A stretch of 64,000 bases of DNA from assembly GCA_009914755.4 (NCBI GenBank), contig CP086569.2, forward strand, positions 23,040,001-23,104,000, in the 5' to 3' direction. Made by a program: the position numbers and the translations under genes. Below the pieces are notes generated by a model, which ran no database searches, was not told the DNA's origin, and saw only the letters and a list, made by a program, of their open reading frames with translations. Shown one piece after another: positions 1 to 64,000 of the stretch (its first letter is position 1; every line of letters begins with the position of its first letter). This DNA comes from the human T2T-CHM13v2.0 reference genome, Homo sapiens.

Positions 1-884
1 AGAAAAAAATAAAGAAAAGAAAAATAGTAGTTATTGCATACAATCCTTGCTTGCAAATCAAAAATTAAAATGTCATTTCTACATCATTACATGAGTACCA
101 CTAAAACAAAATGTTGATTTTGGAGGGAGAGGTAGATCTTAACTTCCTCCATGAATTTTTTGAGGTATTAAGATGAAAAGGAACTTTTTTCAAAGTAATT
201 TCATAATTGTTAGTGTTATTTGAAAACTATCTGTTTAGATGATATGGCTGTATTAAAATTTTCAGATTAAAATTATACATGTAATGCCTAATGCCTGATT
301 TTATTGCTACACATGCTTAAAAGCAAATTAAATAGGAAATTAAACTGTGTTTTTTGTCAAAAATTTTCTTTGTAGCTTTGCATATAAATAGATACAAAAG
401 TAGGCATAGGTTACATCTCCCTTGCAAGCTGCACACCTTTTCTAATTTGGCTGTGTTTCTCTTTAAAAACTTACAAGCTTTAAAAGTTTGAGAACTCTTC
501 AGAAAGACTAAAAAACTGTCTGCCTCACCATAAATTGTTTATCATTCAGAGGAATCATGTGGGTCAAAAGAAATAATTAGATATGTTTTATATTAAAGTT
601 TAAGACATCCATAACATTTTTCTTGAAGCATTCTGTGACTGAAGGGGGATAATGGTGATGAAACATTTTTTTCAACCTAAATAAAAACGGAACCAGCTAC
701 GTTTCCTAAGTATATAGTTTAATGAAATTAAGTCTTCCTAGTTTTAAATAGTGGAAAATAAGTGTTTTATGTGGGAGGTACTCATGTTAATTATTTCCTA
801 TAATATTTGACAATGGTTGTTGTAAGTAATGGCTTAGCAATAAGTTCTTGCAAATAGAAATTATCTAGAAGGCTTGGGATTTGA

Positions 885-1158
885 TCAGGTTTTTTGTTTT
901 TTGTTTTGGATGGAGTCTAGCTTTTGTTTCCCAAGCTGGGGTGCAGTGCCTGGATCTTGGCTCACTGTGACCACAACTTTCTGGGTTCAAGCTATTCTCC
1001 TGCCTCAGCATCATGAGTAAGTGGGTTTACAGCTGTGTGCTACCAAAGCTGGCTAAATTTTGCATTTTTAGTACAGACAGCTGGCCAGACAAGTCTTAAA
1101 ATCCTGATTCACCCTCCTTGGCCTCCCAAAGTGCTAGGATTACAGGCATGAGCCAACA
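885..1158 (-). mobile_element. Alu SINE (antisense; poly-T at left edge)
   Basis: Reverse complement of the Alu consensus is readable directly (…ggctcactg…cctcccaaagtgctaggattacaggcatgagcc). It is preceded by a T-rich tract, which is the reverse complement of the A-tail. Confidence 0.9.
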
Positions 1159-1673
1159 GGCTCCTACTATCAAATTTAAGTGAAGATATGAATAGAAATG
1201 CTTTAAATCTCATGGTTTTTTGGAAAGTGAAGCATATAAAACATGAAACAACATCATAAAGTTTCAGATAGGCAATTGCTTAACAGTTTAATATATCATC
1301 TAATGATAAAACTGGAAAGATTTGGACCCAAATAAGTAAACCAATTAATTTTCCTGAACATACAAGCTAAATAAATGAAATATATGAAGATCCAGAACTT
1401 TACAGTCCATAATTCTTAAAATTAACAGACTAATCTGTAAAGAGGACATATCTTTATGAGAAAATTTTGACAAGATCATAATTTTTATAGGGTAAGGTGG
1501 CAAATAATTTTAAAGTGAGAAGTTACTAACTTTGATTTTTCAAGTGAGTTATTTACGTTATGAAATTGTGTTAACATTCACCTATAATATAGGATTGTGA
1601 GGATTAAGTGAAAAGATACAACTCCCTGGGCTTGTGTATCTTCACAGCAGCAACAGGAGAAATACTGCCTATC

Positions 1674-1957
1674 CAGGTGTGATGGCTTAGGTCTGTAATC
1701 CCAGCATTTTGGGTGGCTGAGGTGGGCATATCGCTTCAACTCAGGAGTTTGAGGCCAGCCTGGGCAACATGGAGAAATCTTGTCTGTATAAAATAGACAA
1801 AAAATTGCTGGATGTGGTAGTGCATCAGTGTAGTCCCAGATCCTTGGGGGCTGAGGCGGGAGGATTGCTTGAGCCCATGAGTTCCAGGCTGCAGTGAGTC
1901 TGTTTACACCACTGCATTTTAGCCTGTGTGACAAAGCGAGACACTGATAAAAAAAAT
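1674..1957 (+). mobile_element. Alu SINE (sense) with A-rich tail
   Basis: ggtgtgatggcttaggtctgtaatcccagcattttgggtggctgaggtggg … gagcccatgagttccaggctgcagtgag … A-rich tail ending ~1957. Confidence 0.9.
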
Positions 1958-2384
1958 AAAAAAAGGAGAAGGTGTCTATGATACTCTGTCCCTAGGCTTT
2001 TTTAACCCGAATTATCTGCATGAAACATTCTGTCATAATGATTAAAAGGTATGGGAAACAGAAGAGTAACCAGCAATATATAATTTATCAATCTTGGAAC
2101 AGGGATTCTGTTTCAGAAGTTAGAATAAATGCTGAAAACCCTTTATGTAACAAGAGCGAAAGCCTTATTGCATCATTTTTCATAGGAACATAATGCTTTT
2201 GAATGAATAATAGGTTAATTTTTTTTTACCATCTTTGTCCACAGGCATTACTATGAGAAAATACCTGGACTTGGTGGTTTATAACAAACCTTTCTTGTAA
2301 TCCCAGAGGCTGAGAAGCCCAAGGTCAAGGCATCAGCAAATACAGTGTTCAGGTAAGGGGTCCCTTCCTGGGTTTTATTTTTAT

Positions 2385-2833
<449 letters not shown>

Positions 2834-3474
2834 TTCCTGGATTTTAAACAACCCTCTTGCTGAGTCTATACATTATAGAAGTGAGTTGGGAACTCTATAG
2901 CCTTTTAGGAGGTTGCTAATGGCATTTATGAGGGTGCTGCCTTCCTGACCTGATTACTTCCCATCAAAGTCCCTTTTCCCCTTCCAGAGGGAAGCCAATT
3001 GACACTTCCACATGTTCAGCTTAAAGTATTTTTTAGATGGTGGAGTGAGGATAGCAGTGATGATTTAATTAATTCTTTGGTTTGCAGTTTTTAATGCCTC
3101 CAGTGTTGGCATCAGGTATTAAAGGCATGAAAATGATTTTTCAGATTGTTCATATGTAGTCATCCACTTTCAGCTTACAAGGTTTGGGGACAATTGGGCA
3201 GTTTTGGTTTTCAGTGATGCTAAATCATGAAAGGGGGACCCAGTGTTGAAATTTTAGTTTAGAAACTTGTAGCTATACATTGAATGAAATGAGAATTGAA
3301 GTTGTAGACTAATAAAATACGTAAGACAACTCACATGGGGGTGTGTTTTAGTTTTGCATTGAAACAAAATTCTCTCTGAAGTTACTTCTCTTGACTCTTG
3401 TTCACCAGATAAGTCTGGTCTGACTAGATTTGTCCTCATTTTTTACCTAAGTGCATTAAGAACTGTCATTGACC

Positions 3475-3690
3475 ACAAAGGTATAATTATAAATTATATG
3501 TAAAAAATTAAATGCATATAAATAAATTTATATAAATATATTTATTTTATTTATATTTTATAAATTTATATTTATATTTAACTTTATATAAATGAATGAT
3601 ATAAATTATAATATAAATAAGTTATCTATTATTTTATATATAATATAAAATTTATTATATATATAATTTATTTTTTAAATTTGAGACAAT
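3475..3690. repeat. AT-rich low-complexity / (TATAAA-like)n simple repeat
   Basis: The run contains only A and T, with short motifs repeating (tatatttatatt, aatttatata). Confidence 0.8.
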
Positions 3691-3941
3691 GTCCAGCTCA
3701 CTGTAGTCTCAAACTCATGGGCCCAAGTGATCCTCCCACCTCATCCTCCTGAGTAGCTGAGACCACAGGTGCAAACCATCATGCTTGGCTAATTTTGTAT
3801 GTTGTTTGTTTGCTTGTTTGATTTTGGAGATGGGGTTTTACCACGTGCCTAGGCTAGCCTTGAACTTCTGGGCTCAAGTGATTCTCCCACCTCTGCCTCT
3901 GAATGTGCTGGGATTACAGGTGTCTTCCACCATGTCTGGCC
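3672..3941 (-). mobile_element. Alu SINE (antisense, older/diverged)
   Basis: …cactgtagtctcaaactcatgggcccaagtgatcctcccacctcatcctcctgagtagctgagaccacaggtg…gctgggattacaggtgtcttccaccatgtctggcc. Confidence 0.85.
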
Positions 3942-4486
3942 ACAGAGGCCTTTCCAGTTTACTAGGTGAGAACTTTATATAATTAGTTTCAGATTAGAAT
4001 TTTTAAAGCTTTGAGACTAGGAACTAAGCCAGGAACTTGCCACCAGGCTTCCCTTTCAGAACCTATACACTTGGTTGAATACCTTTCCTCTCAAAGTCCC
4101 CAAGTATCGTGAGGTTCCAGAGCTTGCCCAGAAGTGACCTGTCTTTCTCACCTCTTAAGCTAGGAGCTCTAACCAATTACCAGGCTGATGTTCCAAGAGG
4201 GCTGTCTAAGTATTTTCTCCACAGTCAACTTTAGTTCTTAAAGTTGCCTGGTTATCTCTGATTTTCTGCAAATCATTCTTAAATGTATTTGATATTTCAG
4301 ACAAGGCTTTGTAATAAAACCAGGTTCCAATTAGGTTCTGTTGAAAGGAGAATACATTCTTACTACCTCAGAAATGACTCTATTGCCATATAGATATTTA
4401 TAAAATCTTAAATGTCCAGTGAACATAACACAGCTTAACTAGTAAATTAGTAAATCCAAGAGAAGGACACAAATGACAAACGTATT

Positions 4487-4779
4487 CTTTTTTTTTTTTT
4501 GAGACTGAATCTCGCTCCGCCGCCCAGGCTGGACTGCAGTGGCATGATCTTGGCTCACTGCAACCCTTGCCTCCCTGGTTCAAGCAGTTCTCCTGACTTG
4601 GCCTCCTGAGTAGCTGGGATTACAGTTGTGTATCACCATTCCTGGCTAATTTTTGTATTTCTAGTAGAGATGGGGTTTCATAATTTTGTCCAGGCTGGGA
4701 AACTCCTGACCCCAGATGATCCACCTGCCTCGGCCTCCCAAAGTGCTGGGATTAAAGGTATGAGCCATCATGTCTGGCC
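4487..4779 (-). mobile_element. Alu SINE (antisense)
   Basis: A poly-T tract is followed by gagactgaatctcgctccgccgcccaggctggactgcagtggcatgatcttggctcactgcaaccc … cctcccaaagtgctgggattaaaggtatgagccatcatgtctggcc. Confidence 0.9.
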
Positions 4780-5459
4780 CACAAATGTCTTTTTATACTT
4801 AATAATAACAACAATTCATAATATGTAGTTGTCTGTATTAAAGAATTTTAAAGTAATCTTAGTTAAATATTTGCATGAGTCATGTGAACTTGAATACATA
4901 TTTCTAGGATTATTAGGAGTATGTAATTCACAATAGTGCTCATTTATCTCTAAGCCAATTTGAATAGCACCTTTTTAAATGATATTAAAAATTAACTTGG
5001 TAATAACATCCAGAGTTAGAAATATATCACACACATAGCATATTTGCATAAAATATAGAGGCAAACATATTTTATAGCTCTCCTAAAATTTAGTTATGAA
5101 TGAGACAATAGAGTAATATAAAACTCACTGGTTATATCCATTTTATGTTGTATCTAAATTGTTCTTCTGGGAAATGAGACAAGGTTGTATAATCAGTAGG
5201 AGATCTAATACCTTTTGTTTGTATTGGTGAAGAAGACTTTTATGATATTATTTTGCCCTAATATTTAATCTGTTGAGCCAGAGGACTACATTTTAGGCAT
5301 AGAATACATCTAGTTGCAGTCTGGGTGTCTCCAAAGGCTGGGTAGATAAAATACTCAATCTCTTCTAATTCATTAGCCATTTTTCATTTCAACTTCAGGC
5401 CAATAACTTTTTGGAGGCTGGGGAAGATACTCAAGTCCCTCAAGAGCCTCTGATTTAGT

Positions 5460-5894
5460 AGGCCTAAATTTCTGTTGGCTGTACAGAGTTGAAAGGCTGA
5501 AATAGGAAGGGAAAGGTTTGTTTAGGGGTAGGTAGAAGAATGGATTATGAGAGGTTGGAAGGAGGATGTGTCAAAGGATTCAAGGAAGGTAAAGGGAAGA
5601 TTGAAGGTGATGAGAGGAGAAACAAGAAACATGAGTAATAAGAAGGAAGATGTCAAAGAGGCACCAGCATAGGAAGATGTTAAGTTTCTGAAAGATCATT
5701 AAGTTCCAAATTATCCTTGAAAAATGCATGCCAACAACAAGGATGTAGAGTTAGCAAAGCCTAAAGTCCACAAAGGTTCAAGAAGATGGGTTTTAGTTGG
5801 CTATGAGACTTCCATGGGAGAGGCAAGAATCCAAATAAAGAATAGAGAGGTATCAAAGAGATTCAATGGAGATTAGAGATAGAGACAGCAAGAT

Positions 5895-5925
<31 letters not shown>

Positions 5926-5930
5926 TAGGC
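5460..5930 (+). repeat. Purine-rich (GA-rich) low-complexity tract ending in (AG)n microsatellite (5899-5925)
   Basis: On the + strand the tract is almost entirely A and G (ggaagg…gaaggtgatgagaggagaaacaagaaac…). It terminates in a perfect (ag)13 run. Confidence 0.8.
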
Positions 5931-5949
5931 AAAGATAGAGATAAACTTC

Positions 5950-7965
5950 CTGACAGTCTGGAAAGATGGGAAAATTCCCATTAAGCAAAAAGATCTCCAA
6001 CATGGGGAATCAGGAAATAATCTCTATTCAGGAAAGAGACTAGAAAAGAGAGAACCCAGCCAATGGCATCGAGGAAAACCCCACTCAGAAAGTAGCAAGG
6101 AAAAAACATCTTTAGCATAGAGAATCAGGGAAAAAATCTTACTTGAGAATAGACACCAAAGAGGACAATTCAAGCCAACAAAGTCAGAGAATGAGCCCCT
6201 CTTGGGAAGAAGGGTATACAACATAGAACCTAAAGGAACAATCTCAAACATGAAGCAAAGCTGACAAAAAAAGAGTTCCAGACGTAGAAATCAGGAAACA
6301 ATTTCCAGTCAGATTAGAGAGAAAGGCAAGAGAGACTTGTAACCCCAGGGAGTCAGGGAATAATCATAAGAAAAACGGTAACCTGGGAAAAGAAAATGTC
6401 ACCCTAGGAGACAGGGAATAATACCCAATAAAGAAAAAGAGTCAGAAATATGAAATTTCCAACTAATTTATCAGGAAATAATCCCCAGAAAATTGGAATA
6501 AACTGTAATAAGGGAAAAAAAGTTAAGAAAAACAAAACAAAATAAGAAAATGTCCATTTCCTGGAGTCAGACAGTAATCCCTAGTAAGGGAAACACTAGG
6601 AGGAAAGTACTTTCTGCACATTCAGAATAAATGCCACTCGGGAAAGACAGAGCCCATAAGAAGGAACTTTTACCTAGGAAAGTTACAATAATCATTATTT
6701 TTTTTAAAGAGCAAGTAGGAAGGATTTTAAATGAAGTCAGAGTATAATCTCCATCAGGAAATAGAGTCAGAAAGAAGAAATTTGAGCCTAAACATCAGAT
6801 AAAAATTTCACATCAGGAAAAAGAGTGAGGGATGACAAACTTCTATCCCAGCGAGCCAGGAAATAATCCTCAATCATGAAAAGACATAGAAAAACAGTCT
6901 TTTATCACAGAGCTCATTTAGTATTTACCTCAGAGAAAAGAACAAAGGAAAAGAAAGAAGTTCAGTCCAAAGATTCAGAGAATAATATTAATTTAGGACA
7001 GAGAACCAAGAAGTGACTTTGAGCTCAGAATCACATGAGAATTATTCTCACTTAGGAGAGAGAGACAATCAAGTAGTCAGAAAATTTTACCCATTAGCAA
7101 AGAGACCAGAAAGAAGAGATATCTAGCCAGAGAGTCAGAAAAGGAAGCTAATAAGTGCCAGCTCAGGTGCCAGGGAATAAATTCCATTTGGTAAGAGAGC
7201 CAGAAGGAATGTCTTTCAAAGCAAGAAGTGAGATAATAAATTTTACTCAAGGAATAGGTCTGGAAAGACATGATGTCCAATCAGGAAAATAATTTCTCTT
7301 ATGAAACAGAGCCAGGAAAAACAGGTTTTTACTCCAGGAGTCAGGAAATTTCTACACAGGAAATAGAGGCAGGATTTTTTTTTTCCTGCTAAGGAAAGAA
7401 GGCCAGAAATTTCCAAACCAGGAGTCCAGGGAAAAGTCTTCAATCAGAAAAACAAGATTAAGAAGAAGATAAGAAGAATTTTCTACCCCAGAAGGTACGG
7501 AATACCTCCCATTGAAGTAAAATAGCCAGAAAAAAGAGTACTAGCCCAGAAATCAGGGAATAATTTCTATTCAGATAAGATATAAACTAAAAAGATACTT
7601 CTATTCCATAAAGCCTGGGATTAATCACTAATAAAACAACAACGAAGAGATATGACATTTAGCACAGAGTCAGAGAATAACCCCTACTAGGTAAGGGCAG
7701 AAAAGGTAGAAGAGACTTTCACTCCAGGAGTCAGGGAACAATTCCTACCAAGAGGTGATAGTGAAAAAAGACACTTTAAGCTCACAGAGTTAGGGAATAA
7801 TCCCTACTGGGAAAACAAAGCAAAACAAAAAACATTTTATCCTATGAAGTAAGAAAATAATTCCCTACTAAGGGATATCAGGAAGTCAGGATTTCCTGAC
7901 TTAAGCCCAGTGAGGCAGAAAATAATTTCTACTAGCAGGAGAGTCAGGAAGAATAGATATCCAAC
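5950..7965 (+). repeat. Degenerate ~60-bp-period tandem repeat array (~33 units), purine-rich on + strand
   Basis: The core motif 'gagtcagggaataat(c/t)cc(t/c)ac' and variants recur every ~58-62 bp (e.g. 6352, 6410, 6470, 7552, 7672, 7730, 7790, 7850, 7915). Unit-to-unit identity is roughly 65-80% by eye. There is strong A+G skew. Confidence 0.75.
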
Positions 7966-9415
7966 CTACATGCAACGAAATGTGTTTCCTGTAAAGAAAG
8001 ACAGCCATGAAGAAGAGAGTTTCAGATCACTATCAGGGCCTTGCCTCTTCACATGACCTTTCACTCCACATAGGAAACAATTTTGGTTTCTCTCCCTTTT
8101 CACTTTAGGAGGTGTTAATGCCATAGCTAATATTCTGGCCTTGTTTGTCTCAGTTCCTACCAGGTGACACACTTACATCAGCTCCCTGAAGGTGCTTGCC
8201 TTTCCTTTGTTTGCCTGCATTGCCTGCTGGCAATCCACATTAGCATTTTCAAAAGGCAATTGCAACAATAAGACAGGAGTGGGCTGGGTGTGACTAATTT
8301 ACCTCTTAATTGCCAGAGTTAACCAATCCATAAACTCAACAAATGGCTCCTGAGGCCCTTGTCAAACATTTACAAAAGGTCCCTGCTGAACTCTGCTCTT
8401 GGGAATTCAGTCCCAAGCTCTGAAAGCACACAAAGACACTTGAGGATAGGCCTGGGGATCAAAATTTAGTTGTTGTACATCAGCATGAGGACACCTCCAC
8501 TGCAGCTTATCCACTCTTATATTTTTCCAGGCCACCTGATTCTGGTTGGCTTGTTGTTTGCACAGCTCATCATATTCTGCCTTCCAGAGGAGGTATGGGT
8601 TAGGCTCCAGAGTTGCTTTAGCCAGCGTTGACCAGTCCCATTGGGCCATACAGAAGTGGTCGGCTAAGACCTCAATCATTCCTTTTGTAAATGGTCTAGC
8701 GGCTCTGTTTTATTTAATGCTTTTTCTTAGTTCTTTGTAAGTGTGAAAGCAAATGGGTTCATGCACTTGATGACCATGTCGGTCTGCATTACTGGACAGG
8801 CTAAGAGCTCTCCTTCTAATGCTGCTTGTTTAAGACAAGGTCCCATAGCTGAATTATATTTTGTACCTTTTTTTCTACTTATAGTAAGAGGGGGCTCAAG
8901 CAAACCCTCCGTTTCCTCTTTGCTATTTTGGCCCAGTGATAGTGGTACTGAGGAAAAGGTGGTGAGAAGGCAGGTGATGTTTCTCCCTCCTTCTCCTTTT
9001 TAGGCTCTTCTGTGTATAATGGGACTAAAGCCGTTCTTAGTAAAATCCACCGTGTTAAAGCTGATGCTGGGACCTGATGCCCCTGTGCATAATATTGTTT
9101 AAGATTTCTCCCTACTTGTTCCCAGAGTTCTGCGTCTAGTGTTCCTTCTTCTGGGACCATGGATTACATGAGACCACAGTTTACATTAATTTCCTTAATT
9201 GAACCTGGGAAACGGAATCTCTGCTAGCCTTAAGTAACTGTTTTAATATTTTATATACTGTTTCTCAGGTGCTGATAACTGTTGTTCCATAATGAAAACT
9301 CAGCTTGAACCAACTTCCCCCAGAGCTTGGTGACCTTGAGTGCAAATCAATGACTTAATGATTACTCACTGAGTTTACCGCGCGGTTCCTTTCTTCACCT
9401 TCTTTTTCGGGAGTC
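7966..9415 (-). mobile_element. Endogenous retrovirus internal fragment: betaretrovirus/ERVK-like gag (MA-CA-NC remnants)
   Basis: Three minus-strand ORFs match HERV-K gag domains. ORF 8879-9160 (…PEEGTLDAELWEQVGRNLKQ…VPLYTEEP…) resembles HERV-K MA (…PEQGTLDLKDWKRIGKELKQ…EPFQTEED). ORF 8407-8679 (…QWDWSTLAKATLEPNPYLL…VSLCAFRAWD) resembles HERV-K CA (…YDWEILAKSSLSPSQFL…RAICLRAWE). ORF 7966-8172 contains a zinc-knuckle-like 'CFLCGVKGH'. All three are interrupted by stops and frameshifts. Confidence 0.6.
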
Positions 9416-9420
9416 CAAGT

Positions 9421-10250
9421 CTTTGCTACTGTGAATAGTGCCACAATAAACATACGTGTGCATGTGTCTTTATTGTAGAATGATTTATAATCCTTTGGTA
9501 GATGCCCAGTAATGAGGTTGCTGGGTCAAATGGTATTTCCAGTTCTAGATCTTTGAGGAATCACCACACTGTCTTCCACAATGGTTGAACTAATTTACAC
9601 TCCCACCGAGATCATAAAAGCATTCTTATTTTTCCACAGGCTCTCCAGGATCTGTTGTTTCCTGACTTTTTAATGATTGCCATTAAAACTGGAGTGAGAT
9701 GGTATCTCATTTTGGTTTTGATTTGCATTTCTCTAATGACCAGTGATGATGAGCATTTTTTCATATGTCTGTTGGCTGCATAAATTTCTTCGAGTAGTGA
9801 CTGTTCATATCCTTTGCCCATTTTTTGATGGGGTTGTTTGTTTTATTCTTGTAAATTGGTTTAAGTTCTTTGTATATTCTAGATATCAGCCCTTTGTCAG
9901 ATGGATAGAGTGCAAAAATTTTCCGCCATTCTATAGGTTGGCTCTTCACTCTGAAGATAGTTGCTTTTGCTTTTCAGTAGCTCTCTAGTTTAATTAGATT
10001 CCATTTGTCAATTTTGTCTTTTGTTGCCATTGCTTTTGGTGTTTTGGACATGAATTCTTTGCCCATGCCTATGTCCTGAATAGTATTGCCCAGATTTTCT
10101 TCTAGGATTTTAATGGTCCTAAGTCTTACATTTAAGTCTTTGATCCATCTTGAGTTGATTTTTGTAAATGGTGTAAGGAAGGTATCCAGTTTCAGTTTTC
10201 TGCATATGGCTAGGCAGTTTTCTCAACATCATTTTTGTACTTCTTAAGAG
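9421..10250 (-). mobile_element. L1 fragment (antisense; ORF2 C-terminal region, older subfamily), truncated at both ends
   Basis: Minus ORF 9612-9821 (…[51 protein letters not shown]) matches the L1 ORF2p C-terminus. Flanking DNA is the reverse complement of L1 (ccagtaatgaggttgctgggtcaaatggtatttccagttctagatctttgaggaatcaccacactgtcttccacaatggttgaac…). Confidence 0.9.
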
Positions 10251-12774
10251 TATATTTAAAAATTCTTTGTCATGATTAAAATTTATTTCTTTTAGAAGGA
10301 GAAGCAAGCTAGTAGCATTTTAGATATAATACACACTGAGCTGTTTTCTTTTTTCACAGGAATTGTCTTTATTCAAAATTTCCACTAGTTTTAATATTGA
10401 TCAAAGTAAACAAATTATAATTAAAAAAAAAGTTTTCCTACCATTCCAGAGTAGTATTTGCTAAATAAATTCTCCCTTAAAACAATTTGCATTGGCTAAA
10501 CTTAATTTTGTCTCAACTAAAGGCTATAAAAACCCTGTAAGAAAATATTTAGTACCATGTAATTAAGGGAATTAGCATCACATATTCAGGTACTCAACAA
10601 TTATTATGTTTTTACAAACATGAAAGAAAAAGATAACAACTATGACTCTTATCATATCACTACAGTCTGTGATTTTTCTTCCTTTTTTCATTTATTTATA
10701 TTTGTCATGGGTTTAGTTGTAGGTGTCTGCATTTCTCTGTATGGCTCTGAAAGATTAATATATGGTTCTGTAATTATATATTCATTTTACCTTTGAAAAG
10801 GTGAACAGCGTATCATGATATATTTCCTATTAATATACCTACCTCAGAATACACATAACTTTTGAACCTATAAAACTTTTGTATTTGGTTAAAAACTAGA
10901 TAATGTTAAACAGTATTTATTTACAAAACATGTCTAATTTATAATGGGAGTAGGATAAGAAAAGATATTTTACTTTGGGTTTGACAATATTATGGCCCTG
11001 ATGGTTACTCATAGATGACAGATTTTATCTTAGAAGTGGGTATTTGCTAACTAGAGTTGAAAGCATTATGGTGTTGGCATGCTCCCAGATTACCACTTGA
11101 GATGCATTGCTGGCTGACCTACAGAGCAGCTTTGATTGTGGTTTTGCCCAGTCAGACTCCTGCTATCCTGGCTGCAAGGTTTGTTTTCTTTTGTCTGTAG
11201 TCAGAGGGGAAGTGATGCTTGATTTTCTACTTGCCTCTGAACTTTAAAGCTTCATTTTGCCCCAGGAAAGAGGAGAATATCTTAAACATGAAGTATTTCA
11301 CTTAGCTTTATTTAAGTGGGAAAAAATAAAATGAAATAAAATAAAACAATCCTTGCTAGGTTCTTGTTCATATTCCATCTCTTAACCGCTGGATGAAAAG
11401 TCATTTTAAAATTTTTTGATGACCTCTGAATCAAAGTAACAATGTAAGCAATGTTTCCAAACCTGGAAACTAAGGAAGGACTTGCACAGAAGAAAGTAAG
11501 ACAGAAAGAGAAAATATGAACGTTCTGAGGTTACCATGAAATCGGTTCTAAGTTCCTTTGCCTGAAAGTCAAGTCCCTTCTGCAATTCGTTGGAGTTTTA
11601 TTCTCCTTTCAGGGCTCAGCTCATGTCACACTTTCTCTCTAATCTTCTGCACCTTTTCCTTACATTACTTTATTTTCTCTGGTATGAAGAAAATAATTCA
11701 GAGGAAAATAAAATATTGAGTAGATTTTGCAATGAAATATTTTAATTGCAGAATAGTATAGAAAACAAGGAATGCTAGGATAAAAATTTTGTGTGTAAGC
11801 TTATCGAGAAATTTGAATGAATGTCAGTTTAAGGAGAGTTTAGACTTTAAAAGTGTCATTAAAAGTATGCTTTCATATCATGCTTGTGTTTGACATAAAA
11901 ATACATATTTTTTATATCAGATAAGGTAGTTTTCATATATTGTGCATCAACCTATCGATCTCCAATTTCCAAATGTGCAGTACATGCTCAACAAACTGTG
12001 GAACAGAATGAGGAACGAGGAACATTAACTGAACTATTTAGAAAATTGGCATACTAAAGTTCATACTAAAACATGAATGCATTCTATTTATTTAAGTAAT
12101 AATTTCAGATAATCCCATTCATCTTAGATACAACACTTAATTAGTTCAGTAATAAAATTTTTGGTGATAGCATATTATTTTACTAAATATATGCTTTAGA
12201 ATGTACAAATAGTTTCTGTCCAAGTTTATCCTTATGAAAACCATAGTAGTGAAAGCATTCTTATGTGCAGTTTTCTTTTTATGATGTTCCAAAAAGAGGA
12301 CATATTAATAGTACACATTATAAACATTAGCTGACTGAATTTTTAAAAGATTAAATAAAGAAACACTAAGACAAGTATTAAAATTTTATAAACAATTATT
12401 ACTTATCCTTCATTAGTTAGCAACAACATTGATAAGTTAAAAGGTAGCATTTTTACCAGGTCAGAGGGTGCTTGAGTACTCACTGGATTTATTAATGTGA
12501 AACAATGCTGAAGTAAACCTTAAGAACATGTACACGTTTTATGTACACAAAAGATAGTGGTAACCTACTTAGAAATTGTTTGACATTTCTACTTGGATGG
12601 GCCCTTTCATCCCTGTAAGAATGTAGGGCAGGTGAAATTCTCCTGGGATGTTGTGAGAATAGTCTTTTGTGCAGATTGGTTCAGGTTTTTAGATTTTTTA
12701 GTTTCTCAGGTGGCTCATTTATCTCAGTCGTTATGTTTTATCTGTAGTGGTTGGTCTGGGGTGGACATTCCCAA

Positions 12775-13240
12775 ACTTTCTGGCACCAGGGACTGGTTTC
12801 ATGGAAGACAATTTTTCCACAGATAATGGGTGGGGAGGTGATGGTTTCAGGATGATTCAAGCACATTACATTTATTGTGTACTGTTATTTCTATTATTAC
12901 AACATTGTAATATATAATTAAACAATTATATAACTCACCATAATGTAGAATCCGTGGGAGGCCTGAACTTGTTTTCCATCCCGGGGTGATGGCAGACAGT
13001 GACAGATCATCAGGCATTAGATAATCATAAGAGTGCACAATCTAGATCCCTCGCATAGACAGTTCACCACGGGGTATGATAATCTAATGTTACTTCTGAT
13101 CTGACAGGAGGTGGGGCTAAGGCAGTAATGCAAGCGATGAGGAGTGGCTGTAAATACAGATGAAGCTTTGCTGGCCTGCCAGCCACTCACCTCTTGCTGT
13201 GCAGCCAGTTCCTAACAGATCATGCGCTGGTACCTGAATG
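12775..13240. mobile_element. MER-type non-autonomous DNA-transposon relic (MITE-like); exact family not determined
   Basis: Left end ggcaccagggactggtttcatggaagacaatttttccacag, internal …gacagatcatcaggcattagataatcataag…cctcgcatagacagttcaccacgggg…ctgatctgacaggaggtggggctaaggcagtaatgc…cacctcttgctgtgcagccagttcctaacag. This matches a human MER consensus I recall, but I cannot name the subfamily with certainty. Confidence 0.5.
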
Positions 13241-14090
13241 AGTGTTTAGAATCATCAACGTCTTTAAAGTGGTTAGCATATCCAGAACAAACAGTGTGTC
13301 CAGGTAAGAAGGGGCTACCTATGGGGAGTGATTAGCCACTCCTGTAGGTCAGTCTATTAAGGCTGTTTGATGTATTTTACAGTATTTATCAAGACAGTGC
13401 TTAGTGAATAAATATGCAATAAATGATAATCATATATTCAAAATTAGTGTTTCCCACATGTTTCAGCTGGGTTTGTTTTCATGTGATCATATCGTTTCTT
13501 CATGGAGTAGTCATAAGAATACTCAGTTGAATGCTCAGTTGAACCTTGGAGGAAACATGCATCACTATTTATATAGCAAAAATAACTGAAGTAAATTGTT
13601 TGTTTAGTGTCTCCTGGCTCTGCTAAAGTCACCAGAATAATTGCAGCTTAAAAGTTTATCATAGAGAGTATATATTTGAATCTAAGCATATTTATGAACA
13701 ATGAAAATGTCTGCATAATTAATAACAGTAATATAAAAGTTTGTGGGAATTTGCTGGAAATCAAATGTCAAAGGTAGACTCGGAGACTAAGTCATTTAGA
13801 AAAGAAAATAAATTCATTTGCAGAAAATTATTAATTGGAGTTCAGATTTTAACAGAACTTGCTCTAAAATTAAAAAAATGGCTAGATATTTAATTTATCA
13901 AATTTGTAATGTTCATGATAGACAATAACTTCTTTGAATTGCCAAATTAGATGATATTCTCCCATTTCTATATATCAACATTTCAAAGGCCAAGATAAAG
14001 TTATTTTTGTTAGGGAGTCAGTAACTTACAGAAAAGCTCAGGGTTTTATTTAATTTTTGGACTAGAACTAGACAGAATGAGTCTGTTTTG

Positions 14091-14108
14091 GTTGTTGTTG
14101 TTGTTGTC
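14091..14108. repeat. (GTT)n microsatellite
   Basis: gttgttgttgttgttgtc. Confidence 0.9.
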
Positions 14109-14199
14109 ATTGTGGTTTACCTTAAGGAAAATGAAGCATTTAAAAATTTTTTCCTTGTGTGGAATATGATGTAAACCCTTATTGCTTTAAATGGAGTAG

Positions 14200-16028
14200 G
14201 GTAAGGTGATACAGTATTACCCTATGAGAGGTGACAGCGTGCTGGCAGCTCTCGCAGCCCTCGCTCTAGGTGCTTCCTTGGCCTCCACGCCCACTCTGGC
14301 TGCACTTCAAGAGCCCTTCAGCCGGCCGCTGCACTGTGGGAGTACCTCTCTGGGCTGGCCAAGGCCGGAGCTGGCTCCCTCAGCTTGCAGGTAGGTGTGG
14401 CGGGAGAGGCGCCTGTGGGAACTGGGGCTGTGCGCCGCCCTTGCAGGCCAGCAGGAGTTCTGGGTCGGCGTGGGCTTGGCAGACCCTGCAGTCAGAGGGG
14501 CTGGCCGGTGCTGCTGGCCCCAGGCCAGCAGCTGGGTTTAGCACCTGGGCCAGCAGCTGCGGAGGGTTCACCAGGTCCCCCAGCAGTGCCAGCCAACCAG
14601 CTCTGCGCTGGAATTCTCGCTGGGCCTCAGCTGCCTCCCTGCAAGGCAGGGCTCCGGACCTGCAGCCCGCTATGTCTGAGCCTCCCCTGGCCCCGCTGTG
14701 GGCTCCTGAGCTGCCCAAGCCTCCCAAATGAGCACCACAAGCGCCGCTCCCTGCGCCATGGCAGCTGGTCCCATCTACCGCCCAAGGGCTGAGGAGTGCA
14801 GGCACACAGGGGACTGGCAGGCAGCTCCACTTGCGGCCGGGTGTGGGATCCACTAGGTGAAGCCAGCTGGGTGCCTGAGTCTAGTGTAGGCTTGGAGAAC
14901 TTTTATGTCTAGCTGGAGAATTGTCTATGCACCAATCAGCACCCTGTGTCTAGCTCAAGGTTTGTAAATGCACCAATCAGCACTCTATATCTAGGTAATA
15001 TGGTGAGGACTTGAAGAACCTTTATGTCTAGCTAAGGGATTGTAGATATCCCAATCAGCACTCTGTGTTTACTTCAAGGTTTGTAAATTCACCAGTCAGG
15101 ACTCTGTATTTAGCTAATCTGGTGGGGACTTGGAGAACATTTATGTCTACCTAAGGGATTGTAAATACACCAGTCAGCACTCTGTCTAGCTCAAGGTTTG
15201 TAAACACACCAGTCAGCACCCTGTGTCTAGCTCAAGGTTTGTAAATGCACCAATCAGTGCTCTTGTGTCTAGCTAATCTAGTGGGGACTTGGAGAACTTT
15301 TATGTCTAGCTAAGGGATTGTAAATACACCAATCAGCACTCTGTGTCTAGCTGAAGGTTTGCAAATACAACAATCAGCACCCTGTGTCTAGCTCAAGGTT
15401 TGTATATGAACCAGTCAGTGCTCTGTGTCTAGCTAACCTAGTGGGGACTTGGAGAACTTTTGTGTCTAGCTCAGGGATTGTAAACGCACCAATCAGCACC
15501 CTGTCAAAATGGACCAATCAGCTCTCTGTAAAATGGACCAATCAGCTCTCTGCAAAATGGACCAATCAGCAGGATGTGGGTGGGGCCAGATAATGGAATA
15601 AAAGCAGGCTGTGGGCACCAGCAGTGCCCTTTCCAGAGGGGGGAAAGTGTGTTTTTTTTGTCTTTGCAATGAATCTTGCTGCAGCCAACTCTTTGGGTCG
15701 ACACTGCCTTTATGAGTTGTAACACTCACTTCAAAGGTCTGCAGCTTCTCTCCTAAGGGCATGGAGAACACGAAACCACCAGGAGGAACGAACAACTCCA
15801 GATGCACTGCCTTAAGAGCTGTAACATTCAGTGTGAAGGTTTGCAGCTTTACTTCTGAAGCCAGCTAGACCACAAACCCACCAGAAAGAAGAAACTCCAA
15901 ACACATCTGAACATCAGAAGGAACAAACTCCGGACACGCTGCCTTTAACAACTATGACACTCACCACGAGGGTCTGCGACTTCATTCTCGAAGTCAGTGA
16001 GACCAAGAACCCACCAATTCCGGACACA
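14200..16028 (+). mobile_element. Solo LTR12-family LTR (HERV9 LTR), sense orientation
   Basis: A GC/CpG-rich U3 start (14200-14870) is followed by the diagnostic array of ~41-bp units '…ctagctcaaggtttgtaaatgcaccaatcagcactctgtgt…' (14880-15490). Next come 3× 'aaaatggaccaatcagctctctg', then 'caggatgtgggtggggccagataatggaataaaagcaggctg' (poly-A signal at ~15596). The R/U5 tail '…gttgtaacactcac…gaggtctgcagcttc…gagaccaagaacccaccaattccggacaca' ends ~16028. This matches the LTR12 consensus almost word for word. Confidence 0.9.
14880..15575 (+). promoter_or_regulatory. LTR12 U3 tandem repeats carrying multiple CCAAT-box ('caccaatcag'/'ggaccaatcagc') motifs
   Basis: At least 12 copies of 'accaatcag' are seen in the array. 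In LTR12 these are the known NF-Y-binding enhancer/promoter repeats. The poly-A signal aataaaag lies downstream at ~15596. Confidence 0.7.
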
Positions 16029-16631
16029 CTTAACAGACATTGTGCTAGGCACTTTATTCACTTATCTGTAATAAGACCGTGATGTTCACAGGGCACTATT
16101 TACTCATTGAATTTTAGAATTACACTAGAGGTGGAGTTTAACTTCCGTTAGTAATACATTAGGCTTAGTAAATAATTTAGTGAGCCCCTTGAGAATGATC
16201 TAAGATGTGAGCACCTAATTGTACCAGATGTATGGTCAATATTATTTCCTGTTGGAGACTCACGATGAGATTACAGAGAAATTAGAAACTAATTAAACAT
16301 ACAGGACCAAAGTTTTCATTCCCTAGTTCAAACTCACTTGTAAATTTTACTTTAAGATGCAGAAATAATTTCTTGCTTTGAAGAATCTGTTTCTCTCTCT
16401 TTCCTTCTCTTTCAGTTTCTCTGTTTCCCTCTCTTGTTTCTCTATTTGCCTCTCTCTCTCCCTGCCGCCCCCACTCTTTATGTTATATGCTAGCAAAAGG
16501 ATGACACAAAGATCGATGTTCTCTAAAACAGATATTGCCTGTTTGAAGAGCTAAGAACAGCCCAATCAAAAAATAAACTAACACTGATTTTTCAAAAAGC
16601 CATACATAGCATCAGTGATGAGGACATCTTT

Positions 16632-16932
16632 TTTTTAATTTGTTTTGTGTTTGAGACAGAGTCTTGCTGTGTCTCCCAGGCTAGAGTGGAGTGGTGCAGT
16701 CTTGGCTAACTGTAAGCTCTGCCTCCTGGATTCGCGCCATTCTCCTGCCTCAGCCTCCCGTGTAGCTGGGACTACAGGAGCCTGCCACCACACCTGGCTA
16801 ATTGTTTGTATTTTTAGTAGAGATGGGGTTTCACCGTGTTAGCCAGGATGGTCTCGATCTCCTGACATCGTGATCTGCCTGCCTCAGCCTCCCAAAGTGC
16901 TGGGATTACAGGCATGAGTCACTGCACCTGGC
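16632..16932 (-). mobile_element. Alu SINE (antisense, AluS/Y-like)
   Basis: A poly-T tract is followed by gagacagagtcttgctgtgtctcccaggctagagtggagtggtgcagtcttggctaactgtaagctctgcctcc…cccaaagtgctgggattacaggcatgagtcactgcacctggcc. Confidence 0.9.
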
Positions 16933-17204
16933 CGAAGACATCTTGTTTTTGTTATTACGGCTGTTTCATTCAAGAAACTGAAAGTTAGGACAAGATTTAT
17001 TTCCACGTATATAGGTAAGAGCTGCTCAACACAATCAATGGATGTCTACACTAATTTGAATGAAAAACGCAGGACTCCATTTAAATGGAAATATGGTAGT
17101 TTAAAATAAAAAAAGCTGAAGTTTTAAGCATTCCAATTCACAATGTGAATTGAGTCTTTTTTATATAAAATGAGATAATGTAAGCAAGACACTTCTGTTT
17201 TAAT

Positions 17205-17335
17205 TGTTATTGCTATTGAGGTTATCATCCCTGTTCTTGTTAATGTTACTTTTAATTTTCTGTTTTAATTGTTATTGCTACTGAGGTCATCACTGTTCTT
17301 GTTAATATTGCCTACTTTTAATTTTCCTGTATAGG
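17205..17335. repeat. Local ~65-bp tandem duplication (2 copies)
   Basis: 'ctgttttaattgttattgctattgaggttatcatccctgttcttgttaatgttacttttaattttc' is followed at once by 'ctgttttaattgttattgctactgaggtcatcactgttcttgttaatattgcctacttttaattttcc'. Confidence 0.8.
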
Positions 17336-18174
17336 CTTTAGTCTAACACTTTTGTACCAAATGCTTGCTTGGCAAAACTATTTTTTTTTTAGGTAAAGAG
17401 TATAAAAGTTAGTGTATCAATAATGCTGCATAATTACCCTTAACGAAACTTGGTGGCATTTTCTAGTAAGCATGTATTTTTTGCCTTTGTAATTGCAGAT
17501 AAAGAGGGATTTTTTTACTCTTCTAAGCTTAGTTGGACTTGGTTTTGTCTCAGTAGAGTCTGATGTGTTCTCTTTAAACCTGCAGCTAAGTTATTTTCTA
17601 CTTGTAAAGAAGAGCAGGAAGGCCAAAGGATAAGTTCAATTGCCAAACACATTTCAAGACCTTCCTTGTTTCGCATGTCTGAGCATTCCATTGGCCCCTA
17701 ACAGGAAACAAGCAACAGGAAAGCAGAAATTTGCCATGGAAAGTATGAATATATGCTAAGCAATAGGACTATTAATTTTAAATAATAAGCTGTTAGGTGA
17801 TTTTTATTCTGTGAACAATTAGATTGCAGGTGACTTGTACATGTTAGCTTTATACTAGAAATCCATACCCAGAAAGCTTTCTCACTTGCTCCTGATTTTA
17901 GAGGTGTTCAGTTGTCACATCTTTTTCTCACTTCCACTGGCTGTATTCCTCCACTCTTCTAACCATTCTCCTACTTATTTTAGAATCAAAGTGAATTATG
18001 TCTTGCCTGTCAGAATTTATTAATCTTGGATCCTGCAATTATAAAGATTGTTACATATCTTTCTAGTTCTTTTGGCATTATTATTATGGGAAAATGTATA
18101 CCTTTTTGAAAATTACTAAAGTGAAATAATTTTATAACATAATCCATTTTACAATAAGAAATGCCCTCTCTCAA

Positions 18175-18188
18175 ACACACACACACAC
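18175..18188. repeat. (CA)n microsatellite (short)
   Basis: acacacacacacac. Confidence 0.8.
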
Positions 18189-18661
18189 TGAAATATTCTG
18201 CGTGGCAAATTTATTATAATTCAAGTTAACATGAAATATTAAATTTAATTTACATGGTTAGTAGGGATTATGGTTTGTTAAATACAAGGTAAGCAGATAT
18301 GTTAACTTTTTTTTCTTTTTGTCACAAAATTGCCAAATGTTCCAAAGTATTAATACACATTATCATATATCTGAGATTCCATATGACAAATTTTGACATT
18401 AGTTCATCTTTTGATCCAAAAATTTCTTCCTATTTTAATAAGATACACACTGGAACTTTATCTGTTCTGCACCTTTTTAAGACTCCTTTTAATAACAAAC
18501 TAAAAATTAAAATGTATAATTAACATTATTGCTGGTATAGTCTCAATTTTATAAATAGGTGTTCTGTTCTTTAAACGATGATGTATGATACACAGGGAAC
18601 AGGATATCCTGGAGCTTTTATTTTATCTTATATATAGATATATATATCTATATATAACACA

Positions 18662-18948
18662 TTTTTGAGACAGAGTCTTAACTGGGTCACCCAGGCAGGA
18701 GTGCAGTGGCACAATCCTGGCTCACTGCAATCTCCAACTTTGGGTTCAAGTGATTATTCTGTCTCAGCCTCCTGAATAATTGGACCAAAGGCATTCACCA
18801 CCATGCCCGGCTAATTTTTGTATTTGAAGTAGAGATGGGTTTTAGCCATATTACCCAGGCTGGTCTTGAACTCCTGACCTCAAGTGATCCACCCAACTCA
18901 GTCTCACACAGTGCTTGGATTACAGATGTGAGCCATTGCACCTTGCGT
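18662..18948 (-). mobile_element. Alu SINE (antisense, diverged/older)
   Basis: tttttgagacagagtcttaactgggtcacccaggcaggagtgcagtggcacaatcctggctcactgcaatctcc…cagtgcttggattacagatgtgagccattgcacc. Confidence 0.85.
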
Positions 18949-19578
18949 TTTACTAATTTTCTTTCGATCTTATGTATAGTTGCTGGTAGCGAAAGAGCCA
19001 GGAAGTAATCAACACATCATAGATACACACAACTAAATTTCTGAGAGGAATATATTTCCAATATCAAGTAAGTTACTATAGAAAATTATTAACAAAGTCC
19101 TCATTCAAGAGGATTGCAGAAACCGAACTATGCTTAATGAGATTAGTATCATAATGTGGTACAAAGACACTGAATAAGTTTATATGTTAACATTTTGTTG
19201 TGGTTGCAGGTAGGCTTTCATTGTTTAAACCACCTACAGTGCCCCACTGAAACTTGAATGGCAGTGAGGCAGTCAGGATTTGGAGAAAGGCCTAGCAAGA
19301 ACAATCAGGGCACAAGGACAGAATCCTGGATTTGCCTATGGTGTGCTTTATGATCTTTCACAAGGTAACTGAGAACTAATCAGTGTAGACAGCATATCTT
19401 CTGTCATAAATTAGATATTTCAACCAAATTTATTCTCTTAAATTTATCTGTCCTTACTCTAAGTAGTTAAATCCACTGTATTCAAGATTTAAAATTGAAT
19501 CCAAAGGCTGTTTAATGTTACAAAGAAATATGAAGTTACCTTAAGTTAAAATTGTTCAGTGGATATGGAAATAACTAT

Positions 19579-19887
19579 GGTCTGGCACAGTGGCTCATGC
19601 CTGTAATCCCAGCACTCTGGGAGGCTGAGGCGGGTGGATCATGAGGTCAGGAGATCGAGACCATCCTGGCTAACATGGTGAAACTCCGTCTCTACTAAAT
19701 ACAAAAAATTAGCTGGGCGAGCGTGGTGGCAGGTGCCTGTAGTCCCGGCAAGCTGGGAGGCTGAGGCAGGAGAATGGTGTGAACCTGGGAGGCAGAGCTT
19801 ACAGTGAGCCCAAGGTCACGTCACTGCTCTTCAGCTTCGGCGGCAGAGCGTGAGACTCCATCTCAAAAAAAAAAAAAAAAAAAAAAG
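19579..19887 (+). mobile_element. Alu SINE (sense, AluY-like) with ~23-nt A-tail
   Basis: ggtctggcacagtggctcatgcctgtaatcccagcactctgggaggctgaggcgggtggatcatgaggtcaggagatcgagaccatcctggctaacatggtgaaactccgtctctactaaa… followed by a23. Confidence 0.95.
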
Positions 19888-22669
19888 AACTACCAACAGA
19901 AATAACTACAAACATCTCCCAAAATTATTCTTAATGTTGACATAAATGATGTTATCTCAGGAGTCTATTTTAATGTGTGTTTCAATGATCTCTTCATTAG
20001 AAGCCTCTAGGTGAGAAGGACTCATTGAGTTTCAATCACACAAATATTTCCAGAGAAAGACTTACATTTTCTTTAAAAGCTGTGCTCTTTTACAGTTTTC
20101 ATTGGTGGTAATGAATATCTGACAGTAGAGAACAAATTTTGTAATTCCTAAATACCTGACTAGTAGTATCATTTTTATATATAAAATATTTAGTTTCATT
20201 CATCAGGAATTAATCATGCACCTACCTTAATATCAACCCAGCAAATTTAGAATCACACTGTACCTATAAATATAAACACTGTCCTACTGAAGGTGAGCAT
20301 GCAATCATGCTGATATTGGGTTGCCATCTTTTCCTCTGAAACAACAAAGAGGTTCTGCATGTTATTGCCTTCAACATATGCATTTGCTAGTTTCTGTTGC
20401 CATTGTTAAAAATGACTCATTTGACAATTTTTTAATACTTTCTAGCCTAGAAAGCTTATTAGTGTTACTTGACACAACCATTCAGCACATATTGCTGCTA
20501 AATAGATGATTTGCCACCAAATAATGGAATCTGTAATTTGTAGGAAGAACAAAAAGCTAGGTTCCAGGAATCCCAAAGCAGAAATCCTACTATGCGTTAT
20601 AGTAATTTGGAATTCTGCCTTAGTTTATTAGTGATGAAGAGATTCATAAAGCTTTGTTGGAGATACTGCATCCATGACATTGCATCCAGCAATGTTCTCT
20701 ACTGTCATAAGGGTTACTCAAGATACATACTAGTTTCACTTATTTCACATTTGTACCCATGAATCAGTGACACAACTCTTCAAAATGTGGATTATCTACA
20801 CACAAGACAGAAAGGCTAAGATATGACTGTATACTGTGTTTCAGAAATTATGGATATAATCCTCAAACACATCCAAATGAATATAGTTGGAATAATGGCT
20901 ACCCACTTCTGGGTAAAATAAAATGCATTGTAAATCTTAGCTTTTTAGTTAAAATGTAACTATAGTATTAACCATTTTTGTTCATGCTCTCTTTTAACCT
21001 CATTGCAATGAAAAGAATAGTGGATGGTATACAGACCATCATTCTCCTGCATTTGAGTAAAATTATAAAAGATGATTTATTGCACATTCTTGGAGAAGCA
21101 AATTAATTTTCACAACTTTTCTAGGTTTCTCATTGCCAACGGATCACTTCTTATAAAGAAATAGAAGACAGTTCTGCTGAATTAAGAAAGGACGTATCAA
21201 TTGGTCTCAATTTTTTTCTGTTTTAACTGAGGCCTTATTCGAGGATAGTCAAGATATGCATTGTCTGTTTTTGCTTTATTTTGTTTTGTTTTGTTTTAAG
21301 TTGGCACTGTGGAGCCAGAAAAAGGTGCCTTGCTGCTCAGTTCAAGTTAACAGAGGCTATACTGGTCTTACAGAAGATCCAGAGGGCAGATTGGCCAGGA
21401 AAGCAGTGCTATGGTCATGAGCCATTAAAGTGTTCCCCTCAGGGTGTGTTAATAACAGCTGACGCATTAGAGGGATTCCCTCTAGAGTCATTGGCATTGA
21501 TTTTTTAAGCCTTTTTTCCCCCTGTTGACATACAGAGAGACACAAAGCTAGGGAAGCAATAATTTTACTCTGGTTACTGTAGGTTCTGGTGTAAAATCAC
21601 CAGTCTCGAAAGTCACATGTAAATATGGGACCCATCTGAATAAAGAGTGTTCCTCTTGGGAAATATGCTGTATTATCAAAAGGAGGAGTTTTGTGAACCG
21701 TTAACTATAGTTTAAACTCAGTGTACCGGTTCTTCTGAAGTTCTTATAGTAACAGATTGTAGTGACAATGGTTTCTTTTATTTCAACTCATTGAAGTTCC
21801 AGTTATTCCTTTCTACCAACCCCAAAAATGTATTCTAAAAACTGAAACAAAGTGATGGTACTCTTTTGGAAAAGTCCATCTCCACATCTCTGACCATCCC
21901 CATACCAAGATTTATTTTGACAAAAATAGTTTTGGTGGTACCTCACTGATGGCAATCAATGTATTCAGTTGTAATTTTGTAAAGATTTAGGAAGTTCTGA
22001 TTAGCTCCATCACTGCAGTTAGAAAAGCAGTCTCATCTACATTGTTGAAAAAGAAAGTTATTCGTAGAAAGAGGAGGTGGCTGGCAAGCTCCAACTGGAA
22101 AAGCATTCAGAAGGCAAGAAGGTGAATTAGTGAAGTGGAAAGAGATGTTGAATGAAAATGTACGCAAATTTTTGATGACAAACCATGTAAATCATAGGTT
22201 ATGTACAATCCTAAAGACAGAAGATTGATGGCCCTACATCAACCTTATTGCCAGAGAAAAACAAAAGGAGACACATGCCACTGTAGTCTTTCCTAAAATA
22301 CAAAGTTCCAAAAAAATAAAAATAAACATAGATATAATAAACTGAGAGGATGAGAGTGAATAAGGGACTGATGGTCAATAAGACTATCTGGAAGTCACTG
22401 AAGAAATAAAGCAATAAACAGAAAAAATGAACCATGTTTTAAAAAGCTGCAGGAAGATGATCGGCTCATGCCATATGGTGCAAGTTGGGTTTGCCTGGTT
22501 CAGTTGAAGCCAGAACCTACAAATAATACATGAATAATAGAGATCCATTTCCATTTACACTTCCTGCATGGCACAAATTTTGGCTTTCTTATTTAATGAA
22601 ATAATGCAGTAACAGAGTTCATGATGATGACAAGCTTTAAGTTATGTTTAGCTTTTTGTGACCCCTTAT

Positions 22670-22725
22670 TTCCTCCCTTCCTTCCTTCCTCCCTTCTTTC
22701 CTTCCTTCCTTCACTCCTTCTTTGC
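22670..22725. repeat. (TTCC)n microsatellite
   Basis: ccttccttccttcctcccttctttccttccttccttcactccttc. Confidence 0.9.
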
Positions 22726-23381
22726 TCGTTTTAAATTAGGAGTCCAATTGAACCATGCCTTGTGCTTTCTTTGACCTAACCTACAGTCTTTAAAATATTA
22801 CTGATTGGACCATAATATCAGGTGGCTAAGGAAAGGCAGTGGATAATTCAATTTGATTTAGTTTGTCTTTGGTTTGAAACTTAAGGCCGTGAAATGCTAT
22901 CATCTCCAGCAGCCTAAGTAGGAGTAGTTCCACCACAGAAATAGGTGATAATTAATTTATTTAACGATTCACTTTTGAAGTCTTCAAGAACTTAGTTGAA
23001 ATAAAGATGGTATAGTCTACCAATAAAATGAGTTAAGACTTTAAGATCAATCAGAGGTAAGGCAAAGCTGATGTTGTGTTACTAATTTTCTCTGAGAAAA
23101 TGACATGGAGCAAGATTTGAGACCATCAAAAAACAAACAAAAAATGGTACTTAATTGAATTTAAAAGAAGTTAGATGACTTTAAATTTATTTAAAGATAT
23201 TTAAAAATCTATGTCTGATATCACAAAATTGAATGTTTTATAATGAAATAAACTTGTTTTGAGTTTTAAAGTTACACAACCATACCCACAAATTATTTTT
23301 GTTAGTTAATGGAAAAGAACACAAATTCCACCTATTGACATACTGGAAAAATAATAAAAAGGAATACACAACTTAAGTATT

Positions 23382-23384
<3 letters not shown>

Positions 23385-23412
<28 letters not shown>
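23385..23412. repeat. (AC)n microsatellite
   Basis: acacacacacacacacacacacacacac. Confidence 0.95.
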
Positions 23413-23415
<3 letters not shown>

Positions 23416-24969
23416 TTCTAAGCGATATAGAGAGTTGCTTCTATTTAGGTTGCTTAAAAATGTTTCAAACTTGTGTCTTGTTCTTCTCTTTAAAAATAAA
23501 GAAAAAAACACAGGCAATATAAAAACTAACCAAAATGAAATAAATAAAATTTTTAACAGAAGTGGAGAATAAGTCTGGACGATGTCACTGGGAAATCCAT
23601 GAGGGCTAAACTTGGATATACATAAGATGCTTAGAGAAATGTCTTAAAGCAGTATTTGCAAAGTAAGCACACTGTTTTCACTTACTTTATATGTGATACA
23701 TTGGGCCAAGAGTTGGGGGAGAGCCACTGTTTGTCCCTGCACTGATCCTCAGTCACAGGCTATGACAGTGGTAGTGAAAATTAGATAATAGGTCTGATAT
23801 AGAACATTCAAATTGAGTGTGAGATAATACACATTTGCAGACCTCAGGCACAGTGCAAAAGTTCCACATTTGCAGTGACTACTATTTTCCTGAAAAAAAA
23901 GTTTATAAATGCTGGGAGAAGTAAGCTGTACCATTACAGATCTGAGACATCTGGAGACGGAAACTCATTATCTGCTGCAAGTCTTGACAGCTGGAACTTC
24001 ACTGATAGCTCATGCAAATATTCCCCTATGGTAACTATGGTTACCAATACTATACTGTAACTTAAAAAACTTGTTCATAGAGTAGATCTTTATTGTTCTC
24101 CCCCAAAACAAAGAAACAAAAAACACACTAAACAGATACCAAACACAATGAAATTATCTTAAAGCGTACTAGAAATAATGATGAATTTCCTATACATGAA
24201 TGGTATAGCAAGAAGTTTCTAAAAAGCAACAATTAAAAATGAAGTAGGGTTATTTCAAGCCATGATCTAAAATAATATTTTTTTAAAAAAACTATCGTTA
24301 AAGTGTGAATGTGAAATAAAGATACTTTATATATACAAAACTTGAAAGGATGTAGTATAGACAGTTTGTTTGATGAAATAATTTCTTAAGGTAAAGTTCC
24401 GGGAAAGAGGAAATTTCATACAAAAGGGAAAATTCAAGAAGTAAGGTGAGTAAAGAAATTAATTAAGAACATATCCTTAAGGTAGCATTAGCAATGTAAA
24501 CAATAACACTAACAATGTGTAATTAAGCATATAGGTAAGGTGCACCTAAAATTCTAAACAATATGATTAGAATTTAATTACAATTTAATTGATAGAGTTT
24601 ATGAGAACAAACAAAATTATGAGCCATATAAAATGAATGTAGTAAAAAAACCTGAAAATTTTCAAGGAAAAGTATTAAATTTTATTGAAGGGCATAATAA
24701 GTGAAAGCCAAAATACACATAAAAATGTGTGCCAGGCAATTGTTAAAAAAATCTTCACATGGTAAGACATCTTTTTCCATATTAATGTATAAATTAAGGC
24801 AATAATAATAAAAATTACAGCAAGATGGTTCGTGCTCATTGACAACCTGATTCTAAATATGTAATTGAAAAGGGGTGGGACTCATCTAGGCAAATTTGTA
24901 GTAAGTGCGGGAGAACAATGGAATGGAAGAGGAAGATGGAAAAGAGGACTCTTTTATTTATTTATTTAA

Positions 24970-25260
<291 letters not shown>

Positions 25261-25665
25261 GAGGACTCCGTTTAATAGTGCACACTTTTATACAGCTATT
25301 TCTGAATATTATAGTATGGAAAAACCTATTGCAAATAGAATTAACCCGGAACTAAGTACAGTATTATGACAGAAGTTACAGTCTAAGCAATGCTGAAGTA
25401 ATGCAGTAATATCTTAATATCCTAATGCAATAATACCCTAAGAAAAAAATTGAAGGCAAATGGGGTAAACATATTTGTTAATGACATATAAAAATAAATT
25501 GTTATGTCATAGTTTACAAAATAGTAAATAGATGAGGATTTTAAAAATACTTGTAAACACCAAAGCTGCCAAATTGCTAGAAGAAAATATTAGAGAATAA
25601 TTTATACTATCAGAAAAATACTGTTAATAACATTTAAAAGGATTTGATAAAAAATAAAAATTTTA

Positions 25666-26187
<522 letters not shown>

Positions 26188-26714
26188 TTAACAAATGCAT
26201 GAAAAAATTAAGACCACAATAAAGGGCCATTTTTTAAATCCATGATATGGACTAAAATTGAAAAGTCAAACATCAAGTGTTGACAAGGGTATGGGGAAGC
26301 AGGAACCTTAGTATTTAATACACTGTTGCTATGAATTGACATGGTAACTTCAGAGAGTTCTGTAGCCAGGCTTGATAAATTTGGAGACAGGCACACCAAA
26401 TTACCAGGAACTTTTATTTCTTGATATACACTACAAAAACACTTTCATATGTTTATTAAAAAGAAAACAGGACAAAATGTTTTGGAGTTAAGAAGAAATC
26501 ATGGAAAAATATTAACTGTCAATGGAGAGTATGTGTAAAAAATCGCTTTTCTTTCACATAGTGGAATGTAATACAGTGGTTGAAATGAATGAAGTAGAAC
26601 TGTCAGTATAAACATATGCAATTTCAAAACTATAATAACAAGTTTGAAAACTACATTGGAAAGGGATATATTTGGTGTGAATACTTATATACTCTTTAAA
26701 TGCCTCCAAAGCAA

Positions 26715-26830
26715 AAGTATATATATACACACACACACATATATTTGTATACATTTATACATTTGAATACATTTGTATACATTTATACATATGTTAATAT
26801 ATGTAAAAATATATATATTTATGGATAAAT
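26715..26830. repeat. TA/CA-rich low-complexity
   Basis: atatatatacacacacacatatatttgtatacatttatacatttgaatacatttgtatacatttatacatatg. Confidence 0.7.
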
Positions 26831-28424
26831 ATTTACTGTATAAAACATATATGTGGGAGAATTATACACAAAATTCAGGATAATGATTACTTATGGAGAG
26901 AAAGAAGGAAGAAAGGATGGAGGTGTTGTACAGCCTTCAATACTCTCATAATATTTATTTATTTTTTATCTCCTTAGATTAAATGATATGGAAAAATGTT
27001 AACATTTAATTCCTGCATTATATTTAATAAACTCATATCTTAGTATGGAGCAGTCACTGTTATACATGCTTTACAAATATTACTTGATTTAATTTTAATG
27101 GTAAAGCCTAAGAGGTAGTATTACTATAATGCTCATTTCCTAGATCACAAGACTAAGGTAAAGAAAGTTTAAATGGCTTGCACAAATTCACATAGAGCTA
27201 GATTTGAAGCCAGGTATGTCTATTGTCTATTCATATGATGCCCTTTCTTACATGGCTCATTTCTTCAACATCTGCAGTACATGTGGATGGATATTTACAA
27301 TATGTTTTTTCATAGTTCGGGATTTTCTAAAAAGTATCATACATTTTAGAATCAAACATTTAAAATTTTGTTTTAAAATTTTGTTCAAAAGTTTTGTTTA
27401 AAAAATCAAACATTTAAAATTTAAAATCAAGGAAAATCTGCTTGCCGCTATTAGGTGACAAAAGGACCGTATATATGTAGAAAGCCAGCTGTTAGAAATA
27501 AGTCCCAACATAACAATAATTATTGATACAGCAAGAGCATTGGCATCTTGGACAAACACCACCACTTTAAATTCCATCTCCTTTTTTGGTCTCATGCATT
27601 TCAAGGAAATCACTTCTCTTCTGACTACAAGCAGCTAAAAAGAGCAGATAGTAAAACACAAATAAGACACCTCAGCACAGAGGTAGGTGAAGGGAAAGTC
27701 CCCTGAGTAACTGCCAAAATTCCCCTCATCCAGTGGGCCCCAGTAAAACACTGGGCCTTATTGGGCACATTCCTTTCCCTTCAGGTGCACTAAGATAGGG
27801 AAGCTAAAAGCAGACTGGGGGGATAAGCCTGCAGCTGCAGAAAGATGTATGGGAAGACACAAACTCTCCCTCCCAGACAAGCACAGCAAAGAGACACAGA
27901 AGCACTCCAAGCCTCTGATAAACTCTCCCACCCTGAATCTTCAAAAACTCTTAGTCCCTAAGAAAGTGTGCCTCTGACCTAACTCACCCAGAAGGCACCG
28001 TCTCAGGTTTGTTTTCTCTAAAATAAATCTGTCCTTACTGTTGAGCCACCCTTTTTGTGTTTCCTTCCTCTCTCTTTATTTCTTACAATCATAATAAATG
28101 TAAATGATCTAAACTCTCTCATTAAATATCAGCTAAATAATACTTAACAAGAGAGAAGCCTAATGCATCAAGCAAATGGGGATTGAAAATAAAAGGATAG
28201 AAAGAAATAAACTAGGTAAATACTAACCAATAGAAAGATGATATCTTTATATTAACTTTATAAAAAGCGAACTTTAATATAAGAAAATACATATTTTTAA
28301 GGATAGAGAAGGCCACTTTCTCATGGAAGTCTTTCTTCAACAGGAAGTTAGTTACCTAAAATGCATGTGCACCTAACAAAATAAGGACACATATATACTC
28401 AAGAAGGATAAAATTTCAGGGACA

Positions 28425-28452
28425 CACACACACACACAGATATATATATATA
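28425..28452. repeat. (CA)n(TA)n compound microsatellite
   Basis: cacacacacacacacagatatatatatata. Confidence 0.85.
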
Positions 28453-28904
28453 AATAAATCCACCCACATTGTAATTTTATGTGTCAGTTTGACTGGGCCA
28501 CAGTGCACCCAGATGTGTTGTCAAGCATTATTCTATTGTGTCTGTGAGGGTGTTTCTGGATGAGATTAACGTTTTAGTTAATGAGTAAAGAAAGATAAAA
28601 GACTTGGGTAGAACAAAAAGGATGAAATAAAGGGGAATTCTCCCAGCTTGACTGTATTTGAGCTAGGGCTTTGAATTTTTCTGCCTTTAGATTCAAATTA
28701 AAACCTTGGCTCTTCCCAGACCTAAAGGTTGTAAGCCTTCAAACTGGAAACACACCACTGACCATCCTGGGTCTCTGGACTTTGGACTCAGACTACAACT
28801 ATACTATCAATCCTCCTCGGTCTCCAAAATGCCAACTGTATTTTTTAGAACTTGTCCACATTCATAATTGCAGGAACCAACTTTTATAATCGATTTCCTT
28901 CTCC

Positions 28905-29000
28905 ACATATTTTTTGTGTGTATATATGTATGTGCGTGTGTGTGTGTACACACACATACATATTTGTGAGCATCTGTGTGCACACACACATAGATATGTG
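28905..29000. repeat. (TG)n/(CA)n-rich compound low-complexity
   Basis: tgtgtgtatatatgtatgtgcgtgtgtgtgtgtacacacacatacatatttgtgagcatctgtgtgcacacacacatag. Confidence 0.8.
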
Positions 29001-32000
29001 CATCATATTTATTTCTGCTACTGCAGAGAATCCAGAATAATACAACCCCCAAAATGGGTGATTTCAATAAAAATTTATTGGCGATAGGTCACATTTACAA
29101 GAAACATTAACAAGTTTTAAAAAATTAAACGTTCTAATAGATACATGTCAACTTCTAAGTACTATAATTAGATAAAAACTATATTCTCAAACACAAATGA
29201 AACTTCACTATTATCATTTTACATTTGGTAACAAGATGGGATGTAAGCAAGTCTTAACAAATGTCAAATAAGCAGCATCATAAACACAAGTTCTTTGACC
29301 TCATGCAATTAGGTTGAAGTCAATTACAAATGATTCGTTCAGTCACTGCTTATTGGAAAAATGAAAAAAAAAAACACAAGAAAGCAGTTCTCACGAATCT
29401 TTTGGATATATACATCAAACAAAAATAAAAATAAAATATTCAAATATACTAGCATATGTATAGAAAGATATCTGTGTAAAATCTTACTGTGTTATTTTTT
29501 GTTACAGCAAAAGCCTTGAGATGACATAATTGTTCATTATGAAATAAGAAATTTCTTTAGTACGATATTTTGCCTCCAGAAGATGGTATGCGATAGCCAT
29601 TAGTGTTATTAAAGAGAACAAAGTTGCTCTTTGTTGATAAAATAGTATTAGGATAAATAAGGTAGGTACAGAATAGCACATAGAATATACACTGATTTTA
29701 ACTTAAAAAATTATATGTTTTAATATATTTCCAAGAAATTGAACAAACTTCTATTAGGGACAACTTCAGAATGGAGAATTATACATCTGGGCTCACGTAC
29801 TCTGTGTTATTGTCTTAAGTTTTTTTCCTTTCATATCCTCTATGCATTTACAACTTAAAAATACTACTAAAATGTAGAATGAATCAAAGAACCCTAGCCT
29901 AAAAATAAGTCTTCTTAAATGTTGCCAAACGGCTTTCAGATCCTTCCGCGAGTGATTTTTTTCCTTTGATTTTAGCACTGGCATGTGCATTGGCATACTC
30001 TTCAATAGAATCCATCCTCATGAACGTATACCATATGATGTCATCAGTAAATTAATGTGAAAAGGAGAATTGGATTTTCAAACCATAATTCTCTGGACTA
30101 AAGACACTGGGTGCCAGCGAAAGGAAAGGAGACACCTGGAAAGAAGAAGGTAAGCTAAAGATACTGATACTTCCTAGGTCTGACAACAAAATTTCAGCTT
30201 GAGACTTCATTGAATGATCTTAAAACTTTTGAAAGATTTCCTACAGTCCCTATTTCTTCAGATAAGAGTGTCAAGCTCTGCAATATTCTTCATTGTAATA
30301 CCTTGTCTGAAGGGAAAAATGATTGAGATTCTGGGGAAAGTGAATAGAGAACTCTGATGAAAGCCATGGTTAACATAGGCCTCAAACTTAAAAGCATCAA
30401 GTTTACATAAATATAATTTTCTTAAAAGCCAGCATAATTTTAATTTTATTGTAGTCATGATGGTCAGACATTGTTTATTTTGGAGAAGTGATTACAGAAA
30501 TCTGAAAAATCAAGGCCTGATGAGAATACTTAAATTAAGCATACTCCAGAAGCCCAAATCTGAAAAGCAAAGGTGTTTCTGATGTAACAGCCCAAAGTCT
30601 GCATTTCTTCTCTATTGGGCAGTGTAATATTGCCCATATGAAAAATAAATGGAGTGTTAAATAAAAAGTAATGAGATTAAGAGGAGTCATTGCTTAGTGA
30701 GTTAAAGCAACACACAAATACATTGAGAAGAAAAGGAAGGCAGTGATAGAAAGCATACTATTGATTTAATTCAGAATAATTTTCAATTTTGCCTATTACC
30801 ATTAAATAGTACCATTACAATAATATAATTGTGTATCTTGACTTCCAACATGTGAGTGGTTTTTATTTTGTATATTTGGAAACCTGATCAAGGTTCTCTA
30901 GACATTTCATTTTTTCCCAAATTTCCTAGCTAATAGCTAGCTAAACTCTGGTTGCCTGAATACCTCTCACTAAGTAGTTTGTCTTTTCCTATTAATTTTA
31001 ATATGAACTTGGTGTGTATTTTGTTGGCATCTTTCCTAAATCTACAGGTGTTGAAGTTGTTCAGATCTCAGTCATGGATCCTCTTGGGTTTTCCCAAGGC
31101 TAAAACACCCTTTCTATGCTGACCATTAAGAAATTCCCAACTTCAGGCCAGATCTTTGTTCTACCTTCAGACTTGGCATATCCAACTTCATGCCTTACAT
31201 CTCCACATACCAAAACCAGACCTTCATTTTATGGTCAAAACATGTTTCCTCCTACAGTATTCCACTATTTCAGAAATTCACAGCACCAAATACCCTGTAT
31301 TTCAAGCTAGAAATGTAGAGGATGATCTTTGAGGCAGCCTTTCCTCAATGACTCTTCATCCGTCACATCCAACACCTCACAGGTTGTGTGTCCTCTCCAG
31401 GAATTATATATAGGGTCTTAGTAAATAAAGACTGGCCGTTAAACAACCTTCAATCATCCATTTTTTTTTCAGTTCACGTCGGTTTCTTTACAGAACAACT
31501 GGAGTTCTGCAAAGTCAATGTTGGAGTAAGTACCATTCTCTGCCAGTATTACTATTTTCTTTATCATGAGATATATGTTCCTTAAAAATGCCCACATGAA
31601 GCTATGCTAAGTAACAAAGTTAAATGATGTCTTTGTTTTATAGAATAATACAAGACAAATAGAATCAATTGTTATTATATGATCTTTGTAAGTACATACA
31701 CAGGTACTAGATATTTTAGACCCCACTTCATACATCTGAAATTTGGGTCTCAAAATAGTTAGCTTATCTTAAAGTCTAATGTCAGATTACAGAACTACCT
31801 CTTTCCACAATATTGTGCTATCTCCCTTTAAGAACCAGCTGGTGAATCATTAAGAACAAAAAATGTCCTTTTCTTGAACATCTCCACGGTGAGCCAAATA
31901 TATAAATTTTCTGTGGAGATGTTGTCATGGGCAATTTCACCAAAACTTTTACAAATTTAACCACAGTTATGCTTCAGTGGCATAACTGTTTATCCAATAC

Positions 32001-35000
32001 CTGCACACCTGCTTTAATACGGAAAAATTTGGAAGTTAATACAAATATTAACTCCTATCATTATAGACATGACATCTGAAGACACTTTCCAATATTCCAT
32101 GAATATGTGTAATTCATATCTCAGTACAGTCTCCCACATGTCAATGTAATCTTAGTAGCAGTGGATCATTTACAGAAGGCAATTTTGCCACAGTGGTCAA
32201 ATATTTTTGTTAAATACTGCTATTTTAGAGTTATCGATAGCATTAACTGACACACAGTGTAAGCTAGAACCATGTTTCTAAAGAAAATGTTCAGAAATAG
32301 GTTTCTTACTTTTTGCTAAATTGCTAACAGGTTAATTACTCCTGTGAAGTGCTAGATAGTTGGAGTAGCATTTACCAAGAAAGAGAAAGAAGACGGGGCA
32401 TATGACTTGAGAAGGTGGGAGTGAGGAAAAGATAAGGTATTTATTCCAGACTCCTTATTTGGAGTTCTTTGTTTGATTCTTTTCTTTTTGTTGCTGTTGT
32501 TATTGTCTTACTTTATGTTATGTGTCAGACCAGAGTTTCACAAACATCCCCAAATAATTACATGGGTCATAAAAATATATCCAGATACTTCTCATTATTT
32601 TCCATCAAAATCCTGGTTCAATAATTTGAAATAAGACCTGGAGAACCAACAATTCTCACGAGTATGCTAAGTGATTGTTACCAAAATGACAATTGTGAAA
32701 TATTTAGAAAACCAGGGAGGAGGTAGGTAATCAACATTTAATAATTGGTTCTTGCTGTAAGGGTAAAGGATTTTATTGAAATGACTATTTAAATTCAAGT
32801 TTTATGAAAAAAATAGAATGGAGCACTTTAGTGCTTTCTAATAAGCATCTGTAAAGTATGTTTTGCTAAACTGGCAAAATTATTTTTTCATTAGAGGTTA
32901 GCATTATGGCCACAAATGACTTCTGAAATAGCTTTTTGAAAATATTCAGATCATAAATTATAAAAATTATCTTGGGGGTTTATAAAATTCCAGAAATTCA
33001 CTAAGAAAAATATACATAAAAACACCAGTATCCAAAAAAATCAAAATAACACTTACAAATAGACAAGAAAATATAAAGACAATCTAGCCGAGTAAAAGAA
33101 AGCAGGACAGGTAAATGGATACATTTTAGAAAAGAGAAATGTCAAATGACCAGTGAAAAATGGCTAGATGCTTGAGCTCATTAGTAATCCAGGGATATAA
33201 ATCAAAACCACATTATGTTCCAACTTTTGTTCATTAGCTTGGCAACTATTAAATTAATAATACCGAGTGTAGTCAAAGGTGTAAGGAATGGTAATTTGGT
33301 TCCATCAATCACAGGACTATCTAATGATATTTAGTAAAATTAGAGTGACTAAAACTTTTGTTGTTCCAGTGGAAACTTTTTTTAGAATAAAGAGTAGTAA
33401 CATATACAAAATTATTTACTATTTATTACATTTTTCCTTACAGTCAATTTTTTTATTGTATTGATGGATCTATGAAATAGTTATCTTCCAACTGTTTTTG
33501 AAAATGAAATCCCTTCAAAAATTGAAAACCACAAATACATATCTTGAAGCAAAATAGAAAAATAACTTATTTACATTTATTATTTAAATATTAAAAACAG
33601 TAGGCAGAATAATTATACTAGAACATATTTATATGAATTAATCTTTTTCTTAAAATAATTATCTGTAGTTCTTTTCTGGAAAATGCATTTGTTTTAGTAT
33701 TATGTTGATTTTTAAATAAAGTTACTTGTCATCTTTTGCAAAGTTGCTGCTTCTTGTCATCAATAAAAGTTATCAACAATGTTTAGCTTTTCAAGTGAAC
33801 TTTAAAAAAAATTTATCATACTGTTCAATTTTTTTTCTGGCACAATAATATTTCCACAGCTTTATTTTGGTCCCAATGATTGATTAAAAATTCAAACCGC
33901 TTTTTAATCCAACTTTCTGTTTGAAACATCTAAATGGCATTGTTCAACTCTTGGAATTTCTTCTGTAGCTTATGGAGCTTACATACTAACAATTGCTGAT
34001 GCATATTTCTTAAGTGCAGAAAAATTAGAATTTAAAATGTACACAATTGATTTTAAAAAATAGTAATTTGATGTAAATAAAAAGCCAGGCATCTCAGAAT
34101 TATATGCTTAATTTTTCCAAATTCACATATTAATGTCATCTTCAGGCATAGTTTTCTTAATGTAACTAAGTATTACCTTCTGAAATAGCAGCTGATTTTT
34201 CCCCTCAGCCTTCTGTATTCTGGATTTCAGGATATCACTTTTAGCCTTATGGTGCCAACATGGACTACAAGGCTCTATGATGACACCATGTATTTATTGG
34301 CACTTTTAAACCCATAATTTGATTGAAAGGGAAGTTGAGGAGTTTTTGATTAAATATCTACTTGCATTTTTAGGTCATTGCTGCTGAAACAGATTTTTTT
34401 AAAAATAGTCATTAGCAAGCAACCCATAAATAAATAGTTGTAGGTATGTGAAAGATGACAAAACCACTGTGGCCAGACAAATTAACTATGCTTTGTATGC
34501 TAAGCTTCTATTTCCAACACATAATTTACATATATGTAGCCTATTATTTCCTTCATTTTCCCCAAACCCACCATATGATGGTCTGGCAGTGTCATTTGAG
34601 TGAGCCACATAGAAAAAAATATATGTCAAATACTTCTTCCATCACCAGGCAAGACTGGAAGAAGCTAGCCATTCCTAACCAATACTGACTCAATGCATAC
34701 TGATTTATTATCAAACACTCTGCTGCATGCTGTCCTTGAAAATGAAGCATTATCTATATTTTGTATAAACTGTGTTAGGAAAATAAAGTTGATTTTCAGA
34801 CTTGTCCCCCTACTCAAGTCATCATTCTGTTAATATTTTATTTTCCTCACATACTGATAGAGCCCTGAGAATAGCTGTAATTGTTAAACAAAATGAACAT
34901 TTAACAAACACATGCTGGTTCTAATCAATGTAACTTATAATAATACTTCATTAAAAATGAAAAATCTAAGACATATGCTAAGCCGATTAGCATGGATGAA

Positions 35001-35904
35001 CAAGAGTAATTAAGCGGTAGCCCTGGGACTAATGAGAATATTTTATCCCCTCACAGTTAAAACTGTATGCACAATGCAGTCCAGCCATTCTTCTAGTATT
35101 TTCATTATAAACTCTCACACATGTGTACCCAGAGGCATAGGGGAGGTTTTTCACTGTAGCATTCCAATAAACACAACATGGAACATGATGGAATTCAGTA
35201 GACTGAGAACTATGCCATCAATAATGGCAGCTCTCAACAAGAATATTAACAAGAAAATGTGAAATGATACCACAGCTTATAATATTCACATAAACATTAG
35301 AAATGCAAAAAAACACCAGTATTGTTTAGAAATAAAGATTTTAATAAATTTATAAAAAAATGCAAAGGTAATACCACGTTCATGATTATGGTGCCCCTGG
35401 TAATGGAGTAAAGCAAATGAACCTGATGGGGTGTATTCCAATTGCAACTAGTGGTAATGTAAATAGAACAAGGAATGCATTAATAGCGGTTATTTTTAAG
35501 TGGGGTAAAAATGGTATTTATTATGTTATTTTGTATTTATATATATATTTTAATTTTACTGGAAAACAAAATAATTTTATAATGAACAATATTCCATACA
35601 AATTGGAATCACCTTATGAAGTAATTGCTTTAAAATTTCCCTGTGCCCATTGCCACTTTCAAGGACTTAAAAAATTAAAAATTGGAGAATGTGGTATCTT
35701 TAAAAAATATATATTTTACATTTATAAGTATGAAATAAAATGTATTACCAGCACATCACATTTGTTGACTTGTTATCCATGTAAAATCACGTAGCAGAAG
35801 AAGAAAGAATGACATAGGCAGAATTTGACCTATGTGTAGAGGAAATAATTGTATGTTTATTTAAAATATCGTCTTAAGACATAAAAGTGTCCAAGAAACA
35901 TAAC

Positions 35905-36296
35905 AAAAGTGCTCAACATCACTGATCATCAGAGAAATGCAAATCAAAATCAAAACAAGATATCATCTCATATCAGTCAGAATGACTGTTATTATTAAAA
36001 CACCAAAATAAAAAAATAACCAAGGTAGGCAAGGCTGCAGAGGAAAAAAAAATACTTATACACTGGTGGAGAGAATGTTCAGCCACTGTGGAAAGCAGTT
36101 TGGGGATTTCTAAAAGAACTAACAATTGAACTACCATTCCACCCAGCAATGCTCTTACTGTGTATATGCTCAAACGAAAATAAATCACGAAAGCTACCAA
36201 AAAGACACAAGAATTATCATATTCATCACCATAGCAAAGACATGGAATCAACCTAGGAGCACATCCATGGAGGATGGGATAAAGAAATTGTGGTAC
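35905..36296 (+). mobile_element. Older L1 (L1PB/L1M-like) 3' portion, left half; this is the host element into which the near full-length L1 inserted
   Basis: L1 ORF2 C-terminal and 3' sequence is readable in sense orientation (…cagagaaatgcaaatcaaaa…ccactgtggaaagcagtttgg…cccagcaatgctcttactg…catagcaaagacatggaatcaacctagg…aaagaaattgtggtac). It is more diverged than the neighbouring young element. Confidence 0.85.
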
Positions 36297-37205
36297 AAGG
36301 GGGAGGAGCCAAGATGGCCGAATAGGAACAGTTCCGGTCTACAGCTCCCAGCGTGAGCGATGCAGAAGACGGGTGATTTCTGCATTTCCATCTGAGGTAC
36401 TGGGTTCATCTCACTAGGGAGTGCCAGACAGTGGGCGCAGGTCAGTGGGTGCGCGCACCATGTGCGAGCCGAAGCAGGGCGAGGCATTGCCTCACTTGGG
36501 AAGCGCAAGGGGTCAGGGAGTTCCCTTTCTGAGTCAAAGAAAGAGGTGATGGACGGCACCTGGAAAATCGGGTCACTCCCACCCAAATACTGTGCTTTTC
36601 CGACGGGTTTAAAAAACGGCGCACCACAAGATTATATCCCGCACCTGGCTCGGAGGGTCCTGTGCCCACGGAGTCTCGCTGATTGCTAGCACAGCAGTCT
36701 GAGATCAAACTGCATGGCGGCAGCGAGGCTGGGGGAGGGGCGCCCGCCATTGCCCAGGCTTGCTTAGGTAAACAAAGCAGCCGGGAAGCTCGAACTGGGT
36801 GGAGCCCACCACAGCTCGAGGAGGCCTGCCTGCCTCTGTAGGCTCCACCTCTGGGGGCAGGGCACAGACAAACAAAAAGACAGCACTAACCTCTGCAGAC
36901 TTAAATGTCCCTCTCTGACAGCTTTGAAGAGAGCAGTGGTTCTCCCAGCACGCAGCTGGAGATCTGAGAACAGGCAGACTGCCTCCTCAAGTGGGTCCCT
37001 GACCCCTGACCCCTGAGCAGCCTAACTGGGAGGCACCCCCCAGCAGGGGCACACTGACACCTCACATGGCAGGGTACTCCAACAGACCTGCAGCTGAGGG
37101 TCCTCTCTGTTAGAAGGAAAACTAACAAACAGAAAGGACATCCACACCAAAAACCCATCTGTACATCACCATCATCAAAGACCAAAAGTAGATAAAACCA
37201 CAAAG

Positions 37206-38222
37206 ATGGGGAAAAAACAGAACAGAAAAACTGGAAACTCTAAAACGCAGAGCGCCTCTCCTCCTCCAAAGGAACGCAGTTCCTCACCAGCAACAGAACA
37301 AAGCTGGATGGAGAATGACTTTGACGAGCTGAGAGAAGAAGGCTTCAGACGATCAAATTACTCTGAGCTACGGGAGGACATTCAAACCAAAGGCAAAGAA
37401 GTTGAAAACTTTGAAAAAAATTTAGAAGAATGTATAACTAGAATAACCAATACAGAGAAGTGCTTAAAGGAGCTGATGGAGCTGAAAACCAAGGTTCGAG
37501 AACTATGTGAAGAATGCAGAAGCCTCAGGAGCCAATGCGATCAACTGGAAGAAAGGATATCAGTGATGGAAGATGAAATGAATGAAATGAAGCGAGAAGG
37601 GAAGTTTAGAGAAAAAACAATAAAAAGAAATGAGCAAAGCCTTCACGAAATATGGTACTATGTGAAAAGACCAAATCTACGTCTGATTGGTGTACCTGAA
37701 AGTGATGGGGAGAATGGAACCAAGTTGGAAAACACTCTGCAGGATATTATCCAGGAGAACTTCCCCAATCTAGCAAGGCAGGCCAACGTTCAGATTCAGG
37801 AAATACAGAGGACACCACAAAGATACTCCTCGAGAAGAGCAACTCCAAGACACATAATTGTCAGATTCACCAAAGTTGAAATGAAGGAAAAAATGTTAAG
37901 GGCAGCCAGAGAGAAAGGTCCGGTTACCCTCAAAGGGAAGCCCATCAGACTAACAGTGGATCTCTCGGCAGAAACTCTACAAGCCAGAAGAGAGTGGGGG
38001 CCAATATTCAACATTCTTAAAGAAAAGAATTTTCAACCCAGAATTTCATATCCAGCCAAACTAAGCTTCATAAGTGAAGGAGCAATAAAATACTTGACAG
38101 AGATGCAAATGCTGAGACATTTTGTCACCACCAGGCCTGCCTTACAAGAGCTCCTGAAGGAAGCACTAAACATGGAAAGGAACAACTGGTACCAGCTGCT
38201 GCAAAATCATGCCAAAATGTAA
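37206..38222 (+). CDS. L1 ORF1p (RNA-binding chaperone), intact 338-aa ORF
   Basis: The uninterrupted translation MGKKQNRKTGNSKTQSASPPPKERSSSPATEQSWMENDFDELREEGFRRSNYSELREDIQTKGKEVENFEKNL…NNWYQLLQNHAKM has the same length as L1HS ORF1p and matches it closely, with scattered substitutions. Coiled-coil, RRM and CTD regions are all present. Confidence 0.9.
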   Translation: MGKKQNRKTGNSKTQSASPPPKERSSSPATEQSWMENDFDELREEGFRRSNYSELREDIQTKGKEVENFEKNLEECITRITNTEKCLKELMELKTKVRELCEECRSLRSQCDQLEERISVMEDEMNEMKREGKFREKTIKRNEQSLHEIWYYVKRPNLRLIGVPESDGENGTKLENTLQDIIQENFPNLARQANVQIQEIQRTPQRYSSRRATPRHIIVRFTKVEMKEKMLRAAREKGPVTLKGKPIRLTVDLSAETLQARREWGPIFNILKEKNFQPRISYPAKLSFISEGAIKYLTEMQMLRHFVTTRPALQELLKEALNMERNNWYQLLQNHAKM

Positions 38223-38285
38223 AGACCATCAAGACTAGGAAGAAACTGCATCAACTAACGAGCAAAATAACCAGCTAACATCATA

Positions 38286-42113
<3,828 letters not shown>

Positions 42114-42424
42114 ACAATGAGATCACATGGACACAGGAAGGGGAATATCACACTCTGGGGACTGTTGTGGGGTGGTGGGAGGGGGAAGGGATAGCATCGG
42201 GAGACATACCTAATGCTAGATGACGAGTTAGTGGGTGCAGCGCATCAGCATGGCACATGTAGACATATGTAACTAACCTGCACAATGTGCACATGTACCC
42301 TAAAACTTAAAGTATAATAAAATAAAGACAAAAAATAAAATAAAATAAAATAAAATAAAATAAAATAAAATAAAATAAAATAAAATAAAATAACTAAAAA
42401 AAAAAAAAAAAGAAATTTTGGTAC

Positions 42425-42795
42425 ATATGAACCTGGAATAGAGTACAGCCAAAAAAGGAACAAAATCATGTCCTTTGCAACAATGTGGATGCAGCTGGAG
42501 GTCATTAACCTGAACATATTAATGCAGAAACAGAAAATCAAATATTGAATATTCTCATAAATAGGAGCTAAAACTTGGGTGCACATAGAAATAAAGATGA
42601 GAACAATAGACACTGGAGTCTTCAATGGAGGGACAGAAGCAGAGGGTCAGGGGCTGTAAACCTTCCTATTGGGTACTAGGTTCACTATCTGGGTGATGGA
42701 ATCAATAGAAGTCTAAACGTCAGCATCATGCAATAGACCTTTGTAACAAGCCTGCACATGTACTCTCTGAATCTATAATAAAAATGGAAATAAAA
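42425..42795 (+). mobile_element. Older L1 3' portion, right half (continuation of 35905-36296 after the nested young L1)
   Basis: 'gtacatatgaacctggaatagagtacagccaaaaaaggaacaaaatcatgtcctttgcaacaatgtggatgcagctggaggtcattaacctgaac…gggtgcacatagaaataaagatgagaacaatagacactggag…ctgcacatgtactctctgaatctataataaaaa' is the old-L1 3' end. It continues exactly from where the left half stops. Confidence 0.85.
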
Positions 42796-45700
42796 AATAA
42801 AATTAAAATATTATTAAAGGAAATGATAAATTACATTTTAGAATTGACATGATTGCAGTCATACATGGTTGAAACATGATGGTAAAATCTATATAAGCTT
42901 TATGGGAACAGTGAATAGTCTCCTGACTGTCTTTAAAAGTATAAAAGATGGGATAGCTACCTTTATGCAAATTAACTAGACTTCAGTTGCACTAATTAAG
43001 AGAGCAACAGCTGAGTCAATTAAACGATGATAGCCAAGTTGTAAGTGATGTCGAAATTCTACCTTATTATATATTGACTTAGGAAATCATATCCCAACTT
43101 TTCTTCTATTTTGAGAAACATCACTTTACTAATATATAGAACAAAGATTGATTTTGCAGATTTGCATGGTTTCAGTAGAGCATATTTCATCTTCAAATAT
43201 GATAAGCACTTCCCAATCCATAAAACACTGTTAGAAAAAAACTCTCAATCAGGCTGGACACACATTTCAAAGAGCCTGTGAGTTTGCAAATCACGTATGC
43301 CTCACTCCCATCTTACCATGATAATGCATAGCAATTACATAGTGTTTCTTAGCTTGAAAGAGCCTAGGAACTTTAATTAATCCTTAGACTACCCAGTGAG
43401 AGAGTGATGAGAAATCCCTTGAAGAGATCATTTAACTATATAATTCACACTTACTTAAATGTAATTCAGCTTGTATGTCATGTTGTGTTTTCCTAGCTTT
43501 CTATTTCAATCTTCAGAGAAATAATATTTATCTGTGAATATATGATGCATAGGCATCTATTATGAATAAAACTGTATAGACTGCACTCTGCCACTAAAAG
43601 GTAACAGATACATGTACAGCCAACACATAAAAAACATCTTGTACATTCTGCTGTATTTTCTTTTCTTATTCATTTCATATCTTACTTTCAGTTATTTCAG
43701 AGTGGACTTGTTAGATTTGAATAGGCTAAAACTTATTAAAGAGGAATATACAATTCTCTTATTAATATTTATAATTACTTTAGTTTTTTGGAAATTGTAT
43801 TAAAATTAAATTTCTATAATTATGCTGCATGTAAAAGAATATCACATGTAAATGCTTCACCCAAATGAAAGAATATTTAATATTCAATTTAGAATTCTCT
43901 GTAGTAGGATTTCCTTCTCTTCAGGTAGCTGGCTACTGGGGCCTACCAAAACCAATCTATTTCTGCAGTAAAGGCAAACAATGAGTTACTCAGGAAAGAA
44001 CTCTTTCAGTCTGCAAAGTATAATACATCTTTTCCCTGAGCAGAATAAATTCTTATCCAGTTTTACTGTTCAACTAAAAATTCAATTGAAGTTCATCATT
44101 TTCTTTTTTATTACAAAGAAAATCTGGTTAATTTCTAATTATTTGTACTAAATCTATTCTCTATAACTACCTAAAATTACATAGACATACACACATGCAT
44201 ACAAAAGAAACAGTACAACTGGAAGACCAAATAATCTGTACACGTGATCTGTTTAAAAAAAAAACTTTCTATTCTACAATTTTCATTATAGGTTATAGTT
44301 GTAATTCAATCAATGGCCTATTTTAAATGAGTGTCTAAGACATCACTGGAGAAAGTATGTACAATGCAAGCAACATTTCCCTATGTAGACACTTTATTTG
44401 TAAATATATTTATACTGCAGAGTTAAAATGGTTAACTTTGTTGTCAAAGACTGATAATGGCTAAAGTTTTGTTTCTTAATATATGTATTCGATTTGTTGT
44501 TTGGTATCCTATAAACCTTTTATGCTATATCTAAGACTTAAAATGTATTAAACATTGTATGTTGGTCTTTATTGGAAGTCAGGTGGGGGGAACCCATGCA
44601 GTTGCTGCCTGGAGGATCTTATCTAACAAAAGAAGTCAATAACAGGCAGCTGAGTGGGCAGTGGTCCAGTGCCAGGTTTTTAGCTGAGACATGAATAAGT
44701 TTCTCAGGAATTCTCAGAAATATTTAAGGGATATGAAACTGGTTTACCAATGATCTTTAAAAAAAATCAGCTAAAGAATATCCTATAGTGTCCTGAGGAG
44801 AAAAATGAGCAAGGCAAATAATTTGAGATGGGAAACATACTAGTTGATTGCAGGAGAACAGAAAATCTCAAGCAGCAGTTTCACATGACTAGCAAAAACA
44901 CACCGTTAACGTAGCTGCATAAACTAGAAGTTGATAAGACTCCGAAAAACCAGAGTGTAGGCAAAGCTGGTTAGCAACAAGTGAACCCAACATGGTGTTG
45001 GCTTTGAGCTACGTTTCACCTTGGAGAAAATGGCAAAAAAATATACTGCTACTACCAAGCACCTCTGCTACTACCATGCAGCAGAGCAACTGATCAAAGG
45101 CAGCAATTGTCTAACTATGGCTGGTTCACATGTGAAAACTAGAAATCCCTGTTTGTTTAATTCATATTTACTCTTTCTGTTATATGAAGTAAAAAAAATT
45201 CCTTACTGACACAGTGCTTCATTTTTCTTCCTTATTCTCCACCATTTATTTTCTTCTCACATTAGTTATAGTTTGTAACTTATTTTGTCAAATATATGCT
45301 TTGCGGTAACATTGCAGTATTGCAGAAAACACACTGCATTGGAAACAGACTCATATTGAAACGGGAAAACGTCCCTTATCCCCTGCTGCCAAGAGAGCAA
45401 TGAGGACAGGTTGTGGGGCTCAGATCCCACGCAACATCTAAGGGTGAATGTTTTCAGCTTCTGACTCCCCAGTGGGCATGTGTTACAAGGTGATAATTTA
45501 GTTTATCAATCTGTAGGCGGCTTGTGTTAGCTCAATTAGGCACCCTGCCTTACTGCAAAGACAGTGGGCTTTCTGGATCTCAGGGTTTCCTGCCTTGGTG
45601 TACCTGAAAAATTGGCTCACACATGGGCTTGGAGAATAAATGCAAGGTTTCATTGAGTGGAAGTTGTCAGCAGATGAATGGGGAGCCAGAAGGGAGATGG

Positions 45701-47281
45701 AGCAGGGAGGTGGTTTTCCCTTGGAGTGGGGCACGGTCAGCGATCTCCTCCCACAGCCCCAAGGAACTCCATGTTCTGCAGTGGATGGCCTGCCACCTCC
45801 ATCCTTGTACTCTTCTTCCTCTGGTGTCTTCTCAAGGTACAGTTGCTGTGTCTTCTTCTGCTGATAGTTCCTCTCAACGTCCAGCTGCTGTGTCTCTACC
45901 TGCTAGGGGCTCGGGGTTTCTTATAGCACAGGATGGGGGTATGGCAGGCCAGGGTGGTCTTGGAAAATGCAACACTTGGGCAAAAAAACCAGAAGTGCAT
46001 GTCCTCACCTAGGTCAGTGAGCACAGGCCTCAGGGTGGAACCCTAGCCAAGAACCACACCCTCCTCTACCAGGCATTTACCTGCTCCCCTTCCATATCAA
46101 TATTTTTTTAAATTTAAAACTCCAAAAATGGTACCCAAATCCTTTAGAGAAGACAGTTGGAGAAAATGTCATTAGGAGAGTCGGTCTAGGATTAGGGTCA
46201 CTACATGGAAAATGGAAACACAGAAAGCATATCCTTCAGGCCGTGGAATCACTGCGGAAACATATCCCTTGCTGAGAAGGACAGGGAAACAAACTGGCTT
46301 CTCTCATCTTCTTGTTCTCTAATCTCTGTAGTGTCACCCCTTGACTAAGCTGAATCAGGAAGTAATTTTTTATGAGAGCCTAGGAAACATGCCTCCCAGG
46401 GCCCAGGCCACTCTATTAGATAACAGTGCCAGGGAGAGGTGATTGATGTGTCTGTGGGCATACAAACCCAGTACCTCACACAAAGGTGTATCAGAGACAA
46501 ATATAGTATCAAGGTATCAAGAGAAATTGTCTCAGGAACAATTCATGCATGTATTTGTGAAAAGACCGAAAAGTAAAACAGAGCTTATGAGATAGTTATC
46601 ATGACAAGAAGATAAAGAAAAGCAGGCAAAATTGTAAAGTCAAGGGTATTTACATTTCATTTATAGGATTTTGAAAATCCCTTACAGAATCCTTTTCCCA
46701 ATATCTTCCACTCATGGATTCATAAAAGAAATATTTACTGAGCTAGTATGGTCTAAGAATTGGGCAAATGGCATCATATGCACTGTTAGTACTTCTATCA
46801 TTGATAGAAAGAATGTTTCTTTTTTTCTACAGTGTTTTTCTCCCAAATATTCTTCAGGAAAATTCATAACTGTACAGATGTGATCAATTGTTCCTGCCCT
46901 AAGAAGGTTCCCCAAACCCCTGTAAACCCAGTTAAGAACTTCCTTCCTCTCCAATTAACTTACTAAATTGTATATATTGTAACACTTGTCAGAGTACATT
47001 GCAATTATTGCTCTTCCCTTCATCCTCCAATTAAACTATGAATATTTTACAGGAAAAGTCTATAAACACAATGGCTTGACATTTGTCAATATTTATTGTT
47101 CAAAAGGTTATTAGATATTTATATATAATAATCTAACATATTTATCCTAATTTCTGGAAAACAATATAAACAATGTTAATTGCCCATTCCCCATGAACTG
47201 CTCAACTTTAAAAAATGTCTGTGCTTTTGGAGCAGTTATACAAACTTCCAAAAGACACCTGAAAGAGTTTTTAATTTTTTT

Positions 47282-47565
47282 TTATTGTTATATTGAATTA
47301 TTTTGTAGAGACAAAGTCTTGCCCCATGGCCCAGGCTGAAGCGCAGTGTGTGATCACAGCTCACTACAACCTTGAACTCCTGAGTAAACAGAACAACAGA
47401 TGTGTGCCATCATGCCCAAATTATTAAATTAATTAATTAGTTACATTTGTGGAGATAAGTCTTTCTATGTTGCATGTGCTGGTCTTGAACTCTGGGCTTC
47501 AAACAATCCTCCCTTCATAGCCTCCTAAAGAGCTGCAATTCCAGGCATAAACCACCAGACCTCAA
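47282..47565 (-). mobile_element. Alu SINE (antisense, old AluJ-like, heavily diverged)
   Basis: tgtagagacaaagtcttgccccatggcccaggctgaagcgcagtgtgtgatcacagctcactacaaccttgaactcctgag…cctcctaaagagctgcaattccaggcataaaccaccagacc. Confidence 0.75.
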
Positions 47566-47859
47566 TGAAAAAAATTTAGACTTTAGAATATTGCAATATG
47601 TCAGGTTTAATTTCTTCTTTCAATTTTGCATTTACAGTGGCACTTGAGAATATTTCTTAGAGTGTGATTTCTCATATTTGGTCACCAAATTTTCAAATCT
47701 TTATTCTGTTACTTAAACCCTCATAACTGGTAGTCAAGTCGGCTGACAGTCGAGTACATGGGTGTTTTGTGTTGAGGTTATGAAGACAAATGTAGAGAGA
47801 TATTAAGAACCAAAGACATTTATTTTTTATATATGCTAAAGCTTTATCCTCACAGGTGA

Positions 47860-48183
<324 letters not shown>

Positions 48184-51100
48184 TCATGGCATGGGTAGTT
48201 TTATAAAATACCCTGAAATACATACTTTAGTAACCAGTTCAGCACTTGCAATTTCCCAACTTTGTTTTCATCAGGAGTTAATGATGTATGGCACTTCTAG
48301 TAAGTAAGTGTTTGAATTGCTGTGAGTTATTTTAGTCATTTCTCAGCTAACCACTTAAGTTATCAAAGATCTTTACTTGTGCAATATCATAAATGCTGAA
48401 CATTAAAAATTAGTCAACAGGATTAGCTGCCATCTAATGTGATATTTTTCAGTAAGATAACAGCAGTAATTATGCAAAAAATAATCATTCCCATAGTTTG
48501 AGCCATGATAGCAATTTCTACCTTAGGATTTCACAGTCAGAGTCCAGATCTGGGCAACAGTGATTAACATAGTGGTTACTAATGAGAAGAGATTTTGATA
48601 CATCTAGCTATATAAGATGTCAGTGCCTTGAAGGGACGGTTTTGGCATATTAATTAGAAAGAGTGCATTGGACTGGATACTAAGAAATATATTGCATTAT
48701 TTTTCTTGTCCTCTATAACAGGAAAGGTCAATTAGAGATATAGAAACAATGGAACATTTCACAGCATGGCTTGACATTTCACTGCAGTTTTATTTTTTTT
48801 TACCATGTACAAAGTTCATTAAATATGCAAAGGTAGGACTGTTACAGGATGAAAGTGGTGGAGTCAGAGGTCGTAATCCACAGCAACGTGATAGGCTCTT
48901 GCAGACGGTACCCTGAGTGCTGAATTAGAGTAAGAATCAGCTTTCAGGCTGCCAGCAGGGGACAAGGAGAATGAAGCTATCAGCAGTTAACAATATTGGA
49001 TTAATTGAAATGAATGTTGACAGAGATTTTATTGGCTTTACATCAAATTGACTATAGCACTTCAAATTGATTATTTGATAAGGGTAAACTCTTATCAAAC
49101 TTCCCACATGTAAAATTGAGGATTAATTAAAAGATTACACAACCCATACATATGGTATCTCAATTAAATTTCTATACACATGTGCAAAATTGCAGTATGC
49201 AAATATTTGTCTACATCTAAATATATCCAAATCCATTGATGAACAGCTAGAAATTTAGAAATTATTCTCCCATTTTACCATTCCCTTTCTGAGGATTTTG
49301 TCACAAATATTATTTTTCCATCTGTTTGAATCCTACTCTCTGGAGGCATGTAATGTATGGATACAGTAAAGCCATGAGATATTATGGGGTTTGTATCAGA
49401 GAAAACAATAACACTGGTGTTATAAAAGATCCATTGTGATTATTATAAAAAGTCCCCTTCCTCCTTACTTGTATCAAAGTCTTTTTCATCATGGGGGAAA
49501 TAATGCAACATACTTTGGTAAGTTAAAAAAGTATAAAAGTAAAAATAAATCCCACTGCAGATGGCAGGGGACCTTCTGTGTGTGTCTAGCGAGAGAATGT
49601 GGCTGAGCATTAAGGCCTACCTGAGTATTGGTGTAGACACCCAGTTTCCCTCCTACCAGAGTGAGTGTGGGCACGTTCCAGCCTGCGTGTTTGAGCTGGT
49701 GCATGTGTGTGCACACCTGTGCCTGTGTACCTTTGTGTACCTTGGTTTGGGGAGGGGACCCACATTCCCACCCACAGGTATGACTCAAACTCAGCTCTTG
49801 AGCTGCCAAGCAGGGGTCAGCCGGGTTTGGCAATCCAACTTCAGGACCCATGAAGCCTGAGCCCTAGGGAGACGTGAAGAGTCCTCATTGCTCTCACACA
49901 TGGCAGAGGTAGGAGGAAAAGGGTGGTTGGCGCGAGCTACCTAGAGAAGATGTCATGGACCTCAAATGACATCTGGAGGGAAATGAAACCTAGCAGCTGT
50001 CTTTGTCTTCCTGTGTGTTCAGTCGGTACATTCAGGGAAGAAGCAATGGAACCGGAGGGGCTTTGGGATGCACTGTCTGGGAATCCCTGTGCACCAGAGA
50101 GTTTCCAGCCCATGAGACAGGAGGACAGCATGTGGGCCCAGCAAGGCCTGAGTCTCCAGGGAAGTTGGCATTCTCCCCAAGAGGGCACGGGTCGGTAGGT
50201 GGAGGAGAAACCCAGGCCGCGGGGTCAGGTAGATGGGACACTTATCACTTAGCCAGGTGGGAGCTCAGGAGAATGCCTGGTGAGCAGCGGCCTAATAGGC
50301 CAGTGACACCCAGTTCCAGTACTGCATGTGTGGACACAAAAGCTTTGCCCTGTGCATCCTCTCCAGGGTGCCTCATGTGGGTGGACAGGAAGCAAGGCAC
50401 ACAGCATCCTAAGCTTATGGTCATGAGTGGACACAGAGGGGGTCTCCAGTATCACTAGTCCCAGGAGAGGCAGGCATGCATGATCTCTTCAGCACAGGGT
50501 TAAAATGCATAAGCCCAGCTCTCCACCCAGTGGGTGTCTTGCCCTGATGATGTCAGCCATGGCAGATACAGCTCTTCCACCTAGATTGCAGATCCACAGG
50601 CTTACGACTCCCCCCTGGCATTCTCCAGGAATGGTCCCTGGACACTGGACCAGCCAGTGCCCCACGGGTGTTCTTTCCAGCCTCCAAGCTCACGGGAAGC
50701 TCATTGATGACTCTCCTCCTAGTACATGGCCACACACAGGCACTATCAACAACCCAGGGTCCTTCTACATTCCAGGGTCCTGCCACCGTACCCAGCAGTG
50801 GGATAATGGAAAGGGAAAGAGCTGGAACAGACAGAGCAGAAGCCACAAGCCTCACCCTCCCGCATGGCAAGGGAATGAGGGGATCCTTCCCAGCCCAGGG
50901 AGCTGCTTCCTGAACACACCTGGAAGCCCAGCACCAGCTGAGGGATTCACTCCACCACACCTGGGCATGGGGGATTTCAATGTGTGCCAGAGACCTTGAT
51001 CCTGGTCGCCCTACCAGGTGTACTTCTCCTCCAGGTCACATTATGTTCACACCCTCCTTAAGCCAGATGGACTCCTTGTCCTCACCACTTAGTGTTGGCT

Positions 51101-52456
51101 GGAAGTGTTACTCCTGGTGCCCCAGCCACTGTTTCAAGGTGCAGAGACTGACAAGCAGACCCCTGAGTCCTTGTCCTCCTGTCCAAGTAATATCCACAGA
51201 AATGGTAGAAGAGTGGCACATTAGACCTCATGACATTTTTAAGGCTGACCTCTTTATAAGCATCTCATCCAGGTATTTATGAGTTTTTCTCATTTATTGT
51301 ATTTATTTATATCTCTCATTTAAAAATCAATTTATGCTTAGAGGTATTTCAACATATAACCAAATGTTCAGAGCTATGACATACAGGTTTCAAGCTTGAA
51401 AGTCTGTACCTGCTATTACGGTGGGTAAAACACATCCAGCACTTACAAAAATACGTAATTATTAGGCATGACCACTGTAGTGGTCTCAAACATTCAAATT
51501 CTCCGCAAACCCATTTGAAAATATTCCTGGTGGTACTGAACACAGTACTTGCTGCTAATGAATAAAAAACAGTGTAAGCATTTTCTGGATACTGGACCAC
51601 CTCTGGCCTAGCTAGGTTAGATAAGGTGAGACAGCTCTGCCTAAGTGTCCTGCTGTCACGGGGACAAACCCCTCAGGAGCCCTGGACCAGTACATCACGA
51701 AGTCTAACACCCTGATAACACTATGCAGAAGGAACATCCCATGGAGAGACTCGTAGAAATAGAAGATGTCTGAGGATCTCAGCAGTCCAGCCCCCACTAT
51801 CTGAGTCATGCTAGCCATGGCACCATGGTGATGAGAAGACATCTGACAATGTCCCCATCCTGAGCCATCACTAGACTGCATCCTCCTGAGTACCCCTGAA
51901 CCACAATCATTTGGCTTACAGACTGTGAAAGACTGCAGAGACTGAAGTTAGTAAATTATAATTATTGTTTTAAGCCATTAAGTTTTAGGTAATTTTGAAA
52001 AGTACTTTAGACTCCTAGAAAAACTGAGTTGTCTACTGATTTGAGTAATTGTGGAGAGCTTTAAAGGCCAATGTCATGAATGCTAATACCCTGGAAAAGT
52101 CAAACCATCAAGACTCTTCAAAACACAATAGATATTTAATGTCCCTTTGCTATGGCTGGAGAATAATATAACGTATCTGACAGAGTTTTTTGAAAGCCTC
52201 TATTCACATCTCTTGGCTGGGTATGGGTCAATTCTGGTCTGGTTTAATTCTAGTCAATTGCAGCAATTCATCTTTTGTTTTAGGTCCTGGCCTACACTGA
52301 TTTTTTGATCACTGACCATGTCTGTGTCTGTGCGTGTATGTTTTGTGTGTTACCATACTTTATCTGAAGGGGCTAAATAATAGTGCTACAGTTGTTTTGT
52401 AAACATAAAGCATTCCACAAAGACGATATTGCTTATCTGCTGAGCTTTAAAACAGA

Positions 52457-52775
52457 TATGAGGCAGGGCATGGAGGCTCACACCTGCACTCCCAGCAGTT
52501 TGGCAGGCCAAGGTGGGCAGATCTCTCGATGTCAGGAGTTTGAGACAAGCCTGGCCAAGATGGCAAGATCCCATGTCTAGTATCATATCAAAGTTAGCCA
52601 GGCTTGGTGGCCCATGGATGTTATCCCAGCTACTCAGGAGGCTGATGCAGGAGAATCCATTGAACCCTGGGGAAGGAGTTTGCACGGTACTGAGATAACA
52701 CCACTGTGCTCCAGCCTGGGCACCAGAGTGAGACTCTGTCTCAAAAATAAAAAAAAAATAATAAAATAATAAAAC
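52457..52775 (+). mobile_element. Alu SINE (sense) with A/T-rich tail
   Basis: ggcagggcatggaggctcacacctgcactcccagcagtttggcaggccaaggtgggcagatctctcgatgtcaggagtttgagacaagcctggccaagatggc… followed by caaaaataaaaaaaaaataataaaataataaaa. Confidence 0.9.
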
Positions 52776-52811
52776 AGGAGAGATCACTGAAGAAAGAAAT
52801 GCATAAAACTG

Positions 52812-53108
52812 AGTGGGCATTGTGGCTCACGCCTGGGATCCCAGCATTTTGAGAGTCTGAGGTGGGTGGATCACTTGAGGACAGGAGTTCGAGACCAGCC
52901 TGAGCAAATATTGTGAAACCTCGTCTCTACTAAAAAAACAAACAAACAAAAATAGTTCGGATTAGTGTCATATACCTGCAGTCGCAGCTGCTCAGGAGGG
53001 TGTGACTGGACAATTGCTTGAAACCAGGATGGGGAGGTTGTAGTGAGCTTAGATCATGCCACTGCACTTCAGCCTAGGTGACAGAGCAGAATTCCATCTT
53101 AAAAAAAC
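52812..53108 (+). mobile_element. Alu SINE (sense)
   Basis: gagtgggcattgtggctcacgcctgggatcccagcattttgagagtctgaggtgggtggatcacttgaggacaggagttcgagaccagcctgagcaa…gcactgcacttcagcctaggtgacagagcagaattccatcttaaaaaaa. Confidence 0.9.
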
Positions 53109-53124
53109 TCAAATAGAGAAAAAG

Positions 53125-53222
53125 ATAGGAAGGAAGGAAGGAAGGTAGGAAGGAAGGAAGGTAGGAAGGAAAGAAGGAAGGAAGGACGGATGGAGGGAGG
53201 GAGGAAGGGAAGAAGGGAGAAA
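53125..53222. repeat. (GGAA)n microsatellite, degenerate
   Basis: aggaaggaaggaaggtaggaaggaaggaaggtaggaaggaaagaaggaaggaaggacggatggagggagggaggaagggaagaagggag. Confidence 0.9.
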
Positions 53223-53834
53223 GGAGACAATTAAAGGCATAAAACCAACAGGAAATGAATAAAAATAAAAAGATGCCATTTTGCCCATTATACACATGAA
53301 TTTTTGAACTATGTTTGAAATAATATCTAGGTCTCTAGTTGACTAACTGAAGATTAAAATAAGCCGGCATCAAAATTACTCATGTAACTATGGGTGTTAA
53401 CTATGATTCTTGTAGTTTTCAACAACCAAATTCTAATTAATATTTGTCATCAAATCACATACTACTAGGGGCAGGGTAGTCTGTGTTATGCTGCCTAATC
53501 TACACTAGATTAAAAAAGAAATCAAATCTGCAAAAGGCTTTACAGTTACTATTATCAGTAAAGAGTGTTTTGTTTCCCAACTTGTGGACAGTTTTATTTC
53601 CACAGTGTTGATAGCTCTGGCAGAAAGCCTTCTTGGTCCAAACTCACCCTTTATCATCACAGTATTTACATGTTCAGGCATTAAGGGGAAAGAGCATCCA
53701 ATCCCACTGCTTTCCTGCATTGATTCCCATGCACAAGCAAAAGTGCTGTGTTAGCGGCTATCAAATATTCAAATATTTGATGAAGGAAATTTGTGTTTCC
53801 AAACTGTAAAACAAAAATATTACCATCCGTTGTA

Positions 53835-53985
53835 TTTGTATTATTTATTTACTTAGAGGCAGGGTCTTGCTCTGTCATCAGGCTGAATCATACATCACTG
53901 CAGTCTCAGACTTTTGGCCTCAGAGGATACTCCAATCTCAGCCTCCCAAAGTATTGAAATTACAGACTTAAGCCATTGTACCCAG
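53835..53985 (-). mobile_element. Alu fragment / free monomer (antisense, diverged)
   Basis: gaggcagggtcttgctctgtcatcaggctgaatcatacatcactgcagtctcagacttttggcctcagaggatactccaatctcagcctcccaaagtattgaaattacagacttaagccattgtacccaggc. Confidence 0.7.
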
Positions 53986-54214
53986 GCTCAAGTTTAGAGA
54001 TAAATGCTAATGAATATATTATAAACCATATAAATAAACATAATTGCAGGCTCTCCAGAACTGTAAGAAACCACTGAAAAACTACCATTGTGGACAAGGC
54101 TGCTGGCAACAATGTAATGCAAGCAAAGGAGTGGGTCCTTCCCCACTGAGTCTTCAGATGATACCAAAGGCCAGCTTGGCATTTCCACTGCAGCTTTTTG
54201 AGAGAACATGCAAC

Positions 54215-54258
54215 ATAGGTGTGTGCGTTTGTGTGTGTGTGTTTGTGTGTGTGTAAGC
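54215..54258. repeat. (TG)n microsatellite, interrupted
   Basis: gtgtgtgcgtttgtgtgtgtgtgtttgtgtgtgtgtaagc. Confidence 0.9.
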
Positions 54259-55359
54259 ATACATACAAAACCTGTTGAACAAACTAGGATCACCCACACA
54301 ATGGAATATGATGCAGCTTTTCGTAGATCTGTTAGAATTCATCCTGAATCAATCAGTTCCTGGGTTTTATTTATTTATTTTTTTGGCTGGTTGGTTACTT
54401 ATTACTAATGATTCCATTTTGGAAATTGAAATTGGACAGGTTGGAGCTGAGACTGGGTCCACTTAGGTTCTGCTGTGGAATGGAGAATGGCAAGCCTGTA
54501 ATTTTGGCTGTGATGGTTACTGGAAGGTCTCTGCATGGATGGGCTAGCTTTCTGCCTGCAGCAAGAGGTCCTCGGACTGACTATCAGCTCCCTTGACATC
54601 TGCTGTCACAGTGGGAGGGGCTGGAGCTGAGACTGCGATTCTCTGTTTCTGAATAAAGTCATGTGCTCTAGAGATTCTAATGCCCAGAGATTTCCATTAG
54701 ATATATCAGAAGTGATCTTCCTTCCAGGGGTACTAAGGCTTATTATATAAACTACTTGCACACTGGGTCCACGTAGGGCCAGAAACTTCATCCTTCACTA
54801 CTAAATTGCCTCTGCTTTTCAGCCTGGGGATGGGTGGAGCACACAGGGTTAGGACGGTCAAAAGTATGGCAGCTGAGATTGGGTGGGGACACATGCCCCT
54901 TCTGTGGATAGTCATCAAGCTGCTGCTTTGTCACAGCCTTGGAAGTTTTGCAGAGAAAATCAGGGTTGGATATGGCAGTCGGCCAGTGATTTGAGCCTGG
55001 CAGACTCCTCAACCATGGTTGGTTGCTGCAGAATGATGCTGTTGCCTAGTTTTTCTGGTGGTGCACCTCTGCTGGCTGGAAAGCAAAGCCACCAGTAAGA
55101 TTACTGTCATGGTCAATGTGAGCCCCATGCATGTACTTTGTTTCTAACTGACCCCAGTTGTCTAATACCCCTAGTGTTTCCCACAGGGTAAGACTAGAGA
55201 GAACATCATGTAAAGAATTGCAAAATGGAAAAGAAAAGGCTGAATGTACACCTTCAACTCTCTCCACCCTGAAGAAACAGTGAGTCTGGGGAAATTTTTT
55301 GTATGCAACACTGTGCTGGCTTGGGGAGGAGAAAAGTATCAGATTAAAACTGTTCTTTT

Positions 55360-55666
55360 GGCCGGGCACAGTGGCTCATGCCTGTAATCCCAGCATTTGG
55401 GGAGGCCAAGGCAGGCAGATCACGAGGTCAGGAGATCAAGACTATCCTGGCTAACACAGTGAAACCCCGTCTCTACTAAAAATACAAAAAATTAGCTGGG
55501 TGTGGTGGCAGGCACCTGTAGTCCCAGCTACTCAGGAGACTAAGGCAGGAGAATGGCGTGAACCCGGGAGGCGGAGCTTGCAGTGAGCCGAGATCACACC
55601 ATGGCACTCCAGCCTGGGCAACAGAGGGAGACTCCGCCTCAAAAAAAAAAAAAAAAAAAAAAAAAA
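55360..55666 (+). mobile_element. Alu SINE (sense, AluY-like) with ~26-nt A-tail
   Basis: ggccgggcacagtggctcatgcctgtaatcccagcatttggggaggccaaggcaggcagatcacgaggtcaggagatcaagactatcctggctaacacagtgaaaccccgtctctactaaaaatacaaaaaattagctgggtgtggtggc… followed by a26. Confidence 0.95.
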
Positions 55667-55889
55667 CTGTTCTTTTATTCTATGTGTGTGGCTATTCTCA
55701 GTTCTACAACTGAAGAAGGTGTCACAGATTCAATCCCAAGTTATAGAATCATTCACTAAGGTGTCCTTATCTAAGGATAGCTGTGAGTTGAGGTTTTGGT
55801 TTTGCAGAGAGGGAGGGAGTTAGGAGAATCACAGAATGCCTATTCTGTCACATCAGACCCTAGAAACAGGCAAGTTGAAAGACTGGTTC

Positions 55890-56188
55890 AGGCTGAGCAC
55901 AGTGGCTCATGCAAGTAACCCCAGCACTTTCAGAGGCCAAGGTGGGCATATCATGAGGTCAGGAGGTCAAGACCACACTGGCTAACAGGGTGAAATCCCC
56001 TCTTTACTAAACATACCAAAAAATAAAAAATTAGCCAGGTCTGGTGGCACGTGCCTGTAGTACCAGCTACATGGAATGTTGAGGCAGGAGTATCTCTTGA
56101 ACCCAGGAGGTAGAGGTCAAAGTGAGCTGGGATCATGCCACTGCACTCCAACCTGGGTGACAAAGTGAGATCAGATCTCAAAGAAAAA
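55890..56188 (+). mobile_element. Alu SINE (sense, diverged)
   Basis: ggctgagcacagtggctcatgcaagtaaccccagcactttcagaggccaaggtgggcatatcatgaggtcaggaggtcaagaccacactggctaacagggtgaaatcccctctttactaaa…. Confidence 0.9.
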
Positions 56189-56404
56189 ATAGTGGTCCTA
56201 AGGGAGGAGGAGTTTAAAATGTTGGGGTGTTTCCATGGAAAAGCTGAAAGCTAGAGCAAACCAAGGGTTGGATTTAAGGAAGAGCTCACAGGACCACTGA
56301 AAACTACCTCTTTGTCCTCTATGGAATGCAGGAAATAGCAAATTCTGAGCTCCACTGCTTACTGATATAGGCAAGTTATCAGCCAGAGATACATATCTTA
56401 ATCT

Positions 56405-56830
56405 GTTTGTGTTCCTATAAAAGACTATGAGACTGGAAAATTTATAAAGAAAAGAGCTTTCATTGGATCTTGGTTCTGCAGGCTGTAAAAGATGTGTGGT
56501 GCCAGCATCTGCATCTGGCGAAAGCCTCGCCAGGTTTCCACTCAGGACAGAAGGTAAAAGGAAAACAGACATGTCAGGTGTGGAGAGAGCAAGAGAGAGA
56601 AGAGGAGAAGGTATCAGGCTCTTTTCAACAACTTCTTTGGATGTAATCTCCACCGTGGGAACTAATACAGTGGAAAACTCACTTAATAACCATGGTGAGG
56701 GCACCAAGCCATTTATGACGGATCCATCCCCATGACACAAACAAACACCTCCCACTAGATGCCATTAACAATGTGGAGGACCACATTTCAACCTGAGGCT
56801 TGGAGGGACAAATGTCCAAACTATATCAAT
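56405..56830 (-). mobile_element. MaLR-family LTR (THE1/MST-like), antisense
   Basis: The + strand reads '…gactatgagactggaaaatttataaagaaaagagctttcattggatcttggttctgcaggctgtaaaagatgtgtggtgccagc…ccccatgacacaaacaaacacctcccactag…caaactatatca'. This is the reverse complement of the THE1/MST consensus, which I recall as tgatatggtttggctgtgtcc…cctcccaccaggcc…ctgcaggctgtacaggaagcatggc…tttataaa. It is more diverged than THE1B. Confidence 0.8.
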
Positions 56831-57139
56831 AGGCAAGTTTAAAAATCATGCCGAGTTACAGTAAAACAATCCTTTTTCCTCTTTAGAATCCTGGAACTAC
56901 AAAAAGCTGGGATTCATTAGCTTCCCGAGATTGGCAAGTTAGTATTCAGACTCTTAGGCAGCAACCTGAGAAGTCAGGGCCATAGTTGGGTAATCTGACT
57001 TCTTGGAAGGAAAATTTGGAAGCTCTATATATTGTTAGAGTGAGGGATGATGAAGACTGATGAGAAATGCCTATGTGCCTGCTCTCAGAGGATCCTGACA
57101 GATCCAAGTCAGGAGAACTGGCAGAAGCTATTAAAGTCA

Positions 57140-57695
<556 letters not shown>

Positions 57696-58215
57696 TTAAT
57701 ACTTCAGTCCTCTGAGAGAAGCTGTGAAATAACAGTTCCCTATTGACTCTAGGGCACTGTGTCAGACACAAACTCTAGAACAAGATCATGATTCAGTTTT
57801 TCTTACCTCTTTTTAAGTGAGCATTTTCACAATCCTATGTGCAAGAGTATCTCAACTAGTTTCTGAGTTTATCTCATAGGGAATTGATGTGGGTGTGGCT
57901 TTTATTTGTTGCATTTGTGGATGGAGGAACAAATTAGAGCCTTCTATTTTATCAACTTGTTGGAGATATCCTTTTTATTATTTTTTTACTTATTTTAAAA
58001 AATTTGTACATAACAGTCATAGATACTTTTGGCATACCTGCCATATTTTGATACAAGCAATGTGTACTGGTAAGGACGGGATCAAAGAGCTGATGAGGGT
58101 GGGTTAAATTATAGTTGCTTAGAAGGAATAAGATCTAGTGTTCGGTAGCACAGAATGAGTACATTTAATTATGATTTATTGTATATCTCAAAAGAATTAA
58201 TAGAGTGAAGGAGGA

Positions 58216-58484
58216 ATGTCGCCCAGGTTAGAATGCATGGCATAATATCGGCTCACTGCAGGCTCAGCCGCCCAGGTTCAAATGATTCTACTGCCTGAGC
58301 CTCCCAATTAACTGTAACAGTACAGGCATGTGCCACCACACATGGCTAATTTTTATATTTTTGCTAGAGATGGGATTTCATGATGTTGGCCAGCCTGGTC
58401 TTGAACTCCTGACCTAAAGTGATCTGCAAGCCTTGGCCTCCCCAAATGTTGGAATTAAAGACCTGAGCCATCACAACTGGACAG
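58216..58484 (-). mobile_element. Alu SINE (antisense, old AluJ-like)
   Basis: gtcgcccaggttagaatgcatggcataatatcggctcactgcaggctcagccgcccaggttcaaatgattctactgcctgagcctcccaattaactg…ccccaaatgttggaattaaagacctgagccatcacaactgg. Confidence 0.85.
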
Positions 58485-58949
58485 TAAGATATGCAAAACT
58501 AGGGAGTTTTATCTTTTCACTTCATCCTCACAATCCTACAGCTGAATAAAAACACAACTTCACAACATGAATAACTCACTTGAAAATCGAAGTTGGTAAC
58601 TTCTCCCTTTAAAATTATTTGCACCCTTACCCTATAAAAAGTGATGATCTTGTCAAAATTTTCTCAGGAAAATACTCCTTCCTTGCAGATTAGTCTGTTA
58701 ATTGTAAGAATTATGGACGGCAAAACTTCTGGAACTTCATGTATTTCATTTTTCTAGGTTGCATAATCAGGAAAATAAATCGACTTAGTTATTTAGGTCC
58801 AAATCTTTTTATTTTTATCATTCGATGATTGCTCAAACCTTTAAGCAATCCATCTGAAACTTTATGCTGTTGTTTATGTTTTATACACTTCATTTTCCCA
58901 AAAGTATGAGGTAAATCATTTCCATTCATATCATCAATTAAATTTGATA

Positions 58950-59230
58950 GGCTGAGTGCAGGGGCTAATGCCTGTAATCTTAGCACTTTGGGGGTCCAAG
59001 GAGGGTGGATCAGGATTTTTAAGAACGGCCTGGCAAACATGGTGAAACCCTGTCTGTACTAACAATACAAAAAATTAGCGAGCTGTGGTGCACACATCTC
59101 TAATAACAGTTACTCAGGATGCTGAGGCAAAAGAATAGCTTGGACCCAGAAGGCAGAGGTTGAAGTAAGGCAAGATGGAGCCACTGCAGTCCAACTTGGG
59201 CGACAAAGCTACACTCCATCTCAAAAAAAA
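58950..59230 (+). mobile_element. Alu SINE (sense, old AluJ-like)
   Basis: ggctgagtgcaggggctaatgcctgtaatcttagcactttgggggtccaaggagggtggatcagg…gctgaggcaaaagaatagcttggacccagaaggcagaggttgaagtaaggcaagatggagccactgcagtccaacttgggcgacaaagctacactccatctcaaaaaaaaa. Confidence 0.85.
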
Positions 59231-60115
59231 ATTTTGATAAAATCCCAACCATTCTAGATTATCTCTATTTGTAAGAACTTATTACTAAATCATTACTTAC
59301 AATAACCATTGTCAAAACTTTCAAGAAAAAACTAACATGAGTACCTCCCAAGATAAAACACCTACTTTCCACTATTTAAACTAGGAACATTTAATTTCAT
59401 TATGTTATTCACTTGAGAAACTTAGCTGGTTCAGTTTTGATTTAGGTAAAAAAAAAAGGTTTCATTACCATTATACCCCTTCAGTCACAGAATGCTTCAG
59501 GTAGAATGTTCCAGATGTTTTAAACTTTAGTATCAACCACATCTAATTATTTCCGTTCACCTGTACTATTCCTCTAAAAAATAAATGTTTTATGATGAGG
59601 CAGACAGTTTTGTAGTCCTTCTGAAGGAGTCTCAAACATTTCAAGCTTGTAAGTTTTTAAAGAGAAAAGGCCTAATTAGAAAACTTGTGCAGCTTGCAGG
59701 GAGATGTAACATATGCCTAATTTTGTATATATTTATGTTCAGAGAAACAAAGGAAAATGTTCAACAAAAACACAATTTACTCTTCTATTGTATTTGCTTT
59801 TAAGCATGTGCAGCTAACCAATAACATCAGCTATTTTGCATTACATGTAAAATTTTTTCTGAAATTTTTAATGTAGATATTACATCTAAACAGATAGTTT
59901 TCAAATAGCATTAACAAGTATGAAATTACTCCGAAAAAAATTGTTTTCCTTGGAATACCTCAACAGATTGATGGAGGAAGTTAGTATCTACATCTCTCCC
60001 CAATACTAACATGTTTCTTTCAGTAATATGCAGGTAACAATGTAGAAATAACACGTCAATTTTCAATTTGCAAACAAGCTTTGGTATGCAATAGCTACTA
60101 TTTGGAATACTTGCT

Positions 60116-60417
60116 TTAATATCTGCTTCAGTCTCCTTTTTCAGATCTACTTTCCCGACCATCTATTGTAGATGCCACATAACTTGAGCTACCATATGCT
60201 TCACGACGAGCAGGGTGCACCCTATCCAGAGAAAGTGGATTCCTTTGGTCTTTTCTGCCAACGTGCTCATGACCACAAAAATAAAAATCACCGCAGCTTC
60301 TTGAGTAACTCTCCTGACTTCTGCCATATCTATCTAGTGTATTGTTATAATCAGGGCGGCTGCTTCCACCATAAGACATCCGAGGCCCTCGTGCAGGTGG
60401 TGCACCATGAGAGGTCC
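60116..60417 (-). pseudogene. RBMY: RBMY-family terminal coding exon (C-terminal ~100 codons, to the natural TAA); carries a premature TGA four codons before the stop
   Basis: The minus-strand translation …[102 protein letters not shown] aligns along its length with the human RBMY1 C-terminus (…[98 protein letters not shown]). It matches the RBMX C-terminus poorly. An AG acceptor (minus-strand …cctgcag|G) sits at 60418-60420. The TGA at 60128-60130 sits where RBMY1 has Ser (TCA). Confidence 0.8.
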
Positions 60418-60830
60418 CTGCAGGCTGATAAAATAATATGTTGGACTACAATTAAACATTTTTTACTGCCATCACTAAAGGATGAATTAGTTAAATTACT
60501 ATTTGGAAATATCTGCTTTCCTCTGCCCTTGTTGACAGGATAGATATTAATTAAGCCTGCATTGGTCAGAAGGTTTTATTTAAAAGTAGTGTGAGAGTAG
60601 TATTTTGAAGCTTAACAAATTTAATCCTAAAGTAAACATTGAGTCATATTTTCTGCACGTGAACTGAAGTTCTCTCCTTCATATCGTTCCCTATGCTTTA
60701 TACTGTTAAGAATACTCAATATTTAAACATGCTATATTGTCCTTTATAATTTTCCTTAGAATTTCATTAAAATAATGATCTGGTCTATTACATAAAATTC
60801 TGTAATTTAAAAATCCATCCTAGACTCTTA

Positions 60831-60910
60831 CCATATCCCTGAAATGCATCTCTGTAAGAACTTCCACTTGTATGTTCAGAATGATCTCTACCACTGGTCT
60901 CACCATAGCC
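60831..60910 (-). pseudogene. RBMY: RBMY-family penultimate coding exon (…[27 protein letters not shown])
   Basis: The minus-strand translation [30 protein letters not shown] matches RBMY1 …[28 protein letters not shown]. It is followed by a strong GTAAGAG donor (plus 60824-60830). Splicing to the terminal exon restores …QGYG|TSHG…, as in RBMY1 (…QRYGTSHG…). I cannot find an upstream AG acceptor, so the 5' boundary may be mutated or cryptic. Confidence 0.7.
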
Positions 60911-60990
60911 AACAGGATCAGTAAATTGAAAAAAGTTTTTAAATGTCAGAATAAACAATTTAAGAAACCCGTTTGATGAATCCAGATAAC

Positions 60991-61101
60991 ATTATAGTAC
61001 CTATATCCTACAGAGGAATGTTCATCCCGACTAGAACGACCATAATCACAGTATGCATAGTCTCTAGGTGGTGGAGCATAATCCCTGGTTTCTCAGGAGC
61101 G
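60991..61101 (-). pseudogene. RBMY: RBMY-family SRGY-box exon, copy A (111 bp = 37 codons), with in-frame TGA
   Basis: The minus strand reads cacacag|AAATCATCCACGCTCCTGAGAAACCAGGGATTATGCTCCACCACCTAGAGACTATGCATACTGTGATTATGGTCGTTCTAGTCGGGATGAACATTCCTCTGTAGGATATAG|gtacta. This translates as (R)[36 protein letters not shown]. The RBMY1 SRGY box is [36 protein letters not shown](S/R). The TGA (plus 61083-61085) replaces the Arg (CGA-type) codon, and 111 bp is the SRGY-box exon length in RBMY1. The continuation 'GYRYYN' corresponds to RBMY1 'GYSYHD'. Confidence 0.8.
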
Positions 61102-61476
61102 TGGATGATTTCTGTGTGTGTAAGTTTAAGCAACAAATTTTAAATTTTCAACTTCTAATATCCAAAATATAACTAAATTACAACTTAAACATAATTAAAT
61201 TGCCTAACATCTAAACAGATATTTCTCCAAATAAAATAGGGAAACGCCCAAAAAGCGCATGGAACAGATACTCATAATCAGTGGTTCAGAAAATGCATTT
61301 CAAATCCAAAATGAGATTCCAGACTTCATAAACACACTGGAATGGCAATAAATTTTAAAAAGCAGGAAAGAGCAAGTGTTTGAGAGTATGTAGATAAACT
61401 GGAACCCTGATACAACATTAGTTAGAATGAATAATTTAAGAAATCTTTTTGACAAATCCAGAAAAAGTTGTAGTAC

Positions 61477-61578
61477 CTATATCCTCTAGAAGAATGTTCA
61501 TCCCAGCTAGAATGACCATAATCATGGTATGCATAGTCTCTAGGTGGTGTCCTAGTTTCTCAGGAGCTTGGATGATTT
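61477..61578 (-). pseudogene. RBMY: RBMY-family SRGY-box exon, copy B (102 bp; 9-bp in-frame deletion), same in-frame TGA
   Basis: The minus strand reads gaacacag|AAATCATCCAAGCTCCTGAGAAACTAGGACACCACCTAGAGACTATGCATACCATGATTATGGTCATTCTAGCTGGGATGAACATTCTTCTAGAGGATATAG|gtacta. This translates as (R)[33 protein letters not shown]. The TGA is at plus 61560-61562. The exon and ~300 bp of flanking intron are a tandem duplicate of copy A (61425-61590 matches 60940-61130; 62170-62470 matches 61130-61430). Confidence 0.8.
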
Positions 61579-61596
61579 CTGTGTTCATAAGTTTAA

Positions 61597-62200
61597 GGAA
61601 GTCAGTGCGGCGATTCCTCAGGGATCTAGAACTAGAAATACCATTTGACCCAGCCATCCTATTACTGGGTATATACCCAAAGGTTTGTAAATCACGCTGC
61701 TATAAAGACACATGCACACGTATGTTTATTGAGGGCCTATTCACAATAGCAAAGACTTGGAACTAACCCAAATGTCCAACAATGATAGACTAGATCAAGA
61801 AAATGTGGCACATATACACCATGAAATACTATGCAGCCATGCAAAATGACGAGTTCATGTCCTTTATAGGGACATGGATGAAGCTAGAAACCATCATTCT
61901 CAGCAAACTATGGCAAGGACAAAAAACCAAACACTGCATGTTCTCACTCATAGGTGGTAACTGAACAATGAGAACACATGGACACAGGAAGGGGAACATC
62001 ACACACTGGGGCCTGTTGTGGGGTGGGGGAAGGGGGGAAGGATAGCATCAGGAGATACACCTAATGTTAAATGAAGACCTAATGGGTGCAGCACACCAAC
62101 ATGGCACATGTATACATATGTAACAAGCCTACACGTTGTGCACATGGACCCTAAAACTTCAAAGTATAATAAAAAATTAAATTAAATTAAAAAAATTTAA
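61597..62200 (+). mobile_element. L1PA 3'-end fragment (sense) inserted into the intron of RBMY duplicated unit B
   Basis: 'aagtcagtgcggcgattcctcagggatctagaactagaaataccatttgacccagccatcctattactgggtatatacccaaagg…cacaatagcaaagacttggaactaacccaaatgtccaacaatgatagactagatcaagaaaatgtggcacatatacacc…gggggaagggggg aaggatagcatcaggagatacacctaatg…aaagtataataaaaaattaaattaaattaaaaaaa' is an L1 ORF2 C-terminus plus 3'UTR. Unit A has no insertion at the corresponding site (…gtttaagcaacaaattttaaattttcaac). Confidence 0.9.
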
Positions 62201-63043
62201 ATTTTCAATTCTAGTATCCAAAGCATAACTAAGTTACAACTTAAACAAAATTAAAAGGCCAAACATCTAAATAGATATTTCTCCAAATAAAATAGGCAAA
62301 TGCCCAAAAAGCACATGGAACAGATACTCACAATCAGTGATTCAGAAAATGCATTTCAAATCCAAAATGAGATACCATACTTCACACACACACTGGAATG
62401 GCAATAAATTTTAAAAAGCAGGAAATAACAAGTGTTTGAGAGGATGCAGATAAATTGGAATGCTGATACAATGCTAGTTGGAATGCAAAAGGATGGAGCT
62501 ACCATGGAGAAGTGTGGTGGTTCCTCAAGAAAATACATAATTATCATAGTACCAAAAAATTCCACTCATATACACACAGAATTGAATAAGTGTATTCAAA
62601 CAAACATCATTGCATAGAAATACTGGGGTGGAAACAACCCAAATAAAATAATGGGTTAATAGCTTGTAGAAGGAGTGAAGTGCTATGATGTAAATCAGCC
62701 TTCAGGTCATCATGCAAAAGCAAAGGAGACTGATACAAAAAGTCATGTAGTGTTTGAGCCCATTAACATTAAATGCCCACAACAGTAAGTTCAGACGCAG
62801 AACACTGATTAGTGTTTGCTAGCAGCTGAGGAAAGGGAGAAAATGGAAGGGACTGCTTAACTGGTAATTGGAGTTTTAGTTTGGAGTGAGGAAAATGTTT
62901 TGGAACTCGATGGAGGTAGTTGTTGCATGACACAGCATGTATTAAATGCCACTTAACTGTTTACCTTATAATATTTCATTTTGTTATGTAAATTTCATCA
63001 CCACAACAAAAAAAAATCAACTTTTTAAAAATTTTTCCTTTAC

Positions 63044-63158
63044 CTCTCCTTAGTTGCATAACCATCGTCTCTTAGAGACATGTGGTCATTTCTCCAGGAA
63101 GAGATTGGCCGTCTACGTGTAGGACCTCCATAATTCTCTCTTCCACATGATATGGGAC
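63044..63158 (-). pseudogene. RBMY: RBMY-family internal coding exon (…[38 protein letters not shown]…)
   Basis: The minus-strand translation [37 protein letters not shown] matches RBMY1 …[37 protein letters not shown]. An AG acceptor lies at plus 63159-63160 (minus …attaaag|G) and a GTAAAGG donor at plus 63037-63043. Exon length is 115 nt. Confidence 0.75.
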
Positions 63159-64000
63159 CTTTAATATTAAAATGATGGAACTTTATGTAAAGAACATCAA
63201 ATCTGAAACACTGTTTTCTCTTATCTCAAACAACTTTTAAAATTGTTTCTTCTATGACTCCGTTCTTTGTTCCATAAATTACTAGCCAGTCATGACACTG
63301 TGAATATTTCTTATGGTTTTGGATAATCCCATGGCTCCCACAAGGCCAGTTCTTCTAATGAAGCTGAAGCCAAATGCTCATTCTTAGGTAAAAGTTCATT
63401 TGTAATGGTTAATCACTGCTTAGTTATATTTTCCTTTTCATATGAATTACTGATGATTACCAATGACACAGGGAAAACATGTAAAACCATCAAACTCTTC
63501 ACTGAATATAAAGTTTACATATGTTGTCCTTTCTCAGCTGAAGAAGGTAAATTTTCCCATGTAGTTCAATCCACCTCACACAAACAAATACTGCTACCTT
63601 TGAATGACTGCATGCCAAATTTTTACATAACAGTTCTCCTTTAACTCTAAGTAGTTGGCTCTATCTTAAATGTTGACAAATTAAAATGTGCTAGTGAAAA
63701 CTTTCTAATGATGGCCAAGAATTACTTTTAGTGCAATAAGCAACACTATTAAAGGGGTCATTACAACACTGTTGCTATTTCAAAATAGAAAAGTTTCTCC
63801 TTTAATATACTCTTCACAGTGCTTTTCCTTAGAGGTCAGTCTTTCACCTGTGATATGTTCACTGGCTTATTTTTCAATGGAAATGTGTTGGCTTCTGTAT
63901 CCTGAAGTCACTAAATACCTGACTTCACCTATACTCTATCCTGAAGTCAATAAATACCTGACTTCACTGATACTCTACATATGAAATGTAAAATTGAAAA

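What the first reader, a model, noticed from the sequence alone, without database searches (positions are those of the whole stretch)
60940..62470. Exon-plus-intron tandem duplication with a shared nonsense codon and a unit-specific L1 insertion; relative dating of events
Unit A (60940-61430) and unit B (61425-62470 minus the L1 at 61597-62200) align along ~490 bp, covering intron, SRGY exon and intron. The TGA at box position 6 is present in both units, so either it predates the duplication or gene conversion homogenised the units. The 9-bp deletion and the L1 3'-end insertion are confined to unit B and so post-date the duplication. This gives an internal chronology: nonsense (or conversion), then duplication, then L1 insertion and deletion. 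It also argues the locus was already non-functional while still undergoing the unequal crossing-over typical of Y ampliconic genes.
Basis: seen in the sequence. Interest (0 to 1): 0.5.

Follow-up and report, generated by a model that had tools for sequence, protein, structure and literature searches.

The report
Old two-box repeat in RBMY pseudogene
The repeat is real, but it is the ancient two-copy form of the RBMY "SRGY" exon, already present before apes and Old World monkeys split, and the two matching stop codons arose later at a mutation-prone CpG site, so this is an ordinary decaying Y-linked pseudogene.

Summary
Two exon-plus-intron units on the minus strand, A (60945-61429) and B (61421-62485 without an L1 at about 61598-62196), are 88.7% identical. 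Both SRGY exons carry TGA at codon 6. Only B has a 9-bp in-frame deletion and the L1 3'-end insertion.

The chronology is only partly right. A macaque Y locus is colinear with the window and has the same two units with the same junction. It has no L1 and no deletion, and both its boxes are open, with CAA and CGA at codon 6. The same junction occurs in chimp RBMY1, Rhinopithecus and gibbon. Unit trees pair window B with macaque unit 1 (100% bootstrap) and window A with macaque unit 2 (67%). So the duplication predates the ape/Old World monkey split and came before the stop codons.

The gorilla ortholog (97.2% identical) shares all four lesions, so they arose between those two splits. Each TGA is one CpG transition from the ancestral CGA. 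I favour parallel CpG decay at about 0.65. A very short gene conversion (about 0.3) is not excluded.

Nothing shows unequal crossing-over in an already dead gene. Interest is low.

The parts
60945..61429 (-). Repeat unit A, the downstream or last SRGY unit: old-L1-derived intron segment, SRGY exon and 3' intron stub.
   Evidence: Aligned to unit B. Groups with macaque unit 2 in the unit tree.
61421..62485 (-). Repeat unit B, the upstream or first SRGY unit, interrupted by the L1 insertion. Its 9-bp overlap with unit A is the junction microhomology CATTCTAAC.
   Evidence: Groups with macaque unit 1 at 100% bootstrap.
61001..61111 (-). SRGY box A exon, 111 nt, with AG acceptor and GT donor intact. 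It reads [35 protein letters not shown].
61093..61095 (-). TGA at codon 6 of box A. Macaque unit 2 and most other units have CGA here.
61477..61578 (-). SRGY box B exon, 102 nt, with splice sites intact. It reads [32 protein letters not shown].
61560..61562 (-). TGA at codon 6 of box B. Macaque unit 1 has CAA and Rhinopithecus unit 1 has CGA.
61549..61550 (-). Site of the 9-bp net in-frame deletion (DYAP becomes T) in box B. It is shared with gorilla and absent from macaque and all other units.
61598..62196 (+). 5'-truncated L1 insertion of about 599 bp: ORF2 C-terminus with two internal stops, 3'UTR and an A-rich tail. It is antisense to the gene and lies in the intron just upstream of box B. 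The 5' edge is uncertain by up to 5 bp.
   Evidence: Matches LINE-1 ORF2p residues 1154-1273 at E 4e-64. Present in gorilla at 97% identity and absent from macaque.
62337..62519 (+). Ancient, decayed L1 ORF2 fragment in the intron. One duplication breakpoint (62477-62485) lies inside it. The unit A copy at about 61281-61429 is cut off at the junction.
   Evidence: Matches ORF2p residues 1100-1158 at E about 1e-9. Junction sequences shown.
63043..63162 (-). Exon-6-like coding exon ([13 protein letters not shown]...DDGYATKER), open.
   Evidence: tblastn.
60818..60925 (-). Exon-11-like exon ([16 protein letters not shown]...). Its acceptor is AC at 60921-60922, where gorilla and macaque have AG.
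60119..60430 (-). Exon-12-like terminal exon ending ...SEKGD*SRY*.

Best explanation
What it is. The region is the SRGY-repeat segment of the 3' half of a non-processed RBMY-family pseudogene on the minus strand of a hominine sequence. The sequence is presumably Y-chromosomal. The 5' exons lie beyond position 64000.

Origin of the repeat. The two exon-plus-intron units are not a recent amplification. They are the ancestral catarrhine two-box state. One illegitimate duplication of about 480 bp made them. Its breakpoints share an imperfect 9-bp microhomology of the form (C/T)ATTC(C/T)(A/G)AC. One breakpoint lies in an old intronic L1 fragment, the other just 3' of the exon. This happened before apes and Old World monkeys diverged.

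Later decay. Much later, after the split from the macaque lineage and before the split from gorilla, the copy lost constraint and acquired four lesions: a C-to-T change turning CGA (Arg-6) into TGA in box A, the same change in box B, a 9-bp in-frame deletion in box B, and an antisense 5'-truncated L1 insertion in the intron upstream of box B. The order of these four cannot be resolved here.

The two stop codons. I judge them most likely to be independent deaminations of the same hypermutable CpG in each box (about 0.65). The part common to this view and the conversion rival, namely duplication first and stop codons later, I hold at about 0.95.

Status of each step. Shown: the shared junction, positional orthology of the units, the presence or absence of each lesion in gorilla and macaque, and the CpG nature of the change. 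Inferred: the duplication mechanism, independence of the two hits, loss of function, absolute dates and Y linkage.
For: (1) Macaque Y locus L002 is colinear with window 56018-63939 at about 87-90% identity. It holds two units with the identical junction, no L1 and no 9-bp deletion. Codon 6 is CAA in unit 1 and CGA in unit 2, and both exons are open and used in protein P0002.

(2) The same junction is seen in chimp RBMY1 (5 units), Rhinopithecus (5 units) and gibbon (2 units).

(3) In the NJ tree of units, (win_B, gor_B, mac_1) has 100% bootstrap and (win_A, gor_A, mac_2) has 67%. The A-B distance is 0.130 in the window and 0.127 in macaque. Both exceed the orthologous distances of 0.080 and 0.097.

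(4) Gorilla L001 matches window 50158-64000 at 97.2% and has both TGAs, the deletion and the L1.

(5) Across 16 units, codon 6 is CGA in 9, CAA in 3 and TGA in 4. All the non-CGA states are single CpG transitions from CGA.

(6) Of 38 macaque CpGs in 7.2 kb of aligned sequence, only 6 survive in the window. Eleven (29%) are TG and 12 are CA, and all of these changes are shared with gorilla. Two specified CGA codons both becoming TGA therefore has a probability of roughly 0.08. Given that one did, the chance for the second is about 0.3.

(7) There is no conversion signal. A Sawyer-type runs test gives p = 0.29. Of 30 polarised hominine-branch changes (19 in A, 11 in B), only the TGA C-to-T is derived in both units. 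A/B differences lie 6 bp upstream and 8 bp downstream of that T, and both are already shared with gorilla.

(8) Breakpoint microhomology is shown, and the old L1 at the junction.
Against: Two identical hits at homologous codons have an a-priori probability of only about 8%.

Unit B also carries one other state that matches unit A rather than first-unit orthologs: CCACCT against CCATCT, 27 columns downstream of the TGA (column 448). That would fit a short A-to-B conversion. However, an A/B difference (column 429) and the deletion lie between the two sites.

If the ancestor of box B already had CAA, as macaque unit 1 and chimp unit 1 do, then TGA would need two substitutions and conversion would be favoured. 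Rhinopithecus unit 1 and chimp units 2-3 retain CGA, which argues that CAA arose independently, but this is parsimony and not proof.

The 67% bootstrap for the A clade is modest.

The species of the window was not identified, and Y linkage rests on the gorilla and macaque records' names and sizes.

The macaque gene may not be fully intact, because it has a 1-bp deletion in exon 6.
Confidence: 0.65

Rival explanations
1. Short-tract non-allelic gene conversion. The duplication is ancient, as above. Only one box acquired TGA by mutation. A very short conversion tract then copied it, and possibly the nearby CCACCT state, into the other box before the split from gorilla.
For: Unit B carries two states equal to unit A within 27 columns (columns 421 and 448). 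Macaque unit 1 and chimp unit 1 have CAA, from which TGA is two steps away. Gene conversion is common among Y ampliconic gene copies (preprint 10.1101/2024.04.02.587783).
Against: No significant tract is detected (p = 0.29). Eighteen of 19 derived changes in A and 9 of 11 in B were not transferred. The concordant stretch around the TGA is at most 13 bp between A/B differences that already existed before the gorilla split. A/B divergence in the window (0.130) is no lower than in macaque (0.127), so there is no homogenisation. The units share few long identical stretches that could support conversion.
Confidence: 0.3
2. A single SRGY exon acquired the TGA first. Unequal crossing-over in an already dead gene then duplicated it.
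For: Both units carry the same TGA at the same codon.
Against: The same duplication, with an identical junction, exists in macaque with open boxes (CAA, CGA). It also exists in chimp RBMY1, Rhinopithecus and gibbon with CGA or CAA. The units are orthologous by position. This chronology would require TGA to revert to CGA or CAA in many units and lineages.
Confidence: 0.02
3. The window's two units result from collapse of a larger RBMY1-like array (4-5 units) by unequal exchange, so they are not the ancestral two-unit state.
For: RBMY1-type genes have 5 genomic units in chimp and in Rhinopithecus. Unit loss by about 550-bp deletions is reported in orangutan.
Against: Unit B lacks the 75-bp mini-L1 insertion that marks unit 1 and its derivatives in RBMY1-type genes. 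Window, gorilla and macaque L002 all have exactly two units that are orthologous one to one. Gibbon also has two.
Confidence: 0.03

Closest known systems
RBMY1 genes of great apes (human RBMY1A1-J; here chimp locus L003 encoding P0123, 497 aa)
   Same: Both have the same exon-plus-intron SRGY unit and the same unit junction inside the old L1 fragment. Both have a 111-nt frame-preserving cassette exon with AG and GT sites, and the same flanking exons 6, 11 and 12.
   Different: RBMY1 has five genomic units of about 550 bp, four of them expressed, and units 1-4 carry a 75-bp mini-L1 insertion. Its reading frame is open and runs on to ...GDSSRY. The window has two units of about 480 bp without that insertion, TGA in both, a 9-bp deletion and an L1. 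It is more distant from chimp RBMY1 (K2P 0.12-0.18) than from the macaque locus (0.08-0.10).
Macaca fascicularis two-box RBMY gene (P0002, locus L002, record CP168063.1)
   Same: The macaque locus is colinear over 7.9 kb and has two units orthologous one to one with the same junction. Its terminal stop after ...KGD is the same, and it groups with the window in the unit and exon 11-12 trees.
   Different: Its SRGY exons are open (Q and R at codon 6). It has no 9-bp deletion and no L1. It is about 10% diverged.
Gorilla 'RBMY1A1-like' locus (P0001, locus L001, record CM054581.2)
   Same: It is the ortholog at 97.2% identity. It has both TGAs, the 9-bp deletion and the L1 at the same site.
   Different: It keeps the AG acceptor of exon 11. 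NCBI models a 350-aa product that skips both SRGY exons in frame.
DAZ-repeat exon amplification in the Y-linked DAZ genes (from established knowledge and the preprint read)
   Same: This is also a tandem amplification of an exon-plus-intron unit inside a Y-linked germ-cell RNA-binding-protein gene, with copy number varying between species and gene copies.
   Different: It is a different gene family with a different unit (a 72-bp exon) and much higher copy numbers. No homology is implied.

Membership tests
RBMY gene family (member or pseudogene) | C-terminal exons homologous to RBMY or RBMX (RBM1CTR region, exons 6, 11 and 12). | tested here: met
   tblastn hits at 63162-63043, 60925-60818 and 60430-60119. 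The best database hits are all RBMY proteins, E 7e-92 to the gorilla protein.
RBMY gene family (member or pseudogene) | One or more SRGY-box exons of about 111 nt (37 aa) between exons 6 and 11. | tested here: met
   Two exons, 111 nt and 102 nt, with splice sites. They are 74-76% identical to RBMY1 box 4.
RBMY gene family (member or pseudogene) | N-terminal RRM domain. | not testable with these tools
   The 5' exons lie beyond window position 64000. The gorilla ortholog model P0001 does carry PF00076 RRM_1.
RBMY gene family (member or pseudogene) | Location on the Y chromosome. | tested here: inconclusive
   The window's origin is not given. The orthologous gorilla and macaque records are chromosome-scale sequences whose gene models are named 'Y chromosome'. 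The records' chromosome labels were not shown.
RBMY1 subfamily (functional four-box genes) | Four expressed SRGY boxes in an open reading frame. | tested here: not met
   There are only two units, and each has an in-frame TGA.
RBMY1 subfamily (functional four-box genes) | Sequence grouping with RBMY1-type loci. The working marker found here is a 75-bp mini-L1 insertion in unit 1. | tested here: not met
   The insertion is absent from window unit B. The unit and exon 11-12 trees place the window with macaque L002 and not with chimp RBMY1 or gibbon. The intron 6 tree is unresolved.
Non-processed pseudogene | Introns retained, together with disabling lesions. | tested here: met
   Introns are present and colinear with macaque and gorilla. 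There are two premature TGAs and the exon 11 acceptor is AC instead of AG. Caveat: the SRGY exons preserve the reading frame when skipped, so skipping could bypass the stops, as in gorilla model P0001.
LINE-1 (L1) 5'-truncated insertion | Homology to the L1 ORF2 3' end, followed by a 3'UTR and a poly-A tail. | tested here: met
   Matches ORF2p residues 1154-1273 at E 4e-64. The A-rich tail ends at 62196.
LINE-1 (L1) 5'-truncated insertion | Target-site duplication flanking the insert. | tested here: inconclusive
   The empty site in macaque is ...AAGTTAAAG AAACAAA TTTTAAATTTTC. The 7 bp AAACAAA cannot be told apart from the A-rich tail, and only degenerate TSD candidates exist.
LINE-1 (L1) 5'-truncated insertion | An empty site in a related genome. 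| tested here: met
   The insert is absent from macaque unit 1 and from the paralogous unit A, and present in gorilla.
Gene conversion between the two units | A contiguous tract of shared derived states longer than chance predicts. | tested here: not met
   The runs test gives p = 0.29. Only one column is derived in both units.

The most novel reading that the evidence does not exclude
The window belongs to a second, old RBMY lineage made up of the window, the gorilla P0001 locus and the macaque P0002 locus. This lineage separated from the RBMY1 type at or before the ape/Old World monkey split and kept the ancestral two-box state. Its boxes stay open in macaque but have decayed in hominines.

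A related point concerns the five-unit arrays. Those of great-ape RBMY1 and of the colobine Rhinopithecus arose independently, from different units. The apes copied unit 1, which is marked by a 75-bp mini-L1 insertion. The colobines copied the last-unit type. That would be convergent amplification of SRGY boxes.

A bolder variant is that the hominine locus is not dead. It could express a box-less RBMY-like protein by skipping the two stop-bearing cassette exons in frame, as NCBI's gorilla model does.
Probability: 0.5. Interest if true: 0.35.

Novelty: already known. Interest (0 to 1): 0.2.

Why it matters
Mainly as a correction. A stop codon shared by tandem repeat units does not date the duplication when the codon is CGA, because CpG decay can hit both copies in parallel.

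As a side result, the comparison suggests that the ancestral catarrhine RBMY had two SRGY boxes and that apes and colobines later expanded different units independently. That bears modestly on whether SRGY box number is under selection. For the window itself, this is an ordinary decaying member of a well-known Y-linked gene family.

Tried and rejected
(1) seemed to show a 5-kb tandem periodicity and an 87% 'paralog' inside the gorilla locus. This was an artefact: the file L001.fa holds both L001 (gorilla) and L002 (macaque). I redid the analysis with the records separated and withdrew the idea.

(2) The human RBMY1 genomic locus could not be fetched. Look-ups of P0006, P0121 and P0152 found nothing on record. 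Chimp RBMY1 (L003) was used instead.

(3) The first Pfam call was rejected because the translation contained stop codons. Repeated with the stops masked, the L1 ORF2 C-terminus matched no Pfam family. The PDB sequence search settled its identity.

(4) Rfam found no RNA family in 56000-64000.

(5) TRF did not report the two-unit array, because the L1 pushes the spacing beyond its period limit.

(6) Literature searches found no description of a two-box RBMY pseudogene or of this chronology. I could not assign an official pseudogene name. The window differs from the one-box human 'RNA binding protein' P0072.

(7) I did not classify the L1 subfamily, because no consensus library was available. Only the presence/absence bracket is given.

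(8) I looked for a clean TSD around the L1 and found none.

(9) I considered collapse from a larger array and rejected it on the 75-bp marker.
Full report
1. What is in the sequence.

Window 60119-63162 carries, on the minus strand, the 3' half of an RBMY-type gene. Its parts are:
- an exon-6-like exon at 63162-63043;
- two SRGY-box exons, box B at 61578-61477 (102 nt) and box A at 61111-61001 (111 nt);
- an exon-11-like exon at 60925-60818;
- a terminal exon at 60430-60119 that ends ...SEKGD*SRY*.

Each SRGY exon sits in a repeat unit. Unit A is 60945-61429. Unit B is 61421-62485 and is interrupted by an insert at about 61598-62196. With the insert removed, the units align over 461 ungapped columns with 409 identities (88.7%) and 24 gap columns. 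Identity is 89.2% in the exon and 87.9% outside it. The repeat finder and a self-BLAST find the same blocks (E about 1e-110 for the 309-bp intron block), so this is far beyond chance.

Both exons keep AG and GT splice sites. Both read TCC TGA GAA at codon 6, with the TGAs at 61093-61095 and 61560-61562. Box B alone has a net 9-bp in-frame deletion between 61549 and 61550.

The insert translates to the last 120 residues of LINE-1 ORF2p (residues 1154-1273, E 4e-64), followed by a 3'UTR and an A-rich tail. It is on the + strand, so it is antisense to the gene.

2. Related loci.

A protein search with the conceptual translation returned RBMY proteins. The best hit is a gorilla model, P0001. It matches the window's exons 6, 11 and 12 almost perfectly but skips both SRGY boxes. 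The second hit is a Macaca fascicularis protein, P0002, with two intact SRGY boxes.

I fetched the genomic loci for both. After I separated the two records, which share one file, the picture was clear:
- Gorilla L001 17076-30941 equals window 64000-50158 at 97.2% over 13.9 kb.
- Macaque L002 12299-19902 is colinear with window 63939-56018 at about 87-90%. The only large difference is that the L1 is missing.

The three-way alignment shows that gorilla shares both TGAs, the 9-bp deletion and the L1. Macaque has the same two units and the same unit junction. It has no L1 and no deletion. Its codon 6 is CAA in unit 1 and CGA in unit 2.

I also fetched a chimpanzee RBMY1 locus (L003; five genomic units, one a pseudo-exon), a Rhinopithecus locus (L004; five units) and a gibbon locus (L005; two units). 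In all of them the unit boundary falls at exactly the same position as in the window.

3. Order of events.

An NJ tree of all 16 units groups window B, gorilla B and macaque unit 1 at 100% bootstrap. It groups window A, gorilla A and macaque unit 2 at 67%.

The A-B distance is the same in the window (K2P 0.130) and in macaque (0.127). It exceeds the orthologous distances of 0.080 and 0.097.

With the identical junction, this means that one duplication happened before the window and macaque lineages separated. There has been no later homogenisation.

Macaque, chimp, Rhinopithecus and gibbon units all have CGA or CAA at codon 6.

All four lesions (two TGAs, the deletion and the L1) are present in gorilla and absent in macaque. 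They arose between those two splits, which are conventionally put at roughly 25-30 and 8-10 million years ago (established knowledge, not computed here). Their relative order cannot be resolved with the loci available.

A rough date for the duplication follows from scaling. Window and macaque differ by 10.3% raw over 7.2 kb. Scaling the A-B distance of 0.130 to that divergence puts the duplication slightly before the ape/Old World monkey split. New World monkey RBMY proteins show no adjacent box-box repeat, which is weak evidence that the duplication post-dates the platyrrhine split.

4. Why both boxes carry TGA.

The ancestral codon is CGA (Arg). Nine of the 16 units keep it, three have CAA and the four hominine units have TGA. 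Both CAA and TGA are single transitions at the CpG.

CpG decay is nearly saturated on this branch. Of 38 macaque CpGs in aligned sequence, only 6 remain CG in the window. Eleven (29%) are TG and 12 are CA, and every change is shared with gorilla. Two specified CGA codons both turning into TGA therefore has a probability of about 0.08. Given one hit, the second has a probability of about 0.3.

Gene conversion leaves no trace:
- A Sawyer-type runs test is not significant (p = 0.29).
- Of 30 polarised derived changes on the hominine branch (19 in A, 11 in B), the TGA-forming C-to-T is the only one derived in both units.
- The identical stretch around the TGA is bounded by A/B differences 6 bp upstream and 8 bp downstream. 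Both differences already existed before the gorilla split.

Two points favour conversion. Unit B has one further A-like state 27 columns away (CCACCT against CCATCT). Macaque unit 1 and chimp unit 1 have CAA, from which TGA would need two steps. Against the second point, Rhinopithecus unit 1 and chimp units 2-3 keep CGA, so the CAA states probably arose independently.

I put parallel CpG decay at about 0.65 and a very short conversion at about 0.3.

5. How the duplication arose.

The upstream boundary (G|CATTCCAAC) and the downstream boundary (T|TATTCTGAC) share only an imperfect 9-bp microhomology. The junction reads CATTCTAAC. The upstream breakpoint lies in an ancient L1 ORF2 fragment (residues 1100-1158, E about 1e-9).

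There are no long flanking repeats. The founding event therefore looks like illegitimate, microhomology-mediated duplication. This is an inference. Later expansions to five units in other lineages are in register and fit unequal homologous exchange.

6. Lineage of the locus.

Unit 1 of the RBMY1-type genes carries a 75-bp mini-L1 insertion with a 15-bp target duplication. It is present in chimp units 1-4, Rhinopithecus unit 1 and gibbon unit 1. The window, gorilla L001 and macaque L002 lack it.

The exon 11-12 region groups window, gorilla and macaque (79% bootstrap; K2P 0.085 to macaque against 0.126 to chimp RBMY1). Intron 6 is unresolved.

The window thus probably belongs to a second RBMY lineage that split from the RBMY1 type at or before the ape/Old World monkey divergence.

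The same marker shows that apes amplified the unit-1 type and colobines the last-unit type, independently. A recent preprint notes that RBMY transcript diversity is concentrated in the 111-bp repeat exons and that about 550-bp unit deletions occur in orangutan (10.1101/2024.04.02.587783). That agrees with the unit sizes seen here.

7. Is the locus dead?

In the window the lesions are two premature stops, a 9-bp deletion and an exon-11 acceptor that reads AC where gorilla and macaque have AG.

The stop after ...KGD is shared with macaque, gorilla and New World monkey proteins, so it is not a lesion.

The SRGY exons have lengths divisible by three, so skipping them preserves the frame. NCBI's gorilla model does exactly that. 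Loss of function is therefore likely in the window but not proven for gorilla.

8. Verdict.

The L1 and the deletion do post-date the duplication. The stop codons do not predate it, and nothing indicates unequal crossing-over in a dead gene.

This is an ordinary member of a well-known gene family, so interest is low. The useful outcome is the corrected chronology and the caution about CGA codons.

Limits:
- The species and official name of the locus were not determined.
- Y linkage is indirect.
- The L1 subfamily was not classified.
- No clean target-site duplication was found.
- The human RBMY1 locus could not be retrieved.

Noticed in passing
window 60921-60922 (minus strand): The acceptor of the exon-11-like exon reads AC in the window, where gorilla and macaque have AG. 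This is a lineage-specific splice-site loss on top of the shared lesions.
   Followed up: partly
window 60119-60160 (minus strand): The terminal exon ends ...SEKGD*SRY*. The stop after GD is shared with gorilla P0001, macaque P0002 and New World monkey RBMY proteins, whereas RBMY1-type proteins read on to ...GDSSRY or GDLSRY. It is probably the lineage's normal stop and not a pseudogene lesion.
   Followed up: partly
L003 units at 10590-12787; L004 unit at 10555-11105; L005 unit at 12149-12706: A 75-bp L1 3'-end mini-insertion flanked by a 15-bp duplication (GAAATGCATTTTCTG) marks unit 1 of RBMY1-type genes. It is present in chimp units 1-4 but only in unit 1 of Rhinopithecus and gibbon. Ape and colobine five-unit arrays therefore grew from different units, independently.
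   Followed up: partly
L003 12623-12736: The fourth of five genomic SRGY units in chimp RBMY1 is a pseudo-exon with two in-frame stops (RG*AY*DY). It is left out of the 497-aa product.
   Followed up: no
window about 37206-42322 (+ strand): A near full-length L1 with an open 338-aa first ORF and several long ORF2 pieces. Its 3' end (41748-42322) is 89% identical to the L1 fragment inserted in unit B.
   Followed up: no
window 63895-63977: A 39-bp unit repeated about 2.1 times (92% match), lying in the intron upstream of the exon-6-like exon.
   Followed up: no
L002 about 13085 (macaque exon 6): Macaque exon 6 has a 1-bp deletion relative to the window and gorilla, and the model P0002 carries an odd segment (QASLEELALSCVTW) there. 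The macaque gene may not be fully intact, although both its SRGY exons are open.
   Followed up: no
L001 10001-20941 (gorilla gene model P0001): NCBI predicts a 350-aa protein from the gorilla ortholog by splicing exon 6 directly to exon 11, which skips both stop-bearing SRGY exons in frame. No expression data were available to test this.
   Followed up: no
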